Part shown: positions 1 through 64,000 of the stretch, piece after piece
Numbering within the stretch: the first letter of the stretch is position 1
How the letters are laid out: the number at the start of each line of letters is the position of its first letter
From: Eledone cirrhosa
Taxonomy: Eukaryota
Reading direction: 5' to 3'
NCBI GenBank assembly: GCA_964016885.1
Contig: OZ024744.1
Span: forward strand, 51,026,001-51,090,000
Length of the DNA: 64,000 nucleotides
Notes under the pieces: generated by a model
What the model saw: only the letters and a program-made list of their open reading frames with translations
What the model was told of the DNA's origin: nothing
Databases searched by the model: none
Program-made: the position numbers and the translations under genes

Positions 1-71
1 TGTTTATATGTGGGTAGAGATGTGTGCTGAGGTAGGTATGTATGTTGACGTGTGTATGTTGTGGGTTCGTC

Positions 72-1460
72 TTAGGGAGAAGTGTTTAGACGGGGTCCGT
101 ATTTGTTAATAAAGTAAGATTCCTTGCTGATGCGCTGGGTGTGGGTGGCATTATCTTTAAATTTATAGAGGGGAAAGATTCTGAAGTTGGGATGATTTTG
201 GGCGGCACAGGTATCAATGTGTTCACTCAGTGGTATTTTCCTGTATTCCCGTATTTTAATTTGGGATCTATGGACAGTCATGCGTTGGCGGAGGCTGCTT
301 TTGGTCTGGCCTATGTATTGTTCTCGACAGCCTGAGCAAGTTAATACATATATTAGATTTTCTGATGCGCATGTGAAATTGTGTTTTACTATAAAACGTT
401 GTCCTTCTTTGAAATAGAATTCCGAACTCTCTATTAGGTTGATGCAAATGCCACAGTTGGGTCTATCGCATTTTTTTTACTGTGGGTTTCGTTGTTATGG
501 TTGGCAGTACTTTGGCATGTGTTAGGATGTTTTTCATTGACTTAGATTGTCTTTTGCTCTTTATGATATCGTGTGTTCGTCGGATTTGGTTCATTCTATG
601 GTCCTTTTTCAACACAGGGATGTTCTGGAGGATGGTGTCAAAGGCCTCATTGTTGAGGGGGTTGTGTGTGGAGATGTATGGAAGAGCTTTTAGTTTCCGT
701 TGATTTACTTTAGGGTGTCTAATGTCCTGGGTACTGAGTTTTAGGGCACGTTGGATTCCATTGTCAATTAGTGATGCAGGATAGTCCCTGCCTATGAGTG
801 TGTCCTTTAGTTCTTGTAGCCGTAAGTAGCAGGTGTTTTTATTGGAGACTATAGTACAGATTCTCTTGGCTAAGTTGTAGGGAATATTAATTTTAACGTG
901 TCTAGGGTGGCAAGAGTTGAAAGGAAGATATTGCTTGGAGTCTGTGGGCTTGTAGTATATGTCTGTTTCTATTTTTTTGTTATGGATCTTAATGAGGATG
1001 TCGAGGAAGGGGAGTTGTTGATGGCTGTATTCCATCGTGAAGTTAATATTCGTGTTGAGCCCATTTATGAGGGTGTGAAATTCTTTAAGTTTCTCGATGT
1101 TTTCGTGCCAAAGGATGAAGCAGTCATCTAGATATCGCTTCCAGTTCCTTTCTATGTGTAAGTGGAGAATGTCTCCAAATTTGTTTAGGACTTTAGTGTA
1201 GAGGGTGATTTCCAGGTATCCCATGACTAGGTTGGCATAAGTGGGCTGTTTTCGTTCCCATAGCGGTCCCAGATTTCTGCCTGTAGGGTTTGTTATTGAA
1301 AACGAAGTAATTGTTCTCAAAGATAAATTTGAGTCCCTCTATCACGAATTCTTTTTTGATGCGTTGTGGGAGTTCATTGTGGTAATTATCCAGCCAGAAT
1401 TGGATAGCTTCTATTCCTAGGTTGTGGGGGATGTTGGAGTATAGGTTGACTACATCGAGC
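72..1460 (-). mobile_element. Penelope-like retroelement, 5'-truncated and frameshifted RT + GIY-YIG (Neptune-like)
   Basis: ORF 463-1320 has WKRYLDDCFILW, FTMEYSHQQLPFLDILI and YYKPTDSKQYLPFNSCHP. The minus strand near 300-380 reads NFTCASENLIYVLTCSGCREQYIGQT (GIY-YIG). Clade is inferred from motifs only. Confidence 0.88.
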
Positions 1461-1503
1461 TATATATAGGTTGACTACATTGACTACATCGAACTATATA
1501 TAT

Positions 1504-1683
1504 ATAGGAAAAAGTATGACCCCGACGGCAGAGCTCAAGCCGTTTCGACGGCTATTTCTGGACGTCGAAACGGCTTGAGCTCTGCCGTCGGGGTCATACT
1601 TTTTCCTATTTCCCACTCTACTACCCTAAGTATTGAGTACTCTGGTGCGTTATGGTTCACCTGGTTCCTTACCACAATTCCTT

Positions 1684-1690
<7 letters not shown>
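1504..1690. repeat. Fold-back pLTR-like fragment carrying the 3' half of a hammerhead on each arm
   Basis: Inverted arms of about 46 bp (1504-1550 / 1563-1609). Contains GAAAC-GGC-ttgagctct-GCC-GTC-GGGG. Same family as 52216-52405; flanked by (TA)n. Confidence 0.75.
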
Positions 1691-1751
<61 letters not shown>

Positions 1752-2391
1752 GGTGTGTGTTAGATAGATAGATATATTTCTTTATTTGCCACAAGGACGC
1801 ACGAGAAAAGAAGACAATACAAAGACACATGTCGGGGATATTACATACAGTCCTGTAAAAATATTAAAACAAACAAATTTAACAATCCCCAATAGGAGGG
1901 GAGGGGTTAGATAGAGGGGGAGTATGAATACGGAAGATACAAATAGAGTGAGTGAGAGACAAAGAGAGTGAAAAAAAGAAAAAGAGAAAAGCAAAGTCAG
2001 ATAGACAGACAGATAGATAGATAGATACTGTGAGAGGAAAATAGAATGAAAGTGTAAGGGGAGGGGGTAAAAATGGAAGAAGATGGAAGGTTTGTAAACA
2101 ATTTCATTTTATTTTTAATTGATTTAATCCTGTGAAATTAAAATTGAAATAATGCTGTATTAATGAATACAATGGCGATATTTACTGCAATATTGAACGG
2201 ATTATAATATCTCCCGGGGGGAATGTAAACGTACAGTCGGGGAAGGATAAGATGGGGAGGATGGGGATGAGGGTGTGTGAGGGTTGGGGGATGAGGCGTG
2301 GTTGCGGGTGAGGTGGATTGTTAATGGCGATTTAAGGCTGGAGGGAGTTTCACTTGGTTGTAAAATGAGATGGAAGATTAGCTTGGTCAAA

Positions 2392-2398
2392 CAGCAGC

Positions 2399-2430
<32 letters not shown>

Positions 2431-2592
2431 CGACAATAACAACGACAAAAAGAAATAAACACCGAGATCAACAACATCAACATCAACAATAACAGCAACA
2501 ACAACAACTACAAGAAAAATACCAACAACAACAACATCAACATCAAAAATAACACCACCACCACCACCACCACCACCACCACCACCACCACC

Positions 2593-2624
<32 letters not shown>

Positions 2625-2750
2625 CAACAGCAACACCAACAACATCAACATCAACAAAAACAACAGCAACAACAACAGTCACAACGACGACAACACCAAC
2701 AATAACATGAACACCAAAAACAACAACACCACCACCACCACCACCACCAC

Positions 2751-2787
<37 letters not shown>

Positions 2788-3152
2788 ATCAACAATAACA
2801 TCAACAACAACAACAACATCAAAACAACAACAACAATAACAGCAACAACAACAATAACATCAACATCAACAATAACATCAACAATAACAACAACAACAAC
2901 AACAACAATAACATCAACCACAACAATAAAAACAACAACAAATATAACATCAACAACAACAATAACAACAACGACAACAACAACAATAACACCAACAACA
3001 ACAACAATAACATCAACAATAACAACAACAAAAACAACAACAATAACATCAACAACAACAATAACAACAACAACAACGATAACATCAACAATAACAACAA
3101 CAACAACAACAACAACAATAACACCACCAACAACAACAACAACATCAACAAT

Positions 3153-3185
<33 letters not shown>

Positions 3186-3310
3186 AACACCACCACCAAC
3201 AACAACAACAACATCAACAATAACATCAACAATAACAACAACAACAACAACAACAATAACACCACCACCAACAACAACAACAACATCAACAATAACATCA
3301 ACAATAACAA

Positions 3311-3343
<33 letters not shown>

Positions 3344-3527
3344 TAACATCAACAATAACATCAACAATAACATCAACAATAACAACAACAACAACAACAA
3401 CAACAACAATAACATCAACAACAACAACAATAACATCAACAATAACATCAACAATAACAACAACAACAACAATAACATCAACAACAACAATAACATCAAC
3501 AATAACATCAACAATAACATCAACAAT

Positions 3528-3563
<36 letters not shown>

Positions 3564-3635
3564 AACATCAACAACAACAACAATAACATCAACAATAACA
3601 TCAACAATAACAACAACAACAACAACAATAACATC

Positions 3636-3671
<36 letters not shown>

Positions 3672-4260
3672 AACATCAACAACAACAACAATAACATCAA
3701 CAATAACATCAACAATAACAACAACAACAACAACAATAACATCAACAACAACAATAACATCAACAATAACATCAACAATAACATCAACAATAACAACAAC
3801 AACAACAACAACAACAACAATAACATCAACAATAACATCAACAATAACAACATCAACAACAACAATAACATCAACAACAACAATAACATCAACAATAACA
3901 TCAACAATAACATCAACAATAACAACAACAACAACAATAACATCAACAACAATAACATCAACAATAACATCAACAATAACATCAACAATAACAACAACAA
4001 CAACAACAACAATAACATCAACAACAACAATAACATCAACAACAACAATAACAACAACAACAACAATAACAACAACAATAACATCAACAATAACAACATC
4101 AACAACAACAATAACATCAACAACAACAATAACATCAACAATAACATCAACAATAACATCAACAATAACAACAACAACAACAATAACATCAACAACAACA
4201 ATAACATCAACAACAACGATAACAACAACAACAACAATAACAACAACAATAATAATAACG
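2392..4260. repeat. Compound trinucleotide microsatellite (ACA/ATA/TCA/CCA)
   Basis: About 1.9 kb of ACA with interspersed ATA and TCA triplets. Confidence 0.95.
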
Positions 4261-4415
4261 ATTTTCTATTAAACTTCGACAGGATGAAATGGTAAATTTA
4301 TTTCCCTGTTGCTCCCATAAAGGCATTAGGGACCACAATGAAACCATTCCATTGACAGTTCGAAACTAGCATCCAATCGAAACATTGGAATCGATCATCA
4401 TCTTCCTGATGTTTC

Positions 4416-4446
<31 letters not shown>

Positions 4447-4650
4447 CTTCTTCTTCTTCTTCTTCTTCTTCTTCTTCTTCTTCTTCTTCTTCTCCTCCTC
4501 CTCCTCCTTCTCCTCCTCCTCCTTCTTCTTCTTCTTCTTCTTCTTCTTCTTCTTCTTCTTCTTCTTCTTCTTCTTCTTCTTCTTCTTCTTCTTCTTCTTC
4601 TTCTTCTTCTTCTTCTTCTTCTTCTTCTCCGCTGCCGTCGCCGCCGCCGC
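4416..4650. repeat. (TTC)n/(TCC)n microsatellite
   Basis: Direct read. Confidence 0.97.
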
Positions 4651-4709
4651 TCACACATATTCCTGGGAGGGTCGTGGGGGCAGATGTCAACATAAACATT
4701 ATTCAATCA

Positions 4710-6030
4710 ATGAAATGCTACCCAATTGTAAATGAAATGGAACAGAACCAACTAGAAATGACATTGCTTCTGCTGTACAGAAATTAAATAGCAATAAATC
4801 TCCTGGCCTTGATGGTATTCATGGTGAAGTTCTCTAGTATGGAGGGGAGAAAATATTGGAATATTTACACACTGTAATACTCCATTGCTGGAGGAAGTAC
4901 CGCAAGACTGGGTTAATGCTATACTAGTCACCCTTTTCAAATCTGGTGCCAAAGACCAATGTGGTTATTTTAGCGACATTTTTCTATTGTCTGTTGTCAG
5001 TAAGGTTCTAGATCCTGTCATTTTAGAATGGTTAATATATTCCTAATGCCAAGAGTCGTATCAGAGTCACAATGTGGTTTTCGCATGAAAAGAGGCACTA
5101 GTAATATGATTTTCACAATCAGATAACTGTAAGGAATATATATTGAATAGAACCTCACTCTCTATCATTGTTTTGTTGATCTTAGTAAGGCATTCGATAC
5201 TGAGAATAGGAATAACTTGTCTGTTTTGTCTAAATTTGGATGCCTTCAAAAGTTTGTAAATATATTGAAAGCTCTTCATAAAGACACGAAAGTCAGAGTT
5301 AACTTTGGAGTCACACTCTCTGAGTCTTTTGCAATAGAACATCGTGTATAGCAGGGAGACTTGATGCACCTCCTCTCTTTGCACCATTTTGCTGCCATGC
5401 TCTATCATGCTTTCCAAAACAACAATCGAAGAGTATATGTAAGATATCGTACAACAAATGTAATTTAGCAAGGTTGAAATTTAAGAGGAAAATGTTCACC
5501 TCACTAGTACGATACCTACTGTATGCTGATGACTGTAGCCTTGTTAGTCATACTGAGCATGGATTGCAATTACTGATTTCTGCCTTTGATTCGGCTTGTG
5601 ATATCGTCAGTTTTACTATAAATTTAAAGAAAACGGTAATTTTATGTCAACGTGCAACTGGGCAAATTGTGCAGCAACCTAAAATGTATCTGAAAGCTAA
5701 TATTAAGGTTATTGAATCCTTCATATACATTGGGAGAGCTGTGAATAAAGATGGATCATTTGATCCAGAAATACCTTTAAGGATTCAAAAGGCAGCAAAA
5801 TGTTTTGGTAGTTTAAAGTCTTGGGTTTGGTCACAAATACATATCGAGAATGAAACAAAAATATCTGTTTGTAGATCCTTTGTGTTATCCTCTTTCTGTA
5901 CTCTTCTGAAACTTGGACGTGCTACAAATATCACTTTACACTCCTGGAACAATTCAATAAAAAATGCTTACGACATATTCTGGAAATAAAATTCTTTCAC
6001 TCCCAACTCAGATGTTCTAGCTGCATTTTT
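4710..6030 (+). mobile_element. Decayed RTE-like LINE reverse transcriptase fragment
   Basis: KSPGLDG-like motif near 4796. ORF 5474-5989 has LLYADDC, FTINLKKT and RIQKAAKCFGSL. Many stops and frameshifts. Confidence 0.8.
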
Positions 6031-6053
6031 GTACAGTCTACATTTATTGTCAA

Positions 6054-7740
6054 CTATAGGTATGTTCGAGCAGGATGACCTGCAACAGCTCCAGCTTCCA
6101 CAGTAAAGGTTCGAGAGTCAATACGTACAGAATGGAGGAAAGCGGGGACCATTGACGGACCGATCCCGTGATCTGAAACGATTCCGATAGTTGAGCAGAT
6201 GCCGCTATGCATTGCAGTGATCCAGCCTCTGAAGATAGGACCGAAGCCAGCTGCCTTGAGGACAGCCTTCAGGTATCGATGGTCAACCTTATCGAACGCT
6301 TTCGATTTATCTAAATTGATCATAACACTACCGAAGCCAGTTTTACAACCTACCCTCTCTATGATATATCGCATGAGTTGGAGGTTGTCGTGTATGGACC
6401 TGGTCGGGATTGCATAAGTTTGTGCATTCCCAACCAAATCCTCGAGGATAAGTGCTAACCTCTTCGCTAATATCTTGGCCAAAATCTTAATCTGTGTTGA
6501 GCAGTTATGGGCCTGAAATTATCTAAAGTATCCCTCTTGTTCTCCCCATCAGCGTTACTACGGCCCGGCTCACAGAACTGGGAATACCCCCGTTGTGCTG
6601 CCAGTTGTAGTAGAGTGCTTCGAGGAGACCAGAGAACAAGTCTGGCATGTCTACGTAAAGCTCGTCGGGCAGACCATCCAAACCGAGTAACGCGTTCCTC
6701 GTACAACCGACAAGGGCATCCTGAATTTCGTCTATTATCATCGGTATTTCGCAGAGTCATGGCAAGCCGCCGAGGTAGAAAATGAAATCTGCTATCGTGT
6801 CGGACTCCCCGATCCCCCGAACAGTCAAGCCAATTGCTGGTGGAAGGCTGCACACATCTGCCTGGAATCGTTCAGCAGCGTCCATCTCGGTCCAGTAAAG
6901 ACCGAATGATGGTTTTATTACCACGTTGCACCTCTGCCTCTCGGGTCCATCCAACAGCTTTGGTTCCTTCGTTTCTTAGAGCACGTGCCTTAGCCCCGAC
7001 AATGCAACCTTCGTGTTTCGCATTGAAGAAATGGTCCAATGCCATTCTCGTCGCTAGCACGTCTGTGGTGACCGGTCTCTTTAGGCTTTACTCACCAGGA
7101 ATGACGTGTTAAGCTTCCAATAATCGGTTTCTAACCTACATGTTCTATCTAGTTCAACCATGCAGATCACAAATTTGTGATATAAATAGGTGACCGTTCG
7201 GAAATGTGCACAACCTATACTATCCTTATTTGCTGATCTAACGAAAAACCTATCTACATACGATCTAGATAACCCTATGCGGTTGGTCTGGGCCCACTCT
7301 TGCGCATTGGAGAAATCTAGTCGGTACCTGTCGGTCAGTTGGAATTGGCTGATCAGGTACCTGAGGCTTTTTCTCCCTCTCCTACTACCGCACAATCCCG
7401 CGTGCGTCTAAAATGCCGTTCCAGTCTCCCGCTAACACTAAAGAGCAATACGTTCCCAAAAAACTTCCAGGTGCCTAAAGAATTCCGGCCGCTGCGACCA
7501 GTTTAAAGGCATCACTTTCGCTATTGCTCACATCCAGGACCACCAATTTACCGTCCGAATGAAGGAAGATCGCCCTTAACTCGAGATCCAGACCTCTCAT
7601 AAACAGCACTGCCACAACACCTCCCGTTCTCGGCCGACTAAGAGATGCGAAAATTTGATAGTTGTCGAAAATGGGGGCTAGTGCGCGTGTGTTTGAAATA
7701 CTGGTCTCGCCGATGGCAGTCACATCCATATCAAGTGCTG
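6054..7740 (-). mobile_element. Tx1/L1-like LINE ORF2 fragment (APE endonuclease, linker, RT N-terminal part), copy A
   Basis: LDMDVTAIGET, LTDRYRL, SYVDRFFV, YWKLNTS, GLDGLP, KILAKRL and LDKSKAFDKVDHRYL across broken ORFs. Confidence 0.85.
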
Positions 7741-10521
7741 AACGGTTGCTGAACGGCTGTGACAGGTGACCGTTTACCCTCACAACTGAGCAGATGTCGC
7801 TGTACATCGAAGCGACCCAACCCTTGAAAACGGGTCCGAAACCGGCTGCCTCGAGGACCGCCGCCAGGTACCGATGGTCGACCCTATCGAATGCTTTGGA
7901 TTGATCCAAGTTGATCAGGGCTCCACCCGTGACAGGTTCCTTAACCACCCTCTCTACGATGTATCTGTCCGGAATGGCTCATGTATGCACCTCTCCCACC
8001 AGACCCTTGACGACAAGCGCCAACCTCGTTGCTAACACCTTGGCCAAAATCTTGAACTCTGCGTTTAGCAGAGTTATGAGCCTGAAGTTATCGATAACAT
8101 CCCCCTTTTTCGGGTCTTTTCTCAGCACCTCCACCGCTCCCCGGCTCACAAAACTGGGAATGCTCCCGTTTTGCTGCCAGTTGCAGTAGACGTCTGCCAA
8201 GAGGTCAACGAACAAGTAGGGCAGACCGTCCAAACCTGGCGATTTACCCCTCGTGCAGTTAGCCATCGCTTCCCATATTTAACCGGCTGTTATTGGCTTT
8301 TCGCAACACTGTGCTGCGGTCGTCGAGAGCCAAGGCAGTCCGTCGAGGTATGCACTGAAGTCCATACCCCGATCCGGCCCGCTGCTGCTCCCGAACAGTT
8401 CAGCAAAGTGCTGCTGAAAAGCTTCACACATCTGCTCGGGTTCAAGCAACACGCGCCCATTTTGGTCAGACAAAGACAGAATTGTGGCTTTGTTGCCACG
8501 TCGCGCCTCTGCCACCCGGGCCCATAGGACGGATTTTGTCCCCTCGTGTTTCAGAGCACGCGCTCTAGCTCTGACAACGCAGCCTTCGTGTTTTGCGTTG
8601 GTTGAGTGCCAATCTCGCCGCAAGCATGTCGGTTGCGATGCCTGTCCTAAACGTCTCTTCTAGCTTTCTGACTAGCTCTCCCTCTACTCTATTTTCCTCT
8701 ATCGCTACTCCTTTGTTAAACCTAATCGACTCTACTTTAATTGCCCTTTTCAGGGCAAACCACCACCCGTCAACGCCCGCTTAACTAATGCGCTAATCCG
8801 GTCTCTGTAGGCCTTGCGCCCCGGGAAAGACGCGTTCAGCGTCCAGTAACCGGGTCCATGACTATGAAGTCTGTCTATGTCGATCTCACAGATCACAAAT
8901 TTGTGGTCTGTGTAGTCGACTATTTTAAATTGTGGACAACTTATACTAGCCTTATCTAGTTCTCTGCAGAAAACCCTATCGAGATACGATCTGGATGACC
9001 CGATGCGGTTTGTCCATGTCCACATTGGTACATTCGGGTGATCCAGTCGATACCTGTCAGACAGTTCAAAACGGTATCGAGCTGTGAAATGTCTGTGTGT
9101 TCAATTATGTAAGTCATTAGTTTCTTGTTGTGTGTATTTATTGCTGGGCATTTCTTTTTCTGGGGGTGGGGTGTGGTTCTGCTATTTTCTTGTCGTTGTT
9201 GCTGGGTGTGTGTGTTTTGTTGTTGTGTTTGCGATGTTGGTGCTTTTGGTGGTGTTGTTGAAGCTGTTGTTGTTATTGGCGGTGGGGTTGCCGCCGGTGG
9301 CGATGGTAGTGCTAGTGTGGGTGGTGATGGTGTTGGTGGTGTTGCTGATGTAAGTCTCTTTGCAGTAGTCTTCACCCTTTTTTCATTTTTTCCCTCCCTT
9401 TTCGAAGGCGACGATGCGCTGCGTCTGCGTTTGTGCTTTCTTGCGACCTTTTTACATCCCTCTCCCATCTCACACTCCATGTCCGATTCTGTGAGGTCGG
9501 GGAGGGGTACCAGCTCCACTCTTTCACTTGTTCTTGTTGGTGATGCTTGCAGTGGAGACTCTGTTGCAGCTGCAGTCGGTATTACTGTTGTTGTTGTTGT
9601 TAATACTTCCACTGCTGCTGCTGTTCTTGATTTCCATGGAGTGGGTATGGGTGCCACGGACCTATCCTTCCTGCTTGCCGCCTGTCCTGTTGCTGGTAGT
9701 AGTGGAACCTGTTTCGGAAGGAGGGGATTTCTCCTTTCTCTGGGTCTTCTCATTGCAGAAGGCCCTGAGGTGAGTCTTCGACCCACAGCGAAAGCATTTC
9801 GGGCGTTTGCCCTCAACACTTATGGGCAGTTGAGTGCCGTTATCGAAGTCTATCACATCCAGGATAGTTTCGATGCACTCCTGGTTGGTTTGAATTAACA
9901 TCTCAATGGAGGCGGCGACCCAATCTTCTCGTACTTTTTTCTATACTTGCAGTACGGTTGTTTTGTCCTCGATTCTGACGAGGACAGACGCGGCCAGCCA
10001 AAAGGGGCCATCCCGGGGGCGACTTGGGTCAGTTTGACCATCACAATTTTTGGCCCGCAGTAGGAGGGCACCAACACCATTTCCTCGCTCCTTAGGGTAA
10101 CTAAGGATTGAGCCTTTGCCTCCTGGAGTGTGGCAAAAAGCACGTCCACGGTGGCATATTTCTTGCCTCGGGTGATATGCGTTTTCCGCTGCCACACAGA
10201 CCCTAAGGCTTTTTGTATTTGAGCCTCTGTGGCTCTTTCAACCCTATGTGATTTTGTGCTTACTGTACGGTACGTGACCGTACAGTGCTGTTGGGTGTCG
10301 AAAAATTCTTCGGCTACCTTGCAGATTGCTCGGTGTCCGGTTTTCGTCACCATCTTCCTTGCTTCCTGTAATTCCTCATTTGTTATAAGGATGGTTTCCA
10401 GGTTCTGTGCGATACCTGCAAACGAGATTGGTTTTTCTTTCTTTTTGTTGTTGTCGTCAAAGCTGCTGTTACTTATCTTTTTGCTGCTTGTACTACGACT
10501 TCCGCCGCCGTTGTTGCTGTT

Positions 10522-10555
<34 letters not shown>

Positions 10556-10557
10556 CT

Positions 10558-10589
<32 letters not shown>

Positions 10590-10900
10590 TGTTGTTGTTT
10601 ATTCTGCTGCTGATGTTGCGGCTGCTACTAGTATTTTCCTCGCCACTGTTGCTGCTGCTGCTATTCTTCATGACGTCAGACGAATGAAATGGCTTTCCGT
10701 ATTTACCGCACACATCTTTCGTCGTCGTCGTCGTGGAGAAATGTTCCACGGTACGCGCGTTCTCTTGATGAAGAACGCTACGAGAAACTACATTTTTCTT
10801 TTTCTTTAATGGCGTCGCTTGGGAAAGAGGCGACAGAGGCGACACCACATTTAGAGAAGGGAGGGAGAAAGACAATCTTTTCTCTGACGTAATGACGATT
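7741..10900 (-). mobile_element. Tx1/L1-like LINE copy B: gag-like ORF1 plus internally deleted ORF2
   Basis: ORF1 pieces at 9662-10875 have a CCHC knuckle (CFRCGSKTHLRAFC). ORF2 pieces have SYLDRVF, GYWTLNAS, KSPGLDGLP, NFRLITLLNAEFKILAKVLATRL and LDQSKAFDRVDH. Confidence 0.87.
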
Positions 10901-11195
10901 GGGGAAAAAAGAAGACGGAAGGAGTGGGAGTGACTTGTGAAAATTCTTTTTTTGTAGCCATGTTTTTTTTACGGTTTAAAATGAATATTGGGTACAAAAC
11001 CCCAATAACTGGTTATTTAACCCCGAAAGGCCAAATAACGGGCAGAAAGACCCCTCTCACGAGGAGGAGGGTGTCTTTATATACAATTGGGTTCAAGTTT
11101 TAAACAATGTTATAACGGTTAAAAATTACAATACCTTACAGAGCTGAGCCTCCGTCAACCATGGCATTCAATAATAATAATAATAATAATAATAG

Positions 11196-12220
11196 AAGTT
11201 CCATTTACTGCTGAAATGAAAAACACAGAAAAAGCAAAGCAGGTAAAAGTAACTGCAAAGAAAGAACTGCTTCGGAAACTGGCTAAGAAATGGCAAGAAA
11301 AGCCTCTGTATGGAAATTTCCCAGAAAGAGCTAACAATCCTGATGTTGACAAAACTGTAACCCATCAGTGGTTGGCATGCTCTGGACTGAAATCGGAGAC
11401 TGAAGGACTGATTATATCAGCACAAGATCAGTGTCTGCCAACAAAAAATTACCAACCCAACATAATAAAAAATGCATGCAACCCATTATGGCGTGTATGT
11501 AAAAAAACCCAGAGACCATTGATCATATAATTTCAATGTGCAGTCCTATAGCTCCAACCGAATACCTAAACAGGCACGATAGAGCTGCAGAATACATTGG
11601 ATAATGTGTAAGCATTTTGACCTGCCCCATCAAAAGAATTGGTGGGAGCATCAACCACCTCCCATACTTGAAAAAGATCACATCGCAATTTGTGGAACTT
11701 TAGCATCCAAACAGACCGAAAAATAGATGCAAATATACCTGATATAATAATGAAGGACTTTAAAAAGAGGGTATGCCTGCTAATTGATATGTCCGTTCCA
11801 ATAGACAAGAATGTATCTATAAAAACATTTGAAAAATTGAGCAAGTATAAGGACCTGGAGATAGAAATTGGAAAAAATGTGGAAATTGAGAACTAAAACA
11901 ATACCAGTGGTTGTAGGCGCTCTGGGAATGATACCTAAGGGGTCTAATGATTACATATCGCAAATCCCAGGAAACCCGCGTATAGGAGAAATACAAAATA
12001 TAGTACTAATGGGAACTGACCATATACTAAGGAAGATTCTGTCAATATAAGTACATCACAAGTCTAAACACCTAAAGATGCATGTGTGTGTATGTTCTTT
12101 CTTGAACATGGCGGACCTTGTTGTCTCTTAAGGTCACTGGTTGTGACTTGGTTGTTAATTCGTATGAACATAAAGCAAGATAAATGCAACTATAATACTA
12201 ATAATATAAAAATAATAATA
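11196..12220 (+). mobile_element. R4/Dong-like non-LTR retrotransposon 3' end (CCHC + restriction-like endonuclease)
   Basis: LKSETEGLIISAQDQ, YLNRHD, PDII..D, LIDMSVP, KLSKYKDL and PVVVGALG. Bounded on both sides by (TAA)n, the known Dong-type target. Confidence 0.85.
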
Positions 12221-12352
12221 ATGATTTCTTTATTGGCCACAAGGGCTGACATCAAGAAAAACATTACAGACGGCACAAGACGGTACGATGTGGGTTTTGT
12301 GCGTGTAAAGATTTTTATTATTTATATAAGAAAAGAAAAACAAGACATAGAA

Positions 12353-12422
<70 letters not shown>

Positions 12423-12489
12423 GTTATTCCGGGTTGAATCGGAGGTAACCACAGTAAGTAAGGTACTCAATACATTGCAGAGTATAAAA

Positions 12490-12542
12490 GAGATTCCTGG
12501 TGATTTCTAAAGAATGAAACAGTTCTAGTCCTGTAGAATCTC
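12490..12542 (+). ncRNA. Type I hammerhead motif with A6G core change
   Basis: GAGATTC | CTGGTGA | TTTC-taaa-GAAT | GAAACAG-ttctagtc-CTGTA^ | GAATCTC. The sister copy at 58511-58561 has a canonical core. Confidence 0.75.
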
Positions 12543-12555
12543 ATCTATATTAAAA

Positions 12556-12590
<35 letters not shown>

Positions 12591-12594
<4 letters not shown>

Positions 12595-15500
12595 AATAAA
12601 AATGAAAATTGAAACAATGAAATATTCCCCAATAGGGGGGAAACCTCCGAGGGTTACTCGTGGCGAAAACCACACAAAAGATCACGGCCACCCTGACCAC
12701 CAGGGCAAGCGCCCTCTCTCAATTTTTCCATTTCTCAAACTACAGGCGTATATTCAGAGCGGTCCCGTTCACTCGGACCATTCTCGCTACATTCACCCAC
12801 CTTTCAACAAACTTGCTAGAAGGCAGCACTTGCCTCTCCACCTTGATTTGCCTCTTCAAGTGAAACTTGAAAAAGTTAATTAGGGATTCGCCGAAGAAGA
12901 AAGTGTCTGTCTTTAACCCTTTCAACCTTGTCCACCACACAATCTCTTTTGCCATGGCCACCAGGCAGATGAAAACTGCCTGCTCTTCCTCCTCGAAGCA
13001 AGACGGCGAGACTCAGCCGATAACCGGATCAGTCCTACACGCGACAGCAACTGTTCGACATAGCTCCACAAGTCAGCAATGCAGCCGACAAAGGCGTCCT
13101 GAATTTCAGCTGAAGTAATCAGCCTTTCGCAGCGCTCAGCGTCGACCGTCGAGATGCGCGGCAAGCCGTCAAGGTAGGGACTGAAATCCGCTACTGTCTC
13201 TGACCCACCACTCTCCCCGAACAACCGAGCAAAGTGCTGGTGAAAGGCCTTACACATCCGCTTGGAATCGCTTATCTCGTGTCCGTCTCGGTCCGCCAAA
13301 GACCGAATTGTGATTTTATTACCACGCTGCGCCTCCGCCACGCGGGCCCATCGAACAGCTTTGGTTCCCTGGCACACGCCTTAGCTCTGACAATGCAAGC
13401 TTCGTGTTTCTCATTGAAGAAATGCTCCAATGCTCTAATTTCTAGAGACCTGAGATCGTTGAGCAAGTGACTCTGCTTCCAGGACGATACATGGCTTCGA
13501 ACATTTAAACTTCCTACTCTTAATACGGCCATGTTGGCAGGCTAAAAGAGAGAGGAAAGGTTTACTTACCTTCCGGGCTCTTGTGAAGGTCGGGAGGTTC
13601 AACCTCCATAGTTGGTGGGGTTTCTTTTAGGAACCCCTTTAAAAGTCTTGAAGTGGGTTTTACGTTCGGGGTTCCCACGTCCCGAGGAAAGCTGTCTCGT
13701 ATCTCTTTGTATAAATCGAGCGACATTCGCACCAGAAACAAATCGTCCGGCACGCGAAATGTGCTCGATTAAAAAATTTCCCCCTCTTTTTGTATTTCTT
13801 CACTTCGTGCTACGAGGGCCATTAGTTTCTTCTTGGCTCTCCTGACGAGCCCGAAGTTTTGTATGTTTTGTTTGCGTGGCTGTGGTGGTGATGGTTTTGA
13901 TGGTGTTGTTTCGGTTGTGTCTGTGTTTGTGGTGAGTGCGGTGTCTGTGGTTTTAGATGTTTGTGTGTGTATTTCTTGCGTCTGTTTAGGTTGTTTGCGT
14001 TTGAGGGATTCTGGTGATATTGATGGTGGTGTTGATGTTGGTGTTGTTGGGGAGATGTTTGCATGGGTGGTGTCTGCATTTTTTATTGTGGGTATTTTTG
14101 TGCTTTGTTGAGTTTTTTTTTTCTTTTTGTGTTTCCTTTTTTTTGTATTTTTGGGGATTTTGATTTTCCCTCATCTTCACTACTGGTAGATGAGGAGTTT
14201 GTGTCTGTAAGTGTGTCTGTGTGTTTATGTTTTTATTTATGTGTGTATTTTTGCGGGGAGGGGGATTATGACAACTTTCCTCGTTTCCCCCTGGGTGGTC
14301 AATGTTGGTGGTGGTCTTTCTGTTGGTGTTGTTCCTGGTGGTTTTGCCGGTGTTAGTGTTGGTTGTGGTCCTCGCCCCGGCGTTGGCAGCAGTGGAGCAC
14401 TTCGATCCCTTGCATCTTTCAGTAGTTGAGGGAAGAGGGCTCGCAAATGGGTTTTTCCCTCACAAACGAAACAATGCGGCCTTTTGACCTCAGTCATAAT
14501 GTGTATTACCGTCCCGTTCTGAAGACGGGTGTGGTCCGGGATTGTCTTCACATTCTCGGGCCTGAACTGGAGATGTATCTCCAGGTCAACCCCGGACCAG
14601 TCCTCTCTGGGAGTTCTTGTCACTTCTATCGGGACGGTATCCGTCCCCTCCACAATCACACATCTCAGAAGCCACCACATGTCAAGTCCTGGTGTGATTC
14701 TTGGTTCCTTTTCCCATATGGGAGGGGTACATTATGACTTTGCTGGTTTTGCAAGGTGTCATAGAGTGTGTCATAGCGAGGGCTTCTGACTTAAACAGCA
14801 CCGAAATGGTGCCGTATTGTCTGCCCCTCGCTATGTATTCGGTATCATCCCTGATGCACCTCAGCGCAACTTCGACATCTGCTTGTGGAATTAAACTGCC
14901 CTCTTGGTTTGTGCTGAGATGCATCTGTAAAGCACCGTTCTGCGCTCCACTGCTTCAATAGCTTCTACCGGGACAGTTAAGTTGGCACAGGTTTGCTCTT
15001 GCTTGATTAGCTTCCAGGCCTGGGCCAACTTTTAATCTTCGTTCGAGAGGTCCTTGCTGAAGCATGGCCTCTTTTTGGATGCTGCCGCAGCGAAAGTGTT
15101 CTTCTTGTTGTCGTTGGTGGTGTTGTTGCTGATGTCGTTGTTCTTGTTGGTGCTGTTGCTGTTATCACTGTTGCAGTTGGTTATATCTTTGGTGCCGCCG
15201 TTGTTGTTGTTCTCGGTGCAGTTGGTATTGTTGTTGTTGGTGCTATCGCTGTTTATGTTCTCGTTCGTGGTGTTAATTTCGTTGTTGCTTTGGTTGATAT
15301 TGTTGCTGCTGCTATTGTTGTTATTGTTGTTGTTGCTGTTGTTGTGGTTGTCACTGTTGTTGATATTGTTGTCTTTGTTGTCGTTCTTTCTGTTGTCATT
15401 ATTGCAGTTGTTGTTGATTTTCCTGTAGTTGTTGCTAGTGCTTTTGTCGTTCTTGTTCACGACTGTTTTTTTTTTTTTACTGTTTTTGGTAATGTCGCTG

Positions 15501-15680
15501 TTGCTGCTGTTGTCATTTTTGTTCTCACTGTTGTTGGTGCTGGTGTTGGCGATATTGCCTGATGTGGTGTTACATTAAAAAATTGTTGCGGGAGGGACAG
15601 CGTTATTAGCCTCAAAGTTTGACTCGCTGTCGCAAGACAGCAAAGTCAAAGTTGGAGGGCGTGCCTCCACCATGTTTCTT
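12591..15680 (-). mobile_element. Tx1/L1-like LINE with ORF1 remnant and heavily deleted ORF2
   Basis: N-rich ORF1 start and CFVCEGKTHLRAL knuckle remnant, homologous to 9662-10875. ORF2 start MAVLRVGSLNVRS jumps to the linker (HFFNEKHEACIVRAK) and then to the 3' end, finishing at (TA)n. Confidence 0.82.
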
Positions 15681-15902
15681 TTTTTTGATAAAAACTTTCT
15701 TTTAAACACACAAAGTTTATATTATTTGGGCCAAAAGGCCCGAATATTATGGGGTGTCCTTTCTTGGGGGCGAAGACTAAAGTCTTATTTCCTGTTTGAA
15801 ACAAAAATATTAATGACAAACGTATTTCAAACCGCAGAAAAAAACAACTTACGAGCTCACGATAGTACGTCCATTCGCTTCAACGACCAATAATAATAAT
15901 AA

Positions 15903-15998
15903 TTGCTTCTACATTTGGCACAATGCCAGCAATTACCCAGTACATTACTGGTACTTTATTTTATCGACCCCGTAAGGACGAAAAGCGAAGTTAACCTC
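15903..15998 (-). mobile_element. 3' part of tRNA-derived SINE
   Basis: Reverse complement of ggggtcgataaaataaagtaccagtaatg, shared with 33729-33915. Confidence 0.75.
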
Positions 15999-16235
15999 AT
16001 GCCCCCATGCAAATACTGACACGATATCCTACGACAGCATAGCAAATTGAAGTAGAAATATAAGGCTTCGCTGATACCCATCTTTTCCCGTTCAATGGGT
16101 TTACACGTCTCCTTATTAAGACTATGTTATTTAGTCAAATGTTACGCGAAGCCTTATATTTCTACTTCCTTTCTCATCAGATGTAGCTGTTGAAACGGCA
16201 GGAGCTCAGCCGTCAGGGTCCCGAATCCTTCATAT

Positions 16236-16300
<65 letters not shown>

Positions 16301-16360
16301 TTGTATTCATATTTATCAATCTTTATATGTATATATGATATATGTTTCTACGTATTCATA

Positions 16361-16418
<58 letters not shown>

Positions 16419-16466
16419 GACGTAAAATAAGAAAATTATAAAAATTAACTTACTTACTAAAATTTC

Positions 16467-16549
16467 ACTCCAACTAATTAGTTTCTGAAAGGGAATAAAC
16501 ATGGTTTCCAAATGGAAAGCATGGAGAAGACGTTTCGTCATCAGGAAGT
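16467..16549 (-). ncRNA. Type I hammerhead motif
   Basis: Minus strand: ACTTC | CTGATGA | cGAAA...catg-tttcca-tt-tggaaa-catg...TTTCa | GAAAC-TAATTA-GTT^ | GGAGT. Stem III is palindromic. Confidence 0.65.
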
Positions 16550-16843
16550 CTATTCTCAGCTAAGTTACCAGGCGATGCGTGGACACAGGGAACTTATACA
16601 AAAATAATTCAGTGGATGGAAAAAAGCAAGCGTGGACTAAATTCCAAGACATTGAAAAAATCACTGCCTACTTGGTCGGTGGCATATTCAAAAGAATCAA
16701 TCACGTGACATCGAGGTTAATCAGTGAGGAGTGGGGTGTTAAAAAGACAGTAGCCGAGCCATTGCTATGAACTATAGTAGCAGCTTTGGCAAATTTTTGC
16801 TCAACAAAATAATTTGGAGATAATTATAAAGAATTAGTATATT

Positions 16844-16914
<71 letters not shown>

Positions 16915-16974
16915 AAATATAAAGTAGCAAATAAGGACGAACTTGAAAAACTGAATACATATGCCTCTTGTATA

Positions 16975-18717
16975 ATGCATGAACTACACATTGAAAATAA
17001 AACACAACCCTTCATGCCAAGGAAACCTAAGATTAATATGAAGGATCATAAAAGAAACTTTGAAAATGATTTACCAGTCAGATTAATTGCACCATCTAAA
17101 TCTGACCTTGGCAGACTTAGCAAAAATATTCTAGACAGAATAATACAACAAATTAAGAATCTACCTAATTTATCTTACTTAAAATTATGGAAAGGGACTA
17201 GTGAGGTTATCGATTGGTTTAAAGAAATTAAATATAACTATAATAAGTTTATTCAGTTGGATATTGCTAACTACTACTCATCTATCACTCCTAATCTACT
17301 GAATAAGGCACTAACTTACGCATTTAAACATACAGACCTAACTAGCAATGAAATGCACATTATATTATCGGCACGGAAAACATTAATAGAATTTAATAAC
17401 CAACTCTGGACTAGGGCAGATAGAAATAATAATTTCGACATAACTATGGGATCTTCAGACTCAGCTCAGGTAACGGACCTTGTGGGCCTATTTATAATTA
17501 ATTCTCTACATAGAAAAATACCAGGTGTAACCGGAGGCTTATATCGTGACGACATGCTTTTGCTTATAGAAAATAATAGCTGTGAACTAAATAGAAAAAG
17601 AAAACAAATTATACAATTTTTTAATTACCTTAATCTAAAAGTAGAAATAGAGAATAACCATAAAATAGTCAATTTTCTAGATGTAACACTAAATCTTAAC
17701 ACATGTCTTCATTATCCATTTCACAAACTAAATGAGAACTTAAATTATGTCAATTTTAACTCTAATCACCCCAGACCCGTTAAAAATACTATAGTGAACT
17801 CTGTACAAGAACGAATTTCAAGAATTTCATCTAATAAGAATATATTTGATGAAAAAGCGCATTATTACAACGAAGCGTTAGGTAGAGCTGGGTATAGAAA
17901 TAAAATTAAATACATCGATAATAATAATAATATAAAAACTAACCAAAATAATAACAATTTTAACTATGGTAACAATTTTAACAACTATAATAGAAAACAT
18001 TACAATAATTCCGAAAGCCGAAAAAGAAATAGAACTAGGAATATACTATGGTTCGCTCCTCCTTTCTCACTAAATATTAAAACCCCTATTGCTAAATTAT
18101 TCTTTAAAGCTCTTGACAAACGCTTCTCTAGAACACATAGATATTACTCAATTTTTAATAAACATACTATAAAATTAACTTACTCTTCCACCAAAAATTT
18201 AGCGCAAAATATTAATAGAATTAATAATAGAAATTTAAAACCTAACCAAAATACCAATAATAACCCAAGCAATATTCAATCGAATAATTGTAACTGTAGA
18301 AATAAATCCAACTGTCAGTTAAATAACAACTGCTTAGCTAAAAATGTAGTTTATATTTGTAATGTTAAAACTAATTTAAATTCATTTAATTATGTCGGTT
18401 CTACCTCCACAGAGTTTAAATCCCGCTTCAATAATCATAAAAATTCTTTTACAGATCCAAACAAAAAATCTTCAGCTTCGCTATCTAGCCTATTATGGGA
18501 CCTAAAACGAAATAATGTTGAATATTCGCTGATTTGGAATATTATTTCAAAAGCTACTCCTTTTAATTCCTCTTCAGAAAATTGCGATCTTTGTATAGAG
18601 GAAATATTCTTTATATTAAAGACCAAAAATGCCCTTAATTTAAGGAATAATTTATTCAGTTGCTGCAGACATAGATTGAACTCAACGTTTAAATATAAAT
18701 ATAAATTTAAAATGTAG
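16975..18717 (+). CDS. Penelope-like RT + GIY-YIG polyprotein, uninterrupted 580 aa, probably 5'-truncated (Hydra-like lineage)
   Basis: KDHK, RLIAPSKSDLG, FIQLDIANYYSSI, FDITMGSSDSAQ, GLYRDD, NFLDVTLNL, CNCRNKSNC, VVYICNV..YVGST and FKSRFNNH. Preceded by (TA)n. Confidence 0.92.
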   Translation: MHELHIENKTQPFMPRKPKINMKDHKRNFENDLPVRLIAPSKSDLGRLSKNILDRIIQQIKNLPNLSYLKLWKGTSEVIDWFKEIKYNYNKFIQLDIANYYSSITPNLLNKALTYAFKHTDLTSNEMHIILSARKTLIEFNNQLWTRADRNNNFDITMGSSDSAQVTDLVGLFIINSLHRKIPGVTGGLYRDDMLLLIENNSCELNRKRKQIIQFFNYLNLKVEIENNHKIVNFLDVTLNLNTCLHYPFHKLNENLNYVNFNSNHPRPVKNTIVNSVQERISRISSNKNIFDEKAHYYNEALGRAGYRNKIKYIDNNNNIKTNQNNNNFNYGNNFNNYNRKHYNNSESRKRNRTRNILWFAPPFSLNIKTPIAKLFFKALDKRFSRTHRYYSIFNKHTIKLTYSSTKNLAQNINRINNRNLKPNQNTNNNPSNIQSNNCNCRNKSNCQLNNNCLAKNVVYICNVKTNLNSFNYVGSTSTEFKSRFNNHKNSFTDPNKKSSASLSSLLWDLKRNNVEYSLIWNIISKATPFNSSSENCDLCIEEIFFILKTKNALNLRNNLFSCCRHRLNSTFKYKYKFKM

Positions 18718-18879
18718 TATAATTAATTAAGTAATTTGGTTAATATATGAAACCTGTCGATAAATCATTAGATTCCTTCACCTTTTTCATTTTTTTCATT
18801 TTCTTTGGTTAAATACTCAAGTATAAATAAATTTTCTTCCTAAATATAAATATAAATATAATAAACTATTCTAGAAAAG

Positions 18880-19260
18880 TTTATCCTTTCAATATCTTGA
18901 GTAAAATATACGTATAAATTTCTATACTAAATATATTAAACATATTATTTTAACTTAAAATATTCTATAATATTTTAAAATATTTTAATATTTTGACATT
19001 TGTAGAATTCTTTTGTTTTTAAGTTATATTGATATAATATTTTATTTAGTTTTTATTAGGTTTGTTTTTATTCTGATAGCTTCTCATAATTTTCAAAACT
19101 TTATCCTTTCAATATCTTGAATAAAATATACGTAAGATAAATTTCTATACTAAATCTATTAAACATAGTATTTTAACTTAAAATATTCTATAATATTTTA
19201 AAATATTTTAATATTTTGATATTTGTAGAATTCTTTTGCTTTTAAATTATATTGATATAA
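18880..19260. repeat. Tandem duplication of about 220 bp in the PLE 3' UTR
   Basis: tttatcctttcaatatcttga..aaaatatacgta occurs at about 18880 and 19100, followed by long matching sequence. Confidence 0.8.
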
Positions 19261-20318
19261 TTATATTTCCAAAATATAATCCTTTTGTATTTTATGTACT
19301 CAATTGTACTATGTAATATATTGATGTATACTTATCTCTATACGACTATATATGTATGTGTGTGTATTAACATACATATACATGTGTTATATGCATTTTT
19401 ATAAATATATGTCTGTCTGTATAATATGCATGAGTGACCTGTGTCTACCAATTGGGTGAAGATGCACACACATGTTTATATATGTATATGTAAGAATTGT
19501 GTGTGTACATGTACATGTTTACCCATGCAATTTGATTGCAGATATGCATAATTTAACAGCCATAAATGCATGAAAGTTAATCCTATATATATATATATAT
19601 ATACTAACATTTTTTATTTAATAACACAAGGGATGTATAACATTAATAAAAAAAAAAAAAAAAAATCATTTATGCTTTGTATGTATATATTATATGCGGG
19701 AGTAGATATAATGTGTATTTTCTGAGTGTGTGTGTATATATATATTTATGTATTTTTGCGTATACGTACGTGCTATATGATAGGTAATTTCTCTAGCAAT
19801 ATATATATTTCGTAATGTTTAAATTCCAATTTTTTTATATATTGATCTCAATTTTTAAACTAAATATCTAATCATAGTTAAACAATGATTAATTTCTCAT
19901 ATTATATATGTATATTCCATTCATAAATATTAATATTTCTAATTTTATTTATTCATTTCATCTCAATTGTTAACTTAACTTAATATGACATGACTTAAGG
20001 TTTTCGCTCTCTTCCCCTCTCTCTATCTCTATATTTCTCTCTCTTGATTTTTTCTCTCTGTCTGGTGGTTTGATATCTCTCTGTTGTTTTTCTCTGTTTT
20101 CTTTTTTTCTTTTTTCTTTCTTCTTTTTCTTTATTTATTTCTCCCTTTTTTTTTCCACTTTTCTCTCTCTCGGTTTTTCTCTCTCTCCGTCTTTTTCCTT
20201 CTCCTTAACACAACGACTTACTAAAATAAACAAATCCACTATCCTGATGTCTTCCAAAAGTAACGGTTGCATTTTGAAAGGGTACGTCAATGTTTATTTA
20301 TAAAACTGGTATATATTG

Positions 20319-20383
20319 TATTTTGTCTGATGAAGGCATACCATAATTTAACATGGTATCCTTGAAATATGTATAATAAAATA
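20319..20383 (+). ncRNA. Type I hammerhead in the putative 3' pLTR of the 16975-18717 PLE
   Basis: TATTTTGT | CTGATGA | AGGCATACCAT...ATGGTATCCTT | GAAAT-ATGT-ATA^ | ATAAAATA. Homologs at 51992-52057 and 51788-51853. Confidence 0.78.
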
Positions 20384-20659
20384 AATATGGTTTTATAAAT
20401 ATAGTTTCCATTTGTTAATATCGTATATATATATATATATGAAAATTAGAGCTAAAACTCCAATTGGAACCCTGTAACTATTAAGCTCCAAGTATAAAAA
20501 TACTGAGCCGATTAATATATAGTAAGAAACACAGTAAACCGTGTGTCTAAAATTACAAGGGTTGAAAAACCACATTTGTTTGAAATATTTAACCAAGAAG
20601 CAGACAGAATGAAAAAATAAAAATATATTATTATACAAACCGCCTCAATAACCATTATA

Positions 20660-20740
20660 TCTCTCGGACAGATTATCCCTAATCTGTTTCGCCCTGAGTC
20701 TGTTTGTAACAGATAATCCTTGGGCATCATCAGCGAGAGA
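20660..20740 (-). ncRNA. Type I hammerhead (470-bp family)
   Basis: Reverse complement of 21313-21392, with one extra base in loop II. Confidence 0.88.
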
Positions 20741-21312
20741 ATCTGATTAAATGCAACAAACACTATTTGCCAACGTTCACACAGAAAGATGAATTTGTCA
20801 CCTCGTGCGCCGCTAGTCAAACGTGGTAAGTGCGTATTGAATAGAAATAACAGTCCAACACACACAACTTAATAAGCTCAACTTGTGAGGGAGCAAGCAG
20901 AAATATATATGAAAATTAGAGCTAAAACTCCAATTGGAACCCTGTAACTATTAAGCTCCAAGTATAAAAATACTGAGCCGATTAATATATAGTAAGAAAC
21001 ACAGTAAACCGTGTGTCTAAAATTACAAGGGTTGAAAAACCACATTTGTTTGAAATATTTCTTACTATATATTAATCGGCTCAGTATTTTTATACTTGGA
21101 GCTTAATAGTTACAGGGTTCCAATTGGAGTTTTAGCTCTAATTTTCATATATATTTCTGCTCCCTCACAAGTTGAGCTTATTAAGTTGTGTGTGTTGGAC
21201 TGTTATTTCTATTCAATACGCGCTTACCACGTTTGACTAGCGGCGCACGAGGTGACAAATTCATCTTTCTGTGTGAACGTTGGCAAATAGTGTTTGTTGC
21301 ATTTAATCAGAT

Positions 21313-21392
21313 TCTCTCGCTGATGATGCCCAAGATTATCTGTTACAAACAGACTCAGGGCGAAACAGATTAGGGATAATCTGTCCGAGAGA
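21313..21392 (+). ncRNA. Type I hammerhead (470-bp family)
   Basis: TCTCTCG | CTGATGA(T) | GCCC...GGGC | GAAACAGATTA-ggga-TAATCTGTC^ | CGAGAGA. Predicted cleavage after 21385. Confidence 0.9.
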
Positions 21393-21536
21393 TATAATGG
21401 TTATTGAGGCGGTTTGTATAATAATATATTTTTATTTTATCATTCTGTCTGCTTCTTGGTTAAATATTTCAAACAAATGTGGTTTTTCAACCCTTGTAAT
21501 TTTAGATACACAGTTTACTGTGTTTCTTACTATATA

Positions 21537-24522
21537 TAAAAACAAATAACGAAACGAAATTAAATTTCGTTTCGTTTGTAACTCACTTTTGTATGACTGA
21601 CGCTTAAACAATTAAGTTAAAAATGTACATCCACATATGTATACTGAAATACTAGTATGCATATGAATACACACACGTATACATATGTAGATGTACCAAG
21701 TCTTTCACTGGTTACTTTACTGTGAGTACCCAGCTATTCTGTATGTAAACACACAGACAAACCGGTTTTTAGAGTCATACTGGTTTTTGAGGAAACACCT
21801 TTCCTCTATTCTCCAGAAAGCCAGACAAGGAATATTGAACTAGTTTCGTTGTTGTTACAACTCATCAGCAATATTTACCTATCTACCGGCCTTTCTGGAG
21901 AATCGTAAAAGCACATATCGTTATATGCTTTTTCTATGAAAATTAGTAGTGGGCAGACTAATTTGCATAGAGTGTGAGTACGTACCGGCTCAACGGAGAC
22001 GATAAAAACAAATAACGAAACGAAATTAAATTTCGTTTCGTTTGTAACTCACTTTTGTATGACTGACGCTTAAACAATTAAGTTAAAAATGTACATCCAC
22101 ATATGTATACTGAAATACTAGTATGCATATGAATACACACACGTATACATATGTAGATGTACCAAGTCTTTCACTGGTTACTTTACTGTGAGTACCCAGC
22201 TATTCTGTATGTAAACACACAGACAAACCGGTTTTTAGAGTCATACTGGTTTTTGAGGAAACACCTTTCCTCTATTCTCCAGAAAGCCAGACAAGGAATA
22301 TTGAACTAGTTTCGTTGTTGTTACAACTCATCAGCAATATTTACCTATCTACCGGCCTTTCTGGAGAATCGTAAAAGCACATATCGTTATATGCTTTTTC
22401 TATGAAAATTAGTAGTGGGCAGACTAATTTGCATAGAGTGTGAGTACGTACCGGCTCAACGGAGACGATAAAAACAAATAACGAAACGAAATTAAATTTC
22501 GTTTCGTTTGTAACTCACTTTTGTATGACTGACGCTTAAACAATTAAGTTAAAAATGTACATCCACATATGTATACTGAAATACTAGTATGCATATGAAT
22601 ACACACACGTATACATATGTAGATGTACCAAGTCTTTCACTGGTTACTTTACTGTGAGTACCCAGCTATTCTGTATGTAAACACACAGACAAACCGGTTT
22701 TTAGAGTCATACTGGTTTTTGAGGAAACACCTTTCCTCTATTCTCCAGAAAGCCAGACAAGGAATATTGAACTAGTTTCGTTGTTGTTACAACTCATCAG
22801 CAATATTTACCTATCTACCGGCCTTTCTGGAGAATCGTAAAAGCACATATCGTTATATGCTTTTTCTATGAAAATTAGTAGTGGGCAGACTAATTTGCAT
22901 AGAGTGTGAGTACGTACCGGCTCAACGGAGACGATAAAAACAAATAACGAAACGAAATTAAATTTCGTTTCGTTTGTAACTCACTTTTGTATGACTGACG
23001 CTTAAACAATTAAGTTAAAAATGTACATCCACATATGTATACTGAAATACTAGTATGCATATGAATACATATGCATACTAGTATTTCAGTATACATATGT
23101 GGATGTACATTTTTAACTTAATTGTTTAAGCGTCAGTCATACAAAAGTGAGTTACAAACGAAACGAAATTTAATTTCGTTTCGTTATTTGTTTTTATCGT
23201 CTCCGTTGAGCCGGTACGTACTCACACTCTATGCAAATTAGTCTGCCCACTACTAATTTTCATAGAAAAAGCATATAACGATATGTGCTTTTACGATTCT
23301 CCAGAAAGGCCGGTAGATAGGTAAATATTGCTGATGAGTTGTAACAACAACGAAACTAGTTCAATATTCCTTGTCTGGCTTTCTGGAGAATAGAGGAAAG
23401 GTGTTTCCTCAAAAACCAGTATGACTCTAAAAACCGGTTTGTCTGTGTGTTTACATACAGAATAGCTGGGTACTCACAGTAAAGTAACCAGTGAAAGACT
23501 TGGTACATCTACATATGTATACGTGTGTGTATTCATATGCATACTAGTATTTCAGTATACATATGTGGATGTACATTTTTAACTTAATTGTTTAAGCGTC
23601 AGTCATACAAAAGTGAGTTACAAACGAAACGAAATTTAATTTCGTTTCGTTATTTGTTTTTATCGTCTCCGTTGAGCCGGTACGTACTCACACTCTATGC
23701 AAATTAGTCTGCCCACTACTAATTTTCATAGAAAAAGCATATAACGATATGTGCTTTTACGATTCTCCAGAAAGGCCGGTAGATAGGTAAATATTGCTGA
23801 TGAGTTGTAACAACAACGAAACTAGTTCAATATTCCTTGTCTGGCTTTCTGGAGAATAGAGGAAAGGTGTTTCCTCAAAAACCAGTATGACTCTAAAAAC
23901 CGGTTTGTCTGTGTGTTTACATACAGAATAGCTGGGTACTCACAGTAAAGTAACCAGTGAAAGACTTGGTACATCTACATATGTATACGTGTGTGTATTC
24001 ATATGCATACTAGTATTTCAGTATACATATGTGGATGTACATTTTTAACTTAATTGTTTAAGCGTCAGTCATACAAAAGTGAGTTACAAACGAAACGAAA
24101 TTTAATTTCGTTTCGTTATTTGTTTTTATCGTCTCCGTTGAGCCGGTACGTACTCACACTCTATGCAAATTAGTCTGCCCACTACTAATTTTCATAGAAA
24201 AAGCATATAACGATATGTGCTTTTACGATTCTCCAGAAAGGCCGGTAGATAGGTAAATATTGCTGATGAGTTGTAACAACAACGAAACTAGTTCAATATT
24301 CCTTGTCTGGCTTTCTGGAGAATAGAGGAAAGGTGTTTCCTCAAAAACCAGTATGACTCTAAAAACCGGTTTGTCTGTGTGTTTACATACAGAATAGCTG
24401 GGTACTCACAGTAAAGTAACCAGTGAAAGACTTGGTACATCTACATATGTATACGTGTGTGTATTCATATGCATACTAGTATTTCAGTATACATATGTGG
24501 ATGTACATTTTTAACTTAATTG
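21537..24522. mobile_element. Retrozyme-like inverted tandem array, 466-bp monomer: about 3.3 copies (-) and 3.1 copies (+)
   Basis: Exact period of 466 (21543, 22009, 22475, 22941). Inversion centre at 23064-23067. Hammerheads at 21831-21875, 22297-22341 and 22763-22807 (-), and 23324-23368, 23790-23834 and 24256-24300 (+). CTTACTATATAT flanks both sides. Confidence 0.92.
23324..23368 (+). ncRNA. Minimal type I hammerhead (466-bp family; representative of 6 copies)
   Basis: AATATTG | CTGATGA | GTTGT-aaca-ACAAC | GAAAC-TA-GTT^ | CAATATT. Stem I extends by TTCTCCAGAAAG pairing with CTTTCTGGAGAA. Confidence 0.9.
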
Positions 24523-24524
24523 CT

Positions 24525-24621
<97 letters not shown>

Positions 24622-24622
<1 letters not shown>

Positions 24623-24676
24623 TCTTTTACTCTTTTACCTGTTTCAGCCATCCGGCTGAGGCCATGCTGGGGCACC
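24622..24676 (-). mobile_element. SINE 3' tail fragment
   Basis: Minus strand ggtgccccagcatggcc...gctgaaacaggtaaaagagtaaaagag resembles an octopus SINE tail (recognised from memory, not searched). Confidence 0.55.
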
Positions 24677-24763
24677 GAAACACGGGATAATTTCTCTTTG
24701 GACATTTCTACGCATTTCTTATAAATACACTTTATCCAGCAACAACACATCCCCTGTTCCTTC

Positions 24764-24857
<94 letters not shown>

Positions 24858-24859
<2 letters not shown>

Positions 24860-25697
24860 AAATTAAGATAAATAAAATGAATTTAATCTAAATCAAAATT
24901 ATGGGTGTCATGCCAGAAAGACATGCGTCATATCACCCGGAAAATAAGCTCTAAGATTCTAACGAGTAGGTCCGAGCATTTTATAATAACTAGAAATTGA
25001 TTAACATATATATAAACATGAATAATCACAGGAGATAATTTTTACAAGTGTGTAACCACACATAGCTAGGTAGGTAACTAAATAAAGTTGACTAGAACTT
25101 CAAAAATAAATACTTTATAATATGATTAATCTTCCCTGTATATATTCCATTAAAGAAATATATTTCACCAATTAATCAGATGGTAAACCACGGAAGTGGA
25201 GATTTGGATTTTCAACAAGGAAGAAATTTCCAGCCATCCGCGCTTACACTTCAAGTTCAAATCTGCAACTGGCTATTACCACGTGTAGTATTTACTATAA
25301 ATACACACATCATAGTAGCTTCGTCCCAGTGGCGTGAATAGGGTTATCGACAACTAGAAACAGCAGTCGAGTCCTTTCAACAGAGTTAGCTCTGCAATTA
25401 AGGAGCCATATTTATATATCTCTATCCAAAATTAAGATAAATTAAATGAATTTAATCTAAATCAAAATTATGGGTGTCATGCCAGAAAGACATGCGCCAT
25501 ATCACCCGGAATATAAGCTCTAAGATTCTAACGAGTAGGTCCGAGCATTTTATAACAACTAGAAATTGATTAACATATATATAAACATGAATAATCACAG
25601 GAGATAATTTTAACAAGTGTGTAACCACACATAGCTAGGTAGGTAACTTAATAAAGTTGACTAGAACTTCAAAAATAGATACCTTATAATATGATTA
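24858..25697. repeat. Tandem repeat, 569-bp unit, about 1.5 copies, between (TA)n tracts
   Basis: caaaattaagata at 24858 and 25427, with about 270 bp of near-identity. Confidence 0.9.
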
Positions 25698-25718
25698 TAT
25701 ATATATATATATATATAT

Positions 25719-28700
25719 ATACATTATGAAGAGAGAAGAAACATTTAGATATAATTAGTAATAAAATGTATCATACCTAAACTGTTCCTAAATTCCTCGA
25801 CTACGTAGTTTCGTGGCATAAACAAAAACAATATATCAAAGATATAGAGTCCTTGCGAGGTCTGCCGACTTATCAAGAGGATACCTCATTTTACTAGTCT
25901 CAAGAACGCGTCTACACGACGTGAGAAAGAATCCCAAAAGGCGGAGGGGGAGATAGTCACGCGATATAACGGTCGAGAAACAGAGCTAAGCCTCTTATAA
26001 CCACGAAAAAAATACCACGGAGGCGGAGGGGGTATTCATATCGAGGCCGTAGAAGAGGTAGTGAAGAAGGCGAGAAGTATGAGTAATGGAAGCTTTCCAG
26101 TTGTCCCCACACTTCAAAGATTGCTCGACCAGAGGGAGTTATTAATACATTTAGAAACACACAGATACACGCGGACACACACATATATACATGAATGCAT
26201 CCGCACCCAACTGTGAGTTAAGGGTGCCAACTTCACCGATGTTGCTCAATGAATGACTGGGACAGACCAATTCAGTTTGAACCAGACTGAACCAGTATCA
26301 GAGTTAAAAATACATTATGAAGAGAGAAGAAACATTTAGATATAATTAGTAATAAAATGTATCATACCTAAACTGTTCCTAAATTCCTCGACAACGTAGT
26401 TTCGTGGCATAAACAAAAACAATATATCAAAGATATAGAGTCCTTGCGAGGTCTGCCGACTTATCAAGAGGATACCTCATTTTACTAGTCTCAAGAACGC
26501 GTCTACACGACGTGAGAAAGAATCCCAAAAGGCGGAGGGGGAGATAGTCACGCGATATAACGGTCGAGAAACAGAGCTAAGCCTCTTATAACCACGAAAA
26601 AAATACCACGGAGGCGGAGGGGGTATTCATATCGAGGCCGTAGAAGAGGTAGTGAAGAAGGCGAGAAGTATGAGTAATGGAAGCTTTCCAGTTGTCCCCA
26701 CACTTCAAAGATTGCTCGACCAGAGGGAGTTATTAATACATTTAGAAACACACAGATACACGCGGACACACACATATATACATGAATGCATCCGCACCCA
26801 ACTGTGAGTTAAGGGTGCCAACTTCACCGATGTTGCTCAATGAATGACTGGGACAGACCAATTCAGTTTGAACCAGACTGAACCAGTATCAGAGTTAAAA
26901 ATACATTATGAAGAGAGAAGAAACATTTAGATATAATTAGTAATAAAATGTATCATACCTAAACTGTTCCTAAATTCCTCGACTACGTAGTTTCGTGGCA
27001 TAAACAAAAACAATATATCAAAGATATAAAGTCCTTGCAATATATCAAAGATATAGAGTCCTTGCGAGGTCTGCCGACATCGGTGAAGTTGGCACCCTTA
27101 ACTCACAGTTGGGTGCGGATGCATTCATGTATATATGTGTGTGTCCGCGTGTATCTGTGTGTTTCTAAATGTATTAATAACTCCCTCTGGTCGAGCAATC
27201 TTTGAAGTGTGGGGACAACTGGAAAGCTTCCATTACTCATACTTCTCGCCTTCTTCACTACCTCTTCTACGGCCTCGATATGAATACCCCCTCCGCCTCC
27301 GTGGTATTTTTTTCGTGGTTATAAGAGGCTTAGCTCTGTTTCTCGACCGTTATATCGCGTGACTATCTCCCCCTCCGCCTTTTGGGATTCTTTCTCACGT
27401 CGTGTAGACGCGTTCTTGAGACTAGTAAAATGAGGTATCCTCTTGATAAGTCGGCAGACCTCGCAAGGACTCTATATCTTTGATATATTGTTTTTGTTTA
27501 TGCCACGAAACTACGTAGTCGAGGAATTTAGGAACAGTTTAGGTATGATACATTTTATTACTAATTATATCTAAATGTTTCTTCTCTCTTCATAATGTAT
27601 TTTTAACTCTGATACTGGTTCAGTCTGGTTCAAACTGAATTGGTCTGTCCCAGTCATTCATTGAGCAACATCGGTGAAGTTGGTACCCTTAACTCACAGT
27701 TGGGTGCGGATGCATTCATGTATATATGTGTGTGTCCGCGTGTATCTGTGTGTTTCTAAATGTATTAATAACTCCCTCTGGTCGAGCAATCTTTGAAGTG
27801 TGGGGACAACTGGAAAGCTTCCATTACTCATACTTCTCGCCTTCTTCACTACCTCTTCTACGGCCTCGATATGAATACCCCCTCCGCCTCCGTGGTATTT
27901 TTTTCGTGGTTATAAGAGGCTTAGCTCTGTTTCTCGACCGTTATATCGCGTGACTATCTCCCCCTCCGCCTTTTGGGATTCTTTCTCACGTCGTGTAGAC
28001 GCGTTCTTGAGACTAGTAAAATGAGGTATCCTCTTGATAAGTCGGCAGACCTCGCAAGGACTCTATATCTTTGATATATTGTTTTTGTTTATGCCACGAA
28101 ACTACGTAGTCGAGGAATTTAGGAACAGTTTAGGTATGATACATTTTATTACTAATTATATCTAAATGTTTCTTCTCTCTTCATAATGTATTTTTAACTC
28201 TGATACTGGTTCAGTCTGGTTCAAACTGAATTGGTCTGTCCCAGTCATTCATTGAGCAACATCGGTGAAGTTGGCACCCTTAACTCACAGTTGGGTGCGG
28301 ATGCATTCATGTATATATGTGTGTGTCCGCGTGTATCTGTGTGTTTCTAAATGTATTAATAACTCCCTCTGGTCGAGCAATCTTTGAAGTGTGGGGACAA
28401 CTGGAAAGCTTCCATTACTCATACTTCTCGCCTTCTTCACTACCTCTTCTACGGCCTCGATATGAATACCCCCTCCGCCTCCGTGGTATTTTTTTCGTGG
28501 TTATAAGAGGCTTAGCTCTGTTTCTCGACCGTTATATCGCGTGACTATCTCCCCCTCCGCCTTTTGGGATTCTTTCTCACGTCGTGTAGACGCGTTCTTG
28601 AGACTAGTAAAATGAGGTATCCTCTTGATAAGTCGGCAGACCTCGCAAGGACTCTATATCTTTGATATATTGTTTTTTGTTTATGCCACGAAACTACGTA

Positions 28701-31310
28701 GTCGAGGAATTTAGGAACAGTTTAGGTATGATACATTTTATTACTAATTATATCTAAATGTTTCTTCTCTCTTCATAATGTATTTTTAACTCTGATACTG
28801 GTTCAGTCTGGTTCAAACTGAATTGGTCTGTCCCAGTCATTCATTGAGCAACATCGGTGAAGTTGGCACCCTTAACTCACAGTTGGGTGCGGATGCATTC
28901 ATGTATATATGTGTGTGTCCGCGTGTATCTGTGTGTTTCTAAATGTATTAATAACTCCCTCTGGTCGAGCAATCTTTGAAGTGTGGGGACAACTGGAAAG
29001 CTTCCATTACTCATACTTCTCGCCTTCTTCACTACCTCTTCTACGGCCTCGATATGAATACCCCCTCCGCCTCCGTGGTATTTTTTTCGTGGTTATAAGA
29101 GGCTTAGCTCTGTTTCTCGACCGTTATATCGCGTGACTATCTCCCCCTCCGCCTTTTGGGATTCTTTCTCACGTCGTGTAGACGCGTTCTTGAGACTAGT
29201 AAAATGAGGTATCCTCTTGATAAGTCGGCAGACCTCGCAAGGACTCTATATCTTTGATATATTGTTTTTGTTTATGCCACGAAACTACGTAGTCGAGGAA
29301 TTTAGGAACAGTTTAGGTATGATACATTTTATTACTAATTATATCTAAATGTTTCTTCTCTCTTCATAATGTATTTTTAACTCTGATACTGGTTCAGTCT
29401 GGTTCAAACTGAATTGGTCTGTCCCAGTCATTCATTGAGCAACATCGGTGAAGTTGGTACCCTTAACTCACAGTTGGGTGCGGATGCATTCATGTATATA
29501 TGTGTGTGTCCGCGTGTATCTGTGTGTTTCTAAATGTATTAATAACTCCCTCTGGTCGAGCAATCTTTGAAGTGTGGGGACAACTGGAAAGCTTCCATTA
29601 CTCATACTTCTCGCCTTCTTCACTACCTCTTCTACGGCCTCGATATGAATACCCCCTCCGCCTCCGTGGTATTTTTTTCGTGGTTATAAGAGGCTTAGCT
29701 CTGTTTCTCGACCGTTATATCGCGTGACTATCTCCCCCTCCGCCTTTTGGGATTCTTTCTCACGTCGTGTAGACGCGTTCTTGAGACTAGTAAAATGAGG
29801 TATCCTCTTGATAAGTCGGCAGACCTCGCAAGGACTCTATATCTTTGATATATTGTTTTTGTTTATGCCACGAAACTACGTAGTCGAGGAATTTAGGAAC
29901 AGTTTAGGTATGATACATTTTATTACTAATTATATCTAAATGTTTCTTCTCTCTTCATAATGTATTTTTAACTCTGATACTGGTTCAGTCTGGTTCAAAC
30001 TGAATTGGTCTGTCCCAGTCATTCATTGAGCAACATCGGTGAAGTTGGCACCCTTAACTCACAGTTGGGTGCGGATGCATTCATGTATATATGTGTGTGT
30101 CCGCGTGTATCTGTGTGTTTCTAAATGTATTAATAACTCCCTCTGGTCGAGCAATCTTTGAAGTGTGGGGACAACTGGAAAGCTTCCATTACTCATACTT
30201 CTCGCCTTCTTCACTACCTCTTCTACGGCCTCGATATGAATACCCCCTCCGCCTCCGTGGTATTTTTTTCGTGGTTATAAGAGGCTTAGCTCTGTTTCTC
30301 GACCGTTATATCGCGTGACTATCTCCCCCTCCGCCTTTTGGGATTCTTTCTCACGTCGTGTAGACGCGTTCTTGAGACTAGTAAAATGAGGTATCCTCTT
30401 GATAAGTCGGCAGACCTCGCAAGGACTCTATATCTTTGATATATTGTTTTTTGTTTATGCCACGAAACTACGTAGTCGAGGAATTTAGGAACAGTTTAGG
30501 TATGATACATTTTATTACTAATTATATCTAAATGTTTCTTCTCTCTTCATAATGTATTTTTAACTCTGATACTGGTTCAGTCTGGTTCAAACTGAATTGG
30601 TCTGTCCCAGTCATTCATTGAGCAACATCGGTGAAGTTGGCACCCTTAACTCACAGTTGGGTGCGGATGCATTCATGTATATATGTGTGTGTCCGCGTGT
30701 ATCTGTGTGTTTCTAAATGTATTAATAACTCCCTCTGGTCGAGCAATCTTTGAAGTGTGGGGACAACTGGAAAGCTTCCATTACTCATACTTCTCGCCTT
30801 CTTCACTACATCTTCTACGGCCTCGATATGAATACCCCCTCCGCCTCCGTGGTATTTTTTTCGTGGTTATAAGAGGCTTAGCTCTGTTTCTCGACCGTTA
30901 TATCGCGTGACTATCTCCCCCTCCGCCTTTTGGGATTCTTTCTCACGTCGTGTAGACGCGTTCTTGAGACTAGTAAAATGAGGTATCCTCTTGATAAGTC
31001 GGCAGACCTCGCAAGGACTCTATATCTTTGATATATTGTTTTTGTTTATGCCACGAAACTACGTAGTCGAGGAATTTAGGAACAGTTTAGGTATGATACA
31101 TTTTATTACTAATTATATCTAAATGTTTCTTCTCTCTTCATAATGTATTTTTAACTCTGATACTGGTTCAGTCTGGTTCAAACTGAATTGGTCTGTCCCA
31201 GTCATTCATTGAGCAACATCGGTGAAGTTGGCACCCTTAACTCACAGTTGGGTGCGGATGCATTCATGTATATATGTGTGTGTCCGCGTGTATCTGTGTG
31301 TTTCTAAATG

Positions 31311-31314
<4 letters not shown>
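25719..31314. mobile_element. Retrozyme-like inverted tandem array, 591-bp monomer: about 2.3 copies (-) and 7.2 copies (+)
   Basis: Period 591/592. Junction at about 27078 is preceded by a 27-bp duplication. Variant hammerhead in every unit, with TTGATAA starting at 27443, 28034, 28625, 29217, 29808, 30399 and 30991 (+), and full motifs at 25794-25881 and 26385-26472 (-). (TA)n on both sides. Confidence 0.93.
27438..27525 (+). ncRNA. Type I hammerhead with U3-A8 variant core (representative of 9 copies)
   Basis: TCCTC | TTGATAA | GTcGGCA...TGCCAC | GAAAC-TACGTA-GTC^ | GAGGA. Predicted cleavage after 27520. Confidence 0.85.
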
Positions 31315-31349
<35 letters not shown>

Positions 31350-31469
31350 TATATATACGTATACATACTTATATTTAAGTATGTATACGTATATATCACT
31401 TTTTCCATATATATATATATATATATGTGTATATATATATGTATATATATATATATATATGGTAATATG

Positions 31470-32042
31470 TATCCCAATACAACCTGTCTCATGGTCGGGT
31501 CGTTGGCGACTAAACTGGCAACCCCACCAAGGTTTCTTGGTGAGGAGGGTGACTTTGGACATGCTGCAGGACTAAAAAAAACCTGTCTAAGGGCAAAGGA
31601 GCTCTTAAGAGTCAATGGCCATCCAAAATCACCGGGAGAGATGACCCCTTAGCCATTGTCAAGGCAGAATTCTAGGAGAAGGAAAACTCTGATATAACAC
31701 CTGCAACCCTGATGGTATCCAATGATGTTGACTTGTTCTTCTTTTTGGTAAATATCATCTTGGTTAAGAGAGTGGGACTGGCTTTGTGCAGTGCCTTTGT
31801 TCACTATAAAAGCTTCACGGCACAGGCATTGCTTTATATCTGGAGATCTCTCTGCACTTGTTGTTACATGGTACCATGGGCCCAGCACTATGTGTCAATA
31901 ATTGTCACAAGTGTAGTGTTTGTACCATAGTTCTCAAGTTGTTGGCTGGATTAAAACGTCACACTTGTTCAGCGCATCGGTAGGGGTTCTTCTACATGGA
32001 TATAAAGTAGTGGCCGTACTCGAAAACGAGTTGGCAGCCACC
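31470..32042. mobile_element. Possible decayed LINE (RTE-like) UTR/endonuclease fragments
   Basis: Weak resemblance only (actggcaacccc motif; minus-strand VAANS-like stretch). No intact motif. Confidence 0.25.
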
Positions 32043-32078
32043 ATATATATATATATATATATATGTGTGTATATACAT

Positions 32079-32124
<46 letters not shown>

Positions 32125-32669
32125 ATATAGTTAGAAGCTTTCGCCGTATTTTGACTAAAATTTTGGAAAAAATTGAAAAAGATTAGTATTGACATAACAC
32201 ACACAAACACACACACACACACACACGCGCGCGCGCGCACTCACATATATATATAAATACAGGAAAATATACATATATACAGCAGAAAAGCCACTTATTA
32301 TAATCCTGGTGGTGTTAATATTGCATTCAGCACTGTCGTATGGTGGCGTCTATAGATCTGGATTGACGAACTACTTGAAGTCACATGAGCTATAGTCAAG
32401 TACTTCCAAGTGCCACACCTGTAATCAAACCTGTCGGTGAAAATCAGGTTTTACAAGAGACATTAGTTTGGCACATACCAACGGTCAACAAGAACTCCCT
32501 ATATTGATGGCATACAGCTGTGGGGTCAGTGATACAACCGTCAGGTCAACAGCAAATGACCTTAAAAGTTGCCTTATTGCTCACGACAGAAAGAAACCAC
32601 ACCTGTTTGTTATAGGAAGAAGGACCGGAGCGTAAATTAAATGGTGGCCATATTCGACGACAAGAGGAC

Positions 32670-32855
32670 TGGTGGAATGGCAGTATCGGTAGAGGGTCGG
32701 ACGCCATGCTTTGCAGCAAAGAGTTACGGCCCTTGCCATTTTGAGTTCAATTCCCGCCGAGGTTAACTTTGCCTTTCATCCTTACGGAGTCGATAAAATA
32801 AAGTACCAGTAATACACTGGTTAATTGGTGGCGTTGTGCCTAAAGTAGAAGCAAT
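32670..32855 (+). mobile_element. tRNA-derived SINE (octopus OR2-like)
   Basis: A box TGGCAGTATCGG, B-box-like GAGTTCAATTCC, and body gccgaggttaactttgcctttcatcc..gtcgataaaataaagtaccag. Confidence 0.8.
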
Positions 32856-32920
32856 TTTATAAATATATAAATATATTTGTATCTATGTATGTATGTCAAT
32901 CTATCACTCTATCATGCACT

Positions 32921-33021
<101 letters not shown>

Positions 33022-33029
33022 CATTCAGA

Positions 33030-33445
33030 TGTTATATATATATATATGAATGTATATACAGTGTATTTTGCAATACACTGTATGCTTAATTAAAAACATT
33101 TTGAAGATCTTACGCTATTGTTTTAAAGCAGTGACTATGTCACTTACTTCTTTTTTCAACAAACAAAGGGAGATAAGCTGACACAGTTCCTGATTATTAC
33201 TGGAATTCTACAAGAATCCAACATTCATAATTTTCAACAAACAAGAGGAGTGCTAAGCTCTGAGGAATACCAACAGTATGAAACAGAGATCTGTCAGCTT
33301 TTCTCCCTTTGTTTGTTGAAAAAAAGATGAAGTAAGTGACATAGTCACTACTTTAAAACAATAGCGTATGGTCTTCAAAATGCTTTTAATTAAGCATACA
33401 GTGTATTGCAAAATACACTGTATATACATTCATATATATATATCG
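33030..33445. repeat. Inverted repeat with arms of about 150 bp (pLTR-like fold-back) containing a hammerhead
   Basis: 33030-33183 mirrors 33293-33445. Confidence 0.85.
33255..33300 (+). ncRNA. Compact type I hammerhead
   Basis: AAGCT | CTGAGGA | ATAC-caaca-GTAT | GAAACAGA-ga-TCTGTC^ | AGCTT. Confidence 0.9.
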
Positions 33446-33461
33446 CTATTTCAGAATTCTA

Positions 33462-33503
<42 letters not shown>

Positions 33504-33728
33504 ATAATAATAAATTTGAAGACTAAAATCCAAAGAGGGCTCAATAAGGATAAATATATATCAAATATATAAGAACCGTAGAGCAAGTTTAAGAAAAGAA
33601 TCGCTGTTTTCACCCTTAACGTATTCACATTTATTTAAAGGCTCGATAAAATAAAGTACCAGTAATACACTGGGATAATTGCTGGCCTTGTTCCAAAAGT
33701 AGAAACAATTATTATTATTATCTCTATA

Positions 33729-33915
33729 TGGCGGTGGATTGGCAGTATCGGTAGAGTTTCGAAGGCCATGCTCTCCAGCATAGTTACGTCCCTTTACGAT
33801 CTGAGTTCAAATCCCGCCGAGGTTGACTTTGCCTTTCATCCTTACGGGGTCGATAAAATAAAGTACCAGTAATGCACTGGGTAATTGCTGGCCTTGTGCC
33901 TAAAGTAGAAACAAT
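33729..33915 (+). mobile_element. tRNA-derived SINE (octopus OR2-like); a partial tail also at 33643-33712
   Basis: A box TGGCAGTATCGG, B box GAGTTCAAATCC, and tail gtgcctaaagtagaaacaatt. Confidence 0.82.
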
Positions 33916-33929
33916 TATTATCTCTCTAT

Positions 33930-36900
33930 ATATAGTAATAATAAATTTGAAGACTAAAATCCAAAGAGGGTTCGATAAGGATAAATATATATCAAATATA
34001 TAAGAACCATAGAGCAAATATTTATTAAAATAACAGATTAAAGTTTAAGCAAAGAATCGAAGCTTTCACTCTTAACGGGATCTTCTGAAACAAAAAAAGT
34101 CTATCTGTGAACGCAGAAGTAAATATTTCAAAAAACGTTGCAACCGAAGGAAGACAGGAAGACGATACTTTGGTTCGTGGAAACGTTCCCTGGCAAAGAA
34201 CAGAAAAAAACGACGATAATACGAAGATAAAACGTCATGTGGATCGATGAGAACAATTACACGCAAAGACAAAACCACGTTTATGGTATAAATGAAGTCG
34301 TAGACTAATATTCTCTTAGGTGGAGACGTTCTCTGGCAAAGAACGGAAAAAACGAAGATAATACGTCATTATGTCGATCACTGAAAACAATTACACGCAA
34401 AGACAAAACCACGTAAATGGTATAACTGAAGTCGTCGACTAAAATTCTATTTAGGAAACCGAATGATTCTCGGCTTCAGAGTTAAGAATAAAGTAAATAA
34501 AATACTGAGGTAATTGAAATTAAATATATACATACACGCATCCAAATACACAAGCATACGCGAAAACACTCGCCATGGGTATGTAAATACAAGCACGTAC
34601 AAATAAAAAAAAACCCGCACGTACAAACAGAACCCACGCAACGCCTGTACCCGCACACATACGAACGTATACACCAAATACACATCAAAATATATATATA
34701 AAAAATATATATATATATATGTGTGTGTGTGTGCGTGTATACATAATTAAATAAACGTATATAAATATACACACATATATACGTATATAACGCGCGCACA
34801 CACCTACATGTAAATACACATCTGTTCGCGGACGTACGTCAACCAAAACACAAAGTACACATATACACACACCCTACATACGTACGAACCCGCATACTCA
34901 CACAGAGGCAAAACTCACGTATACACATAACCAAATGCACATGTACCAGTATATATAATATATACGCCATAAGATATACAAGCAAATATACGTACGGGAA
35001 AGTATACGTACCTTCACAAAACATACAGGTAATATATACTTACCTATATAAATAAGTAATGGTATAAAGATAACATATACTTAGCTACCACATCAAGACG
35101 TAAAATATCCGCGTATAGCTCGTACTATCCGTTAGCGTATAATGTGGGGCTGTAATACAGGAAAGTTTTGTGCAATTGATGTTTACAAGCCGAAATTGCC
35201 TCAGATTTTTTGTTTAAGATGTGGTCTTTGGCGTAGAGTATTTCCCGGGCCTCATCGGCGCAGAGGTCACATGGTCTTTTATTTCCGTTATACGATCTAG
35301 CCTCAGCTAGGATATCCCAGTGTAACTTATATTGGATGTGTGGTAGTCTTTTAGACTCCAGATATAAGCTGAAAGTGACGTCATATTTCTTCTTAAAGGG
35401 TTAAGAAAAGAATGGGTATGCATGTAAAGACGCTGCTTGAATTCATTGGCGGTTAACCCTATGTAGGCCCTACGGGTCGTGGGTGTTTCAACCTTACATT
35501 TATAGACAATGTTACTAGAGAGGCATTTCCCAGATAGGGGCAGTCAACCCGATTCCTACAATTACAGTTAGTACTAGCTACAGGGTTTCACGTGTTCCTA
35601 CGGCTAGGTAATTTAGCTAAATTTGAAGCTGTGATGTTATGTGCAAGGTTAGGAGTCGTAGAGTAAGATATTTTAATGGTATTTCTATTAAAATTTTTAC
35701 TATATTTATGTGCTGGGGAGAAATGCTTCATAATAAAGGAGAGAAAGATCTTAGCTAATAGTGTGGCCACCTCCATATTATATGGTGGGACCATATAATC
35801 CGCCGGGATCTATTTTTCCTAGGTCTATTTTCGTACTCAGTATAAGCTACCTTATCGACAAATCCACTCCGAGCAAGAGCTTCATTGTAATACGTGGAAT
35901 GGTCGGTGAAAATATGCTCGTTTGTAGATAGACGGGAAAGCCGCAAAGAAACGTTTCTTACCAGGTTATTGGTTATGCTGGCAGGATGGTTAGAATTCTT
36001 ACTTATGTAATTAAGCGTATCATTCGGCTTTGTATACGGGTAGTGCAAGCCATTCGACAAATTGAGGGTAACGTCGAGGTAATTAACGACCGAGAGGTTG
36101 GCCTCAACCTGTATGGAGAGGTTGAAGCCTTTAAAGAAGGCTGTGAGTTCTTTTCTGAACCTGTCGCAAGCACGTGGGCCGCACTTTGTCATGGTCAAAA
36201 GACCGTCATCACGGTACAAACCACCGCCCACGTTGGAGAATTCTTCCTTGATAGAGAAAAGAAGGAAAAGGCCGATAAGATCAGTAACCTCCTCAGAATC
36301 GCTGGCGCCCATACTCACATCGAATGGGGTACTATTAGATTTTTTAATCCAAATAGAGTCGTCGAAATTAATCACCGACTTACGGGCACTGAGGATGACA
36401 TCAACTTCGAAATCCTTAACCACTATGAATGTTTTAGCGAAATTGATAGCTCTAAGAAGAAGTGGTAAAGTGATGGAGGAGTAGTAATTATTGATGTCGA
36501 ATTGGATAAAACGGCAATGTTCCTTGTTGCATATGCCGTTGAACCAATCAATCGCCGCGAAAGAATTGTTCCACAGTGCAGGAGGGGCCAAACTTCTAAT
36601 TTCAGGTATAATTCTATCTAAAATCCTTTTACTAAGTCTACCTAAATCGGACTTCGTAGGGTTAATAAGCCGAATAGAGGGGTTGTTCGGGAAATTGGAT
36701 TTGTGATCCTTCAGGGTAAAGTGGGGAGAAATAGGTTTCAGAGGTTCGGTCCGGTCCAGAATGTTGAGATCAGAGGTGATTTTAAACCCAGCATCGTTGA
36801 TTTCATTAATGACGCACCGATTAGTTTTACGGTAATCCTTAGTTACAACATTATGTAGTAGTTGATGGTAAGTACTGCGCTCCACTTGATATAGGTTGCC

Positions 36901-37208
36901 AGTTTTGTCGGAATGGACGTGCACGGCATTATAATCCTTAATAGAACGAATTCTATTCTTCAGGTCCTGCTGGAAGGAATTGCTCCTATTCCGAAATTTG
37001 ATACTCCGTATGAGTTCCAAGACATCATTTTCGAAGGGTAACAATGCTCGGAGGGTTATTATAGGTTTTAAACCCAAATGTATCCTGTTTGTTTTCTGCT
37101 TTTCCCTGATTTACGAAATAAAAGGCACGCCAACGTAACCTTTTAAATCCCGTTAAGGGTGAAAGCAGCGATTCTTTGCTTAAACTTTAATCTGTTATTT
37201 TAATAAAT
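33930..37208 (-). mobile_element. Penelope-like element (Hydra-like) with 3' UTR/pLTR and an inverted pLTR piece at its 5' end
   Basis: ORF 35755-37077 has SDKTGNLY, LKDHK, FIQFDINNYYSSI, GLYRDDGL and NYLDVTLNL. GIY-YIG remnant at 35200-35580. Segment 37148-37208 is an inverted copy of 34016-34082. Confidence 0.9.
34043..34091 (-). ncRNA. Hammerhead-like motif with CAGAAGA (U4A) core in the pLTR
   Basis: Minus strand: GTTT | CAGAAGA | TCCC-gttaa-GAGT | GAAAGC...TGCTT^ | AAAC. Copies at 55261-55311 (-) and 58425-58469 (+, 3'-deleted). Confidence 0.6.
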
Positions 37209-37256
37209 ATATATATATATGTATAAACATACACATGGTATGTACACACACACACA

Positions 37257-37315
<59 letters not shown>

Positions 37316-37334
37316 ACACACATATATATATGTA

Positions 37335-37760
37335 TATAATCAAATATATAGATGGAAAAATTAGCCTTTAAATCATTTTTAATTCCTTACGTATGTTTCA
37401 AGAGAGTTATACATTAAATTATTGGAATAATGTTAGGTGAAAATTCGTATAATCAATATCTAGACAAACACAATTTTTCATTATGTCAGTCGGTAGACTT
37501 GAGATGTCCCCCATCCTGTTTAAGGTGGGAATTGAATTTCAGTTATAGTCTTCTTCAATTTAATATGTTTTCTTTTAAAATCCTCTGAAGATGGAGATGT
37601 ACAAATTAAATCTGTATATCATTTTGTATGTATAGATATTGATTATACAAATTACATGTAACGTTCTTCCAATAATTTAATCTATAACTCTCTTGAAACA
37701 TATGTAAGGAATTAAAAATGATTCAAAAACTACTTTTTCCATCTATATATTTGATTATAT
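37335..37760. repeat. Fold-back pLTR-like element; hammerhead at 37581-37710 (+)
   Basis: 37335-37465 mirrors 37630-37760. Motif TCCT | CTGAAGA | TGGAGA..(about 90 nt)..TCTCTT | GAAAC-ATAT-GTA^ | AGGA. Confidence 0.72.
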
Positions 37761-37924
37761 TTGCTCTGTGTTTATGTCTACCTTTGCAACTTTTTCTCCC
37801 TAAAATATTTCCTTTCTCTTCAGCCTAATAATATATAAACACATTGAGCTAATTCTGAAACTACTTGGCAATTATGTACTATCATGTCATTCTCTACATA
37901 CATATGAGCTTTGTATATATATCT

Positions 37925-38925
37925 TTATCTTATACAGCAGGACCCGGTGTTGCACGGGGTAGGAAACATGAAATAGCAACACGCATATTCAAAGATTGAA
38001 GAATGTAGCTGTGTACTTTTTGAATTCCCTTATTCTCAGGGAATCATTGAGGAGCGATGTAGTCAATTGTGTGAAAACCAAGTAGGGATGTACGTTTAAG
38101 TAGGGAGATTGAGATGACGAAATCAGCGAGGCAACGCAGCTGCAGCAGAAGGGGTCATAGTGCAATTAGCACAAACGCTGGGCGGCACTGGTTGCACTGC
38201 GTTTACACAGTAACAAAGGTGCGACAAAAGGGGTCACCGTGGAATTAACACAACCGCTGTTCGATGTACTTGCCCAGGGCGTTCATATTGCGGTGTAGGT
38301 GCAACAAAAGGGGTCTTTGTAGAAGTAGCACAGACGTGAGTTTTACGGTGTCAATAATACGGCAACGTACACAGGGTCCGGATTTGCGCGTGATGAAAGC
38401 ACGAAGCGTCAACAGGGCGCCGACAAAAATTTTAAGGTCCTCCTCATTTCCTCAATCCCCTGAAAATGGTCCTGCTTAAAAGTAAGTGTTGTGTCCTCTG
38501 TTAAATAAACCAAATGTTTAACGAAATATTATAAGCTACTTACAATGTTTACGTAACGCTTATATTGAAAATGAAAATGGCATGTAATGCCCAATGCTAA
38601 TTCGTAAATTTTCTAGAAACCATTAATGGAATCTGAAATTTGTCTACAGCAATGCAAGGTGACTAACTAATGTGTGCTGCAAATTTCGAGGAAATCGGCT
38701 GGATTATCTTTAAGTTACGCCTCAAAAAAGCCTAAAAATGCCTTTAAAAATGCGGTTTTTCGCCTAGGGCAGAAAAAGATAATTTTAGCCCATTGCACTT
38801 CAAAAAATATAAGTAACGCATGTGTAAAGTTTGAAAAAAATCGGTCTGGTGCTTCTCGAGTTTTATGAATCTACACAGACAGACAGACAGACAGTCAGAC
38901 AAATATCCTCTGTTTTTATATATAT
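37925..38925 (-). mobile_element. Non-autonomous Helitron/Helentron-like element
   Basis: The minus-strand end has the hairpin CCCGTGCAACACCGGG. The other end has aaatcggtc..gagtttt..(gaca)n..tatata, typical of such elements. Confidence 0.55.
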
Positions 38926-38976
38926 ATATATCTGTATTTATATATATATATGTATTTATATGTATATACATATATG

Positions 38977-39046
<70 letters not shown>

Positions 39047-39049
39047 GAT

Positions 39050-45800
<6,751 letters not shown>

Positions 45801-46409
45801 TAAGCCTTATACGTCCCGAAGAACAGTACATTACTCAAGAATGTAATAAGCACTTTAACAGAAAATTAAAGTGGCTTAAACAGGCAAAGCTAAATCGGGA
45901 TACTATAGAGTATACCAATAGATATCCCGACAAAATTGACGGTATCAACATGGCCGACACCTCATTATCTGAAGAGTTCAACAATGAAAATACCAACATC
46001 TATGGAAACACGGAAATAGATAATAATGAAATGTCTGTGTTACGTCTGCCACCCAAATTTGCGACATTCAAGAAGGTAAATATGATTAGTTGTCTGTCAG
46101 AAATAGAAAAATCATTTACGAAACTACGCTGGAGCATCAAAAACAAAAACAAAAACAAAAGCAACAATATACGCACACACATATACAACACACATCCCAA
46201 CAACAACAGACACACAGACACAAACAACAATAACAACAACAATAGCAACATACCCAGATACAACAACAACAGACACGCAAACACAAACAACAATAACAAC
46301 ACACACAACAACGATAACACACACACACACGGAGACAACAACAACACACATCAACAACAACACACATCAACAACAACACACATCAACAACAACAACACAC
46401 ACGCATTCA

Positions 46410-49118
46410 ATGCCTCTCACCACAATCTTAACAAACACACAGACACAGAAAACAAGTAATGACAGTAGCACAGAAATCAGAGAAATAAGAGAAAGTAATA
46501 GGATTAAAAGGAAAAGGAAAAGGAGATGGGAGACTAAGGACAAAGAGAATAACCAAGACGAACACACAGACACACAAAATAGGGTAGATAACAACATTGA
46601 GCCAGTGGAAAGAGACAGGAGTAATTATGAGAGACATAGAAACAACCATGAAGCTGAGGCTGCTGCTGTTGGTGGAAATAGAAACAACACAACTAACAAT
46701 AACAATAGCACTAGTACATATAAAGCAGCAGCCTGGAACTCTCCGTTTTATAACCCCTCCGATAAATCATTCGACCTACGACGAGTCCACGCCACGACTT
46801 TGCCATTTAACAAACGCACGCAGTTGCCGTCGCAGGTCGATGAACAAACAGAGGCACAATTTAGTATAGCTAAATCCGAACTTAGAAATATTATAGAACA
46901 GTATAGCAAGAAGCATAATAGAATAGAGGCCCAGCAACTGGGAGAAGAATCTGCAAATGGCTTGCGTAAGCTCATGCAGCGCTCGCGTAATGGAGAGATA
47001 GCATGCTTTCCAACAGACAAGTCTGGCAGAATGTCGGTTGACAGCCTGCCAAACTACATCCAGGCAATGCAACCCCACATCACTAACACAAGAGAGGTAA
47101 CACCACAGGAGCATGAGGATAGAGAAAAAACCCTCAATGCCCATATGGTGATGTGGACAAATATAATGCAGCCCAACAAAAGGACTGCCAACAACTTCCA
47201 GGCCTGGAACAATGACGTGCCGGCGTTGTATGGGCTTCGTAAAGACCATAAAACGGGCTGGGACCCTGTCGCGGGACCACCAACACGGCCAGTCTGTGGG
47301 GCTAACATTGCTAGTAACTACAGACTGTCCTACTTCCTCTCCCTGATCATACGCCCCATCATTGAGATGTCCCCAGATGTGTGTGACAGCACGGAGGACC
47401 TCCTCAGCAGAATCGGCGCGGGTAACCGATCTGGGGACCTAACAAACTGCATAATAGGCAGTATGGATGTTGTGTCCCTGTATCCATCTATTGACGTGGA
47501 TTTTGCTGTAGAGAAATGCGTCGAAATGATCAGCGAGAGCAAGGTTGAGTTCCGTGGGATTGATACCAGTGAGCTGGGACTTCTACTTAAGCTTACCCAT
47601 AGTAATAGTTACCTAGACACTTATGACCTTAGCAACCTGTGCCCTACAAGACCAGCAAGAGGCAGACCACCTACCATTACCTCAATGGCCAAGAAAACCC
47701 ACACAGATAGATGGAACGGGGGGACCAGAGCCACACGGACACCCGAAAACCACGATGAACTGAAGAAAATGATTGCACATGCGGTAGGGGCCAGCATAAA
47801 ACTAACCCTTAAGGAACATATGTTCAAATTTAATGGTAAAACATATGCCCAAGAGGAAGGAGCAGCCATTGGTGTTAGCATTGCAGGCGACATAGCTAAC
47901 TTATTCATGGTATGGTGGGACAGTAGACTTAAACAAAAACTTAATGAACAATTAGAAGACAGCTTAACCCTGATAATGTACTCCCGCTACGTAGATGATA
48001 TAAACATCGTAGTTAAGACACCCCCACTAAAGAACAGTCAGGAACTAGAGAAAAACACAATGGAAAGCATCCAGCAAATAGCAAACTCCATCCACCAGAG
48101 CATTAGAGTTACTATAGACTACCCAAGTAGACACCCCAACCATCGATTACCTGTACTAGACACAGAGCTCTGGTTAGATACTATTAACAACCAAAAACAA
48201 ATCCTCCATTCCCATTATGCCAAACCCATGACTTCCAAACATCTGATCCACCGAAACTCGGCCATTTCGGACCATACCAAAATCAACATACTGATTGCGG
48301 ATTTGGTACGGGTGATGAGAAATGTGTCCCGCATGTGCAACCCCGAAGAACTAGAGAGACACATACAACACTTCATCCACCGTATGCAGTTCTCTGGCTA
48401 CAATCAGAGAGATAGAATCAGAGTGTATAAAGGAGCCAGAACCAAATGGGAAAAAATGGTAAATAATGACATAAATGGGACCTGCCCCTTGTATAGGAGC
48501 AAATTTTGGAATAGAATAGAAAGAACTAAGAACAAGGCCAATAGAATAAACTCATGGTATGATAGCAATAAATACCAGAGTGTTATGTTCATCAATACAA
48601 CCCCTAGAGGCGAACTAGCCTACAAATTTAGAAGGGCCCTAAAGAAACATAATCTCAATATTAAGATAGTAGAAAGACCTGGTACCTCCGTAAAAACACT
48701 TATTAGCAAGACATACCCGTTCCAAAGACCCTCATGTATAGATAAGAAATGTATAACCTGTAAAATAAGCCCCCATATTAACTGTAAAACTAGAAATGTA
48801 GTATATAGCATAAGATGTACTGAGGGACAATGTAGAAACAAAAATGTAGTGTACATAGGTGAGACAGCTCGTAGTATAGGGGAACGAATAAATGAACACT
48901 GGCGAGACCTCCAAGATAGTAAAGAATCATCTGTGCTCTACCAACATGCTAAGATAGAACACAGGGGTAAATTAGAGAGCATAGAAATAAAAATAGAATC
49001 CACACACAAGAAAGACGCAATGTTTAGGCAAATTACAGAGGCAGTAAGCATAAAAGAATTAAAACCAAAATTAAATAGAAAATATGAGTGGAACAGCAAC
49101 ATCACAACTTACAATTAA
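46410..49118 (+). CDS. Penelope-like RT + GIY-YIG, 902-aa open frame (Nematis-like); N-terminal part in 45746-46459 is in another frame
   Basis: PTDKSGR, LYGLRKDHK, RPVC, GSMDVVSLYPSID, GAAIG, SRYVDD, LPVLD, YAKPM, VVYSIRC..YIGETARSIGERINEH and LNRKYEW. Confidence 0.93.
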   Translation: MPLTTILTNTQTQKTSNDSSTEIREIRESNRIKRKRKRRWETKDKENNQDEHTDTQNRVDNNIEPVERDRSNYERHRNNHEAEAAAVGGNRNNTTNNNNSTSTYKAAAWNSPFYNPSDKSFDLRRVHATTLPFNKRTQLPSQVDEQTEAQFSIAKSELRNIIEQYSKKHNRIEAQQLGEESANGLRKLMQRSRNGEIACFPTDKSGRMSVDSLPNYIQAMQPHITNTREVTPQEHEDREKTLNAHMVMWTNIMQPNKRTANNFQAWNNDVPALYGLRKDHKTGWDPVAGPPTRPVCGANIASNYRLSYFLSLIIRPIIEMSPDVCDSTEDLLSRIGAGNRSGDLTNCIIGSMDVVSLYPSIDVDFAVEKCVEMISESKVEFRGIDTSELGLLLKLTHSNSYLDTYDLSNLCPTRPARGRPPTITSMAKKTHTDRWNGGTRATRTPENHDELKKMIAHAVGASIKLTLKEHMFKFNGKTYAQEEGAAIGVSIAGDIANLFMVWWDSRLKQKLNEQLEDSLTLIMYSRYVDDINIVVKTPPLKNSQELEKNTMESIQQIANSIHQSIRVTIDYPSRHPNHRLPVLDTELWLDTINNQKQILHSHYAKPMTSKHLIHRNSAISDHTKINILIADLVRVMRNVSRMCNPEELERHIQHFIHRMQFSGYNQRDRIRVYKGARTKWEKMVNNDINGTCPLYRSKFWNRIERTKNKANRINSWYDSNKYQSVMFINTTPRGELAYKFRRALKKHNLNIKIVERPGTSVKTLISKTYPFQRPSCIDKKCITCKISPHINCKTRNVVYSIRCTEGQCRNKNVVYIGETARSIGERINEHWRDLQDSKESSVLYQHAKIEHRGKLESIEIKIESTHKKDAMFRQITEAVSIKELKPKLNRKYEWNSNITTYN

Positions 49119-49321
49119 GGACAAAATGAAAACACACACACACATAGAACAAACAACTTACAATCGAAAACACACACAAAATGAAAACACACACAAGACA
49201 AAATGAAAACACACACACACATAGAACAAACAACCAACCAACAATAAATAAATAAATAAACAAACAAATAGAAAAATATAAATAGATAAATAGAAAAATG
49301 AACACAAACACACACAGACAC

Positions 49322-49377
49322 CCGGATGTGGCGCATGCGCAAACTGAGCACGCAACCCACACACAAACAAAATGGCG
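49322..49377 (+). promoter_or_regulatory. Clustered ETS-, NRF1- and YY1-like motifs in the PLE pLTR
   Basis: CCGGATGT at 49322, GCGCATGCGC at 49331 and CAAAATGGCG at 49368, within 56 bp. Confidence 0.55.
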
Positions 49378-49423
49378 TAGGATAGAAGAAAGGAAAGACA
49401 CAGAAACGAAGAACGAAATCCCC

Positions 49424-49468
49424 AGTCACTGAAGAGGTCACAGAGTGTGTGACGAAAGAACTATGACT
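49424..49468 (+). ncRNA. Minimal type I hammerhead in the PLE 3' pLTR
   Basis: AGTCA | CTGAAGA(G) | GTCACA-gagtg-TGTGAC | GAAAG-AA-CTA^ | TGACT. Confidence 0.85.
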
Positions 49469-49681
49469 ATATATATATAAACAACTATCTGGTTGTGGAA
49501 CCAACCAACCAACCAGAAATTTATAAATTTGTAAATTTATAAATATTTAATAAATTAAATTGAAGTGAAAGCAACTGGTGCGTGTGTTTCTTATTGGCAA
49601 CATGACCCTCCCAAAGTATAACAATATCGGTTTCAACACACGATTTCAGATAAAGAATCTTGCTTAACAAATTCAGAAACG

Positions 49682-49759
<78 letters not shown>

Positions 49760-49868
49760 AAAATTAATGATGGTATTCCGAAGTGCGTCTGAAAACAAAA
49801 ACACAGTTAAATAAGGTACTCAATTCACACATGTTGGTAGAGAATAAGTATGTTTATTTTATATAGAA

Positions 49869-51113
49869 TCTAGTTGAATTACCTGGCGTTTCCCGGGTTA
49901 CTGCTGTTCTTATTCAGATTAATAAACTGTAAATATAAAGATATATTTTTTTATCATAATTATTTCAAAATATCTATATTTTATTAATAAAACAATCAAA
50001 ATTGTAATGATAACAGAATTTAGAAATGAAAATCTGTCAATCTTGAAGCACCTCAGGGTAAACAATATTCATTGTGTAACTTTTTGTTGGTGTCCAAATG
50101 AATAAATTGTTGCTGCTTCCAACTCGTGAACAACCAACATAGAGTTGACCATGGAAGAAACATGTAGTAGAGAGATCAAGTCCAACTACCTTTAGGGATT
50201 GACCCTGAGATTTGTTAATTGAAATAACAAAACTTTGACTGGAAACTGAAGCCTCTTAAATTCAAATGGAACAGCTGTAGGTAGTTTTAGAATAAAGACA
50301 TTTTTTTTTCAATATTGTAAACAAATAAGTATCAACATCCAAAAGAAATACCTATTAATTATTATTTTTGTATACAGTGTAAAGTAACCAAATATAATCA
50401 AATGTATTAACTACTAATTCAACGGTATGAGAATGTAAATATAAACGAATAGACACACATACACTCACACAAACATACACTTTTAAAAAACACACACAGA
50501 CATACATTCATAGAAACATTCACATAGAGTTTCACCCACGAACAGACACGCACGCACTCACACAAACATACACTTATAAAAGACACACACATACATACTT
50601 TCATACAAACACACACATGCAGTTTCACCCACGAACAGACACACACTCACAAACTTATAAAAAATCACACACATACATACATTCATACAACGTTTCGTTA
50701 TGTCAGTCGTCACAGAAATGTATGTATACTGACACACACACACATACACTCTCACATACACTCACACATATACTTGTCAGTCATCACATATGTATATGTA
50801 TGTGTAGATGTGTGTGTCTGTTTAATTCTCTGAAAGCGCAAACACACACACTCACAGACACATACACACTCATATGCAAAATGTGTCATCGTCGTCGTCG
50901 TGGTGTTATAAAATATCTCTTTACTATAGTTGACTATAGTAGAATATTTGAGATAAAATGTTATATTGTTTTAATACAAATGAGAATAAAAATTACATGT
51001 TAAACCCGGCGTCTAATACTATTACCTAGTGACATTTGATTTGATTTGTTCGAGCCGTTTGAGAATGCATAAGGAAAAGACAGACAGAAGGACAAATAAT
51101 TTTATATATATAG
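49869..51113 (-). mobile_element. Non-autonomous Helitron-like element
   Basis: The minus-strand end is cccgggaaacgccagg..CTAG (hairpin plus CTAG). The opposite end has gccgtttgagaat..(gaca)n..tatatatag. Confidence 0.55.
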
Positions 51114-51389
51114 GGATGATTAAAACTGCTCCATTTAGGACGGGTGGACTATTGCAAAGAAAATGCACAAATAAATTGTTATAACGTCAGAATTATTTAT
51201 GGTATCTTTTTGGCTATCTGTGTTCTAAGTTAAAATCATACCGAAGTCCGACTTTGGCTTTCGTCCTTTCGAGGTCTATAAATAAAGAACCAGCCCAGTA
51301 CTGAAAGTGATTCTTCCTTTACTTTTCTTTCTCACCACCACCCTCTCTCTTCCCATCACTCTTTGTTTCTCTTTGTCTCTGACTGTCTG

Positions 51390-51467
<78 letters not shown>

Positions 51468-51596
51468 TCTCTCTCTCTCTCCCTCTCTCTCTCTCTCTCC
51501 TGCTTTCTGTCTGTGGAAGAAATCAGTTAATCGTGGAAAGGGTGGGCTCCACTAGGTTTAAAATGCCTAAGACACACTATATATGTATATATATTT

Positions 51597-51627
<31 letters not shown>

Positions 51628-51748
51628 GATATGATTATATATGTATATACATATATGCAAAAGTTTTATTTAAAATTGTTGGGTTACAACAAGTAAATAT
51701 TTTATAACTGATATAAAGCACTCGACAAGTTTTTGGAGTAGATATACG

Positions 51749-52096
51749 ATATTAAACAAATGGAAACTATATTTATAAAACCATATTTATTTCATTATAC
51801 ATATTTCAGGGATACCATATTAAAAATATGGCATGCCTTCGTCAGATAAAATACAATATATAACCAGTTTTATAAATAATTTTGACGTACCATAAGTATA
51901 GCGACCATTAGGGTAGGAAGCTGGCTTGGTACCTTAATGGTCGCTATATTTATGGTACGTCAAAATTATTTATAAAACTGGTTATATATTGTATTTTATC
52001 TGACGAAGGCATGCCATATTTTTAATATGGTATCCCTGAAATATGTATAATGAAATAAATATGGTTTTATAAATATAGTTTCCATTTGTTTAATAT
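51749..52096. repeat. Palindrome of two solo pLTRs; hammerheads at 51788-51853 (-) and 51992-52057 (+)
   Basis: Arms of about 160 bp. Motif TATTTTAT | CTGACGA | AGGCATGCCATATT-ttt-AATATGGTATCCCT | GAAAT-ATGT-ATA^ | ATGAAATA, homologous to 20280-20420. Confidence 0.87.
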
Positions 52097-52138
52097 TGTA
52101 TATACATATATATTTACACACACACATATATATATATA

Positions 52139-52215
<77 letters not shown>

Positions 52216-52217
<2 letters not shown>

Positions 52218-52401
52218 CGAAGGAAATGTGGTAAGGAACCAGGTGGACCATAACGCACCAAAGTACTCAATACTTGAGGTAGTAGAGTGGGTAATAGGAA
52301 CCAGTAAGACCCCGACAGCTGAGCTCAAGCCGTTTCGACGGCTAATTCTGAGAATTAGCCGTCGAAACGGCTTGAGCTCAGCTGTCGGGGTCTTACTGGT
52401 T

Positions 52402-52405
<4 letters not shown>
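52216..52405. repeat. Fold-back fragment with perfect 55-bp arms and hammerhead 3' halves
   Basis: Arms 52295-52349 and 52351-52405. Same family as 1504-1690. Confidence 0.85.
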
Positions 52406-53628
<1,223 letters not shown>

Positions 53629-53734
53629 ATACATATATATATGCGGTAGCTAGACACTGGATAACCATGTGTGAAAAACCATGTGCGTTAAACAGTCTTT
53701 TTAAATATTTTGAAGTGAAACATACCGATTTTTC

Positions 53735-53864
53735 TGGTGCTTGCTGAGGAGATAGAAATGCGGTATTCTTTCACTTTCATTTTTCGAAACTTATTTGGAT
53801 TTTAAGGTTTAAACCAGTCTACGGAACAGGTTTGATTTTGAAATTTAAATTTGTCCAAGCACCA
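53735..53864 (+). ncRNA. Type I hammerhead with extended stem III
   Basis: TGGTGCTTG | CTGAGGA | GATAGAAATG...CATTTTTC | GAAAC..(about 60-nt hairpin)..GTC^ | CAAGCACCA. Stem I is a perfect 9 bp. Confidence 0.83.
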
Positions 53865-54231
53865 CGGCCATTTGCCAATATACTTTGTTTTATTGATTTA
53901 TTATTTTAAATCGAGACAGGCAAACTGTATTATTATAATTAGTATTTTTCAATCTAGCTAACTTAGTCATTGACAATACAAACATGGATATGTTGGTATT
54001 TGTGTTTATCAAATATATTAATTTATATTAACTTGTATATATATATATGTATACTCTCTGCTCGAGTGGCCCATGGTTCCCAAACACTGATTTGTAAGAC
54101 TTCGCCAGGTGGTGCTATTAAGTTAGACATGGCCTGGGCCAATACTGGCCGAAACCTATCAAAGTTATCAAAGATATATTATATATACATATATATACAC
54201 ACACATATATATATACACATATATATAAATA

Positions 54232-55138
54232 TATATACAATTGAATATATGAGAGGGATGAACACCGATACAAGTATACATGTGTTCGAATTGCAAATGA
54301 CCATGTTAGCTAAGAAGAGCACAGGAATGGTGGCTTTCACTTAATAATTCTTGCGAAACAGATTTTAGATCTGTCCGGATATCAAAGGCTGTTGCCCGAT
54401 ATAGGTTTGTTATTTTTTTTGATTTATTATTTTAAATCGCGACAGGCAAACCATATTGTTTTAAATTAGTATTTTTTCAACTTAACTAACATGGTCAGTT
54501 GCAATTCGAACACATGTATACTTGTATCGGTGTTCATCCCTCTCATATATTCAATTGTATTACACGGCTCGGAAAGATTCCCTTCCTTGAGCTATTTAAT
54601 TGTAAAAGACTATTTTGAGTTTCTAACTGAATCTATGATATTCTCGGCTCCATACGTAGAGCTAACTTTAGTCTCATAAAACCGGCTGCTATTTTTAGCG
54701 GCATGAGAATGAGACGCGCTAGGCGCTGCGACATGTGCTTTTATATCAAGACATAGTTCAGTCTTCTTAGATCTTTTGAAGTGAAAGGTACAAATTTCCT
54801 GGATACCCGCAGAAGAGCACAGGAATAGTGGCTTACACTTAATAATTCTTGCGAAACAGATTTTAGATCTGTCCGGGTATCAAAGGCAGTTGCCCAATAT
54901 AGGTTTGTTATTTTTATTGATTTATTACTTTAAATCGAGACAGGCAAACCATATTGTTTTAATTTAGTATTTTTTCAACCTAGCTAACTTGGTCATTTGC
55001 AATTCGAACACATGTATACTTGTATCGGTGTTCATCCCTATCATATATTCAATTGTATTACACGGCTCGGAAAGATTCCCTTCTTTGAGGTATTTAATTG
55101 TAAAAGACTATTTTGAGTTTCTAACTGAATCTATGATA
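54232..55138. mobile_element. Retrozyme-like element, 498-bp monomer: inverted 80-bp piece plus about 1.65 copies (+)
   Basis: The GAAACAGA motif starts at 54355 and 54853. Segment 54232-54310 is the reverse complement of part of the unit. TA-flanked. Confidence 0.82.
54802..54881 (+). ncRNA. Type I hammerhead with CAGAAGA (U4A) core
   Basis: GATACCCG | CAGAAGA | GCAcAGGAAT...ATTCTTGC | GAAACAGAT-tttag-ATCTGTC^ | CGGGTATC. Confidence 0.8.
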
Positions 55139-55144
55139 TATATA

Positions 55145-58100
55145 TATATAGTAATAATAATAAATTTGAAGACTTAAATCCAAAGAGGGCTCGATAAGGA
55201 TAAATATATATCAAATATATAAGAACCGTAGAGAAAATATTTATTAAAATAACAGATTAAAGTTTAAGCAAAGAATCGCTGCTTTCACTCTTAACTGGAT
55301 CTTCTGAAACTAAAACGCAGAAGTAAATAATTCGAGAAACATTGCAGCCGAAGGAAAACAGGAAGACGATACTTTGGTTCGTGAAGACGTTCCCTGGCAA
55401 TGAACGAAAAAAAGCGAAGATAAAACGTCGTTATGTGGAGCGTTTAGAACAAATACACGCAAAGACAAAACCACGTTTATGGTATAAATGAAGTCGTAGA
55501 CTAATATTCTATTTAGGAAACCGAATGATATCTCGGCTTCTGAGTTAAGAATAATTGTTTCTACTTTTGGCACAAGGCCAGCAATCACCCAGTACATTAC
55601 TGGTACTTTATTTTATCGACGAATAATGTAAATAAATTAGTAGAACGATAATGACAGAGGTTATTAAAATCAAATAATTAAATATATACATACAAGCATC
55701 TATAAACGTACATACACAGGCATACGCAAAACACACACCATGCATGCATAAACATGCACGTACACATACATAAATCCGCGCGACACCTGTATCTGCACAC
55801 ATACGAACGTATACATCAAATACACATAACATTTTTTATATATATGTGTGTGTGTATGTGTGTATATACATATAATTATATAAACGTATATAAATATACA
55901 CACATAAATACGTATATAACGCACACGCACACATACATACAGGTAAAAACAATATGTTCACCAAACGTTTCGCCACAACCCGTCTATTCGGCTAATTAAC
56001 CTTACGAAGTCTGATTTAGGTAGACTTAGTAAAAAGGATTTTAGATAGAATTATACCTGAAATTAGAAGCTTGGCCCCTCTTGCACTGAAATAATTCTTT
56101 CGTGGCGATTGATTGGTTCAATGGCATATGCAACAAGGAACATTGCTTTTATCCAATTCGACATCAATAACTACTACTCCTCCATCACTTTACCACTTCT
56201 TCTTAGAGCTATCAATTTCGCTAAAACGCTCACGGTGGTTAGGGATTTCGAAGTTGATGTCATCCTCAACGCCCATAAGTCAGTGATTAATTTCGACGAC
56301 TCTATTTGGATAAAAAATCTAATAGTACCCCATTCGACATGAGTATAGGCGCCAGCGATTCTGAGGAGGTTACAGATCTTAACGACATTTTCCTTCTTTT
56401 CTCTATCAAGAAAGAATTCCCAATGTGGGTGGTGGTTTTTACCGCGATGACGGTGCGGTCCACGCGCTTGCGACAGGTTAAGAAAAGAACTCACAGCCTT
56501 CTTTAAAGGCTTCAACCTCTCCATACAGGTTGAGGCCAACCTCTCGGTCGTTAATTACCTCAACGTTACCCTCAATTAGTCGAATGGCTTGCATTATCCG
56601 TATAGAAAGCCAAATGATACGCTTAATTACATAAGTAAGCATTCTAACCATCCTGCCAGCATAACCAAGAACCTGGTAAGAAACGTTTCTTTGCGGCTTT
56701 CCCGTCTATCTACAAACGAGCATATTTTCACCGACCATTCCACATATTACAATGAAGCTCTTGCTCGTAGCGGATGTGTTGATAAGGTAGCATATACTAA
56801 GTATGAGCATAGACCAAGGAAAAATAGATCCCGACACATTATATGGTATAACCCACCATATAATATGGAGGCGACCACACCATTAGCTAAGATCTTTCTC
56901 TCCCTTATTAAGAAGCATTTCCCCTCAGCACATAAATATAATAACATTTTTAATAGAAATACCATTAAAATACCTTACACTACGGCTCCTAACCTTGCTC
57001 ATAACATCACTGTTTCAAATTTAGCTAAATTACCTAGCCGTAGGAACACGTGAAACCCTGTAGCTAGCACTAACTGTAATTGTAGGAATCGAGCTGACTG
57101 ATCTCTATCCGGGAAATGTCTCTCCAGTAACATTGTCTACAAATGTAAGGTCGAAGCACCCACGTCCCGTAGGGCTTACATAGGGTTAACCGCCAATAGA
57201 TTCAAGCAGCGTCTTTACATGCACACCCATTCTTTTCTTAACCCTTTTAAGAAGGAATATGACGTCACTTTCAGCTTATATCTGGAGTCTAAAAGACAAC
57301 CACATCCAATATAGGTTCCAGTGGGACATCCTAGCTAGAGCTAGATCGTATAACAGAAATAAAAGACCTTGTGATCTTTGCGCCGCTGAAGCCCTGGAAA
57401 TACTCTACGCCAATGATCACATCTTAAAAAAAAAAAATCTGAGGCAATTTCGGCTTGTAAACACAAATTGCATAAAACCTTCCTGTATTACAGCCCCACT
57501 TTATGCCCTAACGGATAGTACGAACAATACGCGGATAATTTACGTCTCGATGTGATAGCTAAGTATATTTTTTGCTTATACCATTACTTATTTGTATAGG
57601 TAAGTATACCTTACTCGTATGTTTTGTGAATGTACTTATACTTTCTCCTACGTATATATGCTTGTATTTGTTATAAGTGTATATATTATATTATATATAC
57701 TGGTATATGTGTATATGGTTATGTGTATATGTGTATTTTGTGTTTGTGTGCGTATGCGTGTATGCGTGTTTGCATGTACAATGTGTTTTGGTTGATGTAT
57801 GCTTGGTGAACATATGTGTTTTTACCTGTAGGTATCTGTGCGCGTGCGTTATATGCGTATTTATATGTGTATATTTATATACGTTTACATAATTATATGT
57901 ATACACACACACTCACACACACACACATCAATTGTTTTTATGTTTATTTGGTGTACCACAACAGCCACCGGACACGCCGACACCTAGTTGCACCGGACTG
58001 AACTCCTCACCCAGTTCGGGTGTTATGGACCTGCAGACCACCTTGGCAGCGAGTCTCCGGAAGACATTTCCCACGGCAATGGGGCGTATGCCACCCTCTT

Positions 58101-58480
58101 TCTTCCTGAGAGCGGTGAGGCTCTCAGGAAGAAAGAGGCCTCGGGCGTGAGGGTCCAGGGTGTCATGGATGAGCCTATATAGGAAGCCGAGAATCATTCG
58201 GTTTCCTATATAGAATATTAGTTTACGACTTCATTTATACCATAAACGTGGTTTTTCTTTGCGTGTATTTGTTCTCATCGATCCACATAACGACGTTTCA
58301 TCTTCGCTTTTTTCTGTTCATTACCAGGGAACGTCTTCATGAACCAAAGTATCGTCTTCCTGTTTTCCTTCGGTTGCAACGTTTTTCGAAATATTTACTT
58401 CTGCGTTCACAGATTGATTTTTTTAGTTTCAGAAGATCCCGTTAAGGGTGAAAGCAGCGATTCTTTGCTGTTATTTTAAT
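55145..58480 (+). mobile_element. Decayed PLE, same family as 33930-37208, with an inverted 3' UTR/pLTR at its 5' side
   Basis: Broken ORFs at 55980-57500 match 35200-36680. Segment 55145-55970 mirrors 57780-58480. A SINE tail is inserted at 55553-55620. Confidence 0.88.
57950..58185 (-). mobile_element. CRE-clade LINE RT fragment inserted in the PLE 3' UTR
   Basis: LTALRKKEGGIRPIAVGNVFRRLAAKV...QLGVGVSGG. Confidence 0.8.
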
Positions 58481-58510
58481 ATATATATATATATAGTTTT
58501 AATATAGATG

Positions 58511-58561
58511 AGATTCTACAGGACTAGAACTGTTTCATTCTTTAGAAATCATCAGGAATCT
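58511..58561 (-). ncRNA. Type I hammerhead, canonical core
   Basis: AGATTC | CTGATGA | TTTC-taaa-GAAT | GAAACAG-ttctagtc-CTGTA^ | GAATCT. Confidence 0.85.
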
Positions 58562-58989
58562 GGGTATCAAAAAATAAGTATGGTATATATAGGTCTCTAC
58601 AAGTGGTAGGAGAGGGTGGGGAGTGGGATGGGTGTAGGTCATTGGTTAATAGGATTCATTAAAAGCTAATTCTACAAAGCTATAGTTTATTTTTATTTTT
58701 AGAGTAACAAAGGCAGAAAGAATTCTATAAACAGGTTCAGGATGGCATGCCAATCCTTATTAAGTTTCTCTTAAGTTAACAAGTGTCTATAAAATCAGTG
58801 GGGGTCAGTCATGGTAGACAGATTTAAAGGAAAGGGAGATTCTTTAAAAGCTAAATTCTTTACTAAGTGACAAAGGTTTAGAGAATTCTGTAGCCAAATT
58901 CAAAATATTGAGTGCATATCTTACAATTGTCCTCAAATTTCTCTTAAACTATTCAACTATATGCCAAAATCAACAGACATATTCACAAA

Positions 58990-59841
<852 letters not shown>

Positions 59842-59869
59842 GTACTTCGTCGGTTACGACGACGAGTGA

Positions 59870-60142
59870 TCCGGTTGATCCGATGAGCGGAACAGCTTGC
59901 TAGTGAAATTAACGTGAAAGCGGTTGAACATTCCACAAATACGCTTACCCTTAACGTAATTCTCAGGGAGATTCACCGTGACACAGAATGTAACAAGGGT
60001 GGCCCTTCGAATTAAGGTACAATTCATTTTTGCCAGCTGAGTTGATAGGAGCAACGTGAAATCAAGTGTCTTGCCCAAGGACACAACACGCCACCGGGAA
60101 CCGAAATCACGACCTTACCATCTTAAGCCGAATACCCTAAGC
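59870..60142 (-). mobile_element. tRNA-derived SINE with CORE-like domain
   Basis: Minus strand: ggtcgtgatttcggttcc followed by GTGTCCTTGGGCAAGACACTT. Confidence 0.7.
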
Positions 60143-61129
60143 CTACAGTGTCCATACAACTCCTCCAGCGGTATTCAGAGACCATGATATAGTATAGCAC
60201 ACTTTCCTTCCTCTCTGCCACCACTCTTGAAGGTCTTGAAATGTGTCAAAGACACTGCCATTCCTCCCCTCTTATTATATAGAAAATAAATAGCCACCTC
60301 ACCTACACGTCCGCTAAAAAATAAAGAAAATAAATGTATGAGGCTCATTTTTTTCTGGTTTCGAAACTGGGACTGGTGGATATTTGGATGCAGCAACACT
60401 CGATCGATATGTAATCAGCATCGATTTACCTGGAAAATATAACAATGAAATAATTCATAAAGATTAAATTTGGTATACCTTTAATTATGGTATAGAGAAT
60501 GACGGCTGGGTTCTGTCAGGTTTTAAAATGTCAGAGACATATCATGTGTCAGTTAGACTGTATCAAGAGTTAAGAGCTCAGGTCTCAACACACCCTATAT
60601 CTTCACACACACACACACAGGCAGACACAGACACAGACACACAGACACACACACATGTGCAAGCACGCGCACACACACACATGCGCACGTACACACACAC
60701 ACGCACAGACACACGCACACACACAAATACACACACCCGCACACACACACCCACATTTATGCACATACACCTACACACACACACATACTCACATATATAT
60801 ATATAATAAAACTCAACAATAATAAAAATCACCAATAAATATTAAAAAAAAATACATTTAAATTAAAAAAAACATTAATTAAAAAGAAATATAATAAACA
60901 TCTAAAAAAATTTATAAAATAAAATAAAAATGAAAGCCGAAAAGCAAACGACTTTATTAGATAAACTAGCAGAAAAACCGCGTGCGAACGGTTTTTCTGC
61001 TAGTATATGTAGTGTACATATTGGTATTATATGCAAATATATATGCATATAGATATATGTAAATTGAAAAGTAAATTGACAATATCATCTTCATCCACTC
61101 TATTTCTGAGAGAGTCGTGGGTGCAGAAT

Positions 61130-61700
61130 CCTTCTCAAACACTCCTTCCAGTGAGTCTGTCAGTAGCAAACATTTCTAACTGATCCAGCTGGATCCCAAA
61201 GAGGGACCAGCCAAGCTCATGGATGTTATCCAACTATCTTGCTCAGGGTCTACCTCTGGGTCTCTTGCCGGTTGGTTTTGCCTGTAAAATGTGTCCAGCG
61301 GTTCTTTACTGAGACATTCTAACCACATCCTCATAATATCGGAGTAGTGATCGCTCAATCCAGAGAAGTAGGGGCTCTACCAGGAGTAACTCTCTGGTCT
61401 CTGAGCTATGCACTTTATCGAGTAATGTTATTCCATTTCTGCCATTTTTATTTGCAATTGTATTCTTTTGGTCATTACTCAAGATTCATGATCCTCGGTA
61501 AGGGTTGGCAGGAATACGAGTTTGGTTTTTACACATACCCCTTCATCTGATTGCTGAATGCTGAGGTGGCGCTTTACTGCATCAGCTTGTGCAATTCTTG
61601 CACTTAATTCAGCCTCCTGCATTCCATCACACATGAACACGGCTCCAAGATACTTGAACTTCTCTAACTGCTTCAGTAGAACTCCATGCACATGTATATA
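61130..61700 (-). mobile_element. Decayed RTE-like LINE C-terminal fragment
   Basis: QLEKFKYLG...EAELSARIAQA and VFLPTLT. Confidence 0.65.
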
Positions 61701-61889
61701 AATGTGAGGGACTTCTGTCCACCCGTCCATCACACAATGTGTATATGTGTTTGTGTGTATGTGTGTGTGTGTGTAAAAGGAAGGAAAGAGATACACACAT
61801 ATATATGTCTAACTTAAAAACAGTGACACACACATGTCTCTAATTTAAGAACGCGGACAAACTCACGCGCGCACATACACGCAGTTCTA

Positions 61890-62610
61890 TTACCACTTAA
61901 GAGCTTTGGGCCGGGCAAAAATCCCCTCAATTTTGGAACCGTCTGGGTTGTCCAGAATTGATGGGAAAAGACTTGACGGTCTCAATCTGTGCTCCTGGTC
62001 AAGAGGCAGGTGTCTTACCTGGAACGTCACAGTTAGTGACTCTTTTGCTTCTTCCCACATTCTGGATGCAGCGGTAAGGGCGAGAGCTACAGCATCCGCA
62101 GCTGAACGGAACAAAATCCTAAAATACTGTGTTCTGTCAGCTAACTACATTATCCAGCCTGTGGCGTTTGAGACGTTTGGGGGAGTCGATCTACTGACAG
62201 CGAAGTTCTTATCTTCACTGGCGGCTCGCCAAACAGGTAACTGGTGATGCTCGTGAAGGCACTTGGTTGTTCCACTACCTCAGCCTCGCCATCACCCTTT
62301 CTAACGCCGCGAGCGTGCTGGCCTGCCTCAAAGATTATTAGAGAGGTATCCCACTGTTCCTCTCTATATTGCTATCTTTTGTTCTGGTAGCGTCTCGTTT
62401 TACCACTCTTTCGCCTGCATACTGTTATGTGTGGTCTAAGATGTGGGTATTACATGCTTGTGCATTTTTTTCTTTCTTTTTTTCCTTTTCCTTTCCTTTG
62501 TATATATTATATTTGTTAGTGTTTTCGTTCTGTAACCATTATATTAAATTTTTATACTAATGAGTTTTAAAAAAAGAGTTAAACTGTGTTGTTAATAAAT
62601 AAATAAAACG
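61890..62610 (+). mobile_element. CRE-clade LINE 3' end (restriction-like endonuclease)
   Basis: EPSGLSRIDGKRLDGL..W..G..LTWNVTV.D, AERNKILKY and PVAFETFGG, followed by a T-rich UTR and aataa tail. Confidence 0.82.
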
Positions 62611-63099
62611 TTATACTTGTTTTACTCTCCCATGTCCAATTCACCAAACGCTATCATGACTATATGTGTGTGTTTGTGTAAATGTATGTTTGTGAATGTG
62701 TGTTTGTGTAGATGTATATGTGTGAAAGTATATGTATTTGTGTGAATGTATGTCCATGAGCGCGTGTATTTTTATAAGTTTGTGTTTGCGTGATTATAGT
62801 TATATACACATAATAGTTATATACTCATACATATAGATGTATGTGCACATATACACACAAACGCGTCAGCGTGTAGAAAATCATAATGATTCTATCTGTA
62901 TCTCTCTCATCACACACTCTCTCTTTCTATATCTATGGTAGTTAAAGTGGTGGTGGTGGCGGCCATATACCGGAAGTGTAGAAATTTGAAACTTTGAAAA
63001 GAAGTTAATTTTAAATAAGCAATAAAATTATATTAAATTTAATAAAAAATTACGAAATTTAGTACATAAATTATGTAATATTCATTCATTATTTATTAA

Positions 63100-63482
63100 T
63101 TGGCAGTATCGGTAGAGGGTTTGACGCCATGCTTTCCAGCATAGTTACGTCCCTTTACGATCTGAGTTCAAATCCAGCCGAGGTTGACTTTGCCTTTCAT
63201 CCTTACGGGGTCGATAAAATAAAGTACCAGTAATGCACTGGGTATTTGCTGGCCTTGTGCCTAAAGTAGAAACAATTATTTATTCAAAGTAATAGGCGGT
63301 GGATTGGCAGTATCGGTAGAGGGTCGGACGCCATGCTTTCCAGCATAGTTACGTCCCTTTATGATCTGAGTTCAAATCCCGCCGAGGTTGACTTTGCCTT
63401 TCATCCTTACGGGGTGGATAAAATAAAGTACCAGTAATGCACTGGGTAATTTGCTGGCCTTGTGCCTAAAGTAGAAACAATT
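63100..63482 (+). mobile_element. Two tandem tRNA-derived SINE copies (OR2-like)
   Basis: A and B boxes in both 63100-63280 and 63295-63482. Confidence 0.85.
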
Positions 63483-63574
63483 ATTTATTCAAAGTAATCC
63501 AATTTATTTTACTAATGGGATAAAAAGAAATAAACCGTACACAGTCCCGCACTCCTTATTTTATTATAGTTTAG

Positions 63575-64000
63575 ATGGTGGTGGTAGTGGTGGTGGTTGA
63601 GGTGGTGGTGGTGGTAGTTGAGGTGGTGGTGGTTGAAGTGTTGGTGGGGGTGGTGGTGGTATTGGTGGTGGTTGTGGTGGTTGAGATGGTGGTGGTGGTA
63701 GTGGAGGTGGGGGTGGTGGTGGTTGAGGTGGTGGTGGTCGTTGTGGTAGTGGTGATTGTGGTGATGGATGGTTGTGGTAGTAGCCGTAGTGGTGGTGCTG
63801 GTAGTGGTTGTAGTGGTGGTGGTGGTGGTTGAGGTGGTGGTAGCTGTGGTGGTTGAGGTGGTGGTGGTGGTTGAGGTGGTGGTGGTAGTAGTGGTGGTGG
63901 GGATTGTGGTGGTTTGGGTGGTAGTGGTAGTTGAGGAGGTGGTGGTAGTGGTGGTGGTAGTGTTGGTGGTGGTGTTGGTGGTGTTGGTGGTGTTGGTGTT
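63575..64000. repeat. Degenerate (GGT)n microsatellite
   Basis: Direct read. Confidence 0.95.

Follow-up and report, generated by a model that had tools for sequence, protein, structure and literature searches.

Four families of tandem, hammerhead-bearing monomers (A–D) lie in the window, the 64-kb stretch of DNA analysed here. They are probably independent non-autonomous elements of the retrozyme type, which would borrow a Penelope-like reverse transcriptase (RT)/GIY-YIG protein and insert by twin priming. Every monomer has two fixed 3' ends, S1 and S2, and inserts with two arms nearly always carry one of each. These paired fixed ends are a clue to the integration of the poorly understood Penelope-like elements (PLEs), and the reaction, with its start sites mapped, is preserved in thousands of short non-coding inserts that are young and nearly identical. 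The initial annotation of this DNA had postulated several non-coding, hammerhead-bearing families of the retrozyme type, and dispersed copies were indeed found genome-wide. It had also postulated mobilisation by Penelope-like machinery, which is now hardly in doubt, given a common inverted arm, "tail", (TA)n target and duplication of 12–13 nt.

Family A (470 bp) sits within the (TA)n flank of PLE1, a 5'-truncated PLE of autonomous type with Hydra-clade motifs (16813..20420, plus strand), which possesses its own hammerhead (core at 20327) and an S1 end. The left arm of A (20433..21060, minus strand, 1.34 units) has S2 as its outer end, the right arm (21058..21537, plus strand, 1.02 units) S1. 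The end of A is the insertion point of family B (466 bp), whose target-site duplication comprises a left copy at 21526..21538 (13 nt including microhomology) and a right copy at 24523..24535 that continues into (TA)n. The arms of B contain 3.29 units (21536..23069, minus strand, outer end S2 at 302) and 3.12 units (23068..24522, plus strand, outer end S1 at about 229–230), and form a 2.9-kb palindrome that is 99.86% perfect. Between B and C lie (TA)n, a 146-bp repeat and the tandem element E (24858..25697), a TA-flanked array with about 1.5 copies of a 569-bp unit. E had been overlooked initially and contains no canonical hammerhead according to Rfam, a strict and a relaxed scan. The left arm of family C (591 bp; 25719..27078, minus strand, 2.3 units, outer end S1 at 80) includes a short duplication close to the arm junction; in the right arm (27077..31315, plus strand, 7.17 units, outer end S2 at about 245–247) two private variants repeat with a period of three units. 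Family D (498 bp, locus L191) has a left arm of 80 nt (54235..54314, minus strand, outer end S1 at 185) and a right arm of 1.66 units (54313..55139, plus strand, outer end S2 at 266). D is immediately followed by a copy of PLE2, a second Hydra-type family (approximately 55150..58480, plus strand), with an inverted S2 arm and an S1 end. A solo inverted pair of PLE1 pseudo-LTRs (approximately 51655..52100) has one S2 and one S1 end. A Neptune-like ORF is also present within the window.

The four monomer lengths and the TA-flanking of all arrays agree with the initial annotation, which had described A, B and C as lying side by side; the adjacency of B and C does not hold. The arrays are not purely head-to-tail: each consists of two head-to-head arms, with the ribozyme on the minus strand at the left and on the plus strand at the right. 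Likewise, the supposed cluster or system is a nested pile-up of dispersed families in (TA)n. The copies were called nearly invariant, which is true for B and C (99.7–99.9% identity) and not for A and D (about 95%). Large monomers are not distinctive, as retrozyme families of 51–972 bp are already on record. As had been stated, the monomers are unrelated (best pairwise matches 11–28 nt, E at least 0.24) and recognisable proteins are absent: the region 20433–31314 has no stop-to-stop frame of at least 150 amino acids, and a blastx comparison of the monomers with five PLE proteins gave no match at E<1.

A motif scan located one type I hammerhead per unit, with the cleavage site (N17) at 21385, 23361, 27520 and 54873 for A–D, where the initial annotation had placed it in A–C. 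Among 500 shuffled versions of each monomer, the scan found 1, 0, 1 and 1 for A, B, C and D. The hammerhead of A (21313..21392, plus strand, GUC) has a CUGAUGA core, an additional U before stem II and a stem III of 7 bp beyond the A-U pair. A second one lies on the minus strand of the left arm (motif scan; core at 20733, N17 at 20667), such that the two hammerheads of A in the window have opposite orientations and form no same-strand pair. That of B (first plus-strand copy 23324..23368) combines a CUGAUGA core with a short palindromic stem III of the dimer type and the off-consensus triplet GUU. An older B subfamily contains GUC and two compensatory pairs, a weak signal from seven related sequences. 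That of C (first plus-strand copy 27438..27525, GUC) has a U3-A8 core (UUGAUAA), a long stem II and a palindromic stem III. The sole complete hammerhead of D in the window (plus strand, GUC) has the core CAGAAGA at 54810, whose A at position 4 is off consensus. These cores occur in 23/24 (A, CTGATGA), 140/147 (B), 141/143 (C, TTGATAA) and 18/23 (D) pattern matches. Two or more units in a row on one strand, each with a complete hammerhead, are found in the window for B and C, and only at other loci for A and D (e.g. L086, L092, L208). Rfam gave weaker support than the motif scan: among 150 of 326 matches listed, a score was obtained for B alone (HH9, 38.6 bits, short of the gathering score of 52), and C gave no ribozyme match. 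Rfam microRNA matches were rejected because they correspond to the palindrome centre and (TA)n. Self-cleavage of the A–D RNAs is predicted from fold and covariation. Folded computationally as circles, the monomers are stable, with z values of -4.5 to -11.6 (20 shuffles), in line with a circular template.

S1 and S2 are located 152 and 234 (A), about 229–230 and 302 (B), 80 and about 245–247 (C), and 185 and 266 (D) nt after the cleavage site. The S1–S2 tails thus measure 82, 72, 165 and 81 nt, a spacing of 72–165 nt that is directly seen in the end pattern. The genome was searched for dispersed (TA)n-flanked copies, as had been suggested, and for B and C alike the exact end matches numbered about 1,900: the end+TA patterns matched 1,900 times for S1 of C, 1,934 times for S2 of B and 681 times for one S2 variant of C, and reversed control patterns gave 0 matches. 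In a set of 163 loci, 107 belong to the two-arm class. Both ends are canonical in 84 two-arm loci, 83 of which pair S1 with S2 and one of which is same-site (p=4e-24 versus 50:50); the end-anchored subset follows the rule in 28/28 cases. On contig C1, 22 (B) and 12 (C) S1–S2 pairs and one true same-site pair were counted from hand-copied position lists that partly overlap the 163-locus set. Same-site pairs are L056 and L217, with L200 as a possible third; a B S2–S2 candidate was discarded, as it comprised two inserts, and so was a C S1–S1 candidate, which the fetched locus showed to stem from a strand error in the hand-copied lists, where a few further slips may persist. One end is non-canonical in 13/163 loci.

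TA microhomology does not choose the sites in B and C, where better TA runs are left unused; the two sites of A, however, coincide with its best TA runs, and one site of D ranks among the best. All eight start sites are U-rich (40–73% U in the last 15 nt; no control comparison). Several are situated shortly 3' of a predicted hairpin, again with no control comparison. The initial statement that array ends do not coincide with cleavage sites is correct for the 3' ends, which avoid that site. Contrary to the expectation from rolling reverse transcription, they are not permuted but confined to two fixed sites; scatter is limited to the 5' stops.

The same pairing is found in PLEs. Read by eye, the inverted pairs of PLE1 carry one of each end in 7/8 cases (the exception, L110, is S1/S1), and those of PLE2 in 7/7. 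The ORFs of both contain the motifs RWR, DKT and CxCx5C, as judged by motif reading against the published clade definition. Their sequences suggest that PLE1 and PLE2 belong to the Hydra clade (RWK-like, DKT, CxCX5C, C-terminal GIY-YIG, hammerhead, (TA)n); Pfam assigned no family to the ORFs, and among viral contigs no relatives of PLE1 were found. PLE1 is a candidate mobiliser family, and the mobiliser of A–D likely comes from the (TA)n-targeting Hydra clade.

Twin priming on RNA is the highly likely origin of both arms. The protein would bind an RNA longer than one unit, or a circle produced by hammerhead cleavage and ligation. The endonuclease would then cut the (TA)n strands about 12–13 nt apart: among 82 inserts examined, 10 were informative for the target-site duplication, and the five cleanest of these show 12–13 nt. 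The two 3'-OH ends would both prime reverse transcription of the RNA, each from a different fixed site (S1 or S2). Each RT would pass the cleavage junction and proceed for a variable distance, which reaches up to 15 units in the observed arms. Finally, the cDNA ends would be joined head-to-head, often via the 1–4 nt of microhomology seen at the junctions, and filled in. Single-arm inserts could result from the failure of one primer.

For the template of this reaction, a circular monomer is slightly favoured as the usual form. The competing possibility, which is somewhat doubtful, is twin priming without a circle, on a linear multimer that results from read-through of long source arrays and stays uncleaved. 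The hammerheads would then be passengers or weakly active, and arrays would lengthen later by unequal exchange. In its favour, hammerhead cleavage is dispensable in vitro and unprocessed RNA is the chief substrate (PMC11167929). Cleavage junctions have unchanged length in 28/28 (A) and 152/152 (C) spans, in keeping with a circle, although a linear multimer would leave them just as exact. In A, C and D, the cleavage site shows no enrichment of RT stops. For B, an apparent enrichment (14/106 versus 8.2) was dismissed, since it appeared in the widest of three windows with a post hoc p=0.03. Nor was an enrichment of RT stops seen by eye at S1/S2. Units are mixed in 8/26 B loci and also at L021, L023 and L057, and periodicities of three or four units exist in C of the window, at L023/L024 and at L218; multimer templates or later DNA duplication consequently also build arrays. 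The linear template is at odds with the many B haplotypes, each of which is uniform over multi-unit inserts (18/26 loci). For example, the 20 units across both arms of L218 have one haplotype with mostly private changes. As copying only shortens arrays, such uniformity requires a monomer bottleneck and re-expansion. The two compensatory pairs between the B subfamilies also speak weakly against passenger hammerheads. Contigs of four runs of unspecified type on 21062–22001 provided coverage and a 466-nt go-back joint, which tandem DNA yields as well and which thus speaks neither for nor against expression or circles.

It is improbable that the second arm arises after single priming as a fold-back or self-primed DNA copy, with an endonuclease trimming the tail from one end, a type of model found in PMC3846280 and PMC8557442. 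Such copying would explain why the two arms of B share a haplotype at 23/27 loci (110/702 for cross-locus pairs; the A values, 2/5 versus 8/20, are uninformative). It would likewise suit near-perfect fold-back junctions, e.g. at B of the window, L154, L158 and L182, and the 21/27 length-unbiased inserts with arms compatible with nesting. As a general mechanism it is already contradicted. In the other 6/27 neither arm contains the other, and the arms are even disjoint at L147 (95+95 nt) and L166 (65+58 nt), which implies that both arms were copied from RNA. Moreover, the tail-less arm is the longer one in 30/81 inserts (S1 longer in 30/81, S2 in 51/81), and the arms of L021 contain different unit variants. 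When the register of unit variants between arms was used as a test, C of the window and L080 fitted neither register.

Even less probable is that each monomer is the pseudo-LTR of an autonomous PLE family beyond those sampled, an objection the initial annotation had itself raised. Ends and target are the same as those of PLEs, and 24/57 Xenopus retrozyme families match known transposable elements, nearly all of them PLE termini. The monomers nevertheless differ from the pseudo-LTRs of PLE1 and PLE2: A–D have no DNA or protein similarity to the termini of PLE1 (30 loci) and PLE2 (3 loci), and none to the window copies of two other PLE families, to which the comparison extended. None of 60 end-anchored loci had a PLE protein match upstream of and contiguous with an arm, and arms exceeding one unit wrap into the same monomer. 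Descent of A–D from an extinct pseudo-LTR is conceivable. An origin as ordinary satellite DNA or as inverted sequencing or assembly chimeras, which the palindrome at B and unit duplications at the DNA level might evoke, is refuted. Ends located at fixed sites are dispersed by the thousand, target-site duplications are present, the arms are asymmetric and in older copies carry mutations of their own, and the elements are nested in one another.

In L1 twin priming, a single RNA is primed by both 3' ends of the target, which generates an inverted 5' segment and a target-site duplication; the second primer uses variable internal sites, and the arms hardly overlap. In A–D, by contrast, neither site varies, and each of the two arms may extend over many units.

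Retrozymes, their Penelope link and the tail are already known, and A–D add new members to an established class. In the literature consulted, we did not find a strict one-site-per-strand rule. In the accessible text on metazoan non-LTR retrozymes from coral, mussel and axolotl (PMC7229834; bioRxiv 10.64898/2026.07.22.740005), these elements resemble A–D: they are highly self-paired, non-coding tandem units of <50% GC with one type I hammerhead each and target-site duplications >4 bp, and coexisting PLEs are their proposed mobilisers. They are described there as head-to-tail, and head-to-head arms, paired 3' ends and (TA)n targeting are not reported in that text. Their circles and cleavage are experimental, whereas A–D are known from sequence; of nine Xenopus retrozyme dimers, only one was cleaved. 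Animal retrozymes were said to bear no motif betraying their mobiliser (PMC7761336). The preprint bioRxiv 10.64898/2026.07.22.740005 links retrozymes to Penelope via sequence similarity; the insertion signatures are evidence independent of it.

According to PMC8557442, Hydra-clade EN+ PLEs share with A–D the (TA)n insertion, canonical hammerheads, partial tandems, an inverted 5' copy and an often one-ended tail, and the origin of the tandem and inverted inserts and of the tail is called undefined. PLE1 and PLE2 combine the motifs of this clade with the two-end rule of A–D, which differ from it in lacking an ORF, in tails of 72–165 nt instead of 30–40 bp, and in a near-strict pairing where the tail is termed "often" present or "optional". 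Compared with the characteristics of non-autonomous PLEs, A–D display the partial tandem, the inverted 5'-truncated copy, the one-ended tail and the target-site duplication in an AT-rich target; terminal similarity to an autonomous partner is absent for the four families compared. The same paper describes non-autonomous Chlamys elements such as MRC1, which are also PLE derivatives with multicopy head-to-tail insertions. Unlike A–D, these generally have a 3' end like that of the autonomous partner and mostly no canonical hammerhead.

A biochemical counterpart is the Poseidon-clade PAc of Anolis, which in vitro cleaves and extends both target strands, with initiation at two internal positions by which the tail is defined (PMC11167929). 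Its reaction is independent of hammerhead cleavage, no reads end at the cleavage site, and the protein is a predicted dimer. One tentative reading, perhaps a little short of an even chance, is that a dimeric PLE protein holds one hammerhead-made circle at two fixed sites, that each subunit primes from one strand of the staggered (TA)n break, and that both RTs roll round the circle. If true, this mechanism would account at once for three features of EN+ PLEs (tandem, inverted copy and one-sided tail), and Hydra-type PLEs would emerge as the mobilisers of the A–D retrozymes. In vitro, starts are predicted at the mapped S1 and S2 positions, one per strand. PAc and A–D have in common two internal start sites that define the tail, extension of both strands and an AT-rich target. 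In PAc, the start sites lie within the ORF start, and top and bottom strands start alike, without strand preference (PMC11167929); the genomic record of A–D, in contrast, implies strand-specific sites.

The studied interval contains three mutually unrelated tandem monomers, A (470 bp), B (466 bp) and C (591 bp), and a fourth, D (498 bp), is located at 54.2-55.1 kb of the window, in agreement with the initial annotation. Its assignment of one type I hammerhead motif per unit was confirmed by a structure-based scan, with the cleavage-site nucleotide N17 at 21385, 23361, 27520 and 54873. For each monomer, at most 1 of 500 shuffles was positive; in this control scan a rotated D unit was negative and the window D copy at 54810 positive. 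The motif of A has a canonical core with an additional U ahead of stem II, that of B a palindromic short stem III and a GUU triplet, and that of C the core swap U3-A8; position 4 of D is an A in 18 of 23 copies. An additional nucleotide, a palindromic stem III and U3-A8 are all on record for hammerheads of Penelope-like elements (PLEs) in the accessible part of PMC4209133. Among the Rfam matches listed, B alone scored, under threshold. Seven B sequences from two subfamilies displayed 2 compensatory pairs and 97.5% paired cells; as these sequences are related to one another, the pairs lend weak support. A comparison of L168-L190 with window 23361 gave GUU as the cleavage triplet of the younger B subfamily and GUC for the older one; this change has not halted amplification.

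The arrays had been described as head-to-tail. Every array was instead found to consist of two arms meeting head-to-head, with the 3' side of the RNA facing outward, toward (TA)n; A in the window lacks a same-strand hammerhead pair. A is located in (TA)n downstream of a Penelope-like element, B is inserted at A's end and flanked by a 13-nt duplication, and between B and C is a further tandem element, E, which the initial annotation lacks. The same families recur at other loci in other combinations, and what had been taken for a cluster or system is therefore a pile-up of families in a preferred target.

Further elements were observed. E (569-bp unit, TA-flanked; window 24858-25697, L086, and L058 1528-1995) has copies at 89% identity and one relative at 70%. 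It is probably read from the minus strand, with two ends; a conserved block lies near the unit end, yet no recognised ribozyme was found in E. In L086, an A arm is fused directly to E sequence. Window 33059-33420 holds a further inverted element with relatives at other loci and a type I hammerhead motif CTGAGGA (core 33260; GTC at 33295). CTGAGGA also occurs at 53630-54170, beside D, in a D-related sequence (75% over 149 nt). A short TA-flanked palindromic element (1504-1687 and 52217-52406) is very common in the retrieved loci. At 52450-53628, about three repeats of a TA-flanked 158-bp piece at 100% identity, with long (TA)n, reflect either recent duplication or assembly stutter. The 146-bp repeat at 24622-24766, flanked by two (TA)n runs, appears similar to an interspersed repeat common in octopods. 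Window 6054-15574 contains several diverged copies of fragmentary frames from further non-LTR retrotransposons (RT, endonuclease and gag-like pieces, judged by eye).

A search of the genome yielded 844 candidates for B, 761 for C, 1,418 for A and 3,523 for D, of which 39-40 per family were scored. The exact element end plus TA matched 1,900 times for C and 1,934 times for B, and one variant of the other C end plus TA 681 times; the reversed controls gave 0. For the other end of B, forward matches numbered 532; the reverse count for it is a double count. A-D are real and dispersed.

Array ends permuted by rolling reverse transcription (RT) had been expected. The outer ends fall at two fixed sites per family, S1 and S2: 152 or 234 nt after the cleavage site in A, about 230 or 302 in B, 80 or 245 in C, and 185 or 266 in D. 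The end sites of A are best TA runs; those of B and C are not. Ends were classified at 163 loci, comprising 106 top full-length matches (for B every distinct locus outside the window, 36 in total; for C 23 of 39, for A 20 of 39, and for D 24 after dropping one duplicate) and the first 57 end-pattern matches on one contig, C1. L139, L186, L190 and L209 were excluded as duplicates, and L023/L024 were merged. Among two-arm loci, 83 had one of each site and 1 had the same site twice; L200 may be a second such case. The remaining loci had one non-canonical end (13), a far end off the locus (10) or a single arm (47), or were unresolved (7) or complex (2). Window A and L068, filed otherwise by the script, are one-of-each on direct reading. 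One-of-each was found in 28/28 loci of the end-anchored subset, and the manually compiled C1 position lists, which partly overlap the 163 loci, gave 34 such pairs and 1 true same-site pair (L217). The apparently single-arm B inserts L027, L161 and L163 carry, by eye, inverted S1 micro-arms of 12-16 nt on the 5' side.

An arm copied by fold-back must sit within the first arm. Nesting can be tested in length-unbiased inserts only, not in sets selected for full length; 21 of 27 such inserts are compatible with nesting, and in 6 neither arm includes the other (among them L147, with disjoint arms of 95 and 95 nt, and L166, with 65 and 58 nt), which argues that both arms came from RNA. Either arm may be the longer. 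B arms have a common haplotype at 23/27 loci versus 110/702 cross-locus pairs; the same comparison in A was uninformative. Of 54 arm junctions, 30 overlap by 1-4 nt, 6 are blunt and 18 have inserted letters; duplicated loci aside, no junction common to different loci was seen. The target-site duplication is 12-13 nt in the five cleanest cases. Both arms are thus probably copied from RNA. We infer that this would occur by twin priming, known for L1 elements, with RT primed from both sides of a staggered target cut. Within C unit positions about 355-413, a tenth of the unit near C-rich tracts, 18/84 arms end, possibly at an RT pause site.

As to the template, a circular monomer is slightly favoured. 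Counted for it are 18/26 B loci uniform at diagnostic sites and L218, whose 15.6 + 4.5 units have one haplotype with mostly private changes. Counted against it are mixed-unit loci and periods of 3 or 4 units, which point to multimer templates or later DNA duplication, and the finding, in the available part of PMC11167929, that an Anolis PLE protein does not require hammerhead cleavage. In L023/L024 (C1, 375.63-375.64 Mb), a B arm of 19 units is made up of four diverged types of unit, recurring with period 4 and then 3. Barring exact jumps, linear monomers released by cleavage do not usually serve as template, since RT stops are not enriched at the cleavage site and the junction is crossed without change in length (28/28 spans in A, 152/152 in C, and 126/145 in B, where 18 have a subfamily deletion about 10 nt off and 1 lacks a base beside the site; 8/19 D spans are shorter, in loop III).

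Two autonomous PLE families, PLE1 (16813-20420; 112,432 candidate segments) and PLE2 (47,636), carry RWR, DKT and CxCx5C motifs and, judged by these, appear to match the Hydra clade, whose members insert in (TA)n and have hammerheads (PMC8557442, in part). Both families possess a hammerhead-like motif of their own and end at two positions (about 50/140 nt after the site in PLE1, about 27/118 in PLE2), and by eye 7/8 and 7/7 inverted pairs, respectively, are one-of-each. Of the proposed Penelope link, the insertion signature in common with PLE1 and PLE2 stands; sequence similarity of A-D to their termini or proteins was not found. In 60 end-anchored loci, no match to a PLE protein continued into an arm from its upstream side, and A-D are therefore not pseudo-LTRs (terminal repeats) of PLE1 or PLE2. 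The core CAGAAGA, with A at position 4, is common to D (54810-54816) and PLE2 termini (L222-L224; window near 34050 and 55270), the folds being otherwise dissimilar; this unusual core may be an active variant that occurs naturally, or may hint at a partner. A 1,003-aa open frame of a different PLE type (46107-49118; CX2-5CxxC linker, weak RVT_1 match) is putatively Neptune-like.

Prior work describes non-LTR retrozymes and their circles as well as the PLE hypothesis (PMC7229834; PMC7761336; bioRxiv 10.64898/2026.07.22.740005). For PLEs, the parts of the literature at hand record an inverted copy with a one-sided tail of 30-40 bp (PMC8557442; PMC3846280; PMC2377424), self-priming as the mechanism preferred in PMC3846280, two internal start sites with both strands extended (PMC11167929) and a circular template (PMC4209133). 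In the literature searched on Penelope twin priming, both-strand or dimer mechanisms and cephalopods, neither a one-site-per-strand rule nor the application of the tail signature to retrozymes was found, and earlier statements may exist. A-D, which appear retrozyme-like by anatomy, behave as non-autonomous Penelope-like elements and add new members to a known class. What is new is that two start sites pair almost strictly with two target strands, which renders an open mechanistic question testable.

Follow-up and report, generated by a model that had tools for sequence, protein, structure and literature searches.

The window, the whole 64,000-nucleotide stretch of Eledone cirrhosa contig OZ024744.1 analysed here (positions 51,026,001 to 51,090,000), carries inverted arrays of ribozyme-bearing repeats (470, 466, 591 and 498), a 569-bp tandem, solo fold-backs and coding Penelope-like elements (PLEs; Table 1). 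The 569-bp tandem lies inside the range 21537..31314 and was missing from the original prediction's list. Every insertion sits in (TA)n and has two different terminal sites, near (T1) for one arm and far (T2) for the other.

Table 1 Positions of the repeat arrays, fold-backs, coding elements and signal copies in the window
Feature	Position	Strand	Description
Fold-back 1504	1504..1688		Extra fold-back; 79-nt tail on right arm; ACTC..GAGT signal
Fold-back 12420	12420..12557		Extra fold-back; left arm begins at ribozyme cleavage site and carries tail; right arm has ribozyme
Single-armed hammerhead element	20281..20425	+	51749 family; its TA tail is the 470 insertion site
470 left arm	20441..21060	-	1.3 units with T2 terminus; one hammerhead core (20733)
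470 right arm	21058..21537	+	1 unit; ends at T1; hammerhead core at 21320
470 signal copy 1	21079..21103	+	GCTC..GGAGCT; 6 nt after T1 in unit
470 signal copy 2	21159..21178	+	GCTCC..TTGAGCT; directly after T2 in unit
466 target-site duplication, left copy	21526..21537	+	12 bp
466 left arm	21536..23068	-	3.3 units with T2 terminus; three hammerhead cores (21868, 22334, 22800)
466 central junction	23058..23073		catatg-aata-catatg; near-perfect hairpin, 4-nt loop
466 right arm	23068..24522	+	3.1 units with T1 terminus; three cores (23331, 23797, 24263)
466 signal copies	23130..23153, 23199..23212	+	In every unit; copy 1 degenerate, copy 2 short
466 target-site duplication, right copy	24523..24534	+	Continues into (TA)47
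569-bp tandem	24858..25695	-	1.5 units, one arm only; U3/A8 hammerhead at 25215
591 left arm	25722..27078	-	2.2 units and the stutter; terminus at T1 (unit position 524)
27-bp duplication	27011..27065		In hammerhead stem II; stutter near 591 junction
591 right arm	27077..31314	+	7.2 units; terminus at T2 (unit position 98)
591 signal copy 1	27606..27669	+	After T1 in each unit; ACTC, 52-nt hairpin spacer, TGAGCAAC
591 signal copy 2	27771..27790	+	5 nt after T2 in each unit; ACTCC..TCGAGCAAT
Solo fold-back 33030	33047..33436		Hammerhead at 33260 (+); both arms end at one site, exception to tail rule
PLE 33930	33933..37210	- (ORF)	Assigned to Hydra clade; left arm long, terminating at T2; right arm 64 bp, terminating at T1; 83-nt tail
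Solo fold-back 37335	37334..37760		Old; arms 10.7% apart; no intact ribozyme; sense without independent marker
PLE 39043	39043..45802	- (ORF)	Assigned to Hydra clade; hammerhead (39383) also on (-)
Solo fold-back 51749	51660..52100		Hammerheads at 51845 (-) and 52000 (+)
Fold-back 52297	52217..52406		Extra fold-back, 1504 family; 77-nt tail on left arm
498 element	54236..55137		Left arm 77 bp, ends at T1; right arm 1.65 units, ends at T2
498 signal copies	54567..54593, 54647..54663
PLE 55145	55145..58480		Assigned to Hydra clade; left arm short and tailed (T2); right arm long, containing the ORF (T1)

Hammerheads were located with a purpose-made descriptor, the stricter version of which adds a stem II filter and yielded 17 matches in the window, where shuffled windows averaged 0.07; Rfam at its gathering threshold gave 0 matches in the window. 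The 466 array contains six cores and 470 one per arm, and the 466 right-arm hammerheads have a palindromic stem III. The 591 ribozyme, with the U3/A8 variant core TTGATAA and a predicted three-way-junction fold, passes the looser scan (seven right-arm matches and one left-arm match, another left copy having a stem III change) and is rejected by the version with the stem II filter. In 498 the core is CAGAAGA, a variant that may be inactive.

In carrying a type I hammerhead in consecutive head-to-tail, non-coding units, the arrays resemble the metazoan non-LTR retrozymes, which have been proposed to be PLE passengers (PMC7229834, PMC7761336, bioRxiv 10.64898/2026.07.22.740005). No stop-free frame of at least 120 aa lies inside them, and their GC content is 33–42%, retrozymes lying below 45–50%. 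The units of 466, 470, 498, 569 and 591 bp exceed the published monomer length of about 170–400 nt, which describes a span of sizes and is no strict requirement. The inverted double arrays and one-sided tail described below were not found in the portions of the retrozyme literature available to us.

The junctions of 466 and 591 read exactly as predicted, the latter as ccgac-atcgg at 27078, and the predicted 27-bp stutter was located 14 nt short of the 591 junction; it is absent from a relative's contig in run X5. The two 466 arms are identical (0 of 1455 positions differ), the 591 arms differ at 2 of 1112 and the 470 arms overlap by 3 nt at their junction. A direct 12-bp target-site duplication flanks 466, and in other elements any such repeat is masked by (TA)n. 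One three-unit block, with two markers, is present twice in the 591 right arm, so that later recombination or misassembly has touched that arm. We rejected a trimeric circular template for 591, as the A-B-C pattern fits units 1–6 and the expected marker is missing in unit 8. Among the records listed, none bridges the 27078 junction. In X1 contigs four cross-arm joints map as head-to-head and none as tail-to-tail; each comprises only 24–29 letters at a depth of 3.7–7, and they were not counted.

Taking the ribozyme strand as sense, the original prediction placed a (-) arm on the left and a (+) arm on the right of all four inverted arrays, and the type I hammerhead strand bears this out. Ribozymes mark both arms in 470, 466 and 51749 and only the (+) right arm in 498 and 33030. 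Across 78 metagenomic Hydra loci 60 of 61 ribozyme matches lay on the ORF strand, validating the ribozyme as a sense marker. The extension of this orientation to solo fold-backs and coding PLEs stood for 33030, 51749 and, by ORF strand, 33930, 55145 and 39043; 37335, lacking an intact ribozyme, offers no usable marker for arm sense. Thus nine of the ten named elements are head-to-head, for which chance would give 0.5^9 = 0.002, the elements being not all independent. Tail-to-tail arrangements numbered 0 among 13 fold-backs (the nine plus 1504, 12420, 52297 and 52450, which have partial markers and agree). At least seven further ribozyme or ORF elements are one-armed (16813, 20281, 24858, 33501, 46107, 53744, 58496). 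The shared orientation is expected, because head-to-head is already published as the most frequent PLE arrangement (PMC3846280). Arm divergence spans 0 to 10.7% across elements, and no A-to-G excess between arms was found at the few sites available for comparison. Arm starts coincide with the ribozyme cleavage site in 12420, lie near it in 33030 and 569 and do neither elsewhere. Read-through of the arms may yield kilobase-long dsRNA, a possibility read from the sequence only.

Unlike arm ends, with a tail at one end only, were observed in nine of ten evaluable fold-backs (P = 0.011 for an independent choice of ends). Like ends occur in 33030, and in 39043 the right arm ends off-site. The tail, measured as the T1–T2 distance, is 70–86 nt in 466, 470, 498, 1504, 52297 and 51749 (about 85 nt, with ACTC..GAGT, on the left arm of the last), 83–86 nt in two coding copies and 165 nt in 591, in contrast to the 30–40 bp published for PLEs. 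A tail of 70 nt in 37335 was judged unreliable and discarded. In raw reads of run X22, from another study, the 591 unit gives way to (AT)n at two positions, 26901 in 209 reads and 27174 in 211 reads, corresponding to T1 and T2, and X1 contigs leave the unit at the same two sites (11 and 2). The arm ends share TAT with the target.

T1 and T2 are each followed within a few bases by one copy of a duplicated RCTC..YGAGCACT hairpin, degenerate in some families, which was first spotted post hoc in the window. At 16 window termini the signal is fully paired in seven, loose in four and missing in five (466 T1, 33930 T1, 37335, 52450 and 569). Its spacer ranges from 3 to 52 nt, the long spacers being predicted to fold as hairpins, and its outer pair alternates between G-C and A-U, with an A-C mismatch in both 591 copies. 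A matrix trained on metagenomic loci alone placed its top-ranked sense site 4–12 nt after T2 in four of four array units, the best 466 site scoring only 6.1 bits. A window-wide scan with this matrix showed no enrichment (75 matches, many of them array repeats, versus 41–57 in shuffles). Pairwise similarity between family sequences exceeded z = 2.5 in 3 of 28 pairs, none including the coding family.

The same signal occurs in 45 of the 78 metagenomic Hydra loci, with 85 matches on the ORF strand and 4 on the opposite strand (null 1.4), and forms 27 adjacent pairs spaced 54–82 nt. Ten of 19 partial-tandem ends fall between -4 and +8 nt of a signal copy, four at the first and six at the last copy (P between 7e-8 and 5e-4, by choice of null); nine lie away from the motif, and some loci belong to one family. 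Among inverted rows of at least 85% identity, 8 of 14 (seven loci) are antisense copies upstream of element sequence; five of these seven loci stop within the ORF or at the edge of the contig and could be assembly fold-backs. Ends at the signal are confined to L007, L029 and L013, the last of lower identity. Published Hydra consensus sequences bear the same element (PMC8557442 File S7), visible there as a duplication and unnamed, the words "stem-loop" and "hairpin" occurring 0 times in that text and supplement. A 2020 review states that retrozyme repeats show no conserved motif indicating an autonomous partner; the duplicated RCTC..YGAGCACT is, on sequence grounds, a new candidate for such a motif.

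By their motifs alone, the coding elements 16813, 33930, 39043 and 55145 are classed here for the first time as Hydra-clade PLEs. Their translations and a homologue alignment (20 of the 120 homologues listed) revealed the CxCX5C linker, no CCHH, and CxxC and CxH near the C-terminus; DKT is present in 33930, and the window copies are 5'-truncated ahead of the N-terminal RWK, the aligned homologues carrying both DKT and RWK. The linker, the absence of CCHH, the CxxC and CxH of the endonuclease and the (TA)n target are features described for this clade, as are DKT and a canonical hammerhead, in a set that includes an Octopus bimaculoides family (PMC8557442). Of the hammerheads, that at 39383 was found by hand, the 33930 family has only a CAGAAGA variant without a clear stem I, and the window scan found none in 16813. 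Pfam matched two of eight ORF pieces (RVT_1, below cut-off, and GIY-YIG). The right arm of 39043 (44007-45802) is a copy of the 3' UTR that terminates in simple repeats; different ages for its inner and outer arms were rejected, the 92.6% identity being a masking effect and the true divergence 0.4–0.6%. In 55145 each arm has sequence absent from the other.

We propose, with a probability of roughly two in three, that the arrays represent hammerhead retrozymes, non-autonomous and inserted by the RT/GIY-YIG protein of a Hydra-clade Penelope-like element, with both nicked strands priming, one per signal copy. The predicted tie of the non-coding arrays to the PLE enzyme is supported, and it is strengthened by the common duplicated signal and tail length. 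In this scheme the enzyme would nick both (TA)n strands, leaving 3' overhangs, and protein at each signal copy would let one overhang anneal to a UAU immediately 5' of that copy and be extended along the sense RNA. The ends of both cDNAs would be set either by unrelated stopping points or by a common RNA end, with joining via 1–7 nt of microhomology; arms of several units would presuppose a template that is an uncleaved multimer or a circular RNA. Each insertion leaves (TA)n at both its ends, which would account for the five families stacked in 11 kb.

The arrangement shares head-to-head arms, palindromic junctions, a one-end tail and, at 466, a short target duplication with published PLE insertions, and PLEs mobilise non-coding sequence in trans (PMC3846280, PMC8557442); unlike those insertions, the arms here are multi-unit ribozyme arrays with both ends tied to a duplicated signal. 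Of the twin-priming-like origin in the original prediction, priming from both target ends is supported. L1 twin and dual priming likewise use both overhangs and point the arms away from the junction, and they duplicate the target, as seen here at 466, but L1 twin priming gives occasional inverted fragments with internal deletion and no overlap (PMC2837659), whereas here one region is copied twice at fixed sites, in overlapping arms that end 70–165 nt apart. As both arms copy the same 3' region, the pattern is closer to dual priming, in which two RNAs are postulated (PMC2837659), or to two adjacent Poseidon start sites than to L1 twin priming. The proposed priming of both strands also accords with 55145, 12420 and 1504, in which neither arm contains the other.

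The Poseidon element PAc cuts and extends both target strands in vitro, has two adjacent internal RNA start sites that correspond to the tail ends, is predicted to act as a dimer and does not need ribozyme cleavage (PMC11167929). It belongs to another clade and has one AC-rich stem-loop in place of the duplicated signal; its start site showed neither strand preference nor homology to the DNA that is cut, whereas the ends here share TAT with the target, and inverted products were not found among the topics addressed in the accessible part of that account. More tentatively, at somewhat less than even odds, the RCUC..YGAGCACU hairpin could be the binding and initiation signal of Hydra-clade PLEs. 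A dimer would engage both copies on one RNA, each half priming from one target strand; the one-tailed head-to-head form would be the programmed outcome, and retrozymes would keep both copies per unit to stay mobile.

An unlikely source of the fold-backs is self-priming or snap-back, in which the first copy, or a self-primed antisense RNA, folds into a hairpin whose two ends the endonuclease trims at T1 and T2, the motif being read as DNA. Snap-back was proposed for rotifer Penelopes from their palindromic junctions (PMC3846280) and for the tail (PMC8557442), and would suit 466, whose arms start at most 5 nt apart with equal unit number, and the near-symmetric 52297 and 51749. A simple cDNA snap-back, however, cannot give each arm sequence that the other lacks, as in 55145 and 12420, although an antisense hairpin with a large loop could; moreover, the variable spacers, hairpins and G-C/A-U switching fit single-stranded structure better than a DNA-read motif.

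It is improbable that a non-Hydra PLE, Neptune-like or other, mobilises the arrays and that the motif match is inherited or due to chance. Neptune-like ORFs with CCHH motifs do lie in the window (46107 and 72-1338), the (TA)n bias is ascribed to Neptune and Naiad too (PMC8557442), the array units have no clear sequence homology to the 33930 pLTR and the motif is weak in 466; yet array tail length and signal match the Hydra elements, and the pLTR of 46107 gave no matrix match on the sense strand. Least probable, and largely refuted, is that the palindromes arose after insertion by DNA rearrangement of tandem satellites or are long-read fold-back chimeras. The perfect identity of the 466 arms around a 4-nt loop, the duplicated 591 block and the lack of junction-spanning reads among the listed records would fit such an origin. 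It is opposed by arms that end at different family-wide sites adjoining (TA)n, flanks that are not mirrored, the 466 target duplication, the range of arm divergence and the consistent absence of tail-to-tail pairs.

The PLE literature available to us leaves open what produces the inverted arms and the tail, and arguments for the partner of animal retrozymes have drawn on co-occurrence and on similarity of pLTRs. Insertion by a Hydra-clade enzyme directed by the signal would also explain the hard-to-assemble loci and the piling of several families in one (TA)n tract. A short duplicated signal that predicts both ends occurs in coding elements of many marine samples and in non-coding arrays; if this reading is true, the duplicated hairpin would be a sequence key that pairs ribozyme satellites with their enzyme across animal phyla.

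The inverted arrays of the non-coding hammerhead repeat families, named by unit length in bp (466, 470, 498 and 591), are not an artefact. The two arms terminate at unlike positions, the flanks are not mirror images, a 12-bp direct repeat stands at both sides of the 466 array (21526 and 24523), and the divergence between arms ranges from 0 to 10.7% depending on the element. The 466 arms are identical (0/1455 differences), and the 591 arms, with 2/1112 differences, belong to an array carrying a 27-bp stutter 14 nt away from the junction. For the junction check with independent reads proposed in the original prediction, 4 of the 24 listed runs were compared with positions 26834–27445, covering the 591 junction region only, and the 591 family was abundant in them. 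Raw reads from another study exit 591 into (AT)n at, among the ends listed, 26901 (209) and 27174 (211), counts of reads and not of loci. In unit coordinates these exits fall at 524 and 98, which are the two termini of the array in the window; no listed record bridges 27078. In run X5, from a differently labelled organism, the 591 unit has a nearly identical counterpart, a cyclic contig of 577 nt, with a ~14-nt gap near unit position 86–99 and the stutter absent.

An Rfam search of the window returned no match; a type I hammerhead descriptor yielded 17 matches versus 0.07 per shuffled window. The 591 ribozyme, found with a looser scan and missed with a stricter one, has a U3/A8 core, a variant described from Penelope-like elements (PLEs; PMC4209133). 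In 78 related loci, 60/61 ribozyme matches share the strand of the ORF, so the ribozyme can be trusted to mark the sense strand. Judged by ribozyme or ORF strand, 9/10 named elements are head-to-head, with a (−) left and a (+) right arm, bearing out the predicted divergent architecture; the tenth, the 37335 fold-back, has no assignable orientation. Four additional fold-backs with partial markers are likewise head-to-head, and at least seven elements are single-armed, including a 569-bp ribozyme tandem at 24858–25695. Five ribozyme families (51749-type, 470, 466, 569, 591) and a short repeat are stacked within 11 kb (20281–31347), set apart by (TA)n tracts, with 466 inserted in the 470 3′ end. 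The non-coding 498 family (54810) and the coding 33930 family (33930/55145 pLTRs) share a variant ribozyme core, CAGAAGA in place of CTGANGA. The 591 right arm shows the variant order A,B,C,A,B,C,A′,A, and a 1774-bp block with two markers occurs in it twice, arising from recombination, a template jump or misassembly.

The ORFs of four coding PLE copies (16813, 33930, 39043, 55145) form one group in which CxCX5C, CxxC and CxH are present, CCHH is absent, and DKT is found where preserved. These are marks of the Hydra clade, to which the ORFs are assigned by motif; a Hydra family has been published from Octopus bimaculoides (PMC8557442). Two PLE copies, at 45800–49683 (the 46107 element) and 72–1338, look Neptune-like by their cysteine motifs, and the former has a 1003-codon stop-free frame, a minimal hammerhead at 49429 and no inverted arm. 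Decayed non-LTR retrotransposon RT fragments lie at 5324–8659 and 12922–13433, which we take from their motifs to be RTE- or Tx1-like. A repeat that looks SINE-like and reaches ~280 bp is dispersed over 15904, 32671, 33640–33919, 55550 and 63099–63498, and one piece of it interrupts the 55145 element within its left arm.

Of 10 evaluable fold-backs, nine have one arm that ends at T1, the near site, and a second that ends at T2, the far site, each beside (TA)n, leaving the T1-to-T2 tail on one arm only; 33030 is the sole exception, and 39043, 37335, 52450 and 12420 were excluded as not evaluable. The tail spans 70–86 nt in eight of the nine, 591 being the ninth. Either the T1-ended or the T2-ended arm may be the longer, and TAT directly precedes (TA)n at most arm ends. 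In 55145 and 12420 each arm holds private sequence, so neither is a plain copy of the other.

Arms, tails and spacing of signal copies in the inverted elements
Element	Left arm	Right arm	Tail (nt)	Signal spacing (nt)	Remark
466 array	21536–23068	23068–24522	70	69	Central hairpin with 4-nt loop
470 array			74–80	80	
498 array			77	80	
591 array	25722–27078	27077–31314	165	165	
52297 fold-back			77		
1504 fold-back			79		
33930 coding PLE			83		
51749 fold-back			about 85		
55145 coding PLE			86		

The initial clue to a signal at these ends, a post hoc discovery in the window, was a CTC at most 10 nt after T1 in 7/8 families (null for any trimer 0.002). Metagenomic Hydra loci (78, drawn from the top 80 among 310 confirmed stretches) carry a bipartite element, GCTC, 7–18 nt and YGAGCACT, with 85 matches on the ORF strand versus 4 on the opposite one, in 45/78 loci (null 1.4). 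Its copies are paired, 54–82 nt apart (27 pairs), and usually lie upstream of the start codon, 36–60 nt past the ribozyme cut in 39/42 distances. Of 19 partial-tandem ends in these loci, ten are found between −4 and +8 nt relative to a signal copy, the first copy in four cases and the last in six. Curated Hydra consensus sequences carry the signal as well: Hydra-1_Ajap has two copies ahead of its ATG, and two others terminate about 25 nt past a copy (PMC8557442). Six metagenomic Hydra contigs (L021, L043, L048, L053, L064, L072) show circular permutation, their ribozyme and paired signal lying centrally, as expected of collapsed tandem or circular copies.

Signal spacing in the arrays agrees with tail length (table), and a matrix built from the metagenomic loci only placed its top-ranked site, among 932–1182 sites per array unit, 4–12 nt after T2 in 4/4 units. 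The outer pair of the RCTC..YGAGCACT hairpin takes two forms, G-C (60 instances from the metagenomes, plus 470 and 498) and A-U (1504/52297, 51749 and 12420); the signal is weak in 466 and has an A-C mismatch in 591. Sixteen window ends comprised seven with the paired motif, four with a loose form and five with none, and a window-wide scan for the signal gave no enrichment. The small 52450 fold-back, located with (TA)n tracts in a ~555-bp tandem duplication (52399–53628), has a tail of about 45 nt and the first half of the signal only.

Orientation, the two ends, the target, one target duplication and the position of the signal are direct observations. We propose that (TA)n would be nicked, that each 3′ overhang would prime immediately upstream of one signal copy, on one shared or two separate RNAs, and that the two cDNAs would be joined through microhomology. 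Junction microhomology amounts to 1 nt in 466, 2 in 591 and 3 in 470, and in 12420 consists of the stem I complement. Purified Poseidon protein, from another PLE clade than Hydra, cuts and extends both target strands in vitro, two adjacent RNA start sites defining the tail (PMC11167929). Self-priming on an antisense template has been proposed for PLE head-to-head arms (PMC3846280), and the matched arms of 466 speak for a common RNA end or for snap-back. From the twin-priming-like reading originally advanced, priming by both target ends is retained as probable, but L1 twin priming leaves non-overlapping fragments, unlike the window elements, to which the postulated dual priming comes closer (PMC2837659). 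Read-through could produce duplexes about 1.46 and 1.3 kb long.

Among PLE arrangements, the head-to-head one with palindromic junctions is described as the most frequent (PMC3846280), and an inverted truncated copy with a 30–40 bp tail at one end as standard (PMC8557442). Ribozyme tandem repeats are known as non-LTR retrozymes and argued to be PLE derivatives (PMC7229834, PMC7761336, bioRxiv 10.64898/2026.07.22.740005); for arrays that are PLE passengers, a head-to-head architecture is therefore expected. The literature searched, with few subscription papers and no Repbase reports, yielded no report of inverted retrozyme arrays or of the duplicated signal. The arrays are real and their orientation is ordinary for PLEs; the part worth following is the duplicated signal, which ties both ends together and connects the arrays with Hydra elements.

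Follow-up and report, generated by a model that had tools for sequence, protein, structure and literature searches.

The 591-bp unit repeated in the window (the whole 64,000-nucleotide stretch of Eledone cirrhosa DNA analysed here) is probably a non-LTR retrozyme with a conserved U3-A8 hammerhead, which would be copied into TA repeats by a Penelope-like reverse transcriptase/endonuclease from what are likely 591-nt circles. The core swap is already published, natural cases being described in passages of two papers (PMC3088659; PMC4209133), and adds little; the variant features of the family are its long helix II insert, 167-nt tail and putative target-paired priming. The original prediction had missed the context, which is a dispersed Penelope-type insertion and not a local array.

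The whole array is a single insertion of two arms placed head to head inside (TA)n (Table 1), and its units are more than 99.6% alike. They are tandem and non-coding and carry one type I hammerhead each, as non-LTR retrozymes do; the longest ATG frame in a unit is 75 aa, with no ORF for reverse transcriptase (RT) plus GIY-YIG. Two variants recur 1,774 bp apart in the array. An origin of such period-3 variants from a trimer circle was ruled out, since their phase is broken by the last unit. The loss of phase suggests, instead, that a three-unit block was duplicated after the insertion or in assembly, and the seven-unit length here is partly due to this later duplication or assembly expansion.

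Table 1 Positions of the 591-bp array and of its hammerhead motifs in the window
Feature	Position	Strand	Remark
(TA)n target, left	25696..25721	.	
Inverted arm of 2.3 units, which stops in (TA)n at start site A (+80)	25719..27078	-	27-bp duplication at 27011-27065
Intact hammerhead copy, inverted arm	25794..25881	-	U3 at 25876
Hammerhead copy carrying a helix III substitution	26385..26472	-	Substitution at 26393
Long arm of 7.2 units (591 bp each, in tandem), which stops in (TA)n at start site B, about +247 from the cut site	27077..31319	+	Holds the duplicated three-unit block
Type I hammerhead motif, first plus-strand copy	27438..27525	+	Predicted cut between 27520 and 27521
Core UUGAUAA	27443..27449	+	U3 = 27443, A8 = 27448
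Helix II, GUCGGCA / UGCCAC	27450..27506	+	Its closing loop is a variable 44-nt insert (27457-27500) that holds an inner hairpin
Palindromic helix III, ACUACGUAGU	27510..27519	+	
Internal copy of the site A motif, AATGTAT, +80 from the cut site	27594..27600	+	Loose ends, then AT repeats, at 27600 in run X3
Internal copy of the site B motif, +245 to +250	27759..27770	+	Loose end at 27765 in run X3
(TA)n target, right	31314..31460	.	

As originally predicted, every complete 591-bp unit (9/9, seven plus and two minus) carries the hammerhead motif, with U3 at 27443, 28034, 28625, 29217, 29808, 30399 and 30991 on the plus strand and at 25876 and 26467 on the minus strand; the third inverted unit stops at the inversion point, before the core. 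The motif follows the type I core pattern N3-U-G-A-N-N8-A ... GAAA ... UH with a 3:8 pair. Its UUGAUAA core, stem I (read from the sequence as UCCUC, 27438-27442, paired with GAGGA, 27521-27525), GAAA box (27507-27510), palindromic helix III and GUC site all lie where they had been placed, and the site ends in C17 at 27520, in agreement with the new 5′ end predicted at 27521. Stem II is real as well, with two pairs, a bulged C and four pairs, but the 44-nt insert with its own hairpin had been overlooked, and the loop is not short. Two adjacent units elsewhere in the same genome (C4:341452722 and C4:341453287) have an identical loop-II deletion, and the insert may thus be partly dispensable. 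The reported substitution at 26393 is also real and falls inside helix III, where it breaks a pair and lowers the predicted stability of the palindrome duplex from -12.9 to -3.7 kcal/mol. The 88-nt motif region by itself is not unusually stable (z 0.08; 121 nt folded). Rfam, at the gathering score, gave no match in the 64-kb window, but the adjacent array also went unrecognised, although its hammerheads are canonical C3-G8; the miss, thus, is not specific to U3-A8.

In a pattern search of the 3.0-Gb genome, the 3′ half of the motif gave 7,458 exact matches and the U3-A8 5′ half 6,311, while the reversed-pattern controls for both halves gave none. The 591-bp unit is therefore a dispersed, multi-copy non-coding family, and its motif is not due to chance. 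Contigs from four sequencing runs cover the unit; one contig, from run X1, is self-closing at 621 nt, which tandem DNA would yield as readily as a circle. Position 3 deviates in fourteen copies and position 8 in fourteen, the two never together, and a C3-G8 copy with this helix III was not found in the genome at the short or long spacings tried. The lineage is fixed for U3-A8, so that the swap cannot be observed inside it.

For a cleaner test of selection, loci were picked by a flanking word, which gave 13 units from 11 loci, 73-78% alike to the window unit. Differences were fewest in the core (6/156) and helix III (6/104), followed by stem I (14/130) and stem II (21/169), as against 173/572 in the loop-II insert and 773/3,399 in the rest of the unit; the 13 units share ancestry and, hence, represent few independent events. 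A separate conservation count, in which N7 was mostly constant in the young family, is biased toward the 3′ half of the motif, as many loci had been picked on it. An older lineage (35 matches, none in the control) keeps U3-A8 while helix III becomes ACUGUACAGU. Among 44 distinct motif types, from which 24 loci chosen for core variants were left out, the 3:8 pair is U-A in 40, C-A in two, U-G in one and C-G in one, the last a mis-anchored U-A; G10.1-C11.1 is present in 42/44, and N7 across the older lineage is U in 34, A in five, C in three and G in two. Pairs of stems I and II exchange U-A and C-G among the motif types, and helix III is a perfect palindrome, of two kinds, in 39/44. These comparisons support the three helices by covariation (the swaps in stems I and II and the two helix III palindromes), and also support retention of the motif and its 3:8 pair under selection. 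Conservation of U3/A8 in dispersed copies had been expected, and the pair is indeed kept in 13/13 units of the diverged subfamilies and 40/44 older-lineage types.

Could the motif be retained merely as a structure or a protein-binding site for the helper enzyme, its cleavage lost? This seems very unlikely: conservation is highest in the catalytic residues and the 3:8 pair, all four bases occur at N7 in the older lineage, and positions 3 and 8, as far as is known, pair only in the active hammerhead fold. The constancy of N7, a free position, in most of the young family would nevertheless fit such a role, as would the low activity of metazoan minimal hammerheads noted in part of one paper (PMC4209133).

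The palindrome had been thought to suit cleavage in a dimer. Its palindromicity survives the four-base change from ACUACGUAGU to ACUGUACAGU, and the middle four bases of helix III, which would be a free loop in the monomer, stay self-complementary in 39/44 types, which favours pairing of the palindrome between two hammerheads. The anatomy, however, does not demand a dimer: the monomer, by prediction, can fold with a helix III of 3 bp closed by a tetraloop, and its constrained active fold (-20.7 kcal/mol) is predicted to lie only 1.1 kcal/mol above the minimum (-21.8).

The paired change at 3:8 had itself been read as a sign of selection. Although the swap is not visible within the family's own lineage, in which no C3-G8 copy was found, C-G/U-A covariation does occur in a sister family. 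A genome scan with a generic U3-A8 descriptor gave 164 matches, versus 15 in the control, and several other families, one of which has a C3-G8 relative in the window at 33260. This element, at about 32966-33515, belongs to a roughly 320-bp family in which it is C3-G8 and the remaining members are U3-A8. With positions 3 and 8 left free, the pattern matched 2,302 times in the genome, and the first 100 of these listed comprise, by hand count, 47 C3-G8, 48 U3-A8 and five unpaired. Downstream flanks are homologous across the two groups (75% alike on average), and a tree of the 95-nt flank (83 rows, no support values) places the 13 C-G rows in one clade. The C-G/U-A change in the sister family thus reads as one paired switch, not 95. 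Among the first 100 matches listed, 10.1-11.1 is A-U or U-A in nearly all C3-G8 copies and G-C in nearly all U3-A8 copies; a trade-off between 10.1-11.1 and 3:8 is possible, and would rest on that one event. With these C3-G8 and U3-A8 sister subfamilies the genome offers a natural pair for kinetic comparison.

Ends of the arms were mapped by BLAST of 98 non-redundant insertions. Arm 3′ ends, which are fused to TA repeats, lie at +80 from the cut site (A) or in a range of +225 to +256 (B), most of the latter at +245 to +250. All 38 classifiable two-armed insertions are A/B, with no A/A or B/B (p 3.6e-12; 98 insertions), and all 38 combine a partial tandem, an inverted truncated arm and a one-sided tail, as expected of a Penelope-like derivative. 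Another 47 have one classed end (24 A, 23 B), the other arm being cut off in some loci; the rest are two two-armed insertions with one odd end, three with one odd end and eight with none classed. At least one end is joined to TA repeats in 90/98, which marks the microsatellite as the target. In run X3, which may be the assembly's own sample, loose ends run into AT repeats at both places. At site A the TA repeat runs on in register, and the G of AATGTAT reads A in 16/74 terminal versus 0/134 internal copies, with a few duplicate loci remaining among them. Priming through short pairing explains the site A pattern, as would evenly spaced starts combined with a nick of fixed phase. The one-end-per-arm rule also holds in 5/5 two-armed loci of the neighbouring 466-bp family. 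In a coding Penelope-like family, about 95 nt separate two ends; end-sequence likeness to this coding family was significant in one of five tests. ORFs near hammerheads in the fetched loci were, as far as inspected, separate insertions, and none was homologous to the 591-bp unit. At L014:775-1150 an old subfamily arm is joined to a young one in one insertion, likely by a template switch between related RNAs.

Arm 5′ ends, in contrast to the 3′ ends, are scattered: 4/109 lie within -4..+5 of the cut (p 0.09), one of them an alignment break, in loci picked on the motif. They are not piled up at the cut site, and the genome therefore shows no direct trace of cleavage. The combination of fixed 3′ and scattered 5′ ends with head-to-head arms, TA targets and thousands of short dispersed insertions, together with conservation of the motif across subfamilies 72-78% alike, already largely refutes an ordinary satellite DNA spread by unequal exchange with a relic motif aboard. 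We regard that explanation as scarcely tenable, even though a three-unit block is duplicated in the window array and a 2026 preprint prefers, in part of its text, local amplification for retrozyme tandems (bioRxiv 10.64898/2026.07.22.740005).

Variants private to single insertions bear on the template. In 91 insertions, private alleles were confined to a single copy in 122 cases, present in all copies in 25 and partial in two. Ten insertions carry such fixed alleles across tandem units or across at least three copies. One insertion (L083) has four private variants in all of its 7-8 units, in both arms. Sixteen of the 25 all-copies variants are two-arm cases, ten of them 2-of-2, which do not separate a circle from a line. 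Private variants fixed in every unit suggest that all units were copied from one monomer. Since priming takes place downstream of the cut site and copying proceeds through it, this monomer would most simply be a religated circle, and a circle is the likely template. The monomer is also strongly self-paired by prediction (z -5.4; circular fold z -4.8, with 30 shuffles).

The same mobile element might instead use a linear RNA, either a multimer left uncut or cut monomers linked through template jumps, with a slow or protein-assisted hammerhead that only frees the RNA from read-through transcripts. We consider this unlikely. Heterogeneous multimers should leave variants in some units across both arms, and these were seen once as against 25 fixed, despite 122 unit-specific singletons; moreover, arms outside this window cross the cut site cleanly up to five times. 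On the other hand, a linear template would agree with arm ends that are not piled at the cut site, young and homogeneous source arrays would likewise yield shared variants, and hammerhead mutants inserted normally in vitro, as reported in passages of one study (PMC11167929).

With a circular template, the mechanism would run as follows. Tandem transcripts would self-cleave, probably as paired hammerheads, into 591-nt monomers, which would likely be ligated into circles, and a Penelope-like RT/endonuclease would copy the circles into TA repeats. Both nicked target strands would prime by few-base pairing, at +80 and about +247; each cDNA would travel round the template for 0.1 to about 5 units, and the two cDNAs would then join head to head. 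Tentatively, the family may thus be a clean genomic record of Penelope-type integration, in which the two strands of a cut TA repeat both prime on one ribozyme-made monomeric RNA circle, at two fixed sites that are guided by pairing and lie 167 nt apart.

The window holds several further elements of this kind. In a second head-to-head array (21536-24526) the unit is 466 bp long, and each full unit has a type I hammerhead of the canonical C3-G8 kind; the family of this array has 5,114 exact genome matches and two fixed ends about 70 nt apart. The coding Penelope-like family, which ends in (TA)n, is found at 33927-37210 and 55142-58480, and also at locus L167:2471-6126, and is a candidate helper class; in the displayed copies, its 3′ repeat has a hammerhead-like motif that reads CAGAAGA, with A at position 4. 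A near-complete Penelope-like ORF (45746-49680; 1,003-aa frame, RT match) has a minimal C3-G8 hammerhead at 49429 and an (AT)n end. Pfam named RT in only one of six window ORFs, and named none of 463-1338 (-), 16813-18717 (+) and 42082-44047 (-), which we take to be further Penelope-like RT/endonuclease frames; some of these carry asparagine-rich inserts. A small AT-rich family (20327, 51845, 52000) has CUGANGA...GAAA hammerhead-like cores, one pair oppositely oriented. There are also a long (AACAAC)n array (2390-4249) and several LINE-like RT fragments (5324-8000 and 12922-13380).

Natural U3-A8 hammerheads have been reported before. Perreault 2011 (PMC3088659), in the passages concerned, states the 3:8 pairing, its covariation from C3-G8 to U3-A8 in several natural ribozymes and, citing Przybilski & Hammann 2007, the in vitro activity of U3-A8 pairs, and mentions palindromic helix III dimers; these passages describe no mobile-element anatomy. 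Cervera & de la Pena 2014 (PMC4209133), also in part, tie about 1,300 U3-A8 minimal hammerheads to Schistosoma Penelope-like elements and propose circles as more-than-unit templates. The Cercyon elements of Schistosoma mansoni, as described in the same passages, share with the 591-bp family the type I form, the UUGAUAA heptamer (in one listed family), the palindromic helix III and opposite-strand pairs 100-700 bp apart. Most of them, however, occur as single motifs that lack a helix III stem and have a short loop II, whereas our family has tandem units, a 10-nt palindrome, a 44-nt loop-II insert and no bulge after A9.

Non-LTR retrozymes were defined, and their circles shown in mussel, by Cervera & de la Pena 2020 (PMC7229834), and Li, Clavereau & Pollet 2026 (bioRxiv 10.64898/2026.07.22.740005) derive retrozymes from Penelope pLTRs; in the latter, Xenopus retrozyme dimers cleaved in 1/9 cases and did not in 8/9. 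According to passages of both sources, metazoan non-LTR retrozymes resemble the 591-bp family in their non-coding tandems, one type I hammerhead per unit, thousands of copies, self-paired monomer and Penelope-like elements in the genome. The 591-nt unit is longer than the 170-400 nt given in PMC7229834 but falls inside the 51-972 bp range of bioRxiv 10.64898/2026.07.22.740005, and the head-to-head arms with fixed ends are absent from the retrozyme descriptions in these passages. Circles have been shown for metazoan retrozymes (PMC7229834, in part), while the 591-bp family is known here from genomic sequence.

Likewise, Penelope-like insertions share with the family partial tandems, an inverted 5′-truncated arm, a tail at one end and (TA)n targets, as set out in parts of three papers (PMC8557442; PMC3846280; PMC11167929). 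Their tail is 30-40 nt, compared with about 167 nt in the 591-bp family, which also is without an ORF. Of these papers, Craig 2021 (PMC8557442) calls the origin of tandem and inverted Penelope structures and of the microsatellite bias unresolved, in the passage concerned, and Arkhipova 2013 (PMC3846280) proposes, in hers, self-priming on an antisense template. In one reconstituted Penelope-like system (passages of Frangieh 2024; PMC11167929), hammerhead mutants insert normally and uncut RNA is the main substrate. Two internal RT start sites downstream of the hammerhead were found there in vitro, matching the two ends of the 591-bp family; the starts are non-homologous, whereas junctions of our family suggest pairing with the target. 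Our literature search found no paper on this family, on a strict one-end-per-arm rule or on dual priming on circles; supplements of the bioRxiv preprint, which lie outside that search, could bear on this.

The interest of the family, thus, lies in its insertions. If both target strands indeed prime on one circle, a single mechanism would account for the head-to-head arms, the one-sided tail and the partial tandems, and dual priming would replace self-priming on an antisense template. In a short, young, ORF-free family with a long tail the two start sites are easy to score, which makes it a compact substrate for testing dual priming and the use of circles.
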